In this document: positions 1 through 64,000 of the stretch, one piece after another
How positions within the stretch are numbered: the stretch's first letter is position 1
How the letters are laid out: the number at the start of each line of letters is the position of its first letter
Source: Eukaryota sp. GEM-RC1
Lineage: Eukaryota
Assembly (NCBI GenBank): GCA_040285855.1
Contig: JAUFOQ010000017.1
Coordinates: 744,001 to 808,000 of the forward strand
DNA: 64,000 nucleotides
Direction: 5' to 3'
Notes under the pieces: model-generated
Database searches by the model: none
What the model saw: the letters and a program-made list of their open reading frames with translations, nothing else
Told to the model about the DNA's origin: nothing
Program-made: the position numbers and the translations under genes

Positions 1-500
1 CTTCTAATTTAAAGTAACACTTACAGTTGACCACCTTTTGAATCCAGTACACTTTTGCTAAAATACTTTTCGTTCTTCACACTAAACCATGTTAACTACT
101 TCCATGCCTTGGTTCCCTTTTTTCCTGTTCTTAAGTGTATATAGGGTGTTTTCTTTTAAAAAATTGTCCAAATCTCCACGCGCAATTCTCCGAGTTACTT
201 TGACAAACGAACGAAGAGTACATGATCAGCTTTACTGTTACCTCTCTGTTGACCTCTAAAGCTTTGTGTACGTGCCATTAATTGTTCCGCAGCTCCATGT
301 ATCTCTAGACTTGTCTACTTATATTCTTGTACATGTATATAAAAATTTGAAGTGATGACGTTTACACTTGCAGACATCCGTAATGTTTTTAGTTACCCCC
401 CAGCGGATTTCTCTTAATGGTTACTGTACAGTCGTAGAGATCACTAAAACGGACATCACGTTTCGGCTCTCCAAAAAGAAAACGGAAACGTGATTCTACA

Positions 501-1205
501 ATGTCTATTTATCGGAGTCTAACTCAACTACACACAGATCATGTCATTGACAATGATCAATTCCAACAAATCCACCGGCAAATTTCGTTATCCGCTCCAC
601 GACAAGATCCTTCAATTTGTAAATATTGGGATTTGCTATTTAAACCGTCGTCTGAATTGAACCAGTGTCTTTATTCCCTCTTCATTCATCAACAGGAGCT
701 TACTTTCTTTCAAGTTCTTGGGTATCTACCGAAAGTTCACAGATTGGAACCTTCTCATCAGCAAGTTGTTAAAGGAGTTATTACACGTCATCTGTCGTCA
801 CCATATTTGACCTTTGCTGAGGTGGCATCTTTAATTGATGTGTTGCCTTATTGCAGAAGGAAACTTATCCATGAATTAATTCAATCTTTTAACGTATCTC
901 CACTTCAAAGTCATTACTTGTATCATCTTCCTGTAACTCAGATTCAGTTCCAGGTGACTAGCAATGAGGTGGTGATTTTGAACTCACAGCTGTGGTCAAG
1001 AAGAGTCTTCTTCAACGTTTGTCATGTCATTGCCTCACTATTATTTAGATTTGATTCGGGAAAAGCTTTTATCATTGCATTTAATGTCGATTGCATAACG
1101 AAGTATGATTGTGCTAATTCAGTTCTCAAAAACTCTAGATTTAATAGATTACGGGGCAACATTAGTTCTCATCTTCTGAATTTTGGGTCAGAAGAAGTAC
1201 AGTAA
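501..1205 (+). CDS. hypothetical protein (234 aa)
   Basis: Uninterrupted ATG-TAA ORF; no family recognised. Confidence 0.55.
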   Translation: MSIYRSLTQLHTDHVIDNDQFQQIHRQISLSAPRQDPSICKYWDLLFKPSSELNQCLYSLFIHQQELTFFQVLGYLPKVHRLEPSHQQVVKGVITRHLSSPYLTFAEVASLIDVLPYCRRKLIHELIQSFNVSPLQSHYLYHLPVTQIQFQVTSNEVVILNSQLWSRRVFFNVCHVIASLLFRFDSGKAFIIAFNVDCITKYDCANSVLKNSRFNRLRGNISSHLLNFGSEEVQ

Positions 1206-1498
1206 TTATTCAACTAGAAGGAGATGTCTTGTTTTGTGTGTTATTACTTCGTTTTTAATAAAACTATTAACTATTGTTTTGATTCAAACTTTGATGGGGT
1301 TCTACACTCTGAATCAGTGATAGTTTTATCTTATAACATATTTGAATTTTTATGATACTCGGAATGACGACTATGAGAAGTCAGGAAAGGATTCACTCTG
1401 CAGAACGGAAGTTGTGGAACTAACAGTATCAATGAAAGGACTCCTTCTGGTCAGAGCAGGAATAATTCTTGTGAACAAATACTAAGTACATCTGTTCA

Positions 1499-2824
1499 AT
1501 GATCGTCAGTTCCCCCATCTCCAAACTACAAGACCTGTTTATAAGTAGTCCCACTACTTATGTGGAGGATTTTGTTACTCTTGTGAAGACTTCTAGGTCC
1601 CTTGCTCTTCCGTATTCTTCTTCACAAAAACTACATCACAAACTTACCACCGGCCAGTTCTTCATTCATTCTTCCCTCTCTGACTGTTATGTCCCTTCAA
1701 CCTACACCCTCAACTCTGAATCATATCCTCTATCTTTTCAATTCGAAGTACCTGAAGGTGCCATTTGTGACTCATCTGACCTCCAACAACGGTCCCTTTA
1801 CCTTGGTTATCATGTTGTACCTTTCGACAACTCTATCACGTCGTCATCTGTTCTGCTTTCGTTCTCTTCTCCTGACTCTTTCTCTATTGGGTCTGTAATA
1901 AACGCTATAGGAATTGTAGAGGAAAATGTGTTTGTTGAGCATCTTGACAACACTTTTACAGTCATTAATGTTGTTTCTCATCAAGACTTTATTGATGCTC
2001 TAATCCATGACGTCACCACTGATGACGTGACACTTTCCGATTTAGAATGTTTGGCAGATTTGCTACATTTTTCGCCAGAGTCATTGGAAAATTCTAACCT
2101 TCTATCGCTACTTTTATTGATTTCTTTGGTCACAGTACCTTCCAAATTTTCTTTAAATTTTAAAAATTTGTCAGAACCTTCTTACTGCAATTTATTAAAT
2201 ATTGTACGATTCTTTTCACCACTAGTTTCTACTATGAATGTTACTACCGATTATTTAAATAATTCCGATATATTTCCATATCTCTCCTCAGAAAGTGAAT
2301 TACTTTCCACTGCATTTTTCCCTATTCCTAATCATTCGGTCCTTGTAATCAAATTTCATGAGCTGGAAACGTCATCACTTACAGCAAAAGGACTGGACAA
2401 TCTTGTATTACTGAAAAGTTTAATTTCTGACGGGTTTTTAAAAATTAAATATCCTTTTGGTGAAACCCAAATAGAGGTCAAATTTTCAGTCATTACTGTG
2501 GTACCTGAAGATTTCGAGTTTTCTAGTCATTTCATCGTAAATGCTAAAAATTTAAATATTTTAGAACATACACAGCCACTTGACTCCGCCAAAACTTCTT
2601 CAATTAAAAATTCCATTTTGTTCGCTCAGGCTTATAGGAATCTCGATATTCCTAATGAAGTAACACATGCAATTGAAAACGATTATGTTACAACGAGATC
2701 AAGTAACCCATTGTTTTCTTCAGATTTATTATCTGGTGTTGTGTATTTGTCTACGGTACTGTCAAAGATTTGTAATAAGAATGAGGTTTCACTTGAGGTT
2801 TGGAAAAGGTTTGGTCTGTACTGA
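1499..2824 (+). CDS. MCMBP: mini-chromosome maintenance complex-binding protein (MCMBP-like)
   Basis: Segments TMNVTTDYLNNSDIFP...LSTAFFPIPNHSVLVI.F.EL..SSL..KGLDNL..L..LI...LKIKYPF and IPNEVTHAIENDYVTTR parallel the MCMBP C-terminal domain; recognised by eye. Confidence 0.7.
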   Translation: MIVSSPISKLQDLFISSPTTYVEDFVTLVKTSRSLALPYSSSQKLHHKLTTGQFFIHSSLSDCYVPSTYTLNSESYPLSFQFEVPEGAICDSSDLQQRSLYLGYHVVPFDNSITSSSVLLSFSSPDSFSIGSVINAIGIVEENVFVEHLDNTFTVINVVSHQDFIDALIHDVTTDDVTLSDLECLADLLHFSPESLENSNLLSLLLLISLVTVPSKFSLNFKNLSEPSYCNLLNIVRFFSPLVSTMNVTTDYLNNSDIFPYLSSESELLSTAFFPIPNHSVLVIKFHELETSSLTAKGLDNLVLLKSLISDGFLKIKYPFGETQIEVKFSVITVVPEDFEFSSHFIVNAKNLNILEHTQPLDSAKTSSIKNSILFAQAYRNLDIPNEVTHAIENDYVTTRSSNPLFSSDLLSGVVYLSTVLSKICNKNEVSLEVWKRFGLY

Positions 2825-3641
2825 ATTTAATTGAATAATTTTCTCTTATTGATGAATATTACAATCTAGTTTTGTTGGTCGAAACGATAATTATTTTGTA
2901 TTATTCGATAAATAGTTGAATATAGTCTACATTTTCGGTTGTGATTGATCTGATCTAAACGATTGTATCAATTGCTATACAAACTTTATCAAAATAAACA
3001 TTTTAAGTTTTCATTTGTTATATTTGCTGATTCAGTTGTTGATAATGCTGGTCCAGCAGGTTATAATTATTTGTGGGAACAGTTTGAAAATACACACCAC
3101 TTCAGTTCATCCCATATCCACTTGTTTTCATGAAAACAGTACAACCTATTCACAACAGAAACTCTTGCAGAGCAGGAGCTGGTTAATCCTGATAAGCCTG
3201 TACTAAACTTCTTTGAAGCTATGGTTGTACACATAACAGTCAATATTGCCCTTTTATGCCATTTAGTGGGAAAACTTATATTGGTTGTGTAGGAAAAGTT
3301 GATCTATTACAGAAATATTCTTATTTACCTAAGTTACAGTTCCGAATTTCCTACGTTATAGAGGCGATTTATGTTTCTGGGGAATATTAACATTTCACTT
3401 ACACCATTTGCTTAAATCAATTGTTATGAATAAACTTGCTTACAACATTGTAAATAGCACTACACCGTACATCCAAACGACTTTCTTTACTGAGAGAATC
3501 AAATGACCAGTCCCTAGCCTCAACCTCATCACGTCATCAACCCAATTGAAACGAGTGCTGACTGCAAAAGGATATCTGCTAAATATTAGTACAGACTTTT
3601 ACACCTTCTGAAATCGGAAACTAGCTCACCCCAGGACAAAA

Positions 3642-4860
3642 ATGACAGACGTTTTGCTCTCGGATCTAACAAGTCAACTTTGGTTTTACTTTAGAACTAC
3701 ATCAATTCCTGATGACATGATAATATGTAGGTTGTGTTGGAGAATAATTCAGTATCGACATCTTGATGAGGCCCAATTTCAGAGCTTTTGTGCATACGTG
3801 GCCAAAGTAAATTGCACCAAGAAGCCGAAGAAACTCAATGCACTGAAAATGATTAAGCATTTGTTTCGAAACAGTTTGAACGACTACAATGACAAATGTA
3901 CCGGCTTCCATTGTTTTGGAAACGGGAGTAGGAAATGGTTAGTGTAGACAGCTATTTTACTGAAGTGAATAAATGTGCCGTGTTTGATGTGTACGGATGA
4001 GCAAATGTTAGGAGTACATTGGTCCCTACTTGTCGATAACAACTAATTAATCACTGTTTGTGAAGTATCGACATATGATTTATCTTGAGTAATATAGAAA
4101 ATTATGGTAAATAAATAGAAGGCTTCTTTCCCACAACTCCATGGCACTGAAACACCGAATTGTTTTTCTAAGCAGCGTAAATAATAGTAATGTATGCGTA
4201 AATGTAAAATTGGCTAAAGAAATTTGGGATGATCTCCATGTGACAGAAGATGGTCGATGCTATTACGTTTATGTTGGGAGACCAGCCAACGAATTTGATT
4301 GCGGAATTTCTACATTTCAAATTTCCACAACTGGAGATCCATGTATATTCACTACACATCTAACAAAAGCAAAAGGTAAACGTACTGCAAAAATTCAATC
4401 ACAGAAGAACAAAAACTTTTACGAATGTCTTGGACAGCAGCCGTCACATCAGTCAAGCAAAATTTCAAAATTCTGATTTACTTTGATATAAGTTGAATGG
4501 AAAGACACAGAAGGAAGTGTCGAAAATAAATGATGAATATAAAGTATATGAATCTGGTTTGGACACTGTTGGAAGCTCAGACAAGTGCTCGTTACTGCTT
4601 CGTGTTCTTGAATGTGCAGTCATTTACTTAGGTCAATTTTTCGATCCACAGTGTAGCATGGTTCTAAATTGCACTAAGGGGGGACATTTGCCAGGCACAG
4701 AGTAATTGTTGGCAACAAAGACTGACAAATTTTCGGTTCGTTCCAAGTTTTCTGGGTTTTGTTTCTTGGAAGAGTGCCTTTGCTACTGCACAAAGACTGG
4801 CAAACTTGTCAAGATTATGTGTTTCTTCAATGTTATCAACCAAAGGTTGAGCTAGCCTGC
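3642..4860 (+). pseudogene. possible degenerate hAT-type transposase fragments
   Basis: BED-finger-like LWFYF...CRLC...Y...MIKHL followed by broken same-strand ORFs (FFDP motif). Confidence 0.3.
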
Positions 4861-5617
4861 AAAAAGTAACAGGTAGATCCGTCATTGAGGTATCACGGAA
4901 GGATGATAGTTGGTCAGAAAAGTTCGATGTTATCATTTGAAGACAGAAACTGATTAGCAGGCAAACAACTTCAAGTTCCCTTTCATAAGGTTCATCAGTA
5001 TCCCTTATATTCATATCACCTCATCAACCCTGATATACATCAAACTCTTCCCAGTTGTTTACCAATGTCTCCTGAATCCAAATTATATATTGTTCTGGCT
5101 AACATGGACTTTATCCAATTGAAGAACCTGTACATAATCTCTTACCTTGACTTTTCATACACTACATTGACACATCTTCTTCCTCGTTCCTTAAACGAAG
5201 ATTATGATACCCTTGACGAATCGTAGATGGCATTTCTGCTCCCGATGAGTCAATTGATGACGGTTTCAGTACCACTCATATCAATAGCTACTAGATCACT
5301 TATATGCACTTTGGACGTGCGACGTGTATTGATTGTCCTTTAGGGGATCTTCCCTTTGCCTAGTTAGACTCTGTTTTAAAGGATAGTTCAGGTCAATAAT
5401 TATGAGTTTGTGCTTCAATACAACACCTATATCTATAGTAAGAATATCCCAAGTCAAATCCATTCGATTTACAATCGCGCAAATGATCGCTTATCAGGTG
5501 TTTTAAATAGAATAACGTTTTTAACGTTAATCGCGTTTGGTATGCTTTTCTTGTTTTTAGTTCGACAATGTCTGTTAACCTCTTTTTTAAGACCGCGTTA
5601 GAAGCTTACCGGTAACC

Positions 5618-5688
5618 GCGTGAATAGTACAATGGTAGTATGCCTGCCTTCCAAGCAGATGACCCGGGTTCGATTCCCGGTTCACGCA
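5618..5688 (+). tRNA. tRNA-Gly(TCC)
   Basis: GCGTGAA/TTCACGC acceptor stem, anticodon loop CT-TCC-AA, T-arm CCGGG-TTCGATT-CCCGG, downstream T-run. Confidence 0.95.
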
Positions 5689-5868
5689 ATTTTTATTTTT
5701 CCTAGGATTCATTTTGTTGTTTTGTAACGGAACAGAGCAATGCTTGTAAATGTAACTGATCGTTTTCTACATCATATGTAAATGGGTCTCAACTCATGTA
5801 GCCTTAAGTTATGATCCCTACTAATGATTCTTCAAATCATGTTGTTATCAAAGCAATGGAGAAGAAGC

Positions 5869-6791
5869 CAGGGATCGAAAAAATATATTGCAATATATTT
5901 CTAGCATAAAAAATGTACAATAAATATATTGGAAAATGTGATCATTGCAATAAATATATTGGAAACTGAGATGATTGCAATAAATAATTGCAATATATTG
6001 CAATATTTTGGGTAAAAATTTGGTTCGTGAAAATGTAAGAAATTGAGACGTCCTGCTGACTGAAAATCAACCACTACTAGAACGTCAGCGCTTTTAGTCG
6101 GTTACCCTTTCAGATACATGCATAAGAACATTAATTATACTTCTTAACGTACTGTAAATCTTGACACCGCTTCTGATCATAATGGACGCTCACACTTCAC
6201 AACCCATCTTTCTACTTTGCTCTTCTGTTGGTATCAATACTTATTTACTTCAATGGTTCCTATGATGTGATGTACACACGTGTTTGAACTTTTTAGCGAT
6301 TCGTCACGTACGTATACCACGTTTATTACAGTCCCACCTACTACATGATAAGACTTCCCGCTTCCTGGTACAGACTCTGGGCAGGGATCGAAAAAAATAA
6401 ATTGTGTTGCTGGGTGCCACTATGATTGGAACGTGTCTTTATTGATACGTAAACAAACACATGTACCAGTTTCCACAAATCTCATTGCTTGAAGTATGTG
6501 CTGAGTGATGACAATAGAGATATAGAAACCAACTGTAGGTCCCCTTTTAACTTTTTTTGGACTTGGAGTGGATATACAGTGAAAGAAAGTGTTCTTATGA
6601 ACAAGACTTGTTAGCGTTACTCTGCAGAAATTTCGTTGTGACATATTGCAATATATTGGAAATATATTGCAATATATTGCAATAAACCCTGTGTTGCAAT
6701 AAATATATTGCGCATCAAAAGACGTGCAATATTAATTGCAATATTATTTATTTCAATATATTGCAATACAATTTATTTTTTTCGATCCCTG
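5869..6791. mobile_element. non-autonomous hAT element (MITE)
   Basis: TIRs CAGGGATCGAAAAAAATA; perfect 8-bp TSD GAAGAAGC at 5861-5868 and 6792-6799; subterminal ATTGCAATA repeats. Confidence 0.9.
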
Positions 6792-6898
6792 GAAGAAGCT
6801 ACGTTTGTTCTTGATGTTACAAACAGAGTCAGGATAAAAGTTGAAGGACGCTGCTTAACATTTATTGATTTTCAAATTAAAAAAGTAGGAAAAAACAT

Positions 6899-8644
6899 TT
6901 ACTTAGTAAAATTAGAAATGCTTAAAGAATTAAGAACACTAGAAAAACTCGAAGTTTGATCATCAGACAGCACAGAGCCACTGAAGTCAACAGAAGTCAA
7001 ACTTGTGCTGTTACGGATAAAACTAAGTAAACAAGTATATGCTTCATCAGAAAATGTACATCCTTTTAGGGAAAACTCTTTGACACTAGAACTAAGGTAA
7101 TGTAGTGAAACAAGATCTTCATCAGTAATACCAGTAGATATTACAGGCGAAAACCGAAAAACACCAGTCTCGATATCAATAAAATGGGGAGAAACAGTAA
7201 ACGTCATTTTCAATTTGTTAGCCGACAAAGCTTTAAATAACAAGATCAAGCAACTTACATTCAAGCCAGGAAATCTCACTTGTTTTAATACTGAGTTCTT
7301 TTCAAGTCCTTTAAGGACGAATTCGAGATCAATAGAGCTAATCAATGCACCATCTAGAGTAAGTACAAGTAGGGTGGTATTCTGTTGAAGCATTTTCTTC
7401 AATGCCTCAACTTCTCTGTAAGTAAATTCGTAGAAACTAGAACCAGGGGAATTATCAATTATTAACTCTAATAATGAATCATTTGAGACAAGAGATTCAA
7501 AAATTGATACATACGAACCTGAACATCGCAGTATTTCCAATTTTTTCAAGGATTTGTTAACTTTTAAAACTTCAGAAATAGCTGTAGCATCGAACTGGAC
7601 CATATTAAAAGTAACTTCCCGTATAGAAGAATTAACTTTAAGAGCACCCAAAACTGTCGAATCCAGACACATTCGTTCTGGAAAAACAAACTTCTTAAGT
7701 GTACAACTGGCCAAGAGTGGAAGCAGAAGTTGACGTGACAGAGTTGGTCCTTGGTTATATAAATGTGACAAATCTAGAGCCTGAATGCCGCTATTTTGGC
7801 AAAGTGCACCAAACATGCTACCAAAATCCTCATCTTCAAGCATATCGTCTTCATCAGAGTCAGAATCTGTATCTGAGTCTGATAGAACTGAAACCAGTAG
7901 GATAATCGTACTTTCTTAAAATTCTTGTTAGTTAGAAATACTTTCGAAAGACAATTATCATGAGATAAGGGGCCAAGTTCAGTGTTGAAAGAATGGTAAA
8001 TTCTTGATTCAAATGTTAACTCGAGCTCCTTTATAGTACAGTTTTCAATGAGAAATTGACAAACAGAAACTTTTGCGGCAATGTCATCGATAAGAACACC
8101 TAGTCGTTTAAGCTTTGGTAAAGCGAAAGTAGCAGATTTGTTCAGAATCAAGGATAGATCTCTTACATTTACATACATCCCTGAAATTACCTCACTATGC
8201 AATGAGAAATACTTAACAAAGTCATCAGTCGGAACAGTGTCCGCTGATACATACAAGAAAAATTGAATTTGGACGTGCTTTAAAGAGAGAAGTGACGCCA
8301 GAAAGCAGTGGAAGATCTTCAGAACAAACAGATAACGTGTTGGATTGGAAAAACAGTTTAAGTCCGGATACAGCGGATTCGTAGAAATGTTGGCTAACAT
8401 GACCAATCTTTTGGAAATAAGTGAAGAGTTCTCCTGCCAAACAGCTGATAGAAAAGTAAGTGGCGTCGTAATCCACTTCAATGGAAGCCTTTAGAAGACG
8501 TTTGAGCAAGTAAGAATTGATTAGAACTAGTAAAGACTGCTGGCAATGTATGGACTTGATCGAAGGAGTGCTACAAATACGGTAAGAGTCAGGAAGACAT
8601 TCTGAGTTAGATAGGCTATGAGACATAACGCTGGTTATTTGCAT
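6899..8644 (-). CDS. leucine-rich repeat protein (RI-like LRRs), frameshifted
   Basis: Three overlapping minus ORFs (8644-8225, 8481-7774, 7843-6899) with L..N.tL..L.L repeats (LKVNSSIREV, LKVNKSLKKL, LQQNTTLLVL). Confidence 0.7.
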
Positions 8645-8708
8645 AGAAGAACTGCTAGCTAATCAAAATGATATTGCTATTACGTACCATTTCTGAAAAT
8701 GTATTGAC

Positions 8709-9168
8709 CATACTTGGGCATGGCATGCTTTTGAGAATTGCCATGCTAACATTTGTCACGACAGTATTAACTCATGACAGTTTATGTTAGCTCATCCATA
8801 TCTGTTTCTCAACACCAAATACATTGTACAAGTATTTATATCCTAAAAACTCATTGAAAACTAGGAGAATAATCAATTGCAGTTAATAAGTACCTCACAT
8901 TAATAGAATATTTCAACTTCTTCTTCACAATCGTTTCTGCTTTTAAGCCATCAGTGTCCTCATTCAGAGTCAGCAATCTTAGTTATGAAGCGAAAGGTCT
9001 GACGGGGGCTCAGATGACAATTCATTCACTGTTCCAGTCTGGCACAGTCACAAAATGGTCGCTGTTCTTGTCAGAAGAGGGGAAAGTGTATTTAGAACAA
9101 ATGTTGAAATGTCATGACAACACTTTAAAGTTTAAACCTTGTTTGTCATGACGGCATGCCCAAGTATG
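8709..9168. mobile_element. hAT-type MITE
   Basis: 14-bp TIR CATACTTGGGCATG/CATGCCCAAGTATG; 8-bp flanks GTATTGAC and GTTTTGAC (7/8 identical). Confidence 0.8.
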
Positions 9169-12100
9169 GTTTTGACTGTATAAAACAAAAATATCCGGAT
9201 CGCAGATCGTGATCATTTGGAAAGCACTGAAGGCTAAAAACCAAAATGGATGATATTTTTCTGCATATTTTTCAATTATGTACATTAGTATGACATCAGA
9301 AACTGACAGAAGTCTTCCAACCCAAGCAATGTTGCATTCTTTAAGTTAACTACAGCAAGAGGTAGAGATTCAATTCAAAAAAACGGATCGTGAATAGAGG
9401 AAACACTTTTCGGGAAGCTTTTGTTCCAAACTTCAAAAGGCAAACCTTGAACTAACTCCTCCAAAGAGTTTAATAAAACACAAGAACCGTCTACGACTGA
9501 ATCAAAAGTATTTTCCAACCGAAGAAACAAGATCAACTTTAATCAACTATTTCAAGTACATGATCACTTTGAAATAAGAAAGCACATGGATAATAATTCA
9601 TACCAAAATAGACACACACCATCAAGAGTGAGCACATTGGTAAGGCTTTTCTTTTGTTATGTTTGACCAGCCCAGTTGTGGACGCGGATGTCTAGGAATA
9701 ATCTTCATTATTCAGCATACGTTCTTACAGTCACCAAAATACACTGGTAGGTGGTTGTGTGCTTGGCTGTTATGCGTTTATGCAACTAATCATCTTTTGG
9801 ATGAAACCACTTTGCTACCATTTCGTGTCTTTGGTTGTATTGGTGTAGGATTATTGACGGTAAATTTTGAATTTTGTGATGTGATCACAAAGTCTTGGAC
9901 TACATGTTGATCTTTGATTTCTTGAAAATCTCGAAGTTTCACTTTTGGACATTTATAAAAGTAGACAAGTTTGATCTTTTAGTTGTTACACCGTGGGACA
10001 ATCAATTTTTAATGGATACTCTTTCTTGGACCGATTACCAGATATGTCAGTACTTTTAGAATTGCTCTTCAGTAGGTCCTCTTATACAGGGGTGACGTAT
10101 ACCAAAAAATACTTGAGCATTACACAATGATGTCAGGCAGAATATAGATTTTGATACAGATGTATATGGTTTAATACAGACTCGATGTATTGGATTGTTT
10201 GTGACTACACATACAATGACAGTGTGATGTCATATGTTGAAGCTGATACAACAGTGGAATATGGATTAATTTTGGTATGGATTAACAAAACCTTCACTGT
10301 GACTCACCAACTTTATCAGCGACCATTTAGGTATATAGATTCACATTATTGGGGTAAACGTATTCGTAATGATTCCAATGATCAAGATGTTGGGTGGGGG
10401 AAGTTATGGAGGGCGCGCAGTTATGGAGAGAGAAATTGTAGAGGTCTCACTCAAGGTAAAAAGTAATAACATTTAAAAACGGTAATGTAATATTGGGAGA
10501 ATTAAATATTTTCCCAGATATTAAACACAAATGATTGATTTGGCTAGTTAAAATACGGCAACTATTTATAGTTGATCTCGAGCACATTAAAATTATTACT
10601 ATTTTTTGGTACTAAGCTAAATTGATTGTTCAACCATTAATGTTATTACTCATTCGTCATACTAGTAATTATTAATGCTGAAGGACCAGCACTAACACCC
10701 ATGCAAAATTCTTTGGATTATAAATAATGACTCAGGGAATTGTTGCAGTTTGTTATCTTCCCCAGTCACATTGTTACTTATATAGATCGACATCATTTTA
10801 AACCGTTCATTGATCATCATTTACAAACCTACCATTGTCAAATACATAAAGAAACTATGGGAAGATATATAAGTGGATGTACCGTTATTGTGTCTGAAAG
10901 ACTACACAAAAAGAAGTACAACAATTTACATCTTATCGTCCATGACTATTCAAAGAGAATGTACAACCTGACGATGTTTAGTGGATGAGAATCAATGGAG
11001 GGTCTGACTGAGTACATTTAACCTCTCGATACAACAATAACAAGATACGGTGATCATTGACATACACATAATAGGAAAAACACAAGGCTGTTATATTGGT
11101 ACCCAATTTATAAGAACTACTCATATTTTTGATGTACCAGTGTGTAAGTGAAAACACGAATTTTGTTTGACTGATATTTCTAAAATAATGTTTAATTTCA
11201 GCAAGAAAATATTTGAATTTGATTAACACCTCCGTTTTTCCTGATGGTCCAACAAAGAAGCTAAACGAGTACAAAATCACAGTAATGTGAATGTACTGGA
11301 TTTCAGAGGACAGCGTTCTCTGCCTACAACATGTGAAGTTGACATGATATTGCTAAACTGTAAAATACATCCAAATCTGGTAGTATTGTGAGTGATGTTG
11401 TAGAATAATCGGCTTAAGAGTGATGTATCTATAGATAGGTTGAAACAAAACATTTTTCAAAAGGTCTTCACTCACAATATGTGTTAGTTTGAAGATATCT
11501 ATGTTGGGATATTTGTGAAAATTGAGATATATTAAAGAGAGGGGGGAATTGAAGCAGTGTCTCTTTGTGATGATATTCTAGTTCCTTCCTTTTTATATAA
11601 CATCACAATCTTCACTAACATCTACTGTAAACACAGAATAGCTAGCTGAAGAAAACGTCTGAGCTACTTTAACTCTGTTATTGATGTTTCACATATCGAT
11701 CAAAGTGCTAGTGCTTTTAGTTTAATTGAGTTGAACATCACATTAACACTTGAAAGTTACAAGTTGTAACTATGATATTAACTTTTAAAACATCAGCCAA
11801 AACTCTAGCTATTGATTCAGACTCAATATGAATATTCTTCATTGCTCCGATTCAGACTAATTTTCCCTGTCATTAATTAGTCTGAATCACTAATTACTCT
11901 GAATCAGGCTAATTATTGTTTGGTACTGATTCGATGGACATTCATAATTAGTCTGATTCACACTAATTGTTGTGAAGAGTGTACTATTTCTTTACAAATA
12001 CAAATGTACAACTATAATTCATTCAACAACTCTTCCGAAGTCATAGAGAAGACAAATTCCATAATATGCACTAGTCATGATTGGTATTGATCTAAGCTGC

Positions 12101-12437
12101 TGTCGAGGAAGAATCGTATTGGATTCTTAAAATTGTTCTGGCGAGGGGAGCAACTTCTCTTATAGATTCTCCAAATGCAGACAAATACAAAAATGAAATG
12201 AAATGACTTCCTTGTTATTCAGTTCTTCTTTGATTGATGAAACTCGGACATCCGCTGTTCTTGTACCTGTAGAAGAGAAGTTGATTTCTATTCTTAAAAA
12301 TAGTCCCATCAAAGTGATTCCGACAATGACTTGAAATATTCGACGTCGTAAAAGTTACACGCATCGTAAGTGTCATCCTTTATAGTGCCATCGATATAGG
12401 TATATTGTATGGAATAGAACATAAGAATAAAAAGCAA

Positions 12438-12510
12438 CTCACCCGATGAGAATCGAACTCACAACCTTTCGATTAACAGTCGAGCGCACTACCGATTGTG
12501 CTACAGGTGA
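12438..12510 (-). tRNA. tRNA-Asn(GTT)
   Basis: Reverse complement TCACCTG-TAGCACAATCGGTAGTGCG-CTCGA-CTGTTAA-TCGAA-AGGTT-GTGAG-TTCGATT-CTCAT-CGGGTGA-G folds as a cloverleaf. Confidence 0.93.
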
Positions 12511-12908
12511 TACCAGTATATGTCTTCGATGTTCCGATGTTACAATTGTCTTGGGTCCGTCTTGTTCTGTACCGTATTTCAATTTTCCAGACTGCTGGAA
12601 ATCTTGTTCTTGTATTTCTACTAATGTCCGTGCATATCAAATAAAAATGATAATTCTTTTCAGGAAGTTGAATAACTTCTTTCAAAATGTTTTGAAAGTG
12701 TAGATTTCAAATCTAAACACATGTACACAGTTGTTACTGAAAAAACTGTATTATATCAATGTTTTTCTAAAACTGATCTAGAATCTTAAACAACACACAG
12801 ACTACAACAATAATTAGATCGATAAACATCTCCAAAAAGCCTAAAAAACTATGAATCAAAGACAATTAACAAGAAAGACAATTAAACAAGAAAAGCGGCT
12901 AAATCAAA

Positions 12909-13697
12909 CTACTCAATATCATAATCCTTGTCTTTCACATCCATGTCATCAAAATACTGTGTCACTAAATCCACTTGCAACAACAAGTCCGAAAGTGATT
13001 CATCTTCATTATAATTCAGTGGAGTAAATGCAACAACATCATTCTCTTCCAGTAACTCAGCAATTCTCAAGTTCAAAGTTTTAAATTTTCCAGCAACCTG
13101 GGTGTCAAGGCGTCTAAAAAGGTTGACATTCCCAGGACTTATATCATTAAGCAGCTCCTTGTTCCCAACTAAGTCGCACTTAGTTAAGACGTTGACATGA
13201 GGGAGAGAGAACTGGTACATCGTTGACAAACACGCGAGGAAACCAGATATGAATCTAGCGGGATCTATCACAGTTATGGCTTCTAGACAATAGACTCCTA
13301 CTAGTGTGTATCTCCAGTTCTGGAAGGTCTGAGTGAGGTTCCTCATCATGGGCACGTTGGTGTACAATTCAACCTGTCCTGGACAATCAATTAAGAGGTA
13401 GTCATCGTCAAAGTCGCCAAGCTGTTCTTCTAGCCAGTCAAGATTGTTCAGAAGATATTCCATACAAAAAACGAGACCGCCATTAGGTCCATAGTCTAGT
13501 TCTTCCATGCAGTCTTCTAGGGAAATGAGCTGTCGTATATCAAAAGTGGGCGAATAGGGAAGATATTCTGCAGCAGGGTCTAAGTTGACAATGTGTAAAG
13601 AACGGCCAGTTGTACGGAAGTGCTCAGCCATTTGATGACAATATGTGCTCTTACCACTACCAGCTGGTCCAACAACAAATTGGGCTATTTTTCCCAT
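12909..13697 (-). CDS. GPN3: GPN-loop GTPase 3
   Basis: MGKIAQFVVGPAGSGKSTYC P-loop, VNLDPAAE, GPNGGL, DCPGQVELY, VLTKCDL; likely ATG at 13697. Confidence 0.9.
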   Translation of the reverse strand: MGKIAQFVVGPAGSGKSTYCHQMAEHFRTTGRSLHIVNLDPAAEYLPYSPTFDIRQLISLEDCMEELDYGPNGGLVFCMEYLLNNLDWLEEQLGDFDDDYLLIDCPGQVELYTNVPMMRNLTQTFQNWRYTLVGVYCLEAITVIDPARFISGFLACLSTMYQFSLPHVNVLTKCDLVGNKELLNDISPGNVNLFRRLDTQVAGKFKTLNLRIAELLEENDVVAFTPLNYNEDESLSDLLLQVDLVTQYFDDMDVKDKDYDIE

Positions 13698-14082
13698 GAG
13701 TAACTGGAAAGGAATTAGAGAAAATTCAGGTTTTCTCTTAATTTTATTACCAGACCCAATCTCTTGCACAAACATACATCTTAAACAATGGTTTCTATCT
13801 AGTCTACGGTTCTGAGCAAGACTTGAGCTTGTGATGTTAGTTTCCACACTTCCCAGCCATTTGATGACAATATGTGCTCTTACCACTACCAGCTGGTCCA
13901 ACAACAAATTGGGCTATTTTTCCCATGAGTAACTGGAAAGGAATTAGAGAAAATTCAGGTTTTCTCTTAATTTTATTACCAGACCCAATCTCTTGCACAA
14001 ACATACATCTTAAACAATGGTTTCTATCTGGTCTACGGTTCTGAGCAAGACTTGAGCTTGTGATGTTAGTTTCCACACTTCC
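13625..14082. repeat. 229-bp tandem duplication covering the GPN3 5' end and upstream region
   Basis: 13625-13853 is repeated at 13854-14082 with one visible substitution. Confidence 0.9.
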
Positions 14083-15097
14083 CTCATATACTCAAACACT
14101 TACCGTGTCATTCTTTCTTGCAGTTACACTTAAGTCTTCTGGGACCTGATCTTCCATTATCAGAATCATTTGCAATTCCATTCTTGGTTTTTTTGGACTA
14201 TCTAAAGTGAACTGCCTGGAAACGTATGTCTCACTTGATGGTGATCAGATCTTCCTGTTGAGCACAACGTTGTTTATGTTAGAAACTTCAAACAATGTCT
14301 TTCGTATCATTCATTCCCTCCTCCTGATTCTAGGATGGAATCGACTCCCCACAGTTCTGATAGATTGACAGTGTTTGAACTTTTACGATTGTAAAACAAA
14401 ACCATTTCTGTTTCAAATAAAGTTTTCTGTTCTCATTGCACTATTGCTCGACTACGGATAAGATGTGACTGTCAAACTCTGATTGTTCAAGAACAATATC
14501 GTTTGTGGGTGCCTCAATACAGTACTCAAATATAATCTCTAGAGATGGTCTTCCAATAATTCAAAAGTTTGAGCATCCATAAGATTAGCTGGAGGTATAT
14601 AATCGATTTCATCAAACATCTACAGGCATGAAGTTTATTGAAGTCAAAAGGTACATGATAAATCAATTTTATGGTACACGATAAGCTAGAGTCAAATCCG
14701 AAAGTGCACACCCCAACACGTGTTGGATATTGCATTCTTCTATGTCGCTTCAGTGAATTTGTATAAATTTCTACTCTTCTTGATAAAACTATATTGAATA
14801 AAGGTAGAAAATTCAAGTTTACTTAAATGTATGGATTATTGATGAGCTCTTCATGTTATCAGTTCTGGAATCATTGAAAATGAGTTGCAATTTATCAACT
14901 TGGTTCGGCTGTAACTTGCGTGAAAAATAGATGTGTTTTTCTGTCGGTTGATCTCAAGGTGAGTTATTCTGTTCGGCTGCTCAGAATTTATCCAACGCGT
15001 GTTGAATATTTTGCAACACCGTGTTGAACCGAATTATGTTGGTAATCTAAAATTACTAATCTCTCATACTTGCCAATCATAAAGAATGCAAAAAATG

Positions 15098-15169
15098 TGG
15101 GGCCACGAGGAATCGAACCACGATCTTGCAGATCTGGAATCTGATGCCCTACCATTGGACCATGGCCCC
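15098..15169 (-). tRNA. tRNA-Trp(CCA)
   Basis: Reverse complement GGGGCCA-TG-GTCC-AATGGTA-GGGC-A-TCAGA-TTCCAGA-TCTGC-AAGAT-CGTGG-TTCGATT-CCTCG-TGGCCCC-A. Confidence 0.92.
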
Positions 15170-15484
15170 ATTCTTGTGTTGCATATTTCAGCTCTGTTAT
15201 TATTGCTTCTAAGGCCCCATCTTGCAGATACACAATCTGACATGACTACATCTAGTATTCTGGTCATGTCCTCATATACTTTCTGTATTCTAAATCTTTG
15301 AATCGATTTGTTCAACGATTAATTCAATCAAGGTCCGTGGTAGTTAGACGAACACGTGCAGAACACGTGACGCGGCTTTAATCTTGTATCCAATATCTAT
15401 TAGATGATTTCTAATTGAATACTACAACCATAGCTACAGTCGTATAGACTACTGTAGAGTGTGGGAAAAGGATACCAAAATTCA

Positions 15485-15549
15485 AATTTTTAAATATATT
15501 TTTAATTACCTATATGTAACGTAAATAAATAAAAATATATTTAAAAATT
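15485..15549. repeat. perfect 20-bp inverted repeat
   Basis: AATTTTTAAATATATTTTTA (15485-15504) and its reverse complement (15530-15549). Confidence 0.85.
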
Positions 15550-15873
15550 CAAATTTTCAGGCGATTTGAGACATTTAGAGAGTCATCATGTGGACATGTA
15601 CTAGCATTGATTTCTCTGATTGATTAATGACTGGATATCAATTTAGCACATAATTGAGTGATTGTGATAGTACACGACAGAATTTCCAAAATTTCAAAAT
15701 TGATTGAACATTAAGTTATCAATTGTTTTGTGCATGTGTGTTTGTACTAATAGATGTACAGTCTCTGTGATCAACAGACAAGACACCTCTCAATACAAGG
15801 CAAGTGGCTCATCGTAATGTAATGACAATTGAACAAGATGACATGATGATGACAAGTTGTCATTCTTGTCATC

Positions 15874-15884
15874 ATATATAAATA
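15874..15884 (+). promoter_or_regulatory. TATA-box-like motif upstream of the Fanzor transcript
   Basis: ATATATAAATA about 25 nt before the first 117-bp repeat. Confidence 0.35.
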
Positions 15885-15905
15885 GTGGAGACATTACTCG
15901 TATAT

Positions 15906-16223
15906 CTTTCACCCCCTTTGCACTCATCATAACCACAAGGTTATGCAAGCGACACCAAAGGTATTAAGTTACCTACGGTCGAGCTTCTGTTCCTCCTTTT
16001 CCTTCCCTAAGCTTCGTTGTTCTTTTCACCCCCTTTGCACTCATCATAACCACAAGGTTATGCAAGCGACACCAAAGGTATTAAGTTACCTACGGTCGAG
16101 CTTTTTCTTCCTCCTTTTCCTTCCCTAAGCTTCGTTGTTCTTTTCAACCCCTTTGCACTCATCAAAACCACAAGGTTATGCAAGCGACACCAAAGGTATT
16201 AAGTTACCCACGGTCGAGCTTCT
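15906..16223 (+). repeat. 117/118-bp direct tandem repeat, ~2.7 copies
   Basis: ATGCAAGCGACACC recurs at 15943, 16060 and 16178; internal hairpins CATAACC/GGTTATG and AGGTA/TACCT. Confidence 0.95.
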
Positions 16224-19200
16224 ATTATTTTTGCTATTCTGATAAATATGGTCTTCTGTTGTGTTCTGTTTTATTTTGTTGGATTTCCAGTTGTGATATT
16301 TTTGCATCGATCCCCATATCCCTTCATGTGTTAATAAATCAACAATCGTCACAGTTTTGTCATGACCTAACCACGGATGGAGACATAGAGTCCAATCCAG
16401 GACCTCCTCTTACAGATGACCTTAGAGATGAGCAACTGAGACCCGTTTTTGCACCAAACGTAGACAATATCGAGACGTTAAAGCCCAACGTCTGGGTTAA
16501 TGATGATGTCATCGACTTATACGGTGATTTTCTTACAAAAAGCAGCAAATGTTGTCAGTACTTTCCAATGAATGACATGCTTGGTGCTTCTGGTGTTTAT
16601 GATTTTCAACTATTGTTAAAAAATTCGAATACCTAATAAAATTAATGAATAATTGTGTTCCGAAGAAACGATTCATATTCATGCCAATCAACGATGGCCT
16701 TTTCGGTAAAACTCCGACTCATTGGACACTTCTAATTTGCGATATTAAGATCAGACGACTTTTTTCAATCGATTCAACGTATACTGAAGAGGAACACTTC
16801 AAACAACTGGCGAATACAATTCGAACTTCTCGCAATGAAACAGTAATCCAAAAATTACAGCAAGATTTGTTTAATGACGCACAGTATTTGTACATGGATA
16901 AACTAGTTGTAAAGCAAGAGCAAACTGAAAACGATTGTGGACCTTTTATTCTGATGTACATTCAAAAGTTTGTTACCTTAACAGACTCATCTATTGATTG
17001 TTCATCTATCGATTTTAAAGGAATTTTAACCAAACTTGTAATTAGCCAAGACTATGATGCTCTAAAAATGAGGAAAGAAGTTCTGACTCATATTATGACT
17101 ACTCAATCAGCAGAGAGGGCTGAACGTGCTAGAGAAATCTTAAACAAATACTTTTCAGTTCATTCGACACCTTCTCAACAACGTCGTAAGCCTAAAAAAC
17201 CAGATGCAAGAAAGAAAAAAGGTCCTAAAACTAAACAACCGGCCAAAAAAAGAAAGAAGACTGCTAATACTTCTGATTTATCTGAACCTTCTACACTGAT
17301 GTCATCTACTCATGAAATTCCAGACCCTAACAAACTGACAAAAACTCAATTACAAGAGGTTTCAGAAGCAATCAAATCGTTGTCATCTGAAGAATCGATT
17401 GCAGAAGAATGTGTCAATTGGTACTCTCGTCATTTGATGGACATATACAAAGTTGATTTCAATGCCTTTGTAACTTCTGGATCTATTCAATCATATTTAG
17501 TTGATGAAACCCGATCTCCCCACGAGTTTTTCATGAACAAGATGCTTGCGACAGATTCTAGATATCTTTTTCTTCCAATAAATGATGCAATGACTGGTTT
17601 ACATTGGGGTTTGATTGTAATTGATAAAAATGATCTACAAGTGATATTTCTCGATCCTCTTTATGATGCTGAAATTCACAGACAGGATGTTGATAAAAAT
17701 TTAAATGAAATTGACTCTTATTTGAATCAAGATATTTCAAAAATACATGAAATTCTTCATCAACTCCAGTTTCAGCTCATTATTGTCCCAGTGCCACAGA
17801 AACAAACAACAAATGATTGTGGAGTATACGTTCTTCAGTATATGCGCGGACTTATAGAACTTCTAACTTCAAACCAATTCACAGATCAATCTCTTCTCCA
17901 TGCTGCTGATAGAATGATACAACAACCTATCAATACTAGGGAGAGTAGACAAGAAATAAAAGTGTACCTTCAATCTCTACAACCTCCTACAAGTAGAAAC
18001 CGCATATCTGGACAAACCAAAATTAAGCGAACACGCAAATATCCGGTGAAAAAAACTGACAAAGTTGCTCAAAAAAAGTCAAAAAGGACTATACGTAAGC
18101 CCAGTGATTCTGATATAGGAGTTCCAAATGTGACTCATAAAGAATTTCTAAATAGTTTACCCGGTGAATTGTCTAACCGACAAAAGAGACGTCGTTTGAA
18201 GTTGCACATGATACAACAAGCACTTCAAGAAGCTGAAGAATTGTTTCAGGATTCTTTGATTCGTCCAAAGTTAGAGACCTTAGCTCCAATAGATTTGACA
18301 ACTCCTAAAATAAACGTTGCTGCTTGTGAGAAAACTGAAACCACAAAGACAACAGCTAAGAGTACAACAAAAGTTGGCAAATCCAAAAAGTTTACAACCA
18401 AACCAAAAGCAAGTGGTAAAACTAATGCTACCAAGAGTCTTAAACCTCCTAAGAAACAAATGATTGACTTTCATTGTAATTCTGAATTACCAGAAGACTC
18501 TAACTCTTGTTCAATATTGTCGTTTGATATTGAAACAAGAGAAGTTGATCAATTGCCTGTTAAGAAACTTACGAAGAGGTTGAATGAACAAAGACAAGAA
18601 CAAAATGAAGTTTTAAAAAACCAAAGTGATTCAGAAAGAGAAGTTTGGATTGAAAAGCATCAAGTGTTTATGATTTCTGGAGTTTTCGGTCATTTTATTA
18701 AGGATGAGTTTTACCTTCAAGAAAGCTTTGTTGCGACTTCAGAAGAATCAACTTTCTTTTCAGAGGGTGAAAATCCAACTGATTGCCATAGCCTTTTCTT
18801 CTTTGAAGACGAAAAACAGTTACTAGAGTTTTTGTCAACTATTTGACTGATAAAAATCCATCTGTTTTAAGTGGATTTAACATTACTAATTTTGATAATG
18901 TTGTTCTAGACAAAAGAATTGATGCATTTGGAATAGACTTTCCAGAACCAATGCTAGATGATACGACAAAATCACATTTGTCACCTTTATGGCAACGTGT
19001 TTGTACTGAATGGGCTGGTAGAACTGTATGTGATTCTTACCTCTATGCTAAACAATTCATTGCTACAAAATGTTCAAGGTCACTAAGTTGGTTTTTATTA
19101 AATGAATCTAAAGGACGTCTTCATGACAAATTTGAACACTTATTGCCTATTGATTGTGTTAGTAGACGACCTCAAGAAGTTCTAAACTATTGTTTCAAAG

Positions 19201-21362
19201 ACAGTGTACTAGCATTGAAGTTGTTTTTATTATTTCAATCAAATAAAATAGTTCGTCCCACTTTTGTAACACATAAGACTACACTGAAGTCTATTGTAAA
19301 ACATACAGGACTGGAATTATTGTTGAATTATTATGCTCTATTGGTTCATAAACTACGAATGCACACTTCTTATTGTTTAAAGCTGTTTTTATTGCATTTA
19401 AATAAGAATGAGCTTGAACTACCATTAATTACAAGGACAGAGGTTGAACACATTCAAACGTTGCTGAAGGAAATCTCTGCTGATCGTCATAAGATTAAAC
19501 TAAACAATGGAAATCCGACAATTAATGACGACTTGAGAAAATTTGTTACAAATCAATACAAACAAGTAATGATGGACAATGGTGGTATTCCAAATTTTCC
19601 AGCTGCATATTCGCCACGACTTATGGCAATGGTAGGTGAAACAATCAAAACAAATTTGAACACCAACATTAAAATGCGATATCCTCAGTACATTGACAAA
19701 TTTATTAATGTTTGGTTTGAAAAGAATAGTGTTGAAGAAGAAATGTCGAAAAAAGAAAAGTCTGTATTTCGTTGGAGATTGAGACAAGTAAAAGATGTTT
19801 TCCTTCAAAGGAATAGAAATGATATTCCAACGACCACTGAAGAAATACAGCAGTTTATTGAACAATGTGATACCATAATACTTGAAGATGACAGTGAGAA
19901 TAGCTTAAGTAGAGAAGATAAAATTGAACTTTTAGGGCAAAGCCACGACACTGTTCTAGAACTATTTGCAGATAGAGTTTGTATTGATATCCTCTTCCCA
20001 TCAACAATTAAAATTCAACAGTCAAATGGTGATTATGAAGACAAACAGATTGATTCTCTAATGAAAGCAGTACATGAACATCCACAATCGTTCATTAAAT
20101 CAGCCATACAAATATATAACTTTCTTGAAGAGGATGAAGCCAGTACTTACAATGTAATTCCAATTGTTCGACACGTGATTCCAGGCTTCTTTGGAAGTAG
20201 ATACACAAGGTCTTTGGGGAATATTACGTTCCACATTAACCAATCATCAGGTTAAAGAAAAACAAGGAAGATCTGAGTGGAATTCAATTGAGGAAATTAA
20301 GCACATGTCTCCTGCTGAACAAAATCAATTCTGGTCGTACTTTTTCAATTTTAATCGTCCATTTATAAAGAAAGGCTATAAGTTTAACAATTCTATTAAA
20401 ACTGATGGTTTCTCTGCTTGTGTTGAACTTACCAGAGAGGACTGTGTGGGAATGTCATTTAAACCAGATAGTGCAAAGTTCTCCAGTACTGATGAATATG
20501 TTCAAGACTATGATATTGAAGAGTTTACATTGAAAAGAAAAGTTTACATTGATCCTGGCAAGAACGATTTACTCTACTTCTGCTCAGAAAAAATAAGAAA
20601 GCCTGAAGATTTAGCCCGTGAAGTACGAAACAAAGAATACGAGTGGCTAAGATTGACAGAGACAGAATGGTCGAGATTGTCCAGAGTCCATCAAAAGTTT
20701 AGAAGGGGAAAGAAAAAAGAATTTATTCTCCGAGATGAAAAAACGGTTGAACAAGAAGAGTCAACATTGTCCAAAGAAAATTCAAAGTCGACCGTTTATG
20801 AAACCTTCTATGACTATGTGGGTTCCAAACTTACAGTTATTGAATCAACATTTGATTACTACTGTTTGATGATATGGCGCATTCAAAAATGCAAAGATAT
20901 GTCCATATTCAAAAAACAGAAAGTAAGTTGTTGAAAAATATGACTGCAAAAGGATGGAATAAGAATGACCGTGTATTGATGTTTGGTGACAATGGTAATA
21001 AGAGGCAGAACCTAAAACACCTCCGATCAAGTAGAGGTGTGATGTGGAGAAACTTCTTTAAGAGAAATGGTTACAATATTGTTCTCGTAGATGAGAGTTA
21101 CACATCTTCAAAGTGTCCCACTTGTTGGGGGCCAGTTAAAGTGTTTATGGAAGTTGACAATCCTAGACCCAAGACACAAGAAGAGAAGCCTATGGTGAAG
21201 TTACATGCGTTGTTGAGATGTCAGTCTGAGAAGTGCAGAGAAGAATGTGATGACAAAGACAAAGTGTGGAATCGTAACAAGTTAGCATGTATCAACATCA
21301 AAGCTATTGTGGAGCATCATTTGGAGCGGGGTCTAGGAGTTAGACCCAGTTATTTGTCATAG
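16178..21362 (+). CDS. polyprotein: 2A peptide - 2x Ulp1/SENP (C48) protease - PolB-type 3'-5' exonuclease - Fanzor1 (TnpB-like RuvC nuclease); four 1-nt frameshifts
   Basis: Five consecutive ORFs join by single-base shifts in short homopolymers (~16605, ~18830, ~20192, ~20888) into continuous motifs. 2A: DIESNPGP. Protease 1: WVNDDVID/HWTL/IDS/NDCG. Protease 2: FLPIN/HWGL/FLDP/NDCG. Exonuclease: FDIET/GFNITNFD/YCFKD. Fanzor1: P.F.EVDT..L, FNNSIKTDG, YIDPG, FGD, VDESYTSSKCPTC, LLRC...C, WNRN.LA..NI, RP.YL. Confidence 0.88.
16364..16405 (+). other. 2A (StopGo) ribosome-skipping peptide DLTTDGDIESNPGP
   Basis: Exact D(V/I)ExNPGP consensus in frame with ORF 16178. Confidence 0.9.
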
Positions 21363-21421
21363 TCATAGTCTTAATTTACTACGTGAATTCGTAGTTATCT
21401 GAGTATTATACTCACAAAGCT
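21302..21421 (+). ncRNA. candidate Fanzor omegaRNA scaffold
   Basis: Stem-loops GGGTCTA/TAGACCC (21329-21347), ACTACG/CGTAGT (21378-21395) and TGAGTA/TACTCA (21400-21414) overlap and follow the Fanzor stop, the position typical of TnpB/Fanzor omegaRNAs. Confidence 0.55.
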
Positions 21422-21425
21422 CTAT

Positions 21426-24400
21426 ATGACTCCCTCTTCACCATCTAGACAACACCTTCAGTCACTTCTTCGTCTTATAGAGAATGATCAAGTTCCTTCT
21501 CTAGATTTACGGTTCTATGATCTTTCTAGTTCATTTCTGTATAGTTTAAGTGGCTTATTACCTTCTGTCCAGAATCTTCTGACAATTGATCTTTGGAGTT
21601 GTTCAATTGGTGCTTCAGGGTTAGCCATACTTGCCCCTAGTTTACCCCCCTAATCTTGAATCTATTGATTTAGGGGATAATGGTGTTGGAGATTCCGGAT
21701 TGTCGACGTTACTCACATCTCTTACTTCGACCGCATCTCCACCTCCCCTACGTGCTCTTCTTCTTGCTCAAAATCACATAACAGACGCAGGTGCTGCCAC
21801 ATTAGCTGGTATTCTCAAAGCTGTACCTACTCTACGACGCCTGGACCTTCGTGATAACAGTGTTCATAATACAGGAGCCTCTCATTTGGCTACTGCTCTA
21901 GAAACTTCCAACCTCATCTATCTTTCACTCTTCCACAATCCAATTTCAGACGCGGGTGCCAAATCCCTCCTCGCCTCACTTCGACGTAACAACTCCCTCA
22001 AAACCCTTGATCTTCGTCTTACTCTAGTCCAAGACTCCTCCATACTAACCCAGATCTTTCAATCAACACTGGAGACCCAAAGGAGATCCCTTGATGAAAC
22101 TCCTTTTCTACGTCGAAAGTCAGCTTCTATTTCTCCAAAACGTGTTGACCGTCATCAAACTGAGCTCCTTTCTATAAGAAAGAATTCTTCTACTTCCAAG
22201 GGTTATGCTACCTTACCAAAACCTTTCAAAATTTCTTCAACGGACCATTCTCCATTGAATACAAAGAGTTTTGGAAAGAAAGTTGTTGATAGATTTGTTG
22301 AATTTGAGACTCCGCCGCATCGTCGTCTTGTCAAGGAACCGGAAGAATTACCAGAAACACCTGCAAATAGTTTTGCATATAACTTTTCTAATTCAGAAAC
22401 GGAAAGTGGTGACGTGGTGATGGTGAGAGATGACGACGTGATTGACTGGGATGATTCTCTGGAACAGTTAGTTGATACGGTTGAACATGAGCAAGTTCTT
22501 TCTGATGTTTTATCAAGAGAAGCTCAAGTTTCAGAAAAGGAAAGTGTTTTAGCTGAACGCGAACAACAATTGGCTGATGTTTTATCAAGAGAAGCTCAAG
22601 TTTCAGAAAAGGAAAGTGTTTTAGCTGAACGCGAACAACAATTGGCTGATGTTTTATCAAGAGAAGCTCAAGTTTCAGAAAAGGAAAGTGTTTTAGCTGA
22701 ACGCGAACAACAATTGGCTGATGTTTTATCAAGAGAAGCTCAAGTTTCAGAAAAGGAAAGTGTTTTAGCTGAACGCGAACAACAATTGGCTGATGTTTTA
22801 TCAAGAGAAGCTCAAGTTTCAGAAAAGGAAAGTGTTTTAGCTGAACGCGAACAACAATTGGCTGATGTTTTATCAAGAGAAGCTCAAGTTTTAGAATTGG
22901 AAAATCTATTTGCTGAACGCGAAGAATCACTTTCAGAAAAGGAATCGGATCTTTTATCAAGAGAAGCTCAAGTTTCAGAAAAGGAAAGTCTATTAGCTGA
23001 ACGGGAAGAATCACTTTCAGAAAAGGAAAGTTTAATATCTGAACGCGAAGAATCACTATCAGAAAAGGAATCAGATCTTTTATCAAGAGAAGCTCAAGTT
23101 TCAGAAAAGGAAAGTCTATTAGCTGAACGGGAAGAATCACTATCAGAAAGGAATCAGATCTCTTTTCAAGAGAAGCTCAAGTTTCAGAAAAGGAAAGTCT
23201 ATTAGCTGAACGGGAAGAATCACTATCAGAAAAGGAATCAGATCTCTTTTCAAGAGAAGCTCAAGTTTCAGAAAAGGAAAGTTTAATTTTTGGGCGTGAA
23301 GAATCACTATCAGAAAAGGAATCAGATCTTTTATCAAGAGAAGCTCAAGTTTCAGAAAAGGAAAGTCTATTAGCTGAACGGGAAGAATCACTTTCAGAAA
23401 AGGAATCAGATCTCCTGTCAAGAGAAGCTCAAGTTTCAGAAACGGAAAGTCTATTAGCTGAACGGGAAGAATCACTATCAGAAAAGGAATCAGATCTCCT
23501 GTCAAGAGAAGCTCAAGTTTCAGAAAAGGAAAGCCTATTTGCTGAACGGGAAGAATCACTATCAGAAAAGGAATCAGATCTCTTTTCAAGAGAAGCTCAA
23601 GTTTCAGAAAAGGAAAGTCTATTAGCTGAACGGGAAGAATCACTATCAGAAAAGGAATCAGATCTCTTTTCAAGAGAAGCTCAAGTTTCAGAAAAGGAAA
23701 GTTTAATTTTTGGGCGTGAAGAATCACTATCAGAAAAGGAATCAGATCTTTTATCAAGAGAAGCTCAAGTTTCAGAAAAGGAAAGTCTATTAGCTGAACG
23801 GGAAGAATCACTATCAGAAAAGGAATCAGATCTCTTTTCAAGAGAAGCTCAAGTTTCAGAAAAGGAAAGTCTATTAGCTGAACGGGAAGAATCACTATCA
23901 GAAAAGGAATCAGATCTCTTTTCAAGAGAAGCTCAAGTTTCAGAAAAGGAAAGTTTAATTTTTGGGCGTGAAGAATCACTATCAGAAAAGGAATCAGATC
24001 TTTTATCAAGAGAAGCTCAAGTTTCAGAAAAGGAAAGTCTATTAGCTGAACGGGAAGAATCACTTTCAGAAAAGGAATCAGATCTCCTGTCAAGAGAAGC
24101 TCAAGTTTCAGAAACGGAAAGTCTATTAGCTGAACGGGAAGAATCACTATCAGAAAAGGAAAGTTTAATTTTTGGGCGTGAAGAATTACTATCAGAAAAG
24201 GAATCAGATCTTTTATCAAGAGAAGCTCAAGTTTCAGAAAAGGAAAGTCTATTAGCTGAACGGGAAGAATCACTTTCAGAAAAGGAATCAGATCTCCTGT
24301 CAAGAGAAGCTCAAGTTTCAGAAACGGAAAGTCTATTAGCTGAACGGGAAGAATCACTATCAGAAAAGGAAAGTTTAATTTTTGGGCGTGAAGAATCACT

Positions 24401-26257
24401 ATCAGAAAAGGAATCAGATCTTTTATCAAGAGAAGCTCAAGTTTCAAAAAGGAAAGTCTATTAGCTGAACGGGAAGAATCACTATCAGAAAAGGAATCAG
24501 ATCTCCTGTCAAGAGAAGCTCAAGTTTCAGAAAAGGAAAGTCTATTAGCTGAACGGGAAGAATCACTATCAGAAAAGGAAAGTTTAATTTTTGGGCGTGA
24601 AGAATCACTATCAGAAAAGGAATCAGATCTTTTATCAAGAGAAGCTCAAGTTTCAGAAAAGGAAAGTCTATTAGCTGAACGGGAAGAATCACTATCAGAA
24701 AAGGAATCAGATCTCCTGTCAAGAGAAGCTCAAGTTTCAGAAAAGGAAAGTCTATTAGCTGAACGGGAAGAATCACTGTCAGAAAAGGAAAGTTTAATTT
24801 TTGGGCGTGAAGAATCACTATCAGAAAAGGAATCAGATCTTTTATCAAGAGAAGCTCAAGTTTCAGAAAAGGAAAGTCTATTAGCTGAACGGGAAGAATC
24901 ACTTTCAGAAAAGGAATCAGATCTCGTGTCAAGAGAAGCTCAAGTTTCAGAAAAGGAACATCTATTTGCTGAACGGGAAAAATCACTTGCTGTCACAGAA
25001 ACGTCACCACAATCAGAAACATGTTCTTGCCTCTATAACCAAGGACATGCTCATGCAGTAACTTTCATTCGAGATTCGATATCTGTTCATTTGGGCGGAA
25101 TTGCTCTGCAAAAGTATACTCTCATTAATGACCAACATATTCTGAATTCTCAACTGTCTTCCTTCGAATTCCAAATCAATGAGCTCAATAATCAATCACT
25201 CCAATTACAATCGTCCTTTGATGAACTCGCTGATCGGGAAAGTGATTTAGACGCACGTGAAGAAGATCTTAATACCAAGGAATTATATTTAATTGAACGA
25301 AGTCGATTTGTCGAGCAATGTAGAATTGAAACCGAAGAAGAACGTACACGTGTCATTTCTGAACGATCGTTCCTAGATGATTTCTCTAAGAAATTGGACG
25401 AGAAGGAGAACAGTATTAACTCTCATCGAAATTCTTGCAACCTTTTTTCTTACCTCTTTAAAATCTAGAGAAAACGCCATTAATGAAAAGTTGTCGTATT
25501 TATCTGATTTAAAAGATGAGGTTGCTGAAAGAGAAGCTGCGGTTACAAAGAAAGAAGAAGATGTTAATTCACTGTTTGTAAAGTTCAAAGATAATTACAA
25601 GAAGTTGTCTATACGTGATGAAAATCTACAGAGTTTTGCTGTCAAGTTGAAGTCACAATCACAATCACTACGTCAACGGTCAGAAATACTTATTCGTCGT
25701 GAGGAACAGGCTCAAATGTTCAAATGTGATGTTGAAACCAAATTTTCTGATGTTGTCAATAAGTACAATATGATATACTCGTTGTATGAATCTTTTAAAA
25801 ATTGTTGCTCTGAAATTCAAAATTTGAACAATTCCCAGATTTACATTTCGCTTCTTCAACCAAATTCTAGTTTCACGGACTTTGTTTCATCTTTTCATTC
25901 CTTCTTCATTAATCAAGCCTCCATTGCTGTAAATCTAACAGAATTGAAATCTAAATTGGAATTTGAACTTCAAAAGACTACCACTAAACAGTCAGAACTT
26001 GATTTGGCCGAGTCCAAAACAAGAAGTGTAATTGCTTCAGTTTTGATCTATCAAATCAACTTAAACAGGTCGACTCTTTCTATAATAGTTCTTATCAGGC
26101 TTCTCCATCAGTTGAGAATTCTCCTCGTGGCAATTTTGAAGATTCTAGCGGGGAATTTTTAAATTTTTCTTTTGATCTAGATGAACGGCAACAAGAACGA
26201 GAAGATTTTCTGAATGAAGTCGAGCAACTCAAAGCATTGCTTAAAAGTTGGCAGTGA
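21426..26257 (+). CDS. LRR + long coiled-coil repeat protein (frameshifted)
   Basis: N-terminal RI-like LRRs (LDLRDNSV...GA..LA.AL), then EREAQV/SEKES heptad repeats and a coiled-coil C-terminus ending LKSWQ-TGA at 26257. Confidence 0.8.
22502..24985 (+). repeat. coding minisatellite: 72-bp unit (about 5 copies), then a 42-bp-unit higher-order array
   Basis: DVLSREAQVSEKESVLAEREQQLA repeats, then SEKESDLLSREAQV / SEKESLLAEREESL / SEKESLIFGREESL units. Confidence 0.95.
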
Positions 26258-26483
26258 TTTTTTTTGAAAAGAATTCATCTTATCCTTTTTGTAAGTTATT
26301 GTTATGTATATTATACTGTAGTTGTATCGATTCGAAATTTGATCATGTGATACTTAGTATTTTCTGTTGGTTGTCAGTTTTCTAGAACTCCTTAAACTAG
26401 TAATATTTAATAAATGCTAACCTGATTCCCACTGTTAATCATTGGACCATTGCGATCTTGAAAAGATCGCCTTGGTTAGATTC

Positions 26484-27070
26484 CAGGGACTGGCAACAAT
26501 TTATTGCAATAGTATTGTTACGAAATTTCTGCCCCCAATCAATAATTAGTATTGGTCCAATGAAATCATCGAACAACACATATGAAAGTGACAAGTTGAG
26601 ACCAATTTTTACTAAGTATTTAACGGTATTGACTCAGATTATAGGTCGAATACAAACTGCAACAAAACCACCTTCAATCACAAAAAAAGGTTCAGCAATA
26701 ACATCTAGCTTATTTCTGTCTACCCATTGGTCAAATATATGAAGTACAAACTGCTTCCAAAGAATGATGGTGCTTATAATACTGTACTTTGATGAAGTCA
26801 ATTTTCAAAAATCTTAGACCTTGAAGAATTCAGGAACAATTAATCTTCAAAAAGTAGGCACATTTTACAACAAAGAACTATTGGCAATATATTGGTATTG
26901 GAAAATTATTGGAAAACGAGTTGCAATCAATAAAAACAATTGCCAATACCAATATATTGCAATACCAATATATTGTTACCAGTCCCTGTTTGCGTTCCAT
27001 GGTTGCAATCAATAAAAACTATTGCCAATACCAATTTATTGCAATACCAATAAATTGTTGCCAGTCCCTG
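26484..27070. mobile_element. hAT-like MITE with duplicated right end
   Basis: 23-bp TIR CAGGGACTGGCAACAATTTATTG; a second right-end copy ends at 26988; no matching TSD seen. Confidence 0.7.
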
Positions 27071-27269
27071 GTCTTCAATGAGTCAGTCTTGTTTTCGGAA
27101 CGAATTCTGGCTATTTCTTCAGTTCTTTCAGATAGTTCGTATTTTCTCACCTAAATTTGTTGAAGATGTTATAGACTTGTTTCTTGTTACTAGTCTTGAT
27201 TCTACTATTACTACGAAATATATCTACATTTTCGAATGTTAAAAATTGACTATATGCCTTGGGTCAAAC

Positions 27270-28022
27270 ATAATAACAAGAAGTTGTCTATACGTGATGA
27301 AAATCTACAGAGTTTTGTTGTCAAGTCGAAGTCACAATCACAATCACTACGTCAACGGTCAGAAATACTTATTCGTCGTGAGGAACAGGCTCAAATGTTC
27401 AAATGTGATGTTGAAACCAAATTTTTGATGTTGTCAATCAGTACAATACGGTATACTCGTTGTATGAATCTTTTAAAAATTGTTGCTCTGAAATTCAAAA
27501 TTTGAACAATTCCCAGATTTACATTTCGCTTCTTCAGCCAAATTCTAGTTTCACGGACTGTGTTTCATCTTTTCATTCCTTCTTCAATAATCAAGCCTCA
27601 ATTGCTGTTAATCTAACAGAATTGAAATCTAAATTGGAATTTGAACTTCAAAAGACTGCCACTAAACAGTCAGAACTTGATTTGGCCGAGTCCAAAACAA
27701 GAAGTGTAATTGCTTCAGTTTTTGATCTATCAAATCAACTTAAACAGGTCGACTCTGGTGGGGAGTTTTATATTTTTCCTTTGATCTAGATGGACGGTAA
27801 CAAGAACGAGTAGATTTCCTAGATGAAGTCGAACAACTCAAAGCATTGCTTATGAGTTGGCAGTGATGACTTTTTTTGAAAAGAATTCATCTTATCTCTT
27901 TTTGTAAGTGATTGTTGTGTATATTATACTGTAGTTGTCTGATCATGTGATATTTAATATTTTTCAGTTATTGTCTCTAAAACTCTTCGAACTTGTAGTA
28001 TATAATAAATGCTAAGCTGATT
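27270..28022 (+). pseudogene. partial duplicate of the 3' end and 3' flank of the LRR/coiled-coil gene
   Basis: Near-identical to ~25592-26428 with substitutions, indels and an internal deletion of about 70 bp. Confidence 0.9.
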
Positions 28023-28214
28023 CATAGAACAATTTGCATCATGAAAACCATAGGTCTCTCTTAGCAAAAGGTATTATCGATATGTATTGTTTAAAGAAAC
28101 ATAAAGACTACATGTAGTTGTGGTAGACACATCGACGCATCTTCTGTATGAGTGTGGGTGCTACAATCAGCGACGTTATCTTCTTTGAGACATTCAAGCG
28201 TATCTTCAAGCAAT

Positions 28215-28610
28215 CTACTTCTTAGCACAGTCAATTACTTTCTGAACCTCCTTATGACAACATCGCCCACTTGGGTTCTTGGTGCGACATTGCCCAGTCT
28301 GAGTCTTGCCTGTACACTTTCGCACCTTAGCCAAAGTATTATCACCTTCATTATCTGCTTCAATGATTTCACCACGAGTTAAATTAGCACAATAACATAT
28401 CGGTACTTCAGGGCTAGAATCCTTATACCAGATTGGGACACCAATAGACTCTTCTGATATTAAGTCGCCTGCGTCATTGAAATACACTACGGAACAGGAT
28501 GATGACGGACACAAGTAAAACTCTGCTGCTTTGACAGGACGCTGAACTAAAGAGCTAACAGTTTCTATAGATACATGTTGACCGATTTCCTTGCAAGTTG
28601 GACAGTTCAT
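28215..28610 (-). CDS. CopZ N-terminal-like / Csac_0668-type Zn- and 2Fe-2S-binding protein
   Basis: MNCPTC...V..ETV..LV...FYLC....C.VVYF...V.IW.K...PICYC...T..EI...TG...C..KNPSGRCC; ATG at 28610. Confidence 0.82.
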   Translation of the reverse strand: MNCPTCKEIGQHVSIETVSSLVQRPVKAAEFYLCPSSSCSVVYFNDAGDLISEESIGVPIWYKDSSPEVPICYCANLTRGEIIEADNEGDNTLAKVRKCTGKTQTGQCRTKNPSGRCCHKEVQKVIDCAKK

Positions 28611-29260
28611 GGGAAATAGAGTTTGGTTTGAGTAAATGTCTTTCTGATCAATTGGATTTTGATAGTTGAACAATAATAATCCAACTTCTGTTCAGCTTTC
28701 CTCTTTTAAAGGTAATATTGATGGCACGGACGTTCAGCATAACAATATTGAAGACCAATAACCATTTGGTTACGGAATACATCATTCATTGATAAATTGG
28801 AACATCATATTGAACAGTATTTTCTCGAGGTTTTGAAAATTCAAAACCATGTTATTCATCCAAGTGGCCAGTTTTGGTATGAAAAGTAGATTTGTGTATA
28901 TCTTCCCCTTCTTAATCCAAGTGACAAAAATGGGTTGACTTGTAGCAGTCAGAAGAGATTCCAGAATGGTTCCTGGGAGAATCAGGACCTTCCAACTTCG
29001 TGCAGACGAGTTTGTTTAGATCGTCATGGCCTGTTTATGGAAAAATAGATTTATTACGAAATTTGTTTTCCCTGAATAATTTCCATATTTTACGGGAAAC
29101 TCTTTTTCACAAAAAGCAACAGTTCGTACTGAACCGTATTTACGGCAATTCGGTACATACGCTATTTTTGATTTTCTGTTTGACAATGACTGTTACAGTC
29201 TACCCTGGAATCTAGGGCCTGGATATGTGTGAGATTAATTAAAAAATTCCATGTTCCAAA

Positions 29261-29720
29261 CAGGGATCACCTATAAAAAATGTATAATATATATTATTTA
29301 TTTGTATTATTCTTGTTGTGTGTTTTTCTCCGCACATAAATCCGTTTTTTTAAAAGTTATTGCAATAAATATATCACAATATATTTATTTTTGACAAATC
29401 ATTGAAATCACCGTATCGTATCTATTGCAATTATTTCTGATAATTATTCCCCTCTGTTTTCTGACGTGATTCCATCAAACAATGACATTTTCGTGTTCTT
29501 TGCAAATCTGTTGTATCTCTTCTGCTGAAAATGTTCTTTCTGATGAAAACTTCTTCCATTATTGTGAAGAAAATAAAAATATCTCAAAGCTTTGATTGAA
29601 CAATCGTCTGGTTATGTTGATCTTTTCTTCATACCAGCTGCATCGAACAAAGTTGCACGTCTGTTCTCAAACTTGAAACTTCGGCTTACTGATTGCAGAT
29701 ACAAGCTCCATCCTTCGTGA
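29261..29720 (+). mobile_element. degenerate hAT transposon remnant
   Basis: CAGGGATC end at 29261; DLFFIPAASNKVARLFS..K..LT..R.KL (~29615-29715) resembles the hAT dimerisation motif PasS..vER.FS. Confidence 0.55.
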
Positions 29721-30482
29721 TGAGCTCATTTCTAACATAAACACGAAGTACCGGAATTAAGACGCCGTGAGAGCTGCTCCTCTTTGAGTGGAGCATCTGC
29801 TTAGTATATTAAATAGAGTTCGTCTTTCTTTTCTTATCAACTGTTTTTCATTCATGTAAAAGCTTTATTCGGCACCCAATAAGGTAACCTTCCTACAAAA
29901 CTATGAAATTGTAAAAACAAACAAACAATACTAAAATTAAATCCAAACGACTTCATCACCACCCGTAAAAGATTACGTTTTCTACATTAACCTTCACACC
30001 AAACTTGTACAATTTCTCAATTAATCGAGAGAAATAGAAAGGCATATTCCGATATATGGAAAACACTATACGGTTTTTCCATTCAGCCATTTTAAACTTA
30101 CGGTTCTTTTCTGGTGATACTGCTTCTCAGTATTAAATTGCTTTGGGACCGAAGTTCAAATACATTAAATCAATTGTCATTAAGTAGTATAATAAATGTG
30201 TTGTTGTTGAGAAATTTTCTGTGTTCAATGTTTCATAGCGAGTTTTTTTGATAGTTATGTTTGCCCTTTGCTTCTACATAAAAACGTGTATGTATAAACT
30301 TTTTCTAATATGTTTACCATTTTTTATATTCTAAATATTTATTAGGACAAGTGATGACAGTTACTAACCCTGCAATAAAATGAAGTTATATGAATTAAAT
30401 TAAGAAAGATGGAATCAAACTCTGATTCCGTAACGTTCAACACAAAAAAATACGATACAACAAAATGAATTGAAATGCACAT

Positions 30483-31816
30483 TCACACAAAATTCGGATC
30501 AAATCTTCTAACTAGATCAACTGCATGTACATTACTCTTGTCTAGTTGAACAGCAACTCGTCCATCTTCCAAAGCTCCTCTGAAATTCCTCATTATTGCC
30601 CTGGTTTTCCCTCTAATTACATAAACATTTACAAGTTTTGGGTTTAATTCTAAGGATAATGAAAAACACTGTTCTGCTTCAGAATAGTTATTATCATTAA
30701 AAACAGAACACCAATTTGATAATGTACAATTGCTAGCTTGGTTTTCAATTCCCACGAATTATTCAATTGCGATGCTGCGGTGTAATCACCTAAAGCTTTT
30801 GTCAAGTTTTTTAATTTTAGAAACACATCACCTCGAGAGATCAACATTGAAATATTGCTTGGACAAAAATTCAAGCCAATGTTTAAATAATGTAAAGCCT
30901 GTCGTGGATTGACATCGGTATACTCTAGATACAATTGCTCAACACACTCAATCAAATTTGATTGACAGCTGTCAGCGATGACACAAACTCGTTCATTAAC
31001 GTCATGTGTGGAGCAAAAATCTAAAACTAGCCGAAAATCATTCACTGCTTCTTTCAAATATCCCATCTTTTTAAATATTTTACCTCTTTCGCTCCGTCCC
31101 AATAAATGATCTGGATCCAACGACAGCACTTCATCCAGCAAGATAAGTGCACGATCTAAAGAAGGGGAATTGACAGCTAAATGAATTAAATTTTCCACAT
31201 CACTTTTGGCTACACTTAGCAGAAAAGAAGCATATTGGCAATTATTATTCATTGAGAGGACAACTTTACATGTAGAAATACATTCAACTTTTTTGTCCTC
31301 CAACAAATACAACAGACTTAGCGCCAGATAATAGTCCGAGTCCTTCTGAAAATCACTAGCTTGATACATTTCAAGGAAATTACGTAAGTTAAACAATGAT
31401 TCCGAGGTCGGATGTTCAAAAATCATAGAGCCATAGAGAAAGAGTCGGTGAGAAGAAAGTTGGTGAGAGAGTGACTGGAAGAGCAGTGACGTGGCAGATG
31501 AAACGTCATCACACAGAAGAGCGTCCTTAGCTAGAACTTCGAGGAAGAAAGCCAGTCTACTGTATAACTTATGGAGAGTGGAAGGTTTGAGATCATCAGG
31601 GTTTTGAAGAAGAATGTGGATACATGAAATTGCAGAACGAAAGTCCAAAAGAGAAGCCAGAAGTTCTGCCTTGTCAATGAGAAACTGGGGATGATTTGGA
31701 CAGAAGAAGAGAGCCTTATTGAAATGAACTAGAGCATCTTCATACAGAGAAGCACTGAGAAGACGTAGAGCGGTGTCGTGGTGAGAATCTCCCAGTGAAG
31801 AGCTGTCATTAGACAT
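30483..31816 (-). CDS. tetratricopeptide repeat protein (frameshifted near 30740)
   Basis: Multiple TPR units (ALVHFNKALFFCP, RGKIF..MG..KEAVNDF, RGDVF......ALGDY..A). Confidence 0.85.
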
Positions 31817-31834
31817 TCAACTTCTTAGTTCCAG

Positions 31835-32056
31835 TTTGAAAATTTGTGTTCAGAATTTGGCAAGAAGTTTAACAGAATTTGCTTTTTCGATTTTTAGGTC
31901 TATGTATAGATATGTTGATTCCATTTTGTCCAAGTTGTTTGGAGGCAACTACGTTTCGGAATTAGGTAGTTCGTTTGATAATTTGTTTTAATAGTGTTTA
32001 TTTATTTGTTGTTTTCTTATTATGTGTTTTTCTCCGCACATAAATCCGTTTTTTTT
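31835..32056 (+). mobile_element. 3' tail fragment of a non-LTR (RLE) retrotransposon
   Basis: GAATT.GGTA.TTCGTTTGATA.TTTGTTT is shared with 59988-60020; TGTGTTTTTCTCCGCACATAAATCCG is shared with ~29320. Confidence 0.5.
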
Positions 32057-32767
32057 AGTTCCAGTTCCAGGTCTTCCTCCGATTTTTTTTATACATCTTG
32101 TTTATTTTCTAGAGCAGAGATTCTATTGAAATTGTCGGGCCTCTATCCAGTGGTATGTTGTAGTAAACACATTTTCTGGCGTTTTGTATGATCTAGTCAA
32201 CAAAAGAATTGAATTCATATTGATGACAATAAGTCTAGACTTTTTAGCACATTACTTTCAACAGTTATATTGAAAACCATAATCAATTTCCAAAGACTGT
32301 CATTTTACAGGTCAATAATTTGAGCTTTTGAAATCCGTACTTATTTGAAAAACTTAGCCGGTCCAGTGCCTACAAAAGTCTAAAATTGCATTTATTCATT
32401 TGTACAGAAAATTTTATAATGAATGTTGTCAATAATTGACGTTAGTTTAACTTTAAATTTTCAACTCACTTTCAATTCGAGTGGTAAAATCCAAACAACC
32501 AGAAAGTTCTCCTCCCAATGAATCAGATCCATCAACAGAATCTTTGCTGGTTTTTGATACAAACAAATTAATACCAAATGTAAATAAAACTTCAGGAATG
32601 AATGAAGAATTAATAATAAATTGATTACAGAAGCGTAAATAAAACTCACAAATTGCACAATCGAAACCCAAAAGATCATTACTTTTTAGAGATGAAAATA
32701 AACTCTTAGAGGTTCCTTGGACTTTAAGGGTGTGGTCCTTAAAGGTTTGGAGATTATTGAGAGATAG

Positions 32768-34376
32768 CTACTGAGTGAATGCTTCAACAGTACATGAAAG
32801 TCCAACAAAGTCTTTAGAAATCACGTCACTGGAAAGGAACCCCAGTAATGGAGGTGGAAGTTCCTGATCATCTTCGACTTCCCAGTTCAAAACAACGATA
32901 TTGGAAGCCAGACAAATTTGATTGATTGCTTTAGATTGATACTTTGCAAAGACTGTAACTCTAGGATTTGTTGGAGATATTGAGTTTGATAGAGTCTGAA
33001 TTGCAGCTTCAGCATTACCTTCTGTAATTGACAAATATTTGACAAGTGGAAGATCAAGACAAATAGCTATATCTTCAGGATCAGGGTTTGAATCATCAAC
33101 GTTTTTAAGAAAGTCAACAAGTGACTGGTCCAAAATCGAATCACCTGCAGTGATATTAAGCATGTCATTAGTAACCGAAAGAGATTTGATTATATCTACA
33201 GAAGATGCATCAATTGCCAGAACCAAGAGATTATAAACAAAAGTCAGACAATACATTGTATACTGTTTGGGCTCGAAAAAAGCGTAAACAAACTGAAGGC
33301 CGTCGTTCATGGTCAAAAGTGCAAGAAAGAGTCTAGTGCAAAAGTTGACAACAGATTTGGTAGTTAATTCACGATGTTCAAAGAAGAATGACGCGAGTTT
33401 GCTTGGTTTGAATGATGAAATGTAAATTGAGTTACAGTCACACTCAAGTATTTTAAATACAACGTATGAAATTGTACCGGCACATTCAGAAAGAATCTGA
33501 CCCAGAGAACAAACATCCAAAATGGTATCTGTTTCACTTATCAACTTATTTGGTTCATGGACATCGCAGCAATAACCTCGAGATTTACTTATCCAGGAAG
33601 CAAAAGAATCAAGACACGGAAGAAGAAGTGTGTCTTTGAAGGGGAAGAATGGGTTATGGGTATCGAAATGAAGTGAAGAATTCTTGGAAAAGAAAAGCAA
33701 GATTCACTTGTCCGTCGCGGAACTCTTCCAATGTTATTCGAAACTTTAAGGTAATAATTGAAGGCGATCCAAAAAGCATCTAGTGCTGCATATTCGATTT
33801 GCTTATTTGTCAATTTCTTAGAACTCCAATTGCTCATTGTAACTTTTTTCCCTTTAGTGCAAAGTAAAGTATAACCATGAGCGGAGAAGACAGACAATGG
33901 ATGAGAAATAGGTCCTAGTTCAGCCTTAGATTTTCCAACTTTTTGATGGTACATTCTTCCAATGGTCTTAAAGTAGTTCCCAATGTCATGAACAGGAGTA
34001 GGTGTAAGATCCCACATTTTCTTGAGCCTTATGATATCCTGGCTCATTCCCTTGAACACTTTCGTAATTGAAGGATTGGTTAAGAGATTTCGCAAGTCAA
34101 CGTTTAGATTTTGAACCTGATGGATCTGAATCACCATACACACAGAGGGAGTTCCGAGTTGAATAACATCCAACAAATGTTTCCTCCATTCACAGTCCAC
34201 AGCGATAAAGGGTTCATCGGAGGGAATTGTCTCCTGGAGCAAGCTAATGTAATCTGACACCATATTAGCATGTTCTTTGAGTGAGAACAAGTACACTGGA
34301 ATGGGGGAAGTTCTTCAACAAATCGAATAACTCTAAATGCTGAATCTGGACAATTGGTGGGTTGCTTGGTCAACAC
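32768..34376 (-). CDS. WRN/EXD-type DEDDy 3'-5' exonuclease domain protein (frameshifted; ends approximate)
   Basis: IAVDCEW, IQLGT, DI..L, MSNWS.K.L...QIEYAALDA. Confidence 0.8.
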
Positions 34377-35071
34377 AAAACCGGTCTCTTCAGAGCTTGG
34401 TCTGGTAGTGTGGCGTTGCTGAAGTTAGAAGTGAAGATCTCAAACCAGTATTTGAAACATGAAGGAGATTTTTTAATTAATTTCATTTACATTTTCCTTT
34501 TGCTATATCTCTTTATGGTAAGTTTGGTTGCTTTGGTCAACAATTTCTCACAGATTTTGGCAAATTGTGTAAGCAGTATGGAAAGAATTTCAATGAAAGT
34601 TACTGGAGAGGAAGGCTGTCGTTTTCCCTTTTCAAAGCATTGTTTAGGTATTTTGATTCAATTTTGAACTGTCTCTTTGCATTGAGACATGAATTTGAGA
34701 TGATATAGAGGTATTGGTCTCTCATTTGTTAATATTGATGATAGTTTGTATTTGTAAGAGTAAATAAAAGGCGTTTTACATTTTGGAATCATCTTAGTGA
34801 TCTTCCTGTTGTTCAGGACTATAATGAATCAATTTTGTAAACGAATTATTATGGTCACCTTCAAAAGGCTAAACATCATAAGCATTCTTGTTTCTGCGGA
34901 TGTTTTCAAGTACTTAATATCAATTTGGAACAGTGTGGACAAGTCCTTATGCTCCATTTGCATTAGTAATCAAAGGCAAATAGTTCGCTCAACTATTTGA
35001 ACAAGTCTTAAGTATTGATGATGCAAGTTTAATAGTCTTTTATCTGACTCAAATTTGACCTTTCTTCAATA

Positions 35072-37046
35072 ATGTTCAAAGAACATCGCCAAAAGCTTCC
35101 AATATGGTCCTATAAAGACACACTTCTTTCCTATTTCACACAAAACCAAGTCACAGTTTTAGTTGGAGAAACTGGCTGTGGTAAATCAACACAAGTTCCT
35201 CAATATCTACCTTCAAATCTATCTATTTGCGTGACTCAACCTCGACGTGTAGCAGCTGTTACACTCGCCAGAAGAGTTGCCAAGGAACAAAACGTCACCC
35301 TTGGTCAAGAAGTTGGTTACTCTGTCCGTTTTGATGACACCACTTCCTCCAAAACCAGAATAAAATTTGTTACTGACGGAATGCTTCTCCGTGAAATGAT
35401 GTTGGATAGATCACTTTCCAAGTATGATGTTGTTATACTTGATGAAGCCCATGAAAGATCGGTAGCTTCTGAAGTTCTCACTGGTCTTCTCAAACTTCTA
35501 CTTGTTGAAAAGCCCACGTTCAAAGTCATCATCATGTCTGCTACACTCCACGCTGACTCCTTCTCCTCCTTCTTTAATGCTCCAATACTTTCTGTTGAAG
35601 GACGAATGTTCCCTGTTCAAACTTTCTACACTCCCACACCTGGAAACAGACTATGTCGTGGCCATGACAATAGCTGTGATACAAACACACTTGGATGAAA
35701 ACAAAGGCGATATCCTTTGCTTTTTACCTGGTCAGGATGATATTGAGTCTGTTGTAAGGTCTCTTGAAAGTAAGAACATTGAGATTACCAAACATAATGA
35801 AGCAAACCCTGATGACCCTATTCAACCATTGTTAGTTCTTCCCTTGTTCGCAGCTATGCGTGCTGAAGATCAAATGAAAGTATTTAAGAATACCCCTGCC
35901 AATACAAGAAAAGTTATTGTAGCTACAAACATCGCTGAAACTTCTCTAACAATTCCTGGTGTTGTTTATGTTATTGACTGTGGGCTCCACAAACAACGAA
36001 CCTTCCATCCCTCCACCGGTATAGATATCCTTAGGGTAGACCCTGTTTCTAAAGCAGGATTGACTCAGAGGAAGGGAAGAGCGGGAAGAGAAGCACCTGG
36101 GAAGTGTTTTAGGTTGTTTGAGGAGAAGGTTATTGATGAGATGATTGAGGTTGACGTGCCTGAGATACTCAGGACTGATTTGAGCTCTACTTTTTTGAAT
36201 TTGTTAGTTATTGGAGTTAATTTATTTAAAATGGAGTTATTGGCGAAACCAGATGATCAGGCGTTACGGCAAGCTGTAAAAGTTCTACAGTCGATGAAAG
36301 CGATTAAGAAAGGACGTGATGGAGTGAACTATACACTTACTGATTTAGGTAAGCAAATGTCACTCTTTCCTATTTCGGTACAATTATCAAGGGCGTTGAT
36401 TGTTGCTGCAGATCGATCTGTTCTCGATCAAGTTGCCATGATTATCTCATTGATGACGTCAGAGCACGTGTTCATGGACAATCAATCAAAATCAGGTCAA
36501 AGCTTTAGTCGATTCACTGACATTTCTGGGGATCACTGCATGTTGTTGAAACTTTTCCGTGAATACTTAGCCGACGTTAAACCAAACTTGGAAAAAATTC
36601 CCGGACGAAGATTTGAATTAAATCGGAAAAAGAGAAGAAAAAGTACATCGTGGTGTAGAAAGAATAACATCTCGTGGAAAGCAATGCGTCATGCTCTTGA
36701 TGTATATCTACAGTTGATTGATTATTGTCGTAAAGCTAATCTTTCCGTGTCGTCAATGGAGCTCACTGCTGACGTGGAGACTATGGAAATTAGAAAGAGT
36801 CTGATTGCTGGTTATTTCCTACGTATCGCTTCACTGTCAGAAGATCGTAGAACATACCAAACTCTTTCAAAGCACCAAGAATGTTTTCTTCATCCAATGT
36901 CTGTGTTAGCGTTGAATCCTAGATCTAAACCTCAATTTGTTCTTTATTCTGAGTTGGTATCTACAACGAAGGTATATATGAGGACGGTTTCAGAGATTGA
37001 GGAGAGTTGGATAGAGGAGGTTGTTCCTGGGTTTAATCTTCATTAG
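35072..37046 (+). CDS. DEAH-box RNA helicase (DHX33/DHR2-like), one frameshift near 35640
   Basis: GETGCGKST, TQPRRVAA, TDGMLL, DEAH, SAT, ATNIAETSLTI, QRKGRAGR, HA2/OB C-terminus. Confidence 0.93.
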
Positions 37047-37199
37047 ACGTTGTTTAGTTTTAGTTTTAGTTTTTTGTTGTTTTCAGTTTGGTACTGTGAT
37101 CTTTTACATGTTGGTCTGCTTCTAATTGATATAGGATTGTGACTTTATAAAAATGTATTGCACTGCAGTTATATCTAAGATACACAAATTTTTCCATAA

Positions 37200-40100
37200 A
37201 TTGTAAGGTTCACTACCCTTTTCCACAATATACCAATAGACGTTACCCAAGTCAACAAATTCTTCTTGTTTCAACAAGAAGTTTTTTTCTAGATAAATTG
37301 GAGATCAGAATTGTCGCTAATTTCACCTGACCTCTGGCAAACTTGTTTTCCAGCAGATATTTGTGAAATACCAGAGCGATGTGTCACCTCTTTAAAATTT
37401 GCTCTGAAGAAACTCCAAAAACATCTTTTAAAACATTTTGAATTTCTGGATATTAAAATTCGACTTGGTCAGAATTTTTTTTGAAGTAACTTTTTCTGTT
37501 TTTGCACAAGCATTCTTTTCACAGATTGATTATAAAACCCGTTTTTCAAATCCAAATATTATTATAAACATATTGTGTCTGCTATTTTGAATTAAAAGAC
37601 TAAATTTGTCACAACCTTTTTTCTGAGGTAAACTGTTCTATACACTTTAGTTCTTCCTTTGCAAACTCAATTTACGGTCGACTTGGTAAAGAGCTCTGTG
37701 TTTTCTGTCTGATTTTGAGGAAGTTCTCAAAATAAGAATGAACAAGAAACTTGATTTTAAGTTATGGTTGAATCGTCTTATCTTTTCAATTTTTAAAACA
37801 ATTTCTGTTATTGCTTAGTTTTCCAATTTGTGTTTGCAATCACCGTTTTACAGCCACATTTCGTCATTTTGTTAGTTGTAAGAAATTTTTGCAATTTCGA
37901 TCTGTTCTACATAATGCTGTTCGTGATTTAACTTACGAAATGTTCAAATCCTTTATAAAGTTGTAAAACTGAACCGCTTTTGAAACTGTATAGTGGCAAT
38001 AACGTGTTTGATTCTCGATGTGGTGACCTAATTGCTCCTTTCCTGGATTCATCTCAAGTTGTGGTTGATTTTAGTACATTTGACCCGTTTGCAAAAGTCT
38101 ACCAAGACTCCATTTTGAATGATTCAAGTGGTCATATCTTGAAAAGGCTGAACAGCGAAAGCGTTCAAATTATACGGATGCTTTGAAGAAGCTTAATGAA
38201 AATTTATGTTCTAGGTTTTCATTGTTCCATTTACAATTCCAATTTTTGGTAACATTGGTCCAGTAGGTTCAAAATGTTTTAACGTTTTTATTCTTTTATG
38301 TCGTTCTAATGGCAAGGTTTTTAATAGTGCTGTGTGGATTAATCGAAGTATGTTTGCTCGTTATAGAAGCATTGCCAAGTATTTAAGTTCCATTTATTCA
38401 TTTAATGTCAATGTAGGAGAAGTAGGTTTTACATCTTCCAGATACTGGACAAAAGCTGCTTTACTGGGTGGGGAACAAATTTTGTATTTGAATTTAGTCA
38501 AAGATATTCTGACAGCTTGTCGCTTCTAGAGTCTGTAAATAGTTTCTATTTAGATAACCGTCGTCAAGAAGTGAATTCACTTAGATCAGAAGTTTGGTCC
38601 TTTTGTTGCCCAAGAGACATCCAGGATATCCCTGAAATATATTTACTTTCTTTGAGATTTGCCCTGAAAAGATTCAGCATCATCTTTCAAAACATTTTGA
38701 AAGTTTGGATTTTGTTGTTTGTTTTCACTCGCCTTAAAATAATCCTACTTTCGCAAATTTTTTGTCAGATTTGCAAGATAGCTCGGCAGCGGCTTTTATA
38801 AATCAAATTCCGCAAATTTATGGATTGTTGTTGAATGATCATCAATGGACCACTATCATCTGTTTAAAGATGCTTTTTATGGCCTCATAATCTACCCAAT
38901 GGTTGTTATTTTCAATGTAAACAATTGCTAACGATGTCTCATCTGTTTTCTTGTTCGCATTACTTTACCTATCGATCTTCTATCCATGACCCAGTAAGAG
39001 ATCAACTACATGCTAAGTGTAATTCCTACAAAATTGAATCATTCATTGAACCATTGTTTAGATCTCTTGACATCAATCAACAAACCAAAAAGAAAAAGAC
39101 TTTTGGAACAAAGACGTACTGACCTTATTATACCTTATTCTTCTCAATCATTATCAGTGATTGAGGCTGTCTCAGTGGATGTTTGCAAAAAAAGTTGTAA
39201 CAAATTGGTTGCAAAGGAAGTATCACCTCTAGATACTGCAGAAAATAACAAACAAGGAAAGTATGTTGATGCACTGGAAGACCTGAAATACATTGCTCAT
39301 GTTAATTATTCACTTATTCCATTTGTCATTTCAATGTATGGTTGTTTGGGTAAATTATCCATGAAGTTCTTAGATGATTTTGCAAAGGTTGGTGCTCGTA
39401 GAACTAACAAAATTTTTGGCAGAACAGAATTGTCTTTACAATTCTAAAAGCAGTTCGCACAATGATTTCGAAATCTTTGTTATCCGTCAGTGCGCATTAT
39501 GAAAACAAAGCTTCAACAAGGTTCGATTTTAAGGAATCTTGCTTTGATGATATTGAGTTTTAGACTATGTATTTCATTATGTCTGCCATAAAAAATTAAA
39601 ATTTAAAAGTATATTCGAAGTTGTATAGGGATAAGTTCGTGTTGATGGGAAGAATTTAACTTCTTCCATTTTCTCGATTAGTACGTACAATGTATTAATG
39701 TATTGTTGCAAATAAACTCTAAATAAATTTCTATTATGATTTTAAACGCTCTATTAGCTCTCAGTATTTTCTATGAAGGAAAAGCTGATGTGAGTTTTAA
39801 TGACAATGAATGTTGCTTTAATGCTATTGAGTTCTAGGTTTTGTACTTACTACTATCAGTATCTTACTGTTTTTGTTCTATAAAGAATCCTTTTAAGAAA
39901 AAGTTCTTCAACTACTACTGTACCAGTACAGTACAGTAGAAAAAAACGGGGTTTATGATCAGTCAGTGAAATACATGCATTTGCAGAAGTTAATAACTAA
40001 CAAACACTAGCTAAAATATCTAAACTATGATCCTTCTGTCCATCACCGAATAACTTACCTAAAATTGAATTAAAATATCTGTGCATTGAACGAAACAACG

Positions 40101-40240
40101 CAAACGTTAACCTACTCAACCAAAAATTTTCATTGAAAACTTTACCATACTCAGAACACAATTTACCAAAGGAAGTTAAAAAAGTACAGTAGATGAAATG
40201 TAGAATTTTTCCAAGTCCATTAACACTACTAGTACCATGT
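37200..40240. mobile_element. cluster of degenerate non-LTR retrotransposon 3' fragments with restriction-like endonuclease (CRE/R2-like clades)
   Basis: C.....HLFSC......HD.VRDQL zinc motif, then RRTDLII...VI.AVSVD...AE..K..KY...LIPFV...YG.LG (38900-39450); a similar RCGDLI..VVVDFST.DP at 38010; a minus-strand fragment at 39997-40240. Confidence 0.7.
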
Positions 40241-40249
40241 ACATTGTAC

Positions 40250-43200
40250 ATGTTTTCTCTAACTGCTTTCCTCATTTTTTTGCCTTCTTTACAGTGTTGC
40301 TGCATTTAATCCTTGCAATTATTGTTCTGATGATACTTCAGATGATGATACACTAGTTCTTCCTCTCATTTTCGAAACTCAGGATCCATCTACCTCAAAC
40401 CTTGTTCTCTGTAATTCTGTTTATGATATTAAAGTCAACACCTTCAGAATCACGGAAAGTCTCCATGTTTGTGCAGCATCAGTAGAACTCATTATTAGCA
40501 GATACAGTTCTGGCGATTATATGATGTGGTCGTCTTCCCTGAGTGCTTTCTTATATCTAGGAAATTCTGACACAGACAATCCCTTTGTTATCCATTCCAA
40601 TGGCAATTCACTAATCTTGCACGGAGCCTTTCCACACTCATTATCACTTACATTCTTGTCTGCTGTAGAAATCAATTTCGACTTTGATCTTTCACATTTC
40701 TCCCTTCAAGTTTTCTTTCTAAAACAAGTCACTATATCTGAGACTCTGACCACCCGTTCCGCTTCTTTCCATGACGTTGTCCTCAAAGGCTCTGGTGAAT
40801 GGCGTTTTTCCAACTACGATATCGCCATAGGAGCTTCACCCAGTATTAGTCACTTTACTGGTCAACCATGTAGAATTGTACATATGAACTCTGCTGATTT
40901 CCACAGATTCCGTGTCCAGTGTCCACTTCTAATATCAGGTACTGGGACTTTAACTGTTAAGGACACTGTTAGCTTTGCTAACCCATCAGATGAACCAAAT
41001 GTATATACCCTTCAAATGGATGGGTCTTCTAATATAAATTTTCCTGCTAGCGTTGTTACGACGTCTAACTTTAAAATTTTTATTAATAGTGTCAACAAGT
41101 TTACATTTACTGGAACTAGCGATAATATTGTAGATCAAGTCAGAATTGAATCAGGAACTTTAGATATTCAATCCAAATTAGTTACATCTTCGTTAGTTTT
41201 TGGTGGCGGAACTATTGTTGGCGATACACTTGAAGTTCGAAATACTCTTGAATCGTCTAGTGTAGATTCTTTAGAGTGTGCACAGTTCAGAGCAACTTCT
41301 CTTGTTCTTTCCTTTTCCAGTAATTTAATTTACGACTATGTTATTGATTTCTCACCTAAGTCTTCACTTGAAATTGCTTCTGGTTTTCAAGTTACATTTA
41401 ATAACCCACAAAATCAGTTTAATTCTGATTTCTTTGATTCATCAACTCTTTCAGTAAAAGGAACTGCAATTATGTCAAACTCTTTTTCTCATATTACTAA
41501 TGTTGAGATATTGGGTGGTAAAATTACTTGTATTGGAGTGGCTGCTTGTCCTGTTCGTCTAGTTTTTACTAGTGGAACAGTGCATGGTGTCTTCCGCCTC
41601 TATTCGCTGATTTACAACGATAACAGTCAAAGCATAACCTTGCATCCTGATACTGAACTTCTTCTTTGGACTTCTGTTGAATCATTTCATTTATATTGTG
41701 AAGCAGCTTGTACAGTATCAGTTGAATCTGAACAGGAAGTAGAATTAACTGGGGATGTCATGATTGAACTGAATGAAGATCATGGTGCTGTAACCTTTGA
41801 TGTTTGTGGGGATCTAGAAATTAATCTGGATAACACTTTAGTGTTGGACAAGCTTTTAGTTAGTGGTACAATTGATATTCAAAGTGATTTACTAATTGTT
41901 AATGATGTGACCCTAGATGAAGGAACAATTACCGGAAATTCACTGGAAATTAAAAATGAAATTTCGTCTTTGGGTTCGTCGGTCTTTTCAGCATTACTTC
42001 TTGTTATTTCAAATACTTTGAATTATAATTCTGTCATTGAGTTCTCTTCCCATTCTTCCTTGGAAATTGCTCATGGTGTTACAGTTACATTTGATAATCC
42101 AAATGAGCAGTTCACTGCCCAGTACTTTGCTTTAACATCTCTTTTAGTAAGGGGAAACGTCATCATGTCTCAATCTTTTTCTCATACTACTAATATTGAA
42201 CTAATGGGTGGTAAAATTACTTGTACCGTGGGTTCTTGTCCTGTTCACTTTGTTGTTCGTAGTGGGACTTTGGATGGTAATTTTTTTATGTACTCATTGA
42301 TTTACACCGATTTTGGTGAAGAACAGTCCACTTTATATTTATCAGATAATTCTGTATTAAATCTCAAAGCTAATCAATTTGTTTCCCTAACTGTTGAATG
42401 TGAATCATTGTGTACTCTTAAAGTTCCAGAAGAATCTACTGTAGAGTTTGTTGATTTTGTTGAGTTTTTGTCTGATTCGACGGATTCTATCTTTATTAAT
42501 GAGGGAATGGCGACTTTTGAGGTAAGTACGTTTAATTCAGAACTAAAATTTGAAAATCATAACGATTTAACTTTCGTCTCCTCCAGTTCAATAAGTTTAG
42601 AGAATTTTAATTTTGTTAAAGGAACTGTTTCTGTAGAATCTGAGTCGTCTTTGCTACTTACTGATTTTACTTGGATTAAAGGAGACTTTTCAGGAGATGT
42701 CACAGTTTCAAACTCCATTACTGCTGTTGGTGCTGAAGTTCGTAGTTTTACTGATGGTACTTTTACCTTGTCTGTTTCTACAGTAGAATCCATGGCTGTT
42801 ACTTTTTCCACATCATCAGTCTTGAAAATTCCCGTAAACAAAAACGTCATCTTTTCCAATTCTATTCAACAGTTCAACGCTGAGTTGTTTAAAGGTCTTC
42901 TAATAGTAGAAGGATCCCTAACTCTACAAGATGATGACGGAGACATCTCCACCATTACGAATTTAGAAGTTCAAAGCACGGGAGACCTGCATTGTGATGA
43001 CTGTGAAATTGATTCATTGACTTGGTCTAAGGGAAAACTTTCTGGACAATTATCACTTTGTTCTGATATAGCTTATGGTGATGATAAGTCTAATTTATAT
43101 ATATTGGATAATTCTCAGCTAACTCTCAAAGCTGTTCAGTTTGTTTCTCTAACAGTTGAGTGTAAATCAATGTGTACTCTTAAAGTTCCAGAAGAATCTA

Positions 43201-46200
43201 CTGTAGAGTTTACTGACTCTGTTCAATTTTTATCTGATTCTACGGCTTCTGTTTTTATTAATGAGGGAATAACAACTTTTGATGTCAGTATCCATACATT
43301 TACTTCAGAATTGATGTTTGAGAATTATAATGATCTAACTTTCGCATCTTCCAGTTCATTTAGTATTAAAGATTTCAATTTTGTTAAAGGAACTGTTACT
43401 GTGGTGCCTGACTCTTCTTTGCTACTTACTGATTTTACTTGGATTAAAGGAGACTTTTCAGGAGATGTCACTGTTTCAAACTCCATTACTGCTGTTGGTG
43501 CTGAAGTTCGTAGTTTTACTGATGGTACTTTTACCTTGTCTGTTTCTACAGTAGAATCCATGGCTGTTACTTTTCCACACTATCAGTCTTGAAAATTCCC
43601 GTAAACAACAACGTCATCTTTTCCAACTCTATTCAACAGTTCAACGCTGAGTTGTTTAAAGGTCTTCTAATATTAGAAGGATCCCTAACTCTACAAGATG
43701 ATGACGGTGACGTCTCCACCATCAAGAATTTAAAAGTTCACAATTCGCGTTACCTGCATTGTGATGACTGTGAAATTGATTCATTGACCTGGTCAAAAGG
43801 AGAGTTTTCTGGACAATTATCACTTTGTTCTGATATAATTTATGCTGGTGAAGAGTCGAATTTATATTTATTAGATAATGCTGAATTAAATCTCAAAGCT
43901 AATCAATTTGTTGCCCTAACTGTTGAGTGTAAATCAATGTGTACTCTTAAAGTTCCAGAAGAATCTACTGTGGAGTTTATTGATTCTGTTCAATTTTTAT
44001 CTGATTCTACGGATTCTATCTTTATTAATGATGGAATAACAACTTTTGATGTAAATTCGAATGGGTTTAACTCAGAATTGATGTTTGAAAATCATAATGA
44101 TTTAACCTTCACATCTTCCAGTTCATTTAGTATTAAAGATTTCAATTTTGTTAAAGGAACTGTTACTGTGGTTCCTGACTCTTCTTTACTACTTACTGAT
44201 TTTACTTGGATTGAAGGAGACTTTTCAGGAGATATCACTGTTTCAAACTCCATTACTGCTGTTGGTGCTGAAGTTCGTAGTTTTACTGATGGTACTTTTA
44301 CCTGGTCTGTTTCTACAGTAGAATCCATGACTGTTACTTTTCCACACCATCAGTCCTCAAAATTCCCGTAAACAAAAACGTCATCTTTTCCAACTCTATT
44401 CAACAGTTCAACGCTGAGTTGTTTAAAGGTCTTCTAATAGTAGAAGGATCCCTAACTCTACAAGATAATGAGGGAGACTTCTCCACCGTTAAGAATTTAG
44501 AAGTTCAAAGTTCGGGACACCTACATTGTGATGATTGTGAAATTGATTCATTGGCTTGGTCTAAAGGAGAACTTTCTGGACAAATATCACTTTGTTCTGA
44601 TATAGTTTATGGTGCTGATAAGTCTAATCTGTATTTATCAACTAATTCTCAGCTAACTCTCAAAGCTGTTCAATTTGTTTCTCTAACAGTTGAGTGTAAA
44701 TCAACGTGTACCCTTAAAGTTCCAGAAGAATCTACTGTAGAGTTTGTTGATTCCGTTGAATTTTTGTCTGATTCTACGGATTCTATCTTTATTAATGAGG
44801 GAATGGCGACTTTTGAGGTAAGTACGTTTAATTCAGAACTAAAATTTGAAAATCATAATGGTTTAACTTTCTTCTCCTCCAGTTCAATAAGTTTAGAGAA
44901 TTTTAATTTTGTTAAAGGAACTGTTTCTGTAGAATCTGACTCGTCTTTGCTACTTACTGATTTTACTTGGATTAAAGGAGACTTTTCAGGAGATATCACG
45001 GTTTCAAACTCCATTACTGCTGTTGGTGCTGAAATTCGTAGATTTACTGATGGCACTTTTACTTTTTCTGTTTCTACAGAAGATTCCATGGTTGTGTCTT
45101 TTACCACTTCATCAGTCTTCAAAATTCCCGTAAACAAAAACGTCATCTTTTCAAACTCTATTCAACAATTCAACGATGAGTTGTTTAAAGGTCTTCTAAT
45201 AGTAGAAGGATCCCTAACTCTACAAGATGATGGCGGTGACGTCTCCACCATTAAGAATTTAGAAGTTCAAAGTTCGGGACACCTACATTGTGATGATTGT
45301 GAAATTGATTCATTGGCTTGGTCTAACGGAAAACTTTCTGGACAAATATCACTTTGTTCTGATATAATTTATTCTGGTGAACAGTCGAATTTATATTTAT
45401 CAGACAATGCTGAATTAAATCTCAAAGCCAATCAATTTGTTGCCCTAATTGTTGAATGTGAATCATTGTGCACCCTTAAAGTTCCAGAAGAATCTACTGT
45501 AAAGTTTATTGATTCTGTTCAATTTTTGTCTGATTCTCTGGATTCTATCTTTATTAATGAGGGAATGACCACTTTTGATGTAAATGCGAATGCGTTTAAC
45601 TCAGTATTGAAGTTTGAAAATCATAATGGTTTAACTTTCGTCTCATCCAGTTCATTTAGTATTAAAGATTTTAATTTTGTTAAAGGAACTGTTTCTGTAG
45701 AATCTGACTCTTCTTTGCTACTTACTGATTTTACTTGGATTAAAGGAGATTTTTCAGGAGATGTCACTGTTTCAAACTCCATTACTGCTGTTGGTGCTGA
45801 AGTTCGTCGATTTACTGACGGCACTTTTACTTTGTCTGATTCCACAATAGATTCCATGGTTGTTACTTTTACCACGTCATCAATCTTGAAAGTTTGCATC
45901 ACTAAAAACGTCATCTTTTCCAATTCTATTCACCAGTTCAACACTGAGTTGTTTAAAGGTCTTCTAATAGTAGAAGGATCCCTAACTCTACAAGATGATG
46001 ACGGACACATCTCCACCATCAAGAATTTAAAAGTTCAAAATTCGGGATACCTGCATTGTGATGACTGTGAAATTAATTCATTGACTTGGTCTAAAGGAGA
46101 ATTGTCTGGAAAATTATCACTTTGTTCTGATATAATTTATGGTAATGATAAGTCTAATTTATATTTATCAACTAATTCTCAGCTAACTCTCAAAGCTGTT

Positions 46201-49200
46201 CAATTTGTTGGTCTAATTGTTGAATGTGAATCAATGTGTACTCTTAAAGTTCCAGAAGAATCTACTGTAGAGTTTGCTAATTCTGTTGAATTTCTGTCTG
46301 ATTCTACAGATTCTATCTTTATTAATGATGGAATAACAACTTTTGATGTAAATTTGAATGGGTTTAACTCAGAATTGATGTTTGAAAATCATAATGGTTT
46401 AACCTTCACATCTTCCAGTTTATTTAGTATTAAAGACTTTAATTTTGTTAAAGGAACTGTTACTGTGGTGCCTGACTCTTCTTTACTACTTACTGATTTT
46501 ACTTGGATTGAAGGAGACTTTTCAGGTGATGTCACTGTTTCAAACTCCATTACTGCTGTTGGTGCTGAAGTTCGTAGTTTTATTGATGGTACTTTTACTT
46601 TGTCTGATTCCACAATAGATTCCATGGTTGTTACTTTTGCCACATCAGCAGTCTTGAAAGTTTGCATCACTAAAAACGTCATCTTTTCAAATTCTATTCA
46701 GCAGTTCAACGATGAGTTGTTTAAAGGTCTTCTAATAGTAGAAGGATCCATAACTCTACAAGATGATGAGGGAGACATCTCCACCATTAAGAATTTAGAA
46801 GTTCAAAGCACGGGACACCTGCATTGTGATGACTGTGAAATTGATTCATTGACCTGGTCTAAAGGAGAACTTTCTGGACAATTATCACTTTGTTCTGATA
46901 TAATTTATGCTGGTGAAGAACAGTCCACTTTATATTTATTAGATAATGCTGAATTAAATCTCAAAGCTAATCAATTTGTTGCCCTGACTGTTGAATGTAA
47001 ATCAATGTGTACTCTTAAAGTGCCAGAAGAATCTACTGTAGAGTTTGTTGATTTTGTTGAGTTTTTATCTGATTCTAAGGATGCAATTTTTATTAATAAG
47101 GGAATAACCACTTTTAATTTAAATATTGATGTGATTATTTCAGAAGTGAAGTTTGAAAATCATAATGAATTGACTTTCGTTTCTTCCAGTTCATTCGGTA
47201 TCCAAAATTTTAATTTTGTTGAAGGAATTGTTACTGTTACAGGAGTATCCCTATTAGTTGAGCATTTTGTTTGGAATAATGGAGACTTTTCTGGAAACGT
47301 CACCATCTCAAAGTCAATTAATGCCGTTAATGGTGAAGTCTTAAGATATTCTAATGGATTTTTTGATCTACTCGTTGATGATGTTGCTTCATTGAAGATT
47401 AATTTTCTGCCATCATCAGTCCTAAGGATTCCAGTTGACCACACCTCATCTTTCTCTAAATCATCAGAGCAGTTCAATCGTGATCTTTTTCATGGTGAAT
47501 TGCAAGTTTTTGGAAGTTTAACTCTTACTGACATCTCTAATTTGTATTCATTCATCAAATTATTGAAAATCGATTCGGGGAAAGTTGTCTCCTATTGTGA
47601 CTTGGAAATTTCTCTTCTTGTAAGCATTGGGGGGAGTTTCAAGTCATCTGGCAACTCACCAGTTTCAGTTGGATTTGCAGAACTTTGGTATTCTACGCTT
47701 CTTGGAAATGAGTTTACTATAACAAATATAACTTCTTTTAATGGCAGTTTCTTCTCTAATATCACGTTACTTGACGTCGGTGATTTTTGGGGAGATACCA
47801 CTATTTATGATCATGCTACTCTGACCAACAATGGAACACTTTTTCAACGTTCTCCAATTATTTCAAATTCTACTAAACCCATTGTTAACAATAATTTCTA
47901 TCAGTCTGCCAGTTCTTTAAATCTATTTCAACCAAATGATGAACCAGTATTTCCAAATATTCAATATCTCATTTTTCAAAGTAATGACAAGTTAGTGACT
48001 ATTGATTGGCAACTCCAGTCTTTGGAAACTTCTACCGTGTATTGTATTTCAGATGTTCTTTTCACTGCAACATTATCAATTGACGGAAAACTTGACGTCT
48101 TTTCAAATTTGTACTTGTCTTTCAATGCTGACGCTGTCTTGACTGAAACAAGTGCGACTTCTTTTATAACTCCATAATTGAAAGTAATAGCTCATTGACT
48201 TTATATGGCAATTGTTCCTTTCTAAATTCTTCTCTGCTAGGATCAGGCGTGTTCAAGTTTAAGTCTTCATCTGTCGTGAATCAGTCTTCTTCTCTTTCTT
48301 TACTTTCACCTTTTATTATTGACGTTGAGGAGTTGGCTTACTTTATTTTACATACTATTTCTCTTCATAACAGTCAGCGTCTTTTAACTGATTGTGAATT
48401 TGAAGAATTTTACTGGTTTGGAGGTTCTTTGTTTGGTTCATCTTCTAATGAAATTCTTATCTCTCATATGTTTCTGGAAGGTAGTGACTTTTCGCTATTG
48501 ATTTCTGATCTATTGATTTTTGTTAATAACTTCAGTAGTAGTGATTGTAATGTTCAGCTCAACAATTCGAACGTTACACTACTGGAAAGTAGTCTCTTTG
48601 TTTGTCAATCAGAATTGATTGATTGTGACGGTCGTTGGACTTCTGAAGAAAACGGTCATTTGGTTAACTGTGGACATGTTCTATTCCAACAATTCAATTA
48701 TTTCCTGATTCAAACCACTTCACTGTCAAGTAGTGGTTACGTGGAGATTGATCAAGTGTCACAAATTGATTTTGAAACAGTTACTCATTTTTCTGGTAAT
48801 TGTACTATTAGAAAATCTAATGTTTTCTTCCAGTCTTTGATGGCAGAGGGATCAACATTGTGCTTTGATGATTCAATTATTTCTTCTAATTCCGCTGTTT
48901 TCTGCAATTCTTCTGTCAGCTCTTATACTAACATAACTCTTGAATATGGTATATTTGAATTTACTCTGTCAATTGTCTCTAGTCCATCAATTTTTTCAGA
49001 AATTCAAGTTTAATTTTCTCCTCTAATGAGCTGTATTTACCAATAATTTCCGTTATTGCTTCCAAACATTACGTGTGATGATTGTCGTTTTTCCTCTCTT
49101 TCATTTGAAAATACATCGGAACTTTTTGGCAACTTCACTTTTTCTTCAAATATTTGTAGTTTAAACTCTTCTGTTCTTCGGTTTTCTGATGGTGTATCTT

Positions 49201-52200
49201 CGTTCTATAATTACTATATCTCTGCAGTGCAATCTATCATTATTTTACACTCAAATCATGACTCATCAATGTTGTTGAACACAACTTTTTCTGGACCATT
49301 GACTTTGGAAAATTATGGATTTATGACTGTTGGAGATCATATTATGATCCGACAATTCACCAATATTATAAATTTTGCTTCCATCATCACGATATCATCT
49401 ACCAGACTTTTTATCGACACTTCTTCTTTTCTCTTGCTAAATGCTCCACTGATAGTCCACCACCCTTCTGTATTTGAATCATTAGGAGTCTGGATATGTC
49501 CTATTCGTGGACGAGTTCAGGTCGTTAATTCTAATGTTACTTTGAAGGGACATGCTGGAAAGTCTCATTTAGCCACTGAATTTGAATTATTCACTAGTCA
49601 ATTAATTATCACAATGACGGGTTCTCCATTTCTTTTGGTTAATGCTGCGAATTCTGATATTACTTTTGATAGTTATGATTTATTAATTTCCAGTGACTCC
49701 TCTTTTGAAGGGTCTTGTTACGTTATTACTTTTCCCTATTCAAGAGTCCAGTTCTTGGGTGCTTTGCTATGTCAATTGAACTTTTCTCATAGTAATGGAT
49801 TTTTGCACTTTCTTGCTAATTCTGTTGTTCATTTTGATCATGTTACAGTCGATGCTGGTGTTGAATTGATTTTTGAAGGTACTATTTTTGTTGATGAAAT
49901 TGTAGAAAGCGTTCTAAATTCTGGCGACTTACGTTTAAATCAAGTCATGGTCAAAATTTCAACTTTGTCTTCAATAGGAGTAAGATCTTTTGACACAGTT
50001 CTTTCGATATCAAACTCTATCATATCATGTTTTCATGTTGTCTTGAATTCTACCAACTTGTTTGTGTCAAATTCGTCATTTCCTGACGTCATAGAAGAGT
50101 TAATAGTTACAAATTCCAATCTTTCTCTAGTTGATTCTACCGTTTCATTACTAGTTTCAACTTTTGATGATGTGATAATGGATATGACAAACTCATTTCT
50201 TTTTGTTCACGATTTTCTCGGCAATTATTTCACTTTTACTCTCAGAAATTCTTCAATCAGTTTTGATTATCGCAGTATTGTTGATGGTAGTTGTCATTTG
50301 AAATCAGGTATTTATCATTTTATTGGTCATGTTGAACTACAAACTCAAACTCTTAATTTACACTCTGCTACAGTTAATTTCAACAATTTTGTTGTATTTC
50401 CTTTGGAGTTCTTCTTTGATGACCTTTCAAATGATAGCTTGATCGTCTTTCAAGAAGCTGATCACGTCATCAACTCTACAGTAATTACCTTTGCAGCGGT
50501 GACTGTATTTGAATCACCGGTTTCTTTTAAGAATAGTACAATACTTTTCAACCAACAAGTTATCTTCAATTCTAGTATACATATTGAAAATTCTGTTCTA
50601 TTTTTTGAATCATTTGCTTTGTTCACCAGATTTTCAAGTGTTGATGGAGATTGCTATTGGTGTTTAAGGCCTGTTAATGGATCAATTAGTGTTAATGGAA
50701 ATTGGCATTTTTCTAAATTTTGGCTTTTTGACCCTGGTTGTTTCCATTTTACTGAGACTTCTGTGTTTCTGTTTGATGATGTTTCTATTGAAAAAGGACG
50801 TGTTAAATTTGAACAATCACGTGACTTTTGGAAAATTACTACATTGACAGTTATTGGAGGGGAATTGTTATTCTCATCTACTAACTCTCTGAATATTTCA
50901 AATCTGGAATTACGATATGGTATAATTCAATTTTCTGATCTACATAATCTGGAATTAAATTATCTCAGTTTAACTGGTGGTGATATGACATTCTCCAATT
51001 TTTCAACCCCAGTAATAATTAATCAGAACATTTTAAACAATGGTTCTTTTATCACTTTTAATACTGGTTTTTCCGTTATTATTCCATCTCTAAGTGTAAT
51101 TTCTGGAAATATTCACTTTTATGATGTGTATTTTGTTCAAGACGCGTCTCCAACTGAACTGAACATTGTTGATGGCAATTGTTGTTCAACTTTTGACTGT
51201 AAGTTTTCATTACTTGATCAGGCATTTGTACAGAACAATATTCAAATATCGGTTCAGTTCTCCAATGGAGAGCTGATTACTTGGTTCAAAAATGAGACAG
51301 TCACCGATTCATTACACTTTCATTTTGTCAATAATTCTTTCCCAAATATTCGCGTTGATTTAGTAGATGGAGTTACCCAATATTTAATCACTTCAGTGGT
51401 TGTTCCTGTTTGTCCTCCCAAGATTGACTCAATTTCCAGTCCTAAACCAATGGGTGACGTGATTGTGATTAATGGTGATGATTTTGGACATCTGGACGTT
51501 CAAATTATAATCAATTCTTTAAACTTGTCTATATATGTTCTGCCATTTTATCACAAAGTTGTTTACTTCCCAATTCTTCCAAATGATGGATGTCATATTC
51601 TTTCCCTAACTGGTAATGGAATAGTTTCAATAAGTGAACATTTTTGCTATCAAAAGCCAGAAATTCTTAGATTGGACCCTCCAAGTCTGCCGTTTTTAGG
51701 ACATATAACTGTTTACGGTAAGAGTTTTGGCAAATTTAGAATTTCATTATCATTTTTCAATTCCACAGTTTCCTATAGGCTCGTACATACATCTGATACC
51801 GTTTTAGTTGCTGAAATCTTTCATATTTGTACAGAACTTCCTTTTGTTGAGTTCCTTGTCACTGTAGGTGAACAAGATTCTAACCAGCAATTACTACTCT
51901 TAGAAACACCAAATGTTGTTGTTTTTCCTACTTACATTAGCAAATTCAATGGATTATTTTATCTCCAATACCCATCTTTATCTCTTCTCTCAGAATGTTT
52001 ACCGTTCTTTTCTTTGAACTCTCAGGACTCATTCAATATCACTTCCAAAGGAGACAACATTCTAGCAGTAGAAGTTCCTCTGATACAATCTAACGAATAT
52101 TTTAATTTTGGGTTGACATTCGTGAAAAGTAGTAATCTGTCTTCAAAATTTTCCCTATCTATTGCTGGAATTTCTGCTTTACCTATGGATTCTATTTGTT

Positions 52201-55200
52201 TTGTTGATGTTCCGTGTACGATTCACCTTTACTCTCCTCTAATGGAAATTGATCTCCTTTATTTTGATTTGGATCATGATTGGGATTTAACTGTTATTAA
52301 TGTTCATTCGTCCAGTTCTTCTGAGTTTTCTCTGACCTTTATACAACAAATTGCATTTAAAGTACCTTCCATCTGTTTGATTCACACCTTTTTAGGATCA
52401 AAATTCTGTTTTTCAAATCTACCATACGTTATTGCAGTTTTTGAACTAACTCCAACAGTTTTCCAATTTTTTTCCGACCCTACCTATCTTTCAGTAAGCA
52501 TAATAGGAAAGGATTTTGATTTATTTACTGAGTCCCAATTGACGAACTCAATAGATGTTGGTGGTGCTACTATTTCCAACATTGACATTTTACCAACACT
52601 TCTTTCACTATCACTTTCTGTACCTAAAATAGGTCGATTCCATTTGCTTTTTTCTTCTGCTTATGAATTTGTTTCTCATGTGTTCTACTTTACTGTAGAT
52701 AACTACATCTCTCATCTTCCCCAGATACCAAAATTTTGTGAGTTTTCGCTAACTCTTTCCTACAACTTTCATGGAATTCAGCTATTGATTGATGATTGTA
52801 TTTATGAACTCCAACCTGGTGCACAACTGATCTCTATTAGTGATCCACAATCATTCCAGATTCTTAACTCTTTGAACATAGCATTTTTAAACATTTCAAC
52901 CATCGGGTTACAGTTAAATATTCCTCACATTATTGGAGTTGATTACGTCTTAACTTTGACTATTGACCTATCTCTTTTTGATGGTATATCTGTCATTGAC
53001 GTTGTTGTACCTTATTGTTCTGTTACTTTTGTTTACAATCAGTATTTGATTGTTGACGTCTCATGTAATGATTTGGGGGTCAACTCTTTCACTTTGAATC
53101 ATAGGGGTGGTGGGCACTATTGGCAAACGTCAACAGAGTTTAGTGTATTAACAGATCCATCACTGTCACTATTCACGCGCCGGTTTTTCAACATTCCCTT
53201 TTCTGGTTTCCCTCGTCTTGATGTAAGATTTGATCATTTGCCAGAAAATTCAGCATTTACTCTCAACAACAGCATTGACTTAGTACCAGTTTCTCGCACA
53301 CCAAATTCGATCGTTCTTGCTTTGGAGCACTTCAATTTCAATGTTGGTTCGTTTTCTAATTATTCATTAATTTGGTCACATCCGACCTTCAATAGTTTGA
53401 CTGTTGACTTCATCAATTTCTTTAATTCGTCTATAATTGAAGTTGTTGGGTCAATGTCTGTGGATCAGTCCCGAAATATCTCGTTTATATTTGACAATAG
53501 TTTGCTGAATTTTTTAAATTTTCGATGCCATGTACATGGTGTGGAGTTTCCAGCAATCGTGAAACATGTGACAACGTATCAGTCTGAAACTATCTGCCTC
53601 AATGTTGTTTCCCCCGTTTATCAAGAATTTGTGTATATGTACGTTACGTTTCAAGATTCCGACATCTTTTATCCAACTTTTGTACGAGTTGATTCCGTAT
53701 TTGCTGACGTTTGTTATGCTTTCGAGCAATCAGTCCCGAGAATTCCTGCTGACGATACTGACCTTACAATTTTGAACTATAATCCCTTCTTTTTAAATAT
53801 CTTTTCCTCAATTCTGTTTTCTGGTCAGCGATGTTGTGATGTTCATTCTTCTAATTGTTATGTCGAATTGAAATATCATCATGAAATTGTGTTGGAATTT
53901 TCAAATATTTACGATGTTTGGTCTCTTACAGTTTCTTATATGTCTGACTGTGTCGAGACTCATTCCAATCTTCCCTTTGAACTTTCAGTTCCATCAGATT
54001 TCATTGAATCAGTACAGTGTGTTCCTTTTCCTAGTGGGTTTTTAATTGCTTCAAAATGTGACGTCTTCTTTTTAAAAAATTCAATTATTATTGATACGTT
54101 AATTTTGACTTTTTGGACTGGAATTCAATTAACCGAAATTGAAGTCTATGGATTTCCTGATCATCAGTGTTTTAATTTGGCAAATACTACTACTGGAAAG
54201 AATTCTTTTGATAACTATTTAACTGTTGACACAATGTTTGTATTCAGTGGATTATATTATTCAAACATGGATTATGTATTTGCTGATTATGCTATGAGTT
54301 TATTTGACCTCAGAGATGTATTTGTGGTAAATATCCAATTATTTTCACAAAATTGTTTAAATTCATATCTTCCTTGGACTATTTCTTTGGTTCCTCAATC
54401 AGCTGCATCAATCAAGTGCAATGACGTCATCCAAATGATGAATGATCGATCGATCAAATCTGATTGTGTATGTCGAGATCTCAATGGTTTTCCCACATCT
54501 TGTTTCTCTTTAAATTCTAGTGATTTTGTTATTGGAGTCAAACACAACGGAACTTTCTCTCAATTTCAATTATTGTCTTGAACAACAGTGCTGGTTTACT
54601 GTTGATACTTCTTACATGTCTCCTGGAATTTTTACTTTTCAATTAACTCTTCCCAGAACTAAATCTACTTCCTATTTAAATATTACATTAATTCAAGGCA
54701 AACTAACTATGATTGATATTTCTACCGTTGGTTGTACTTTCTGTACTCCAATTATTCGGTACAGGTCTTGTTTACTTTTAAATCTTTACATCTCAATAAC
54801 TGAAGTTGATCTTTTCCATAACAAAACATACTCAGTATCAGCACTAGAACTTAACTTTCCATCCACCAATGAGTTCACCTTTATTACTCTCAATGAGTTT
54901 CAATTACAAGTCCTATTCTTTCCACTTCAAACTCCACAACACTTCTCTGTATCTTACAGTTCTCTCTCTAGTTCTATTGTTCTTCCCTTAGCTTCTTGTC
55001 CTTCACCATTTATTGTAAAAAACAGTGTTTGTGATTGTCCAGCAGGATTCTTCTTTGACTTTGGTAATTGCACAGCTTGTCCTCTGAACTCTTACCGATC
55101 TACAAGTCATTCTAGTTGCATTGGTTGTCCAGTAAATCGTGTTACTTTAACCAATTCCAGTACTTCTCTGGGTGATTGTCTTTGTCAAAAGGACCTATTT

Positions 55201-56244
55201 CAAGTCAATGGCAATTGTATTAATTGTCCTTCTGGAACTGACTGTCATTATGGGTCAATAACCAGGGTACGTGATGGATTGCTTTTTACAGAGTCAACTT
55301 TAAACACAACTAAATGTACATTACCTTATCTCTGTAGAAACAATTCTTGTCTTTCAGCTGGATTTAAAGGTACCAGTGATCATTGTCTTAGTTGTAATGA
55401 AGGATACAGACGATTGTTTACAAATTGTCTTAAGGTGTCTGTTACAAATACTTTAATATCGATTTTGTCCAATGTTGTCTATGTTGTACTATTGTTCATG
55501 TTTCGATCTTATTTCTTTCACATTCAATCATTTAATGATAATGTAAAAGACGAAATTCTTCGTGAATTTAGTACTTTGGCTGATTTTTCCAAAAAATTAT
55601 TTGAAATTCAGTCACATCGTTTTTTAAAACCACTATTTTGTCCATTATTACTAGTATTTTCAATCAGTCTCATTGTGTTCAAATCTGCTACAATGTTTAT
55701 CACTGTTGTATCTTCATATTTATTGTATATCTTTCCCTTTGCAGAATTCCTGCCATTTGGTTCTCTATTCATTCACGGTATTTTAGTACATTTAATTTTT
55801 AAGTTTCTTGATAGAAACCTATATGGTTTCCAAAAGGATCTTTCTCTGGTACAGTTTTTAAAAGTCATTTCTAAATCTATTAGGATTATTGATTTTATTC
55901 AAATTTTTCCGTATCTTTGTATTTGTGCAGTTTTGTATGTAGAATTTGCTGTTTGGGGTGCTCCATTTGAATTTGATTTTTGGTTCTACTTCACATTGAT
56001 AGTTCTCTTACTGTTTTTTGGATTTTCCGTCAAATTTGCTGGTCAGTATTATTCGTTTTGTTCGCTTTGTTGCACAACCCTTCTAATATTTTTGGAAGTG
56101 TTTCTTAGTGTTTCTCTATTCTATGGAGTCACTGCGGTTACTTTTCTTGTTTTGTTTTTTGTATATTCTCGATATATGAGATGGTTATCTATGGCTATAT
56201 GTTTATTGTTTTGTCATAGATTATATTTATATTTAGAATTTTGA
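40250..56244 (+). CDS. giant (~5,300 aa) repeat-rich membrane-anchored surface protein (frameshifted)
   Basis: Signal peptide MFSLTAFLIFCLLYSVAA after one T-run shift joins ORF 40521; six consecutive same-strand ORFs; IPT/TIG-like segments (PKI.SIS.P..G.VI.I.G.DFG), Cys-rich CPAG..C.ACP.NSY repeats and a multi-TM C-terminus. Confidence 0.8.
42330..47560 (+). repeat. ~765-bp (~255 aa) coding tandem repeat, about 7 copies
   Basis: KVPEESTV recurs at ~42420, 43183, 43950, 44717, 45480, 46247 and 47019. Confidence 0.92.
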
Positions 56245-56650
56245 AATTGATAGAATTTCTTCATTTGACTAAATCTGATTCTTTTGTGAGTGATTTATAT
56301 TTTTGAGGTTATTTTTGAAACAAATGTGGTCTGAATGATAATAGTAAAAAACAGACACATCTTACTTGAAAGATATTCAAATCATACGATCATAAAAATA
56401 TCACGAAACAATTGTCAAAAATCAAGACACCATATCCTAAACCCGTTGTAGAAAGTGAGCAAACACGTACAAATACACTCACAAAATCCAAAAAAAACTG
56501 GTTGACACAGGTGGTAACTGACTAATGCAAATCAGCTGAATTAATACACATTCAAACAGTTCAAAATAATACAGTTACACTGGGACTACAATATAGTAAT
56601 TGACTTCAATCTGAAGTTTATCAGCACTTGATGTAAAAAAAACTGAAACA

Positions 56651-59278
56651 CTACCAGATCATAACAATTGTTTCCAGCCAAGAAATGTAGAGTTCATGAT
56701 TAGAAATGGTGCTAGTCTGAAGATAGTATCTACAAGTTGAACAGAAAGGAAATATGTGTAGCTGAGGTTTAGTTGAATTAACTGACATTGAAACTCTGTT
56801 CTCATTTGAATGATTCAAAGCAGGATTCTGACATCTAGTGGTGATTAATTCGTTGCCCGATATCGTAACTATTCTTCTATCAAATTCGGACAGCAAGTGC
56901 TGCGCAGAAACATTCTTGGATATGTTTGACAATATTCCAACAGGTTTGGGCTGTTTTGAATAACAAGAATCAATATCACCTAAGGATGGTTTTAACACTA
57001 GCTCTAATGAAGTATAATTGGTGTCCAAGTTTGGTTGTCCAAGACCCTTATAATCATCTTGTTGAGAATTTCGAGTTACTAAATAATTGACACTATTGTC
57101 CAGAAAAAATACACCAGAAGAGTGGCTATTATCAACAATCAAATGTGATTTGTTACCAATGATGGCAGTCGAAAATACTGCTGGATAAACTTGTTCTCTA
57201 AGTGGTTGAGCACCATTTGAAAATACTTTAGAAAATTTGATTGAATCATGTATCAGACAGTGATCAAAGTCAGTAATGAAATTGGCGGACAGTCTGAAGA
57301 ATATTTCCGAGTTATGTAATGGTTTCATCTTCACAGAAATAACAACATTCGAGGTGTCTCGACATATTTTGTAGAATAGTTCGTTATTTTTAAATGTTTG
57401 TAATTTAAAAGTGGAACATACATCTGATTCAGTTATCACTATTAATTTTGGTTGGAACAACAGAGTTGAAGCCACAGGCAATGGGTTAAAATGTACGAGC
57501 CTCCCATAGAAGGGAAGGAAAAATACAGCCGATGAAATGTTATATGAAATATATGAAATATTTAGATATTTGAGCATTCCATTGGATGATAGTTCTATTG
57601 ATATATCACCAGCTTTCAGAAAAATGGACGATGGAATGTCTTGCAGCGAATAATATCGGATATCATTAAAAATTGGAGGAAAATCAAGGGAATTACTATT
57701 TCCATAAACGGTAATTACTGGAACTACTATTGGAAGCAAAAATTGTGAATTTGAGAACATCGGAACTGATTCCACAGAAAAAGGAGCAATTGAATGTAGA
57801 AAATTAAACTCCAAATCGGAAGATGAAATTGATAAATCAGAATTAACAGAATCAAACATATGTTCATTTTCAAAAACTGGATGAATTGAAATATTCCGTG
57901 ATTCAATCGATTGTGAGGTGAAATTAGAATTGAGAGGCACACTGAAGGTAACCAATGTTTCTGAAGTTATTGAGGTAGAGAAAACATTTAAAAACACATC
58001 TAGAGTACTACTTACTACGAAAAACTGCCGTACCGCAAGATCTACTTGTTCAATGGGAAATTTTAATTTTTCAATATAATTCTCCACTACATCAGTTCGA
58101 CATGTACCAGTAATTGCATCGTGATGTTGCAGTAAACTAATGTTATCATTCACTACCTTTGCAATCCCAGAATTGTTTGGTGATGTGGAAAACTTTGGAA
58201 AAAACAAAGAAATGGTGTCAAAAAGATGTTTGCGATTTTCTAAAATTCTCAAATATTTTTTCAAATTTGGCTGTGTTGAATAGTAACCACTCCAATATGT
58301 AGTTACAGAATCTGCGTGCGGCAGAAAGGAACCTGACACCGTCAACAAATCTGAAATAGAATTTGAAGCCTCTACATCTTGAAAATATCGATCTGGAGAA
58401 CTGTAAAACAAATTAAAATTTTCAAAATTTTCATTGACGTAGGATATAAGAATATCCCAGTTTTTAAATTGCACTTCAGCGTTAACAAATTTGAAATCAT
58501 CTCCAATGATTAACATTAGCTCACTAGAATTAGTTTTTGCCGCTTTATCCATCAGATAATCAATAAGCTCATGTGCTCTATTATCTAAAACCTCAGGGTC
58601 GTGATTGAATTCATCCACGTCATCTTCCTCGAAATCAAATCCCTTAGGAGAACTATAGTGATCATCCAGAACCAGACAAAGTAAGGAACAATTACTAATA
58701 GCTCCAAAATTTGAACTTTCCCATGTAAAAAGCGCATTTTTTGAATCAAATAGAAATTTTTCCACTTTGTGATTGATTCTGTTCAAAACTGCATACTTAT
58801 AACCCAAAGAACAAGCTGCTTCAAGATGACTAGTGGAATGACCAAACGCGTCCACTTGGAAGTAAGTTTTAGAAGAAGCAACGTCAAAAGCAGAGTGTTT
58901 GAACTGTCTCCCACGAGTTACTTGAAGTAGAGTGGACTCGATGGTGGTTAGAGCTTCATCGCTAGAGACTAGGCCATCATGTACGATGTTTAGTCTGTTA
59001 GACTCAACCAGGGACTTGACATTGAAAGATTCAGAGGGAGTGAGTGAAGAATACCAACGAGAGAAATAGTAGAGTTCAGCCCAAGAAAAAGTTCGAGATG
59101 GGTCTACAGACAAGGCAGTAGTGATGGAGAAGAGAATATCAAAGACTTTGGGTTGATATTCTTCTACTGTTTTAAGCCAGCCTTGATCAATATGGGAAGA
59201 AGGTGTTATATGTACATTTATACAGATTGATGGGAGTGAATAGAAGACTAGTATGAGCAGACATGGAGTGAAGACCAT
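56651..59278 (-). CDS. glycoside hydrolase family 38 alpha-mannosidase
   Basis: Signal peptide; SHIDQGWLKT, FSWAE, QVDAFGHS (nucleophile Asp), GDDF, YWSGYYST, QHHDAITGT. Confidence 0.92.
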   Translation of the reverse strand: MVFTPCLLILVFYSLPSICINVHITPSSHIDQGWLKTVEEYQPKVFDILFSITTALSVDPSRTFSWAELYYFSRWYSSLTPSESFNVKSLVESNRLNIVHDGLVSSDEALTTIESTLLQVTRGRQFKHSAFDVASSKTYFQVDAFGHSTSHLEAACSLGYKYAVLNRINHKVEKFLFDSKNALFTWESSNFGAISNCSLLCLVLDDHYSSPKGFDFEEDDVDEFNHDPEVLDNRAHELIDYLMDKAAKTNSSELMLIIGDDFKFVNAEVQFKNWDILISYVNENFENFNLFYSSPDRYFQDVEASNSISDLLTVSGSFLPHADSVTTYWSGYYSTQPNLKKYLRILENRKHLFDTISLFFPKFSTSPNNSGIAKVVNDNISLLQHHDAITGTCRTDVVENYIEKLKFPIEQVDLAVRQFFVVSSTLDVFLNVFSTSITSETLVTFSVPLNSNFTSQSIESRNISIHPVFENEHMFDSVNSDLSISSSDLEFNFLHSIAPFSVESVPMFSNSQFLLPIVVPVITVYGNSNSLDFPPIFNDIRYYSLQDIPSSIFLKAGDISIELSSNGMLKYLNISYISYNISSAVFFLPFYGRLVHFNPLPVASTLLFQPKLIVITESDVCSTFKLQTFKNNELFYKICRDTSNVVISVKMKPLHNSEIFFRLSANFITDFDHCLIHDSIKFSKVFSNGAQPLREQVYPAVFSTAIIGNKSHLIVDNSHSSGVFFLDNSVNYLVTRNSQQDDYKGLGQPNLDTNYTSLELVLKPSLGDIDSCYSKQPKPVGILSNISKNVSAQHLLSEFDRRIVTISGNELITTRCQNPALNHSNENRVSMSVNSTKPQLHIFPFCSTCRYYLQTSTISNHELYISWLETIVMIW

Positions 59279-59599
59279 TCAGTCTGATTCTGGAAAAGAA
59301 AAATGAGTTTCGATAACAATGAAGATGCTTAGGCTGTACTGTATGTCCAAACATTCCGTTCTATGTTAGTTAGTTATGTTTAAATACTACTGTATGGAAA
59401 ATGTTTTGTCTTATTCAATTAGACTAATTGATTCCCCTGTTAAGCCACAGGTGTTACTGAAGTATTACGAGCTCATTTAATTTCGTTTACATTGAAAATC
59501 ATCATTGCCATGCCCTTTGTAACCAAATAATACACTGTCATAAAATTAGTCTCACTGAGGAAAATTCTAAAATTGTAATTCCGTGTTCTACTTGTGGAT

Positions 59600-60070
59600 A
59601 TAAACTATCTTTAATTTTGGTCCTTGGTTATCACTCCAGGAAATTGTAGTTGATTTTACGACCGTTGACCCTTGCAAATCTTCAGCTATTGCTAATATTT
59701 TGAATGCTTCATATGATCCGCTGAAAGACCCTGAAACACGCTAACGTGTCAAAGTTCATACAGCAGGTTTCTACATTGAATTCACGAAGACACAATTATA
59801 TTGTCTTTCAACCGTTTGCGTCATCTTTAAAGCCAAATTTCAGTTCTTCTACCAATGAGTTTTTAAATTTGTTTGAAAATTTGTGTTCAAAGAAGTTGGT
59901 AAAAAATTCAACAGATCGTAATGGAATAGTAAATATGCTTTTTCGATTTTTAAGTCAATGTATCAACCAAGTTGTTTACTTTTCTGAATTGGGTAATTCG
60001 TTTGATAGTTTGTTTGAGTAGTTTCCATTAATTTGTTGTTATCTTTTGGTGTGTTTTTCTTCGCATAAAT
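59600..60070 (+). mobile_element. RLE non-LTR retrotransposon 3' fragment
   Basis: VVDFTTVDP and VFQPFA.SL motifs; 3' tail shared with 31835-32056. Confidence 0.55.
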
Positions 60071-61439
60071 GCAATTCTTGTATATTGTATTATTACATTA
60101 CGATTTTTATCTCTTCAACCCCGGTTCAGCTCGTCTATTATACGATCCAAACACGTTGAAAACCTTGTTTAAAATATAATGAAATAACGAAGGTTTTTTT
60201 TCAAAAGGGTCTTCTATTTGATCATGACTCAATTTTGAAAGGACAACCTCAGCAACACTTCCAATATTACCAAAAATTGTCATATAAAATCAAATAAATT
60301 GAAAGCATACAAGACGGCATTCAGTTCCTTCATTGAGTTTCAATAAATTACGATAAATGATATTTTGTAAAAAGTATTCTGTCGGATAATTGAAACTGAT
60401 AATTTGAAACCATTTTCGAGGTCCCTTAAATCTTCTAATTGAAATCGAAGACTTTTTCTACAGCTCTGTGACTGGTAGAATACCGTCCGTTGGCTACACA
60501 GCAACCGTCGCTTCCGCTTGCATCATATCAACTCATGCTTACCACCATCAGGCTATGCTATGAAATCACGTGACACAGTGAAAAGTGTGAGACCTGCCGT
60601 CGCAGACGTGTCATCGTCGCTTCCTACGTTGTGATTCCTCTCGATCCAGTTTTGATCCATCCACTATCTCTTGTGAAACTACTTGTCTCATCTATTCTTC
60701 CTCCTGGCACTTTTAAGCACTCCACTCATTTGTCTTACAGATCCTATTTCTCAAAGTTGTCTCAAGTCCATGTACATCCACTTCTTCATTGCTTTTCGCT
60801 CTTTTTCTTTTCTTTAAAGACAGTCTCTTTCTTTAAAAAAAGACAAGTGATCACTTCTAGACCAAATTTACAAAGTGCCTCACCAACCAGAGAGTTTACT
60901 TGGTTTTGTTTGAGTGGCTATCTCTATCTCTTTGAGCTTGCTGAGCTCACTGCATTACATCAATGAAGAGAAATCTATATATGTTATGGTTAGGTGTACT
61001 CTTTAAGAAAGATTGAAGAGAAATTGAAGAGAAAAGATCTTCTTCTAATTTCAATGTGCTGCTATTCATTATTTATATGATTCATTTTCAAATTGTGGTA
61101 TATCACGTGTTGGTTTGATTGATCGGACCAATTTTATTGCATTGGAATTATTATGTAATAATCGATCTCGTATTTCTCGTTTACCATTCATTTTGAAATA
61201 TTTAAATTTCTTAAACAAATATTCTGAGAGTAATTTTGAGGATCAGTCACATATAATTGATATTCAGTTTTAACTTTTCCTTAATAACATTCCACATAGA
61301 TTGATATATTAATATTAATTTTAACACTTAAAGTAAATTTATATTTAAATTTTTGCCCAATAAAAAGGTCTATTGAATCAATCAATTTGATTCACACCAG
61401 CATTTTGCTAAAAGAATTCAAATCGGAGCTAGCTTTTGT

Positions 61440-62140
61440 TCTTGGAGTGGGAAATAAAGGTCGGAGTTATGTAGTGTTTTCCAGGCTACACCAAAGATAC
61501 CAAAGATGGCACTGTCGATAGCGTCGGTTGCTATAATGATTTGGCTTGTGTTGTCCGGGAGAGCGAGGTCTACTTAGGATGAGATTACGTTTTTTATCTC
61601 AATAAAGTTCTGAGGATGGACGTTTGACCACTTTTTAGAGATACTATACGGTGAGTTCTCTTATTTTCTGGTGAGTTGAGTATAGGGTTGTATGAGATTA
61701 GAGAGGTTTGGAATCCAGTCTAGGAGGTAGTTGATGGATCCGCAAAAGATCTGAGTTCTCCCAAGGTCGATGGAATAGGAAGTTCGTTGATGGCTTTGAT
61801 CCCTTCTACGTCGAGGGATCTTGCCTTTTCAAAGATACAACCATAAAAAATACTTTGGACGGATCCGTCAAGAAAGAGCAGTTTTTGATCCCTAGGCGGA
61901 CTCTGAATAAACGACATCTTAAATTTCAGCGAGGGTGAACTCTTTTCAAAGGAGTTCGAGGATATGAGATGAGATGATAAGGTCATCTATGTAAATAAAG
62001 ACGTTTGGCATATCGAAGATGGTGGTCATACCGTTCTGAAAGTAGGCGGGAAAGTTTTTGAGGCCAAAGGCTGCTCTCTTGAAACAAATTCGTCTTCCAA
62101 GGATTGAAAGAGGTGATTTCGTTTGGCCATCTTCTTTAAG
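61440..62140 (-). pseudogene. Ty3/Gypsy reverse transcriptase / RNase H remnant
   Basis: Minus strand reads FKRAAFGLKNFPAYFQ...VFIYIDDL, IKAINELPIPSTLGELRSF and LALPD...IIIATDA. Confidence 0.85.
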
Positions 62141-62341
62141 AAGATTTAATTTAGGGGTCTTATGTTAGAAACTCGAATTTAATGATGCTGAAACACTACA
62201 TTTCCATCACAGTGCAATTCTCTGTACCAATATCTCTGATAGTACTCACCGAAGAAGCCAATCAAACATTCTTCAGTTCTTGGGGATAAACTGCATTCAA
62301 TCGGAGAAGGTAGGTTTTACTATTTCTTCCTCAGTTATATA

Positions 62342-62383
62342 AGGATCTGGATTAGATTCTATGTCTCCATCGATTGTCAAATC
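62342..62383 (-). other. degenerate 2A-like peptide DLTIDGDIESNPDP
   Basis: Reverse complement GAT TTG ACA ATC GAT GGA GAC ATA GAA TCT AAT CCA GAT CCT, preceded in frame by hydrophobic WVVRVVLLVALIELI. Confidence 0.75.
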
Positions 62384-62979
62384 ACGAAGAAGTCTCCAGT
62401 CAATGTGATGACTGGAGATTAATTCTATTAGTGCTACTAGTAGGACAACTCTTACAACCCAAAAACAACAAAAGAAGGAATGTCAGGAGCAAGTCATTAA
62501 TGGCAAAGACCGTCAACATACTATGGAAGACAAGGAACCGCCTCGAGAAAGTATGATCTCTTGGCATATCCTGTAACACGTGATCATGTTTGATTGATCA
62601 TCTTTTATTTCACCTCGAGAGTACATATATGCTAGGCAATGCCTTTTTCCGTTCCAGCTCTGGAATCTTCAATGAAGCTCTGCTCGAGGATAGATATTGA
62701 TCCAAAGTTTCTACATATGACTCAGTGCTATCAACTTCTAAGAGTTTTCTTATCTCATCACGTGTATACTTGTTATTTTTCATCTTCTGGATACTGATGA
62801 TCGCCCATTCACATGCAGCGTCTTCTGTTTCCTTTTTCGCCATCAGATTATTTTTTGATTGCCATACTTGTTTAGAAACGACTTTGGGTCAGTGGAAGGG
62901 CGAGATCCACACAGGTAACTGGGTAATCATTTTGACGAATCCAAACCAGCCTGGTTTGTTTCAGTTTCTGTGTCTTTCT

Positions 62980-63237
62980 TCAACAATGTTTTTTATGAGG
63001 TCCGGGGTTTGCTTCCACATCACCGTTTGTGGTGAGATCCAATTTGAATTGGAGATTAATGTGAGAGTTGAGAAGGATGCGGGAACACAATCTGAGGATC
63101 AAAAGACCCATGGAAAGTGTCCCTAAGAACTGATGGTCTTTGAGATTAGAAAAAAGAAGATGAGAGTTGAGAAGATGAGAGTTGAGAACAAGACAGAATG
63201 AAATAGAAGAGATAATGGTAGTAAAACGACACAACAT
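62980..63237 (-). other. hydrophobic leader + 2A peptide DLTTNGDVEANPGP, downstream ORF broken
   Basis: Exact D(V/I)ExNPGP at 62998-63021; stop five codons later. Confidence 0.8.
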
Positions 63238-64000
63238 GATTTTAGAAGAATATGATATTTTTTAAAAATATGATATGGCTCAAAGAGTTTCTTGGTTTGA
63301 GAAACTAATGTGCTTCTGTTTGTACCACCGACATTCAGAAGTGTTTTCCTCTATTTTTATAGGGGGTTTTTTTATTTTGATTCTTTCACTCTCAAATAAC
63401 CAATTAATAAGCGATAAGATCCGTCTACGACTAACATTTTTCGAAAAGAAGTTTACTCTCAAGAACAAATAATTCTACATACATCTAATAAAAGCACTTT
63501 AGCGTAGATGCTCAGCCCTCGAGAAACCAACACCGCCAAATTTTGGCCAAAAAAGACACGACAAGGAAGTTTAGAAGTATTAATGCCAATCAAATTTGCC
63601 AAAAATTGAGTTCTCAAGGAGTTGAACTCATTAGGAATACCACGGGACAGCACAAGTGGTAAAGATCTAAGTAAAGGATTGATTTTCGATCCAAAACAAA
63701 CAAAAAGTACTGAAAAAGCCAAAGTGGTTATCGATCTTGAGATCTTGTATCGGCAAAAATTGGATTTTGTTTTTCCTCAGATAATTGTTGAGCACACATT
63801 CAATCTGTAATGTGTTGCCAAAATAGAAAAAATAGTAATGATAATTAATGTGTACTTTAAATTTGATTCGGTTAAAAAAGTGTACAGGATAATTACTGTT
63901 CTTCATCAAATCAGACTCATTGTGCTGAATGTGAGCAAATATTTGGCACCGGCTGTACGGATCAATAGGTCTCAATTTAACTTATTTGTACCGATCTCAT

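Follow-up and report, generated by a model that had tools for sequence, protein, structure and literature searches.

This locus raises the question of whether five consecutive reading frames on one strand are the pieces of a single gene and, if so, why an RNA-guided-type nuclease should be joined there to an exonuclease and two proteases. The window analysed here is the whole stretch of 64 kb. An ORF listing places the five plus-strand frames at 16085-16636, 16603-18846, 18807-20255, 20179-20934 and 20856-21362, where the original prediction had proposed frames joined by 1-nt shifts, and the breaks between them could be placed to the base. By sequence comparison the frames most likely represent one gene, 1,728 amino acids in joined length, with its start Met at 16178, in agreement with the single ORF of about 1,720 amino acids thought likely before. 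The order of its parts is leader, 2A motif, two Ulp1 proteases, basic linker, PolB-type exonuclease and Fanzor1. The breaks are:

16618..16623, + strand: break 1, an A-run short by one base; P0050 reads through
18829..18833, + strand: break 2, a T-run short by one base; P0050 reads through
20193..20194, + strand: break 3, GG with one base too many; P0041 and other relatives read through
20885..20889, + strand: break 4, an A-run short by one base; P0041 has the same break

Homopolymer shortfalls thus account for three of the four breaks and an extra base for the other. P0050, which reads through breaks 1 and 2, is a 94% identical paralogue, and the frame stays open across break 4 in 29 of the 30 models that have its motif. 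Copies of the same architecture, sought in relatives as the original prediction had advised, were found as intact single ORFs in a metamonad: P0001 (1,846 aa) and P0007 (1,905 aa) each carry 2A, Ulp1, Ulp1, exonuclease and Fanzor in one model, although all of the relatives are predicted gene models, in which false introns can bridge breaks. The exonuclease-Fanzor junction lies inside a single unbroken frame. Because both Ulp1 catalytic sets share one frame with ExoI, and ExoII and ExoIII share another with the N-terminal half of Fanzor, the fusions depend on few of the breaks. The aligned path through the gene contains no in-frame stop, and all of its catalytic motifs are intact. Host genes had been said to be broken in the same way, and the DEAH helicase indeed changes frame at residue 205/206 of DHX8 with zero residues lost. 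Programmed frameshifting was considered and rejected for breaks 1-3 because the paralogues read through them; for break 4 it keeps a slight probability. The occurrence of break 4 in P0041 could reflect a real inherited lesion or a recoding site.

The 5' portion of the locus contains the following features:

15477..15557, no strand assigned: AT-rich inverted repeat with 32-nt arms, 91% complementary; fold z -4.4, 0/200 shuffles
15875..15882, + strand: TATA-like box, a putative promoter judged from sequence, about 25-30 nt upstream of the repeat array
15907..16221, + strand: tandem array, 2.7 copies of a 117/118-nt unit, with the ATG of MQATPKVLSY in each
16178..16405, + strand: leader of 75 aa that includes a hydrophobic stretch and closes with the 2A/StopGo-like DIESNPG/P (slash at the release point); P0050 has the same Met and motif

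The inverted repeat may belong to the left end of the element or to its flank. In-frame N-terminal peptide repeats of 22, 30 or 31 aa occur in 8 related models. The predicted 2A peptide is present as DIESNPGP at 16382-16405, a motif match to the class A pattern D(V/I)ExNPGP, and is likely to be self-releasing. Two similar 2A motifs occur in a decayed RT/RNase H element of the same window. Neither of two 2A surveys, one of them bioRxiv 10.64898/2026.06.17.732966, mentions Fanzor or Ulp1 in its main text.

Behind the 2A motif lie the two predicted proteases and a linker:

16457..16965, + strand: Ulp1/SENP protease domain 1, His in THW at 16720, Cys in NDCG at 16936; spans break 1
17389..17886, + strand: Ulp1/SENP protease domain 2, His in LHW at 17602, Cys in NDCG at 17818; the best Peptidase_C48 stretch
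17990..18515, + strand: linker rich in Lys and Arg (24% K+R), in which two short motifs are common to subfamilies, RQKRR..AEEL and P-x-ID-x-x-TPK

A domain search detected Peptidase_C48 in two stretches of frame 2 (E 7e-23), and residues 94-263 of P0050, corresponding to domain 1, match SENP5 (E 2e-5) and yeast Ulp1. Both domains contain the C48 His-Asp-Cys triad with a Gln before the Cys (THW..D..QEQTENDCG and LHW..D..QKQTTNDCG). Across the family, the number of Ulp1 domains is 0, 1 or 2, and leaders have been swapped between subfamilies. P0011 and P0166 are 83% identical in the leader and 26% in the exonuclease, whereas P0011 and P0020 are 30% identical in the leader and 98% in the core. From these sequences the Ulp1 domains appear to be optional and exchangeable.

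The proofreading exonuclease of the original prediction follows:

18517..19240, + strand: PolB-type (DEDDy) 3'-5' exonuclease, ExoI FDIET at 18520, ExoII GFNITNFD at 18873, ExoIII YCFKD at 19188; spans break 2

DNA_pol_B_exo1 was detected in frame 3 (E 2e-6), with Pfam PF03104 above the cut-off, and the DEDDy signature is complete (ExoI DxE, ExoII NxxxFD, ExoIII YxxxD). Among polymerases the family profile matches Pol delta best (E 7e-10), which is also the closest solved polymerase. No palm, fingers or thumb of a family B polymerase was found after the exonuclease; polymerases match at profile positions 53-245 only, and Fanzor follows directly. Stand-alone Fanzor1s begin to match at about profile position 240-253, exactly where the exonuclease match stops (about 242), and the exonuclease thus appears to be tightly tethered to Fanzor1. 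The acidic residues of ExoI-III are kept even where exonuclease identity between subfamilies falls to 26%; in P0166 ExoIII looks degenerate. The window exonuclease is 3 residues shorter than those of P0041 and other relatives. An AlphaFold2 model from a 12-row alignment (pLDDT 44.6, pTM 0.30) was too poor to place the exonuclease.

The remainder of the gene and its 3' tail comprise:

19254..21362, + strand: Fanzor1, RuvC-I D (IDPG at 20548), RuvC-II E (DESYTS at 21090), zinc finger (CPTC at 21114, C at 21219), RuvC-III N (WNRN at 21267); spans breaks 3 and 4
21290..21425, + strand: putative omegaRNA scaffold and right end, with hairpins that cover the stop codon and continue beyond it; fold z -2.87, 1/200 shuffles; one copy only

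The C-terminal approximately 700 amino acids had been assigned to Fanzor1, and solved Fanzor1s are the top matches over its full length. The best matches of frames 3, 4 and 5 are SpuFz1 (E 2e-5), PpFz1 (E 1e-3) and PpFz1 (E 3e-19), respectively, and frame 5 contains a Cas12f1-like_TNB domain. The family profile aligns to SpuFz1 (8gkh) at E 3e-45, PpFz1 (9cf0) at 2e-40 and GtFz1 (9cer) at 5e-10, with homology over REC, WED, RuvC and TNB. The Fanzor1 motif is D-X(125-275)-[TS][TS]-XX-C4 zinc finger-X(5-50)-RD (PMC3627910). Its predicted order is borne out by IDPG, YTSS, CPTC..C and WNR, but the final residue is Asn rather than the canonical Asp, and is so family-wide (28/28); in stand-alone matches RuvC-III is D in 101 of 106. 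According to PMC13565253, the RuvC-II Glu of Fanzor1 precedes the zinc finger by about six residues, as it does in the window: DESYTSSKCPTC. The D-to-N change gives the triad of active GtFz1, and D606N raised the activity of SpuFz1 (PMC11423790). WNRN as the mark of a dead nuclease was rejected, since active GtFz1 has the same Asn. With D and E kept and the Asn as in GtFz1, nuclease activity is plausible. Rfam gave no match for the candidate omegaRNA region 21290..21425. The Met of the next gene at 21426 bounds the element on the right.

At least 46 gene models of the family, mostly 90-99% identical within subfamilies, are spread over many contigs of one metamonad, and 6 were found in a second organism. 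The constant part is the exonuclease-Fanzor core behind the 2A motif, with its catalytic residues kept; among the 53 proteins examined, the 2A-like motif, ExoI and RuvC-III occur together in 11, and ExoIII and RuvC-I in 24. These sequences point to a multi-copy mobile family of free-living anaerobic protists with several young, dispersed subfamilies. The suggestion of a new multi-effector system stands as regards the architecture, for which the searchable literature yielded no description, but the family, whose domains may act together, is neither one-off nor fixed. A family search returned 3,146 relatives at E<=0.001. Viral contigs, metagenome contigs and phage records yielded no genomic locus for any of the relatives. 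The exonuclease was found in 6 of 148 new matches, all family-like and one of them the window's own; the next best had E 0.069. In a midpoint-rooted FastTree phylogeny without a Fanzor2 or TnpB outgroup, the window family forms one long-stemmed group beside the stand-alone matches. P0102, labelled family-like solely by its N residue, falls outside that group. The nearest Atlas clusters are mostly Nucleocytoviricota (score 0.76), which is a lead only. In four gene models (P0003, P0017, P0018 and P0037), the core is joined to a repeated ORF or to an identical DEAH helicase.

No transposase domain was found in the gene or the 64-kb window, and no HUH/Rep domain in the gene, which may nevertheless belong to a non-autonomous Helitron or other HUH element. 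At the window copy, the end regions share no inverted match longer than 7 nt (6-11 in shuffles), no target duplication exceeds chance, and neither an RT domain nor a 3' poly(A) or simple repeat was seen. The window copy lacks the features of a TIR DNA transposon (Mariner, MuDR or Spu-1 type) or a non-LTR retrotransposon.

We consider it an even call that the gene is a copy of a multi-copy selfish homing element, whose exonuclease would trim the break made by Fanzor and so allow copying of the element into an empty site. By extension of Fanzor1 biology, the right end with about 15 nt of flank would give the omegaRNA, which would direct cleavage to the corresponding site on a DNA copy lacking the element; a homing model for Fanzors has been described (PMC13565253). 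In known Fanzor1s, cleavage of the non-target strand falls 14-17 nt past the TAM (PMC10432273). If the element lies directly after the TAM, it follows that the TAM-side 3' end would keep a 14-17-nt tail unmatched to the element-bearing template. This tail would have to go before repair synthesis could finish, and an exonuclease tethered at the Fanzor N-terminus could remove it. Paques and Haber (1997) reportedly found that yeast uses the proofreading activity of Pol delta to clip off non-homologous 3' tails when these are short. The 2A motif would free the enzyme from the variable, repeat-rich leader, and the Ulp1 domains may assist as optional parts, with repair or silencing proteins that carry SUMO or ubiquitin-like modifiers as their substrates. 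Homing alone does not account for dispersal to many loci; to reach new ones the element would have to rely on a transposase supplied in trans or on ectopic repair. A broader version seems rather unlikely: a transposase-free element that, by RNA-guided finding and cutting, Pol delta-domain trimming and SUMO removal, copies itself to empty alleles and new loci via host repair alone, with 2A-released, swappable cargo. If true, it would be a natural, self-contained "cut-trim-copy" gene drive. By analogy, a benefit of the trimming fusion may be questioned, since TREX1, TREX2 and T5 fusions impaired editing by the Fanzor2 MmeFz2 in human cells (PMC12923547).

The same domain pair could also make the cut destructive, by TREX2-like end chewing. 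The element would then be a module for addiction or defence, serving to destroy alleles that lack it, competing elements or incoming DNA, and no copying would be involved. The 3'-5' polarity, opposite to that of the resection that starts homologous repair, agrees with this, as would guides that differ per copy and provide a broad repertoire (PMC10432273, in the part accessible). We think it distinctly unlikely, however: a domain of the proofreading type is suited to short 3' ends that are frayed or single-stranded, and young dispersed subfamilies with swapped leaders look like selfish spread rather than a domesticated defence locus.

An unlikely alternative on the side of mobility is that the gene forms the 3' part of a larger element, either composite or mobilised through RNA. 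Fanzor would then open the target, the exonuclease would prepare the primer end or shorten the omegaRNA, and an RT or helicase/knuckle partner would act in trans. The 2A motifs known from LINE ORFs (accessible text of bioRxiv 10.64898/2026.06.17.732966), those of the decayed RT/RNase H element, the 5' tandem repeats that differ between subfamilies and the four models with joined ORFs are consistent with it. Decay of the window copy into a pseudogene, with four real breaks and function only in other copies, is very unlikely. Four breaks in 5.2 kb, the sharing of break 4 with P0041 and the three residues absent from the exonuclease would fit decay, but three of the breaks are homopolymers short of a base, comparable breaks occur in a conserved helicase and other long ORFs of the host, and the aligned path is free of stops and has every catalytic motif intact. 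The homing reading has the merit of a sharp, cheap test: the exonuclease has stayed fused to the nuclease in subfamilies that diverged deeply, and should remove exactly the short 3' tail between TAM and cut. The biological role of Fanzors is stated as unknown in PMC10432273, and the family offers a case of an element that is dispersed and seems young although no transposase is visible in it.

In the literature searched we found no description of a Fanzor paired with a proofreading exonuclease, and the gene appears to be a new Fanzor1 variant of a kind not found there. It resembles SpuFz1 (8gkh), PpFz1 (9cf0) and GtFz1 (9cer) in the full-length match and the position of the RuvC-II Glu, known Fanzor1s in the gene's place near the 3' end of the element, followed by a tail predicted to be structured, and GtFz1 in its D-E-N triad; those three proteins, however, stand alone, Fanzor1s being 400-700 aa in the accessible text of PMC10432273. 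Like Spu-1 it lacks a transposase, but Spu-1 has 30-nt terminal inverted repeats and the window copy has none. The stand-alone Fanzor1s of giant viruses and protists (DUF8286/PF26935 clusters), relatives in the same search, differ in lacking the exonuclease and in having mostly D at RuvC-III. Ginger1 and Mutator/MULE transposons also carry Ulp1/C48 as accessory cargo in the element's protein (PMC2836005, as far as accessible), there fused to or beside a DDE transposase, here fused to an RNA-guided-type nuclease. LINE ORF1p and ORF2p share a D(V/I)ExNPGP near the N-terminus of a mobile-element protein (same preprint, accessible text), whereas the window gene has no RT or APE endonuclease downstream of its 2A. 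Engineered TREX2-Cas9 and TREX/T5-Fanzor2 proteins likewise place an RNA-guided nuclease and an exonuclease in one chain, but are artificial and aimed at indels; the fusion described here is natural and PolB-derived, and appears to have evolved where engineered Fanzor2 fusions failed (PMC12923547).

All five consecutive ORFs of the original prediction (frames 1-5) were found on the + strand of the window, whose DNA is eukaryotic (G+C ~35%) and whose host genes, by domain search, include those for a GPN-type ATP_bind_1 protein, an LRR protein, a DEAH helicase and an alpha-mannosidase. By Pfam, frame 2 matches Peptidase_C48 in two stretches, frame 3 matches DNA_pol_B_exo1 and frame 5 matches Cas12f1-like_TNB. 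The top match for each of frames 3, 4 and 5 is a solved Fanzor1, so that the proposed Fanzor1 identity is borne out at the sequence level. ExoII, ExoIII and the N-terminal half of Fanzor are uninterrupted within frame 3; the exonuclease-Fanzor fusion is thus independent of any correction. The gene and its bounds are:

15097-15169, strand opposite to the element gene: tRNA-Trp gene, the upstream bound, ~740 nt before the repeat array
16178-21362, + strand: element gene
21426: Met of the LRR gene, the downstream bound

The four frame breaks (A-run 16618-16623, T-run 18829-18833, GG 20193-20194 and A-run 20885-20889; breaks 1-4) consist of three homopolymers short by one base and one extra base. 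Among the relatives compared, all of them predicted gene models, P0050 (956 aa, 91-96% identity to the window across its pieces) has the same start Met and crosses breaks 1 and 2 with zero residues lost. P0041 crosses break 3 and stops at break 4 just as the window does, and 29 of the 30 models carrying the motif there cross break 4. Host genes show the similar shifts that had been claimed for them: the DEAH helicase changes frame at DHX8 residue 205/206, and further long host ORFs overlap in like manner. The window copy could instead have decayed; because relatives read through the breaks and host genes are broken alike, sequencing error is the likely cause. A single ORF across the five frames, of 1,728 codons after joining, is likely, as predicted.

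A search for longer relatives returned five proteins, every one from "Eukaryota sp. TZLM3-RCL", a free-living soda-lake metamonad (PMC11316075); the passages on this organism in that paper do not mention Fanzor. The clusters of these five have 41 members (39 listed), and further family members number 7 from TZLM3-RCL and 6 from "Eukaryota sp. GEM-RC1". Among 53 proteins examined (46 of TZLM3-RCL, 6 of GEM-RC1 and the window's own), 11 contain the 2A-like motif, ExoI and RuvC-III within one model and 24 contain ExoIII and RuvC-I; the remainder are partial. P0001 and P0007 have the full domain order of the window, including two Ulp1 domains, at identities of ~44% in frame 3 and 51-53% in frames 4-5. 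In other subfamilies there is a single Ulp1 domain or none, and the 2A-like motif precedes in every one of their models with the N-terminus present. Because most copies within a subfamily share 90-99% identity and are spread over many contigs, the pattern, as read from these sequences, is that of an interspersed element with recent activity. Leaders are swapped between subfamilies (P0011 vs. P0020: leader 30%, exonuclease-Fanzor core 98% identity; P0011 vs. P0166: leader 83%, exonuclease 26%). By locus tag the 46 TZLM3-RCL models are clustered, with 12 of 45 gaps spanning at most 25 genes (p ~0.004-0.009 vs. random); 8 of these 12 span 17-25 genes, a range picked post hoc.

When 1.84 billion representatives were searched with a profile, 3,146 matched, and 148 of the best 150 were new. 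The exonuclease was found in six of these 148 (E 4e-24 or better), one of them the window's own, and the seventh-best exonuclease score was E 0.069; this survey covered the best 150 of the 3,146 matches, and a lower-scoring fusion elsewhere is possible. In a FastTree phylogeny of the C-terminal region, 11 of 12 family-like rows group together (support 100, stem 0.99), five of these 11 being fragments in which the exonuclease is not shown. P0102, also labelled family-like, was placed outside.

The RuvC-I D and RuvC-II E are retained. RuvC-III is N in 28/28 family models with the motif, vs. D in 101/106 stand-alone Fanzor1 proteins among the matches listed. Passages of PMC11423790 report that active GtFz1 has the same D-E-N triad and that D606N raised the activity of SpuFz1, so the element's nuclease is probably alive. 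ExoI-III are retained in the exonuclease, which among solved polymerases is nearest Pol delta (E 7e-10 vs. 4e-5 for the next family), and both Ulp1 domains retain His, Asp, Gln and Cys. The sequence PIDLTTPK (18286-18309), kept in relatives as P-x-I-D-x-x-TPK, resembles a SUMO-interacting motif adjoining a CDK site.

Upstream of the gene lie a strong AT-rich hairpin, a TATA-like box and 2.7 tandem units with an ATG in each. The final 140 nt have a more stable fold than 199 of 200 shuffles and no match in Rfam; this 3' structured region might be a candidate omegaRNA scaffold. At the window copy neither terminal inverted repeats nor a clear target duplication rise above chance, and poly(A) is absent.

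Elsewhere in the window, the LRR gene (21426-26162) is interrupted by several frame changes and contains a very long tandem array, 23.5 copies of an 84-nt unit, that encodes a coiled-coil-like tract. Some 16 kb of overlapping ORFs on one strand (40263-56244) likely encode a single giant surface protein that is repetitive and Cys-rich and is split up by frame changes. In the ATP_bind_1 gene, the 5' part contains an exact 229-nt tandem duplication (13625-14083), real or an assembly artefact. A host ORF (33589-34314, - strand) encodes a DNA_pol_A_exo1 3'-5' exonuclease domain unrelated to that of the element, and tRNA-Asn (12438) and tRNA-Gly (5618) genes are also present.

Passages of PMC10432273 place the Fanzor1 cut in the non-target strand at 14-17 nt from the TAM, and OMEGA nucleases have been interpreted as homing endonucleases that restore their own element at the empty site (passages of PMC13565253). 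Since the element immediately follows the TAM, the 3' end on the TAM side would bear a short tail unmatched by the template, which the fused proofreading domain would remove. In yeast, Pol delta proofreading reportedly removes short tails in this way. The role of the 2A motif would be to detach the fast-changing leader from the enzyme. This host's mobile elements have the 2A device in common, because a decayed RT/RNase H element (61400-63200, - strand) has two similar motifs (62999-63021 and 62343-62365); 2A-like matches number 3 in the window vs. 0 in 100 shuffles. The decayed element, which resembles Ty3/Gypsy, consists of RNase H-like and RT-like pieces (the latter with FGLKN..FQ and YIDD; RVT_1 at E 0.009, below the cut-off), and its two 2A-like motifs precede these pieces.

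We infer homing with tail trimming as a proposal for the element; new insertions are left unexplained by homing. The exonuclease might rather make the cut destructive by chewing the ends, and counting against a trimming role, engineered exonuclease fusions impaired a Fanzor2 (passages of PMC12923547). A folding model of the protein was too poor for use. The element could also be part of a larger or RNA-mobilised one, as favored by four TZLM3-RCL models (P0037, P0018, P0003 and P0017) in which the core is joined to a repeated ORF that encodes a CCHC knuckle and 31-aa tandem repeats or, at two loci, to a near-identical DEAH helicase. These joins may reflect a larger composite element or a favored target.

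A literature search for Fanzor with Ulp1 returned unrelated papers only, and the titles and abstract openings from broader searches described no such fusion. A natural fusion of Fanzor to an exonuclease or Ulp1 is absent from main-text passages of PMC10530073, PMC3627910, PMC6338049, PMC10432273, PMC10711439, PMC13565253, PMC10691335 and PMC12338488, and from those of bioRxiv 2026.06.17.732966 and 2026.06.03.729735; supplementary lists of Fanzor and 2A papers, Repbase and subscription papers could contain one. Within the main-text passages of these Fanzor and 2A papers, then, the architecture is undescribed, as was originally supposed. Judged by sequence, the element is real and a Fanzor1, with a new architecture conserved in a multi-copy family. 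Its Ulp1 domains have a parallel in Ginger1 and Mutator transposons, of which such domains are known cargo (passages of PMC2836005).

What the first reader, a model, noticed from the sequence alone, without database searches (positions are those of the whole stretch)
21302..21445. Candidate omegaRNA whose predicted guide is the start codon region of the adjacent host LRR gene
Seen: three hairpins (21329-21347 inside the ORF, 21378-21395, 21400-21414) and a possible long-range helix AGCTATTGTGGAG (21302-21314) with CTCACAAAGCT (21411-21421). The host ATG is at 21426, 64 nt after the Fanzor stop. Known: omegaRNA scaffolds end at the element right end and use flanking DNA as guide. Inference: the guide is approximately CTATATGACTCCCTCTTCA, which would target the empty allele (homing) or regulate the host gene.
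Basis: partly seen in the sequence, partly recalled or inferred. Interest (0 to 1): 0.78.

Follow-up and report, generated by a model that had tools for sequence, protein, structure and literature searches.

The report
Likely Fanzor guide RNA at gene start
A jumping element that encodes an RNA-guided DNA cutter (Fanzor), here fused to an exonuclease and two proteases, ends just in front of a host gene, so its predicted guide RNA would be read from that gene's first codons and likely serves to copy the element into element-free versions of this spot, not to regulate the gene.

Summary
Hairpin 3 and the long-range helix share bases and cannot both form. The upstream ORF is a Fanzor1 (closest structures PpFz1 and SpuFz1; D-E-N triad). 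It is the end of a 2A–Ulp1–Ulp1–PolB-type exonuclease–Fanzor polyprotein from a multicopy, single-lineage clade with no transposase or TIR found. The 3' region is predicted to fold like known Fanzor1 omegaRNAs: a 7-bp first stem-loop and a long second stem closing at 21418-21422. The LRR protein is conserved from its first Met in a homologue, so the element ends at or before about 21425. A possible 6-bp direct repeat (15242-15247 / 21426-21431) would shift the guide start to as late as 21432. Both models put the guide in the LRR start region. No RNA data and no DNA of other copies were obtainable, so the end is inferred, not measured. Flank-derived guides are standard Fanzor biology and homing is the likely role. 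Regulation of the host gene is unlikely: the guide is sense to the mRNA, the nuclease triad is intact, and the neighbour gene is probably incidental. The new part is the element's architecture.

The parts
15097..15169 (-). Host tRNA-Trp(CCA); sets the leftmost limit of the element
   Evidence: ARAGORN, Rfam RF00005 E 2.3e-11
15242..15247 (+). Candidate left copy of a 6-bp direct repeat (ATGACT), within an 8-bp-arm hairpin 15239-15270; possible left junction
   Evidence: the 9-mer expected from the homologue's D-M-T codons occurs once in 64 kb on both strands, here; post hoc, roughly p 0.01-0.04 by my estimate
15477..15557 (.). AT-rich palindrome, 32-nt arms, 91% complementary; probably element non-coding DNA
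15907..16226 (+). About 2.7 tandem copies of a 117/118-bp unit upstream of the polyprotein
16382..16405 (+). 2A-like motif DIESNPGP (ribosome-skip function recalled, not tested)
   Evidence: sequence; similar motif in 6 stored relatives
16406..17886 (+). Two Ulp1/C48 protease domains (frame break near 16602)
   Evidence: Pfam PF02902 E 7e-23, 2 stretches
18510..19230 (+). PolB-type (Pol delta-like) 3'-5' exonuclease domain with ExoI/II/III motifs, directly N-terminal to Fanzor (frame break near 18830)
   Evidence: PF03104 E 2.4e-6, E 1e-8 to 3e-17 in relatives; PDB 6s1m E 5e-4 for a relative; Atlas 0.96 for a relative; alignment
19260..21362 (+). Fanzor1 coding region; catalytic D 20551-20553, E 21093-21095, N 21276-21278; frame breaks near 20192 and 20889
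21329..21347 (+). Predicted omegaRNA stem-loop 1 (7 bp), within the last 11 codons
   Evidence: 7-bp SL1 in three Fz1 structures (PMC11423790)
21353..21418 (+). Predicted long stem-loop 2, capped by hairpin 21378-21395; alternative fold with hairpin 21400-21414 and a 21361-21367/21425-21431 closing helix
   Evidence: (z -3.0, 4 of 500 shuffles; 48 of 969 66-nt tiles as stable)
21419..21446 (+). Zone holding the predicted ~15-nt guide (start 21419-21423 in model A, up to 21432 in model B); includes the right copy of the candidate repeat at 21426-21431
   Evidence: inference; not measured
21426..26162 (+). Host LRR / repeat-array gene (several single-base frame breaks; 3' end approximate)
   Evidence: PF13516 E 2e-17; 58 of 75 N-terminal residues identical to P0026 from the first Met

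Best explanation
The interval is the 3' end of a Fanzor1-encoding mobile element that sits directly in front of a host LRR gene; its transcript is predicted to fold into an omegaRNA scaffold (about 21324 to 21422-21431) whose guide would be the next ~15 bases, the LRR start region, and the complex would likely cut element-free copies of this site so that repair copies the element back in (homing). Shown: Fanzor1 protein, hairpins, host origin of the sequence from the ATG onward, multicopy family. Inferred: transcription and processing of the RNA, the exact right end, the TAM, cleavage, and homing. The guide falls on a start codon because that is where this copy landed. Any effect on the LRR gene would likely be the cis effect of a ~6-kb insertion at its 5' end, not guided regulation. 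The fused exonuclease may resect the cut and favour recombinational repair (speculative).
For: Family profile hits PpFz1 (7e-33), SpuFz1 (2e-29) and GtFz1; an AlphaFold model of relative P0004 matches the same chains, target-normalised TM up to 0.80. D-E-N triad, as in active GtFz1 (PMC11423790 passages). 7-bp SL1 plus long SL2 matches the SpuFz1/PpFz1 layout, and overlap with the last codons is known for GtFz1. LRR N-terminus is conserved from Met1 in P0026, so the element cannot extend much past 21425. In a distant Tc1-Fanzor1 family with TIR-defined ends (L002, L003) the last predicted stem closes within about 2 nt of the end, which supports placing the end by the fold (one family only). 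C-terminal fragments 126, 123 and 116 of 127 residues identical to this copy, and 11 further gene models of the nearest subfamily, are on record, so this copy is one of many. Fanzor guides are 14-15 nt of flank (PMC10432273 section 7; PMC10711439 section 27).
Against: The right end was not observed: no DNA of another copy could be fetched, so there is no covariation and no conservation drop. Fold boundaries were chosen post hoc, and the minus strand folds equally well. The UU(G/A)UCG loop I see by eye in SL1 of SpuFz1 and PpFz1 (Table S3) is absent. The last ~20 nt before the ATG look, by eye, like the 5' flank of another host gene, so the end could lie further upstream. The ORF has four frame breaks; three are one base missing from a run, but the one at 20889 is shared by 5 of 5 nearest-subfamily records that reach it and the one at 20192 is not in a long run, so this copy may be dead. 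No transposase, TIR or significant inverted end match was found. Homing has been shown for TnpB, not for Fanzor (PMC13565253 passages).
Confidence: 0.68

Rival explanations
1. Same omegaRNA, but the element ends earlier (about 21378-21400), giving a short PpFz1-sized scaffold whose guide is host 5' flank and does not reach the start codon.
For: PpFz1 omegaRNA is only 71-75 nt; counting ~56 nt from just before SL1 ends near 21380. The last 20 nt before the ATG resemble another host gene's 5' flank by eye. An earlier scan note on another genome found a reader-placed end off by 12-15 nt (unchecked).
Against: 21353-21418 folds as one stem (z -3.0, 4 of 500), which random flank would seldom give. 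Guides starting there would be self-complementary hairpins.
Confidence: 0.14
2. The structure is a relic or chance fold: the element is dead and makes no functional omegaRNA here.
For: Four frame breaks, one shared by 5 of 5 nearest-subfamily records. 48 of 969 66-nt tiles fold as well as SL2. No Rfam match.
Against: Host genes in the window show the same single-base breaks, several at runs. 34 of 35 more distant family proteins read through that junction in frame. Near-identical copies point to recent spread. Ghost omegaRNAs can work in trans.
Confidence: 0.13
3. The guide has been co-opted to regulate the LRR gene or its paralogues, as TldR-type dead nucleases do.
For: The guide zone covers or abuts the start codon, and a 77%-identical homologue exists.
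Against: The guide is the same sense as the mRNA and cannot pair with it. The triad is intact-type across the clade (E 43 of 44, N 43 of 44). From the protein sequence, a guide starting at 21419-21423 has at least two forced mismatches to the homologue's gene. Neither candidate guide has a second close match in the window. The family is multicopy, so the neighbour is probably incidental.
Confidence: 0.04

Closest known systems
SpuFz1 omegaRNA / Spu-1 element, Spizellomyces punctatus (PMC10432273; PDB 8gkh)
   Same: Fanzor1 fold and motifs; predicted 7-bp SL1, linker, long SL2, then a flank-derived guide; no transposase inside the element
   Different: Spu-1 is 2.1 kb with 30-nt IRs, a single-domain-set protein and D-E-D; here ~6 kb, no TIR found, 2A-Ulp1-Ulp1-exonuclease fusion, D-E-N, and a different SL1 loop
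PpFz1 (PDB 9cf0) and GtFz1 (PDB 9cer) (PMC11423790)
   Same: PpFz1 is the best sequence and structure hit; GtFz1 shares the N at the third catalytic site and an omegaRNA overlapping the last codons
   Different: Predicted scaffold of about 100 nt against 75 and 150 nt total; TAM unknown here; no exonuclease or protease fusion mentioned in the passages read
Crypton elements (PMC3212892)
   Same: No TIRs, 4-6-bp terminal direct repeats, some encode a Ulp1/C48 peptidase; Fanzor-Crypton associations are reported (PMC10530073)
   Different: No tyrosine recombinase here or in 9 relatives scanned; the 6-bp repeat is only a candidate from one locus
TldR RNA-guided repressors (PMC13565253 passage)
   Same: Guide near a gene's 5' end
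   Different: TldRs are nuclease-dead and target promoters in trans; this clade keeps a catalytic triad and the guide is its own flank

Membership tests
Fanzor1 | DPG RuvC-I, E six residues before the zinc finger, C4 zinc finger, TDG motif in WED | tested here: met
   YIDPGK, VDESYTSSKC, CPTC/C-C and KTDG in the window pieces; features from PMC10711439 and PMC13565253 passages
Fanzor1 | Overall fold like SpuFz1/PpFz1/GtFz1 | tested here: met
   Model of relative P0004 (not of the window's broken ORF), Foldseek E 1e-28 to 5e-18 for the three Fz1s against 5e-5 or worse for others
Fanzor1 | Third catalytic residue D (or N as in GtFz1) | tested here: met
   N in the window and 43 of 44 clade sequences, against 4 of 129 others
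Fanzor1 | RNA-guided DNA cleavage next to a TAM | not testable with these tools
   needs RNP reconstitution
Fanzor1 omegaRNA | Structured RNA at the ORF 3' end with a 7-bp first stem-loop | tested here: met
   21329-21347; prediction only
Fanzor1 omegaRNA | Scaffold ends in a stem at the element end or TSD | tested here: inconclusive
   Two folds within about 1.5 kcal/mol close at 21418-21422 or 21430-21431; element end not observed
Fanzor1 omegaRNA | Conserved among copies up to the end, then a variable 14-15-nt tail | not testable with these tools
   No DNA of other copies available
Fanzor1 omegaRNA | Expressed as a small RNA bound by the protein | not testable with these tools
   needs small-RNA-seq or RIP-seq
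TIR transposon (Tc1/mariner, Spu-1 type) | Terminal inverted repeats | tested here: not met
   Best inverted match of the right end to 15170-16200 was matched or beaten by 132 of 200 shuffles; none
Crypton | Tyrosine recombinase gene | tested here: not met
   No Pfam hit in the window ORFs or in 9 relatives; frames in 15170-16100 outside the tRNA and repeat are under 60 aa (not scanned)
Crypton | 4-6-bp terminal direct repeats without TIRs | tested here: inconclusive
   ATGACT at 15242 and 21426, but the 6-mer occurs 24 times on the + strand and ATGAC is locally enriched (9 against 2 expected)
Helitron2 (CRe-type Fanzor carriers) | 5' hairpin and 8-15-bp asymmetric inverted repeats | tested here: inconclusive
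   Only 7-mer inverted matches; a hairpin exists at 15239-15270; no RepHel
TldR-like repressor | Inactivated RuvC | tested here: not met
   D-E-N retained

The most novel reading that the evidence does not exclude
A transposase-free, TIR-less Fanzor1 family that inserts at a short ATG-containing core at host start codons, regenerates the start codon through a 6-bp direct repeat that also closes its omegaRNA scaffold, and uses a naturally fused PolB-type 3'-5' exonuclease to resect Fanzor cuts and drive its own copying. Every copy's guide would then be the start of a host gene. The exonuclease fusion itself is shown; start-codon targeting rests on one post-hoc junction match at one locus.
Probability: 0.12. 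Interest if true: 0.78.

Novelty: new variant of a known kind. Interest (0 to 1): 0.45.

Why it matters
The guide-from-flank idea is established Fanzor biology, so the finding as posed is one more likely example. The carrier is more unusual: a clade of Fanzor1 with an asparagine at the third catalytic site throughout, expressed as a 2A–protease–exonuclease–nuclease polyprotein with no transposase found. A natural exonuclease-Fanzor fusion could alter cut ends, as engineered nuclease-exonuclease fusions do (recalled), and would be a candidate editing tool. A young multicopy family with a guide in a host start codon would also allow a direct test of the open question of whether Fanzors home in eukaryotes.

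Tried and rejected
No whole genome is held. Searches for related DNA: metagenome scan with the window peptide, 0 of 58 candidate stretches confirmed; with the family alignment, 4 of 595, all distant (27-32%); viral scans 0; prokaryote genomes 0. Rfam: nothing in the interval. TIR search: chance level. Second targets of the two candidate guides in the window: none above chance. Rejected: an omegaRNA starting at 21395 with hairpin 3 as SL1, because its scaffold would run through LRR codons conserved in P0026. Rejected as uninterpretable: gene model P0006, which joins a family C-terminus to an unrelated 690-aa sequence; its junction can be read three ways and it has no homologue. The exonuclease part of the AlphaFold model was low-confidence (pLDDT under 50 over most of residues 1-245), so domain packing was not read from it. 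Earlier-findings look-ups by place and sequence were empty. Literature searches listed no paper on a natural exonuclease-Fanzor fusion or on Fanzors in this lineage; I saw listings only (20 of 1,815; 20 of 26; 0; 15 of 128), so absence from print is not established. The supplementary figures of PMC11423790 (too large to read) and the domain survey in fig. S1B of PMC10530073 were not seen and may bear on scaffold comparison and on novelty.
Full report
Observation. The three hairpins are perfect stems at the stated coordinates, the Fanzor stop is at 21360-21362 and the next ATG at 21426, in the same frame, with four stops from 21360 on. The long-range helix is possible (11 pairs, two bulges) but shares 21411-21414 with hairpin 3 and is favoured only if the RNA ends at 21421. 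The recurring prediction is a 7-bp hairpin (21329-21347) followed by a long interrupted stem (21353-21418) capped by hairpin 2; in the 21324-21422 fold a 4-bp helix 21324-21327/21419-21422 closes both. That 99-nt stretch has z -3.49 (0 of 200 shuffles), with boundaries picked after the fact. Less tailored stretches give -2.77 and -1.11, and the opposite strand folds as well. Two of 639 100-nt tiles in the window are as stable in energy. The signal is real but modest, and Rfam has no match.

The upstream gene. Read across four single-base frame breaks, 16382-21362 encodes a 2A-like motif, two Ulp1 domains, a PolB-type exonuclease and a Fanzor. Relatives named Eukaryota sp. TZLM3-RCL, TZLM1-RC and GEM-RC1 carry the same layout, some in one frame of up to 1,905 aa. 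The family profile hits PpFz1, SpuFz1 and GtFz1, and a model of relative P0004 matches the same structures. In a tree of 173 C-terminal regions the 44 family sequences (the window's counted twice) form one clade, support 1.0, with no outsider; 43 of 44 have N at the third catalytic position against 4 of 129 others. N is the active-site residue of GtFz1, and D-to-N raised SpuFz1 activity (PMC11423790, passages). An exonuclease profile hit 18 of 197 stored proteins, all in this family; it resembles the Pol delta proofreading domain. No transposase, recombinase or reverse transcriptase was found in the window element or in 9 relatives; one relative's model begins with a DEAH-type helicase, probably a fused host gene. 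C-terminal fragments 126, 123 and 116 of 127 residues identical to this copy and 11 more gene models of the nearest subfamily are on record: a recently spread multicopy family. I did not determine the origin of the window.

Is this copy alive? Three breaks are one base missing from a T or A run, and host genes in the window show similar single-base breaks, including one in a C run of the LRR gene; the named relatives' assemblies are Nanopore-based with short-read correction (PMC11316075, passages). This favours sequencing error. Against: the break at 20889 is shared by 5 of 5 nearest-subfamily records that reach it, while 34 of 35 more distant ones are in frame, and the break at 20192 is not in a long run. 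Unresolved.

Where does the element end? No DNA of another copy could be obtained, so this is inferred. Upper limit: the LRR protein is 58 of 75 identical to P0026 from the first Met (P0026 starts MD-MTP), so sequence from 21426 on is host. As a check on placing ends by the fold, a distant Tc1-Fanzor1 family with TIRs (L002, L003) has its last predicted stem closing within about 2 nt of the point where the two copies diverge; the third locus, L004, diverges about 15 nt earlier and was not folded. Model B: the 9-mer expected from the homologue's D-M-T codons occurs once in the window on both strands, at 15239-15247, 70 nt from the tRNA-Trp gene. That makes ATGACT a candidate direct repeat at 15242-15247 and 21426-21431. 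Against model B: it is post hoc; ATGAC is enriched in the left zone anyway (9 against 2 expected, top of 512 5-mers, not significant after correction); the base triplet before it does not match the homologue's first Met; and a TAM lying wholly inside a 6-bp repeat would make the element cut itself. I put the chance of the match at roughly 0.01-0.04 before allowing for the search. No TIR was found. Both models place the guide in the first codons of the LRR gene; an earlier end (before 21400) remains a minority rival.

Mechanism. Known: Fanzor omegaRNAs extend 14-15 nt into flanking DNA, which acts as guide (PMC10432273 section 7 and passages); SL1 has 7 bp in three structures and the rest varies; TnpB processes its own mRNA (PMC10278001, abstract); TnpB cuts empty sites and restores the element, which is proposed but not shown for Fanzor (PMC13565253, passages). 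Inferred here: read-through transcription gives a ~110-125-nt RNA; the complex recognises TAM plus guide only where the element is absent, cuts, and repair from the filled allele copies the element. Guided regulation is unlikely: the guide is sense to the mRNA, the triad is intact-type, a model-A guide has at least two forced mismatches to the homologue's gene, and neither candidate guide has a second close match in the window. A cis effect is plausible: the insertion separates the ATG from its original upstream DNA, and trimming a read-through transcript at the guide's end would remove the start codon.

Comparison and novelty. It works like the SpuFz1/PpFz1 system and passes the protein tests for Fanzor1; the RNA passes the one structural test I could run (7-bp SL1, predicted) and lacks the SL1 loop sequence I see by eye in SpuFz1 and PpFz1 (Table S3). 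The carrier fits no transposon class cleanly: no TIR, no tyrosine recombinase, only Crypton-like hints (Ulp1, candidate 6-bp repeat; PMC3212892 passages) and weak Helitron2-like hints (PMC3627910 passages). Fanzor-transposon associations are surveyed in PMC10530073 (passages). Searches listed no paper on this architecture; I saw listings only. The 2A function, and the effect of engineered exonuclease fusions, are recalled. Earlier scan notes on other genomes are unchecked AI notes and were used only as cautions.

Verdict. Likely omegaRNA (about 0.85), guide in the LRR start region given that (about 0.8), homing as the role. Interest 0.45.

Noticed in passing
window 16382-21362: 2A-Ulp1-Ulp1-PolB exonuclease-Fanzor1 polyprotein; in one subfamily (P0184, P0187) the 2A motif lies between the protease and the exonuclease instead
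   Followed up: yes
window 15170-15900: Several DNA hairpins (15239-15270, 15434-15457, 15846-15874), a 32-nt-arm AT-rich palindrome and nine ATGAC/GTCAT motifs; three more lie at 21356-21430. Possible subterminal motif of the element
   Followed up: partly
window 15907-16226: 117/118-bp tandem unit, 95-97% identical, just after a TATA-like sequence at about 15875; fold z -1.68
   Followed up: partly
window 22490-24990: Large array of 21-aa/28-aa EREAQVSEKES-type repeats in the LRR gene, far longer than in homologue P0026
   Followed up: no
window 25585-26428 and 27264-28023: Partial duplication (97% over 494 nt) of the LRR gene's 3' part
   Followed up: no
window 13625-14083: 230-bp tandem duplication (99.6%) at the 5' end of a GPN-loop GTPase (PF03029) gene
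   Followed up: no
window 29294-29351, 31834-32055, 59871-60070: Dispersed non-coding repeat (67-91% identical) near gene 5' ends; possible MITE or shared promoter element
   Followed up: no
window 6644-6768: AT-rich imperfect palindrome with repeated ATTGCAAT motifs
   Followed up: no
window 40263-56244: Very large repetitive (about 765-bp unit) probable surface protein gene, broken by several frame shifts
   Followed up: no
L002 2378-7329, L003 1828-5227: Tc1/mariner-type TIR element with a Fanzor1 gene and a strongly folded 3' end (z -6.05 and -4.86); L002 carries an extra 1.5-kb repeat-containing ORF absent from L003
   Followed up: partly
P0006 (protein only): Gene model joining a family C-terminus to an unrelated 690-aa sequence; another copy may sit just upstream of a host ORF
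   Followed up: partly
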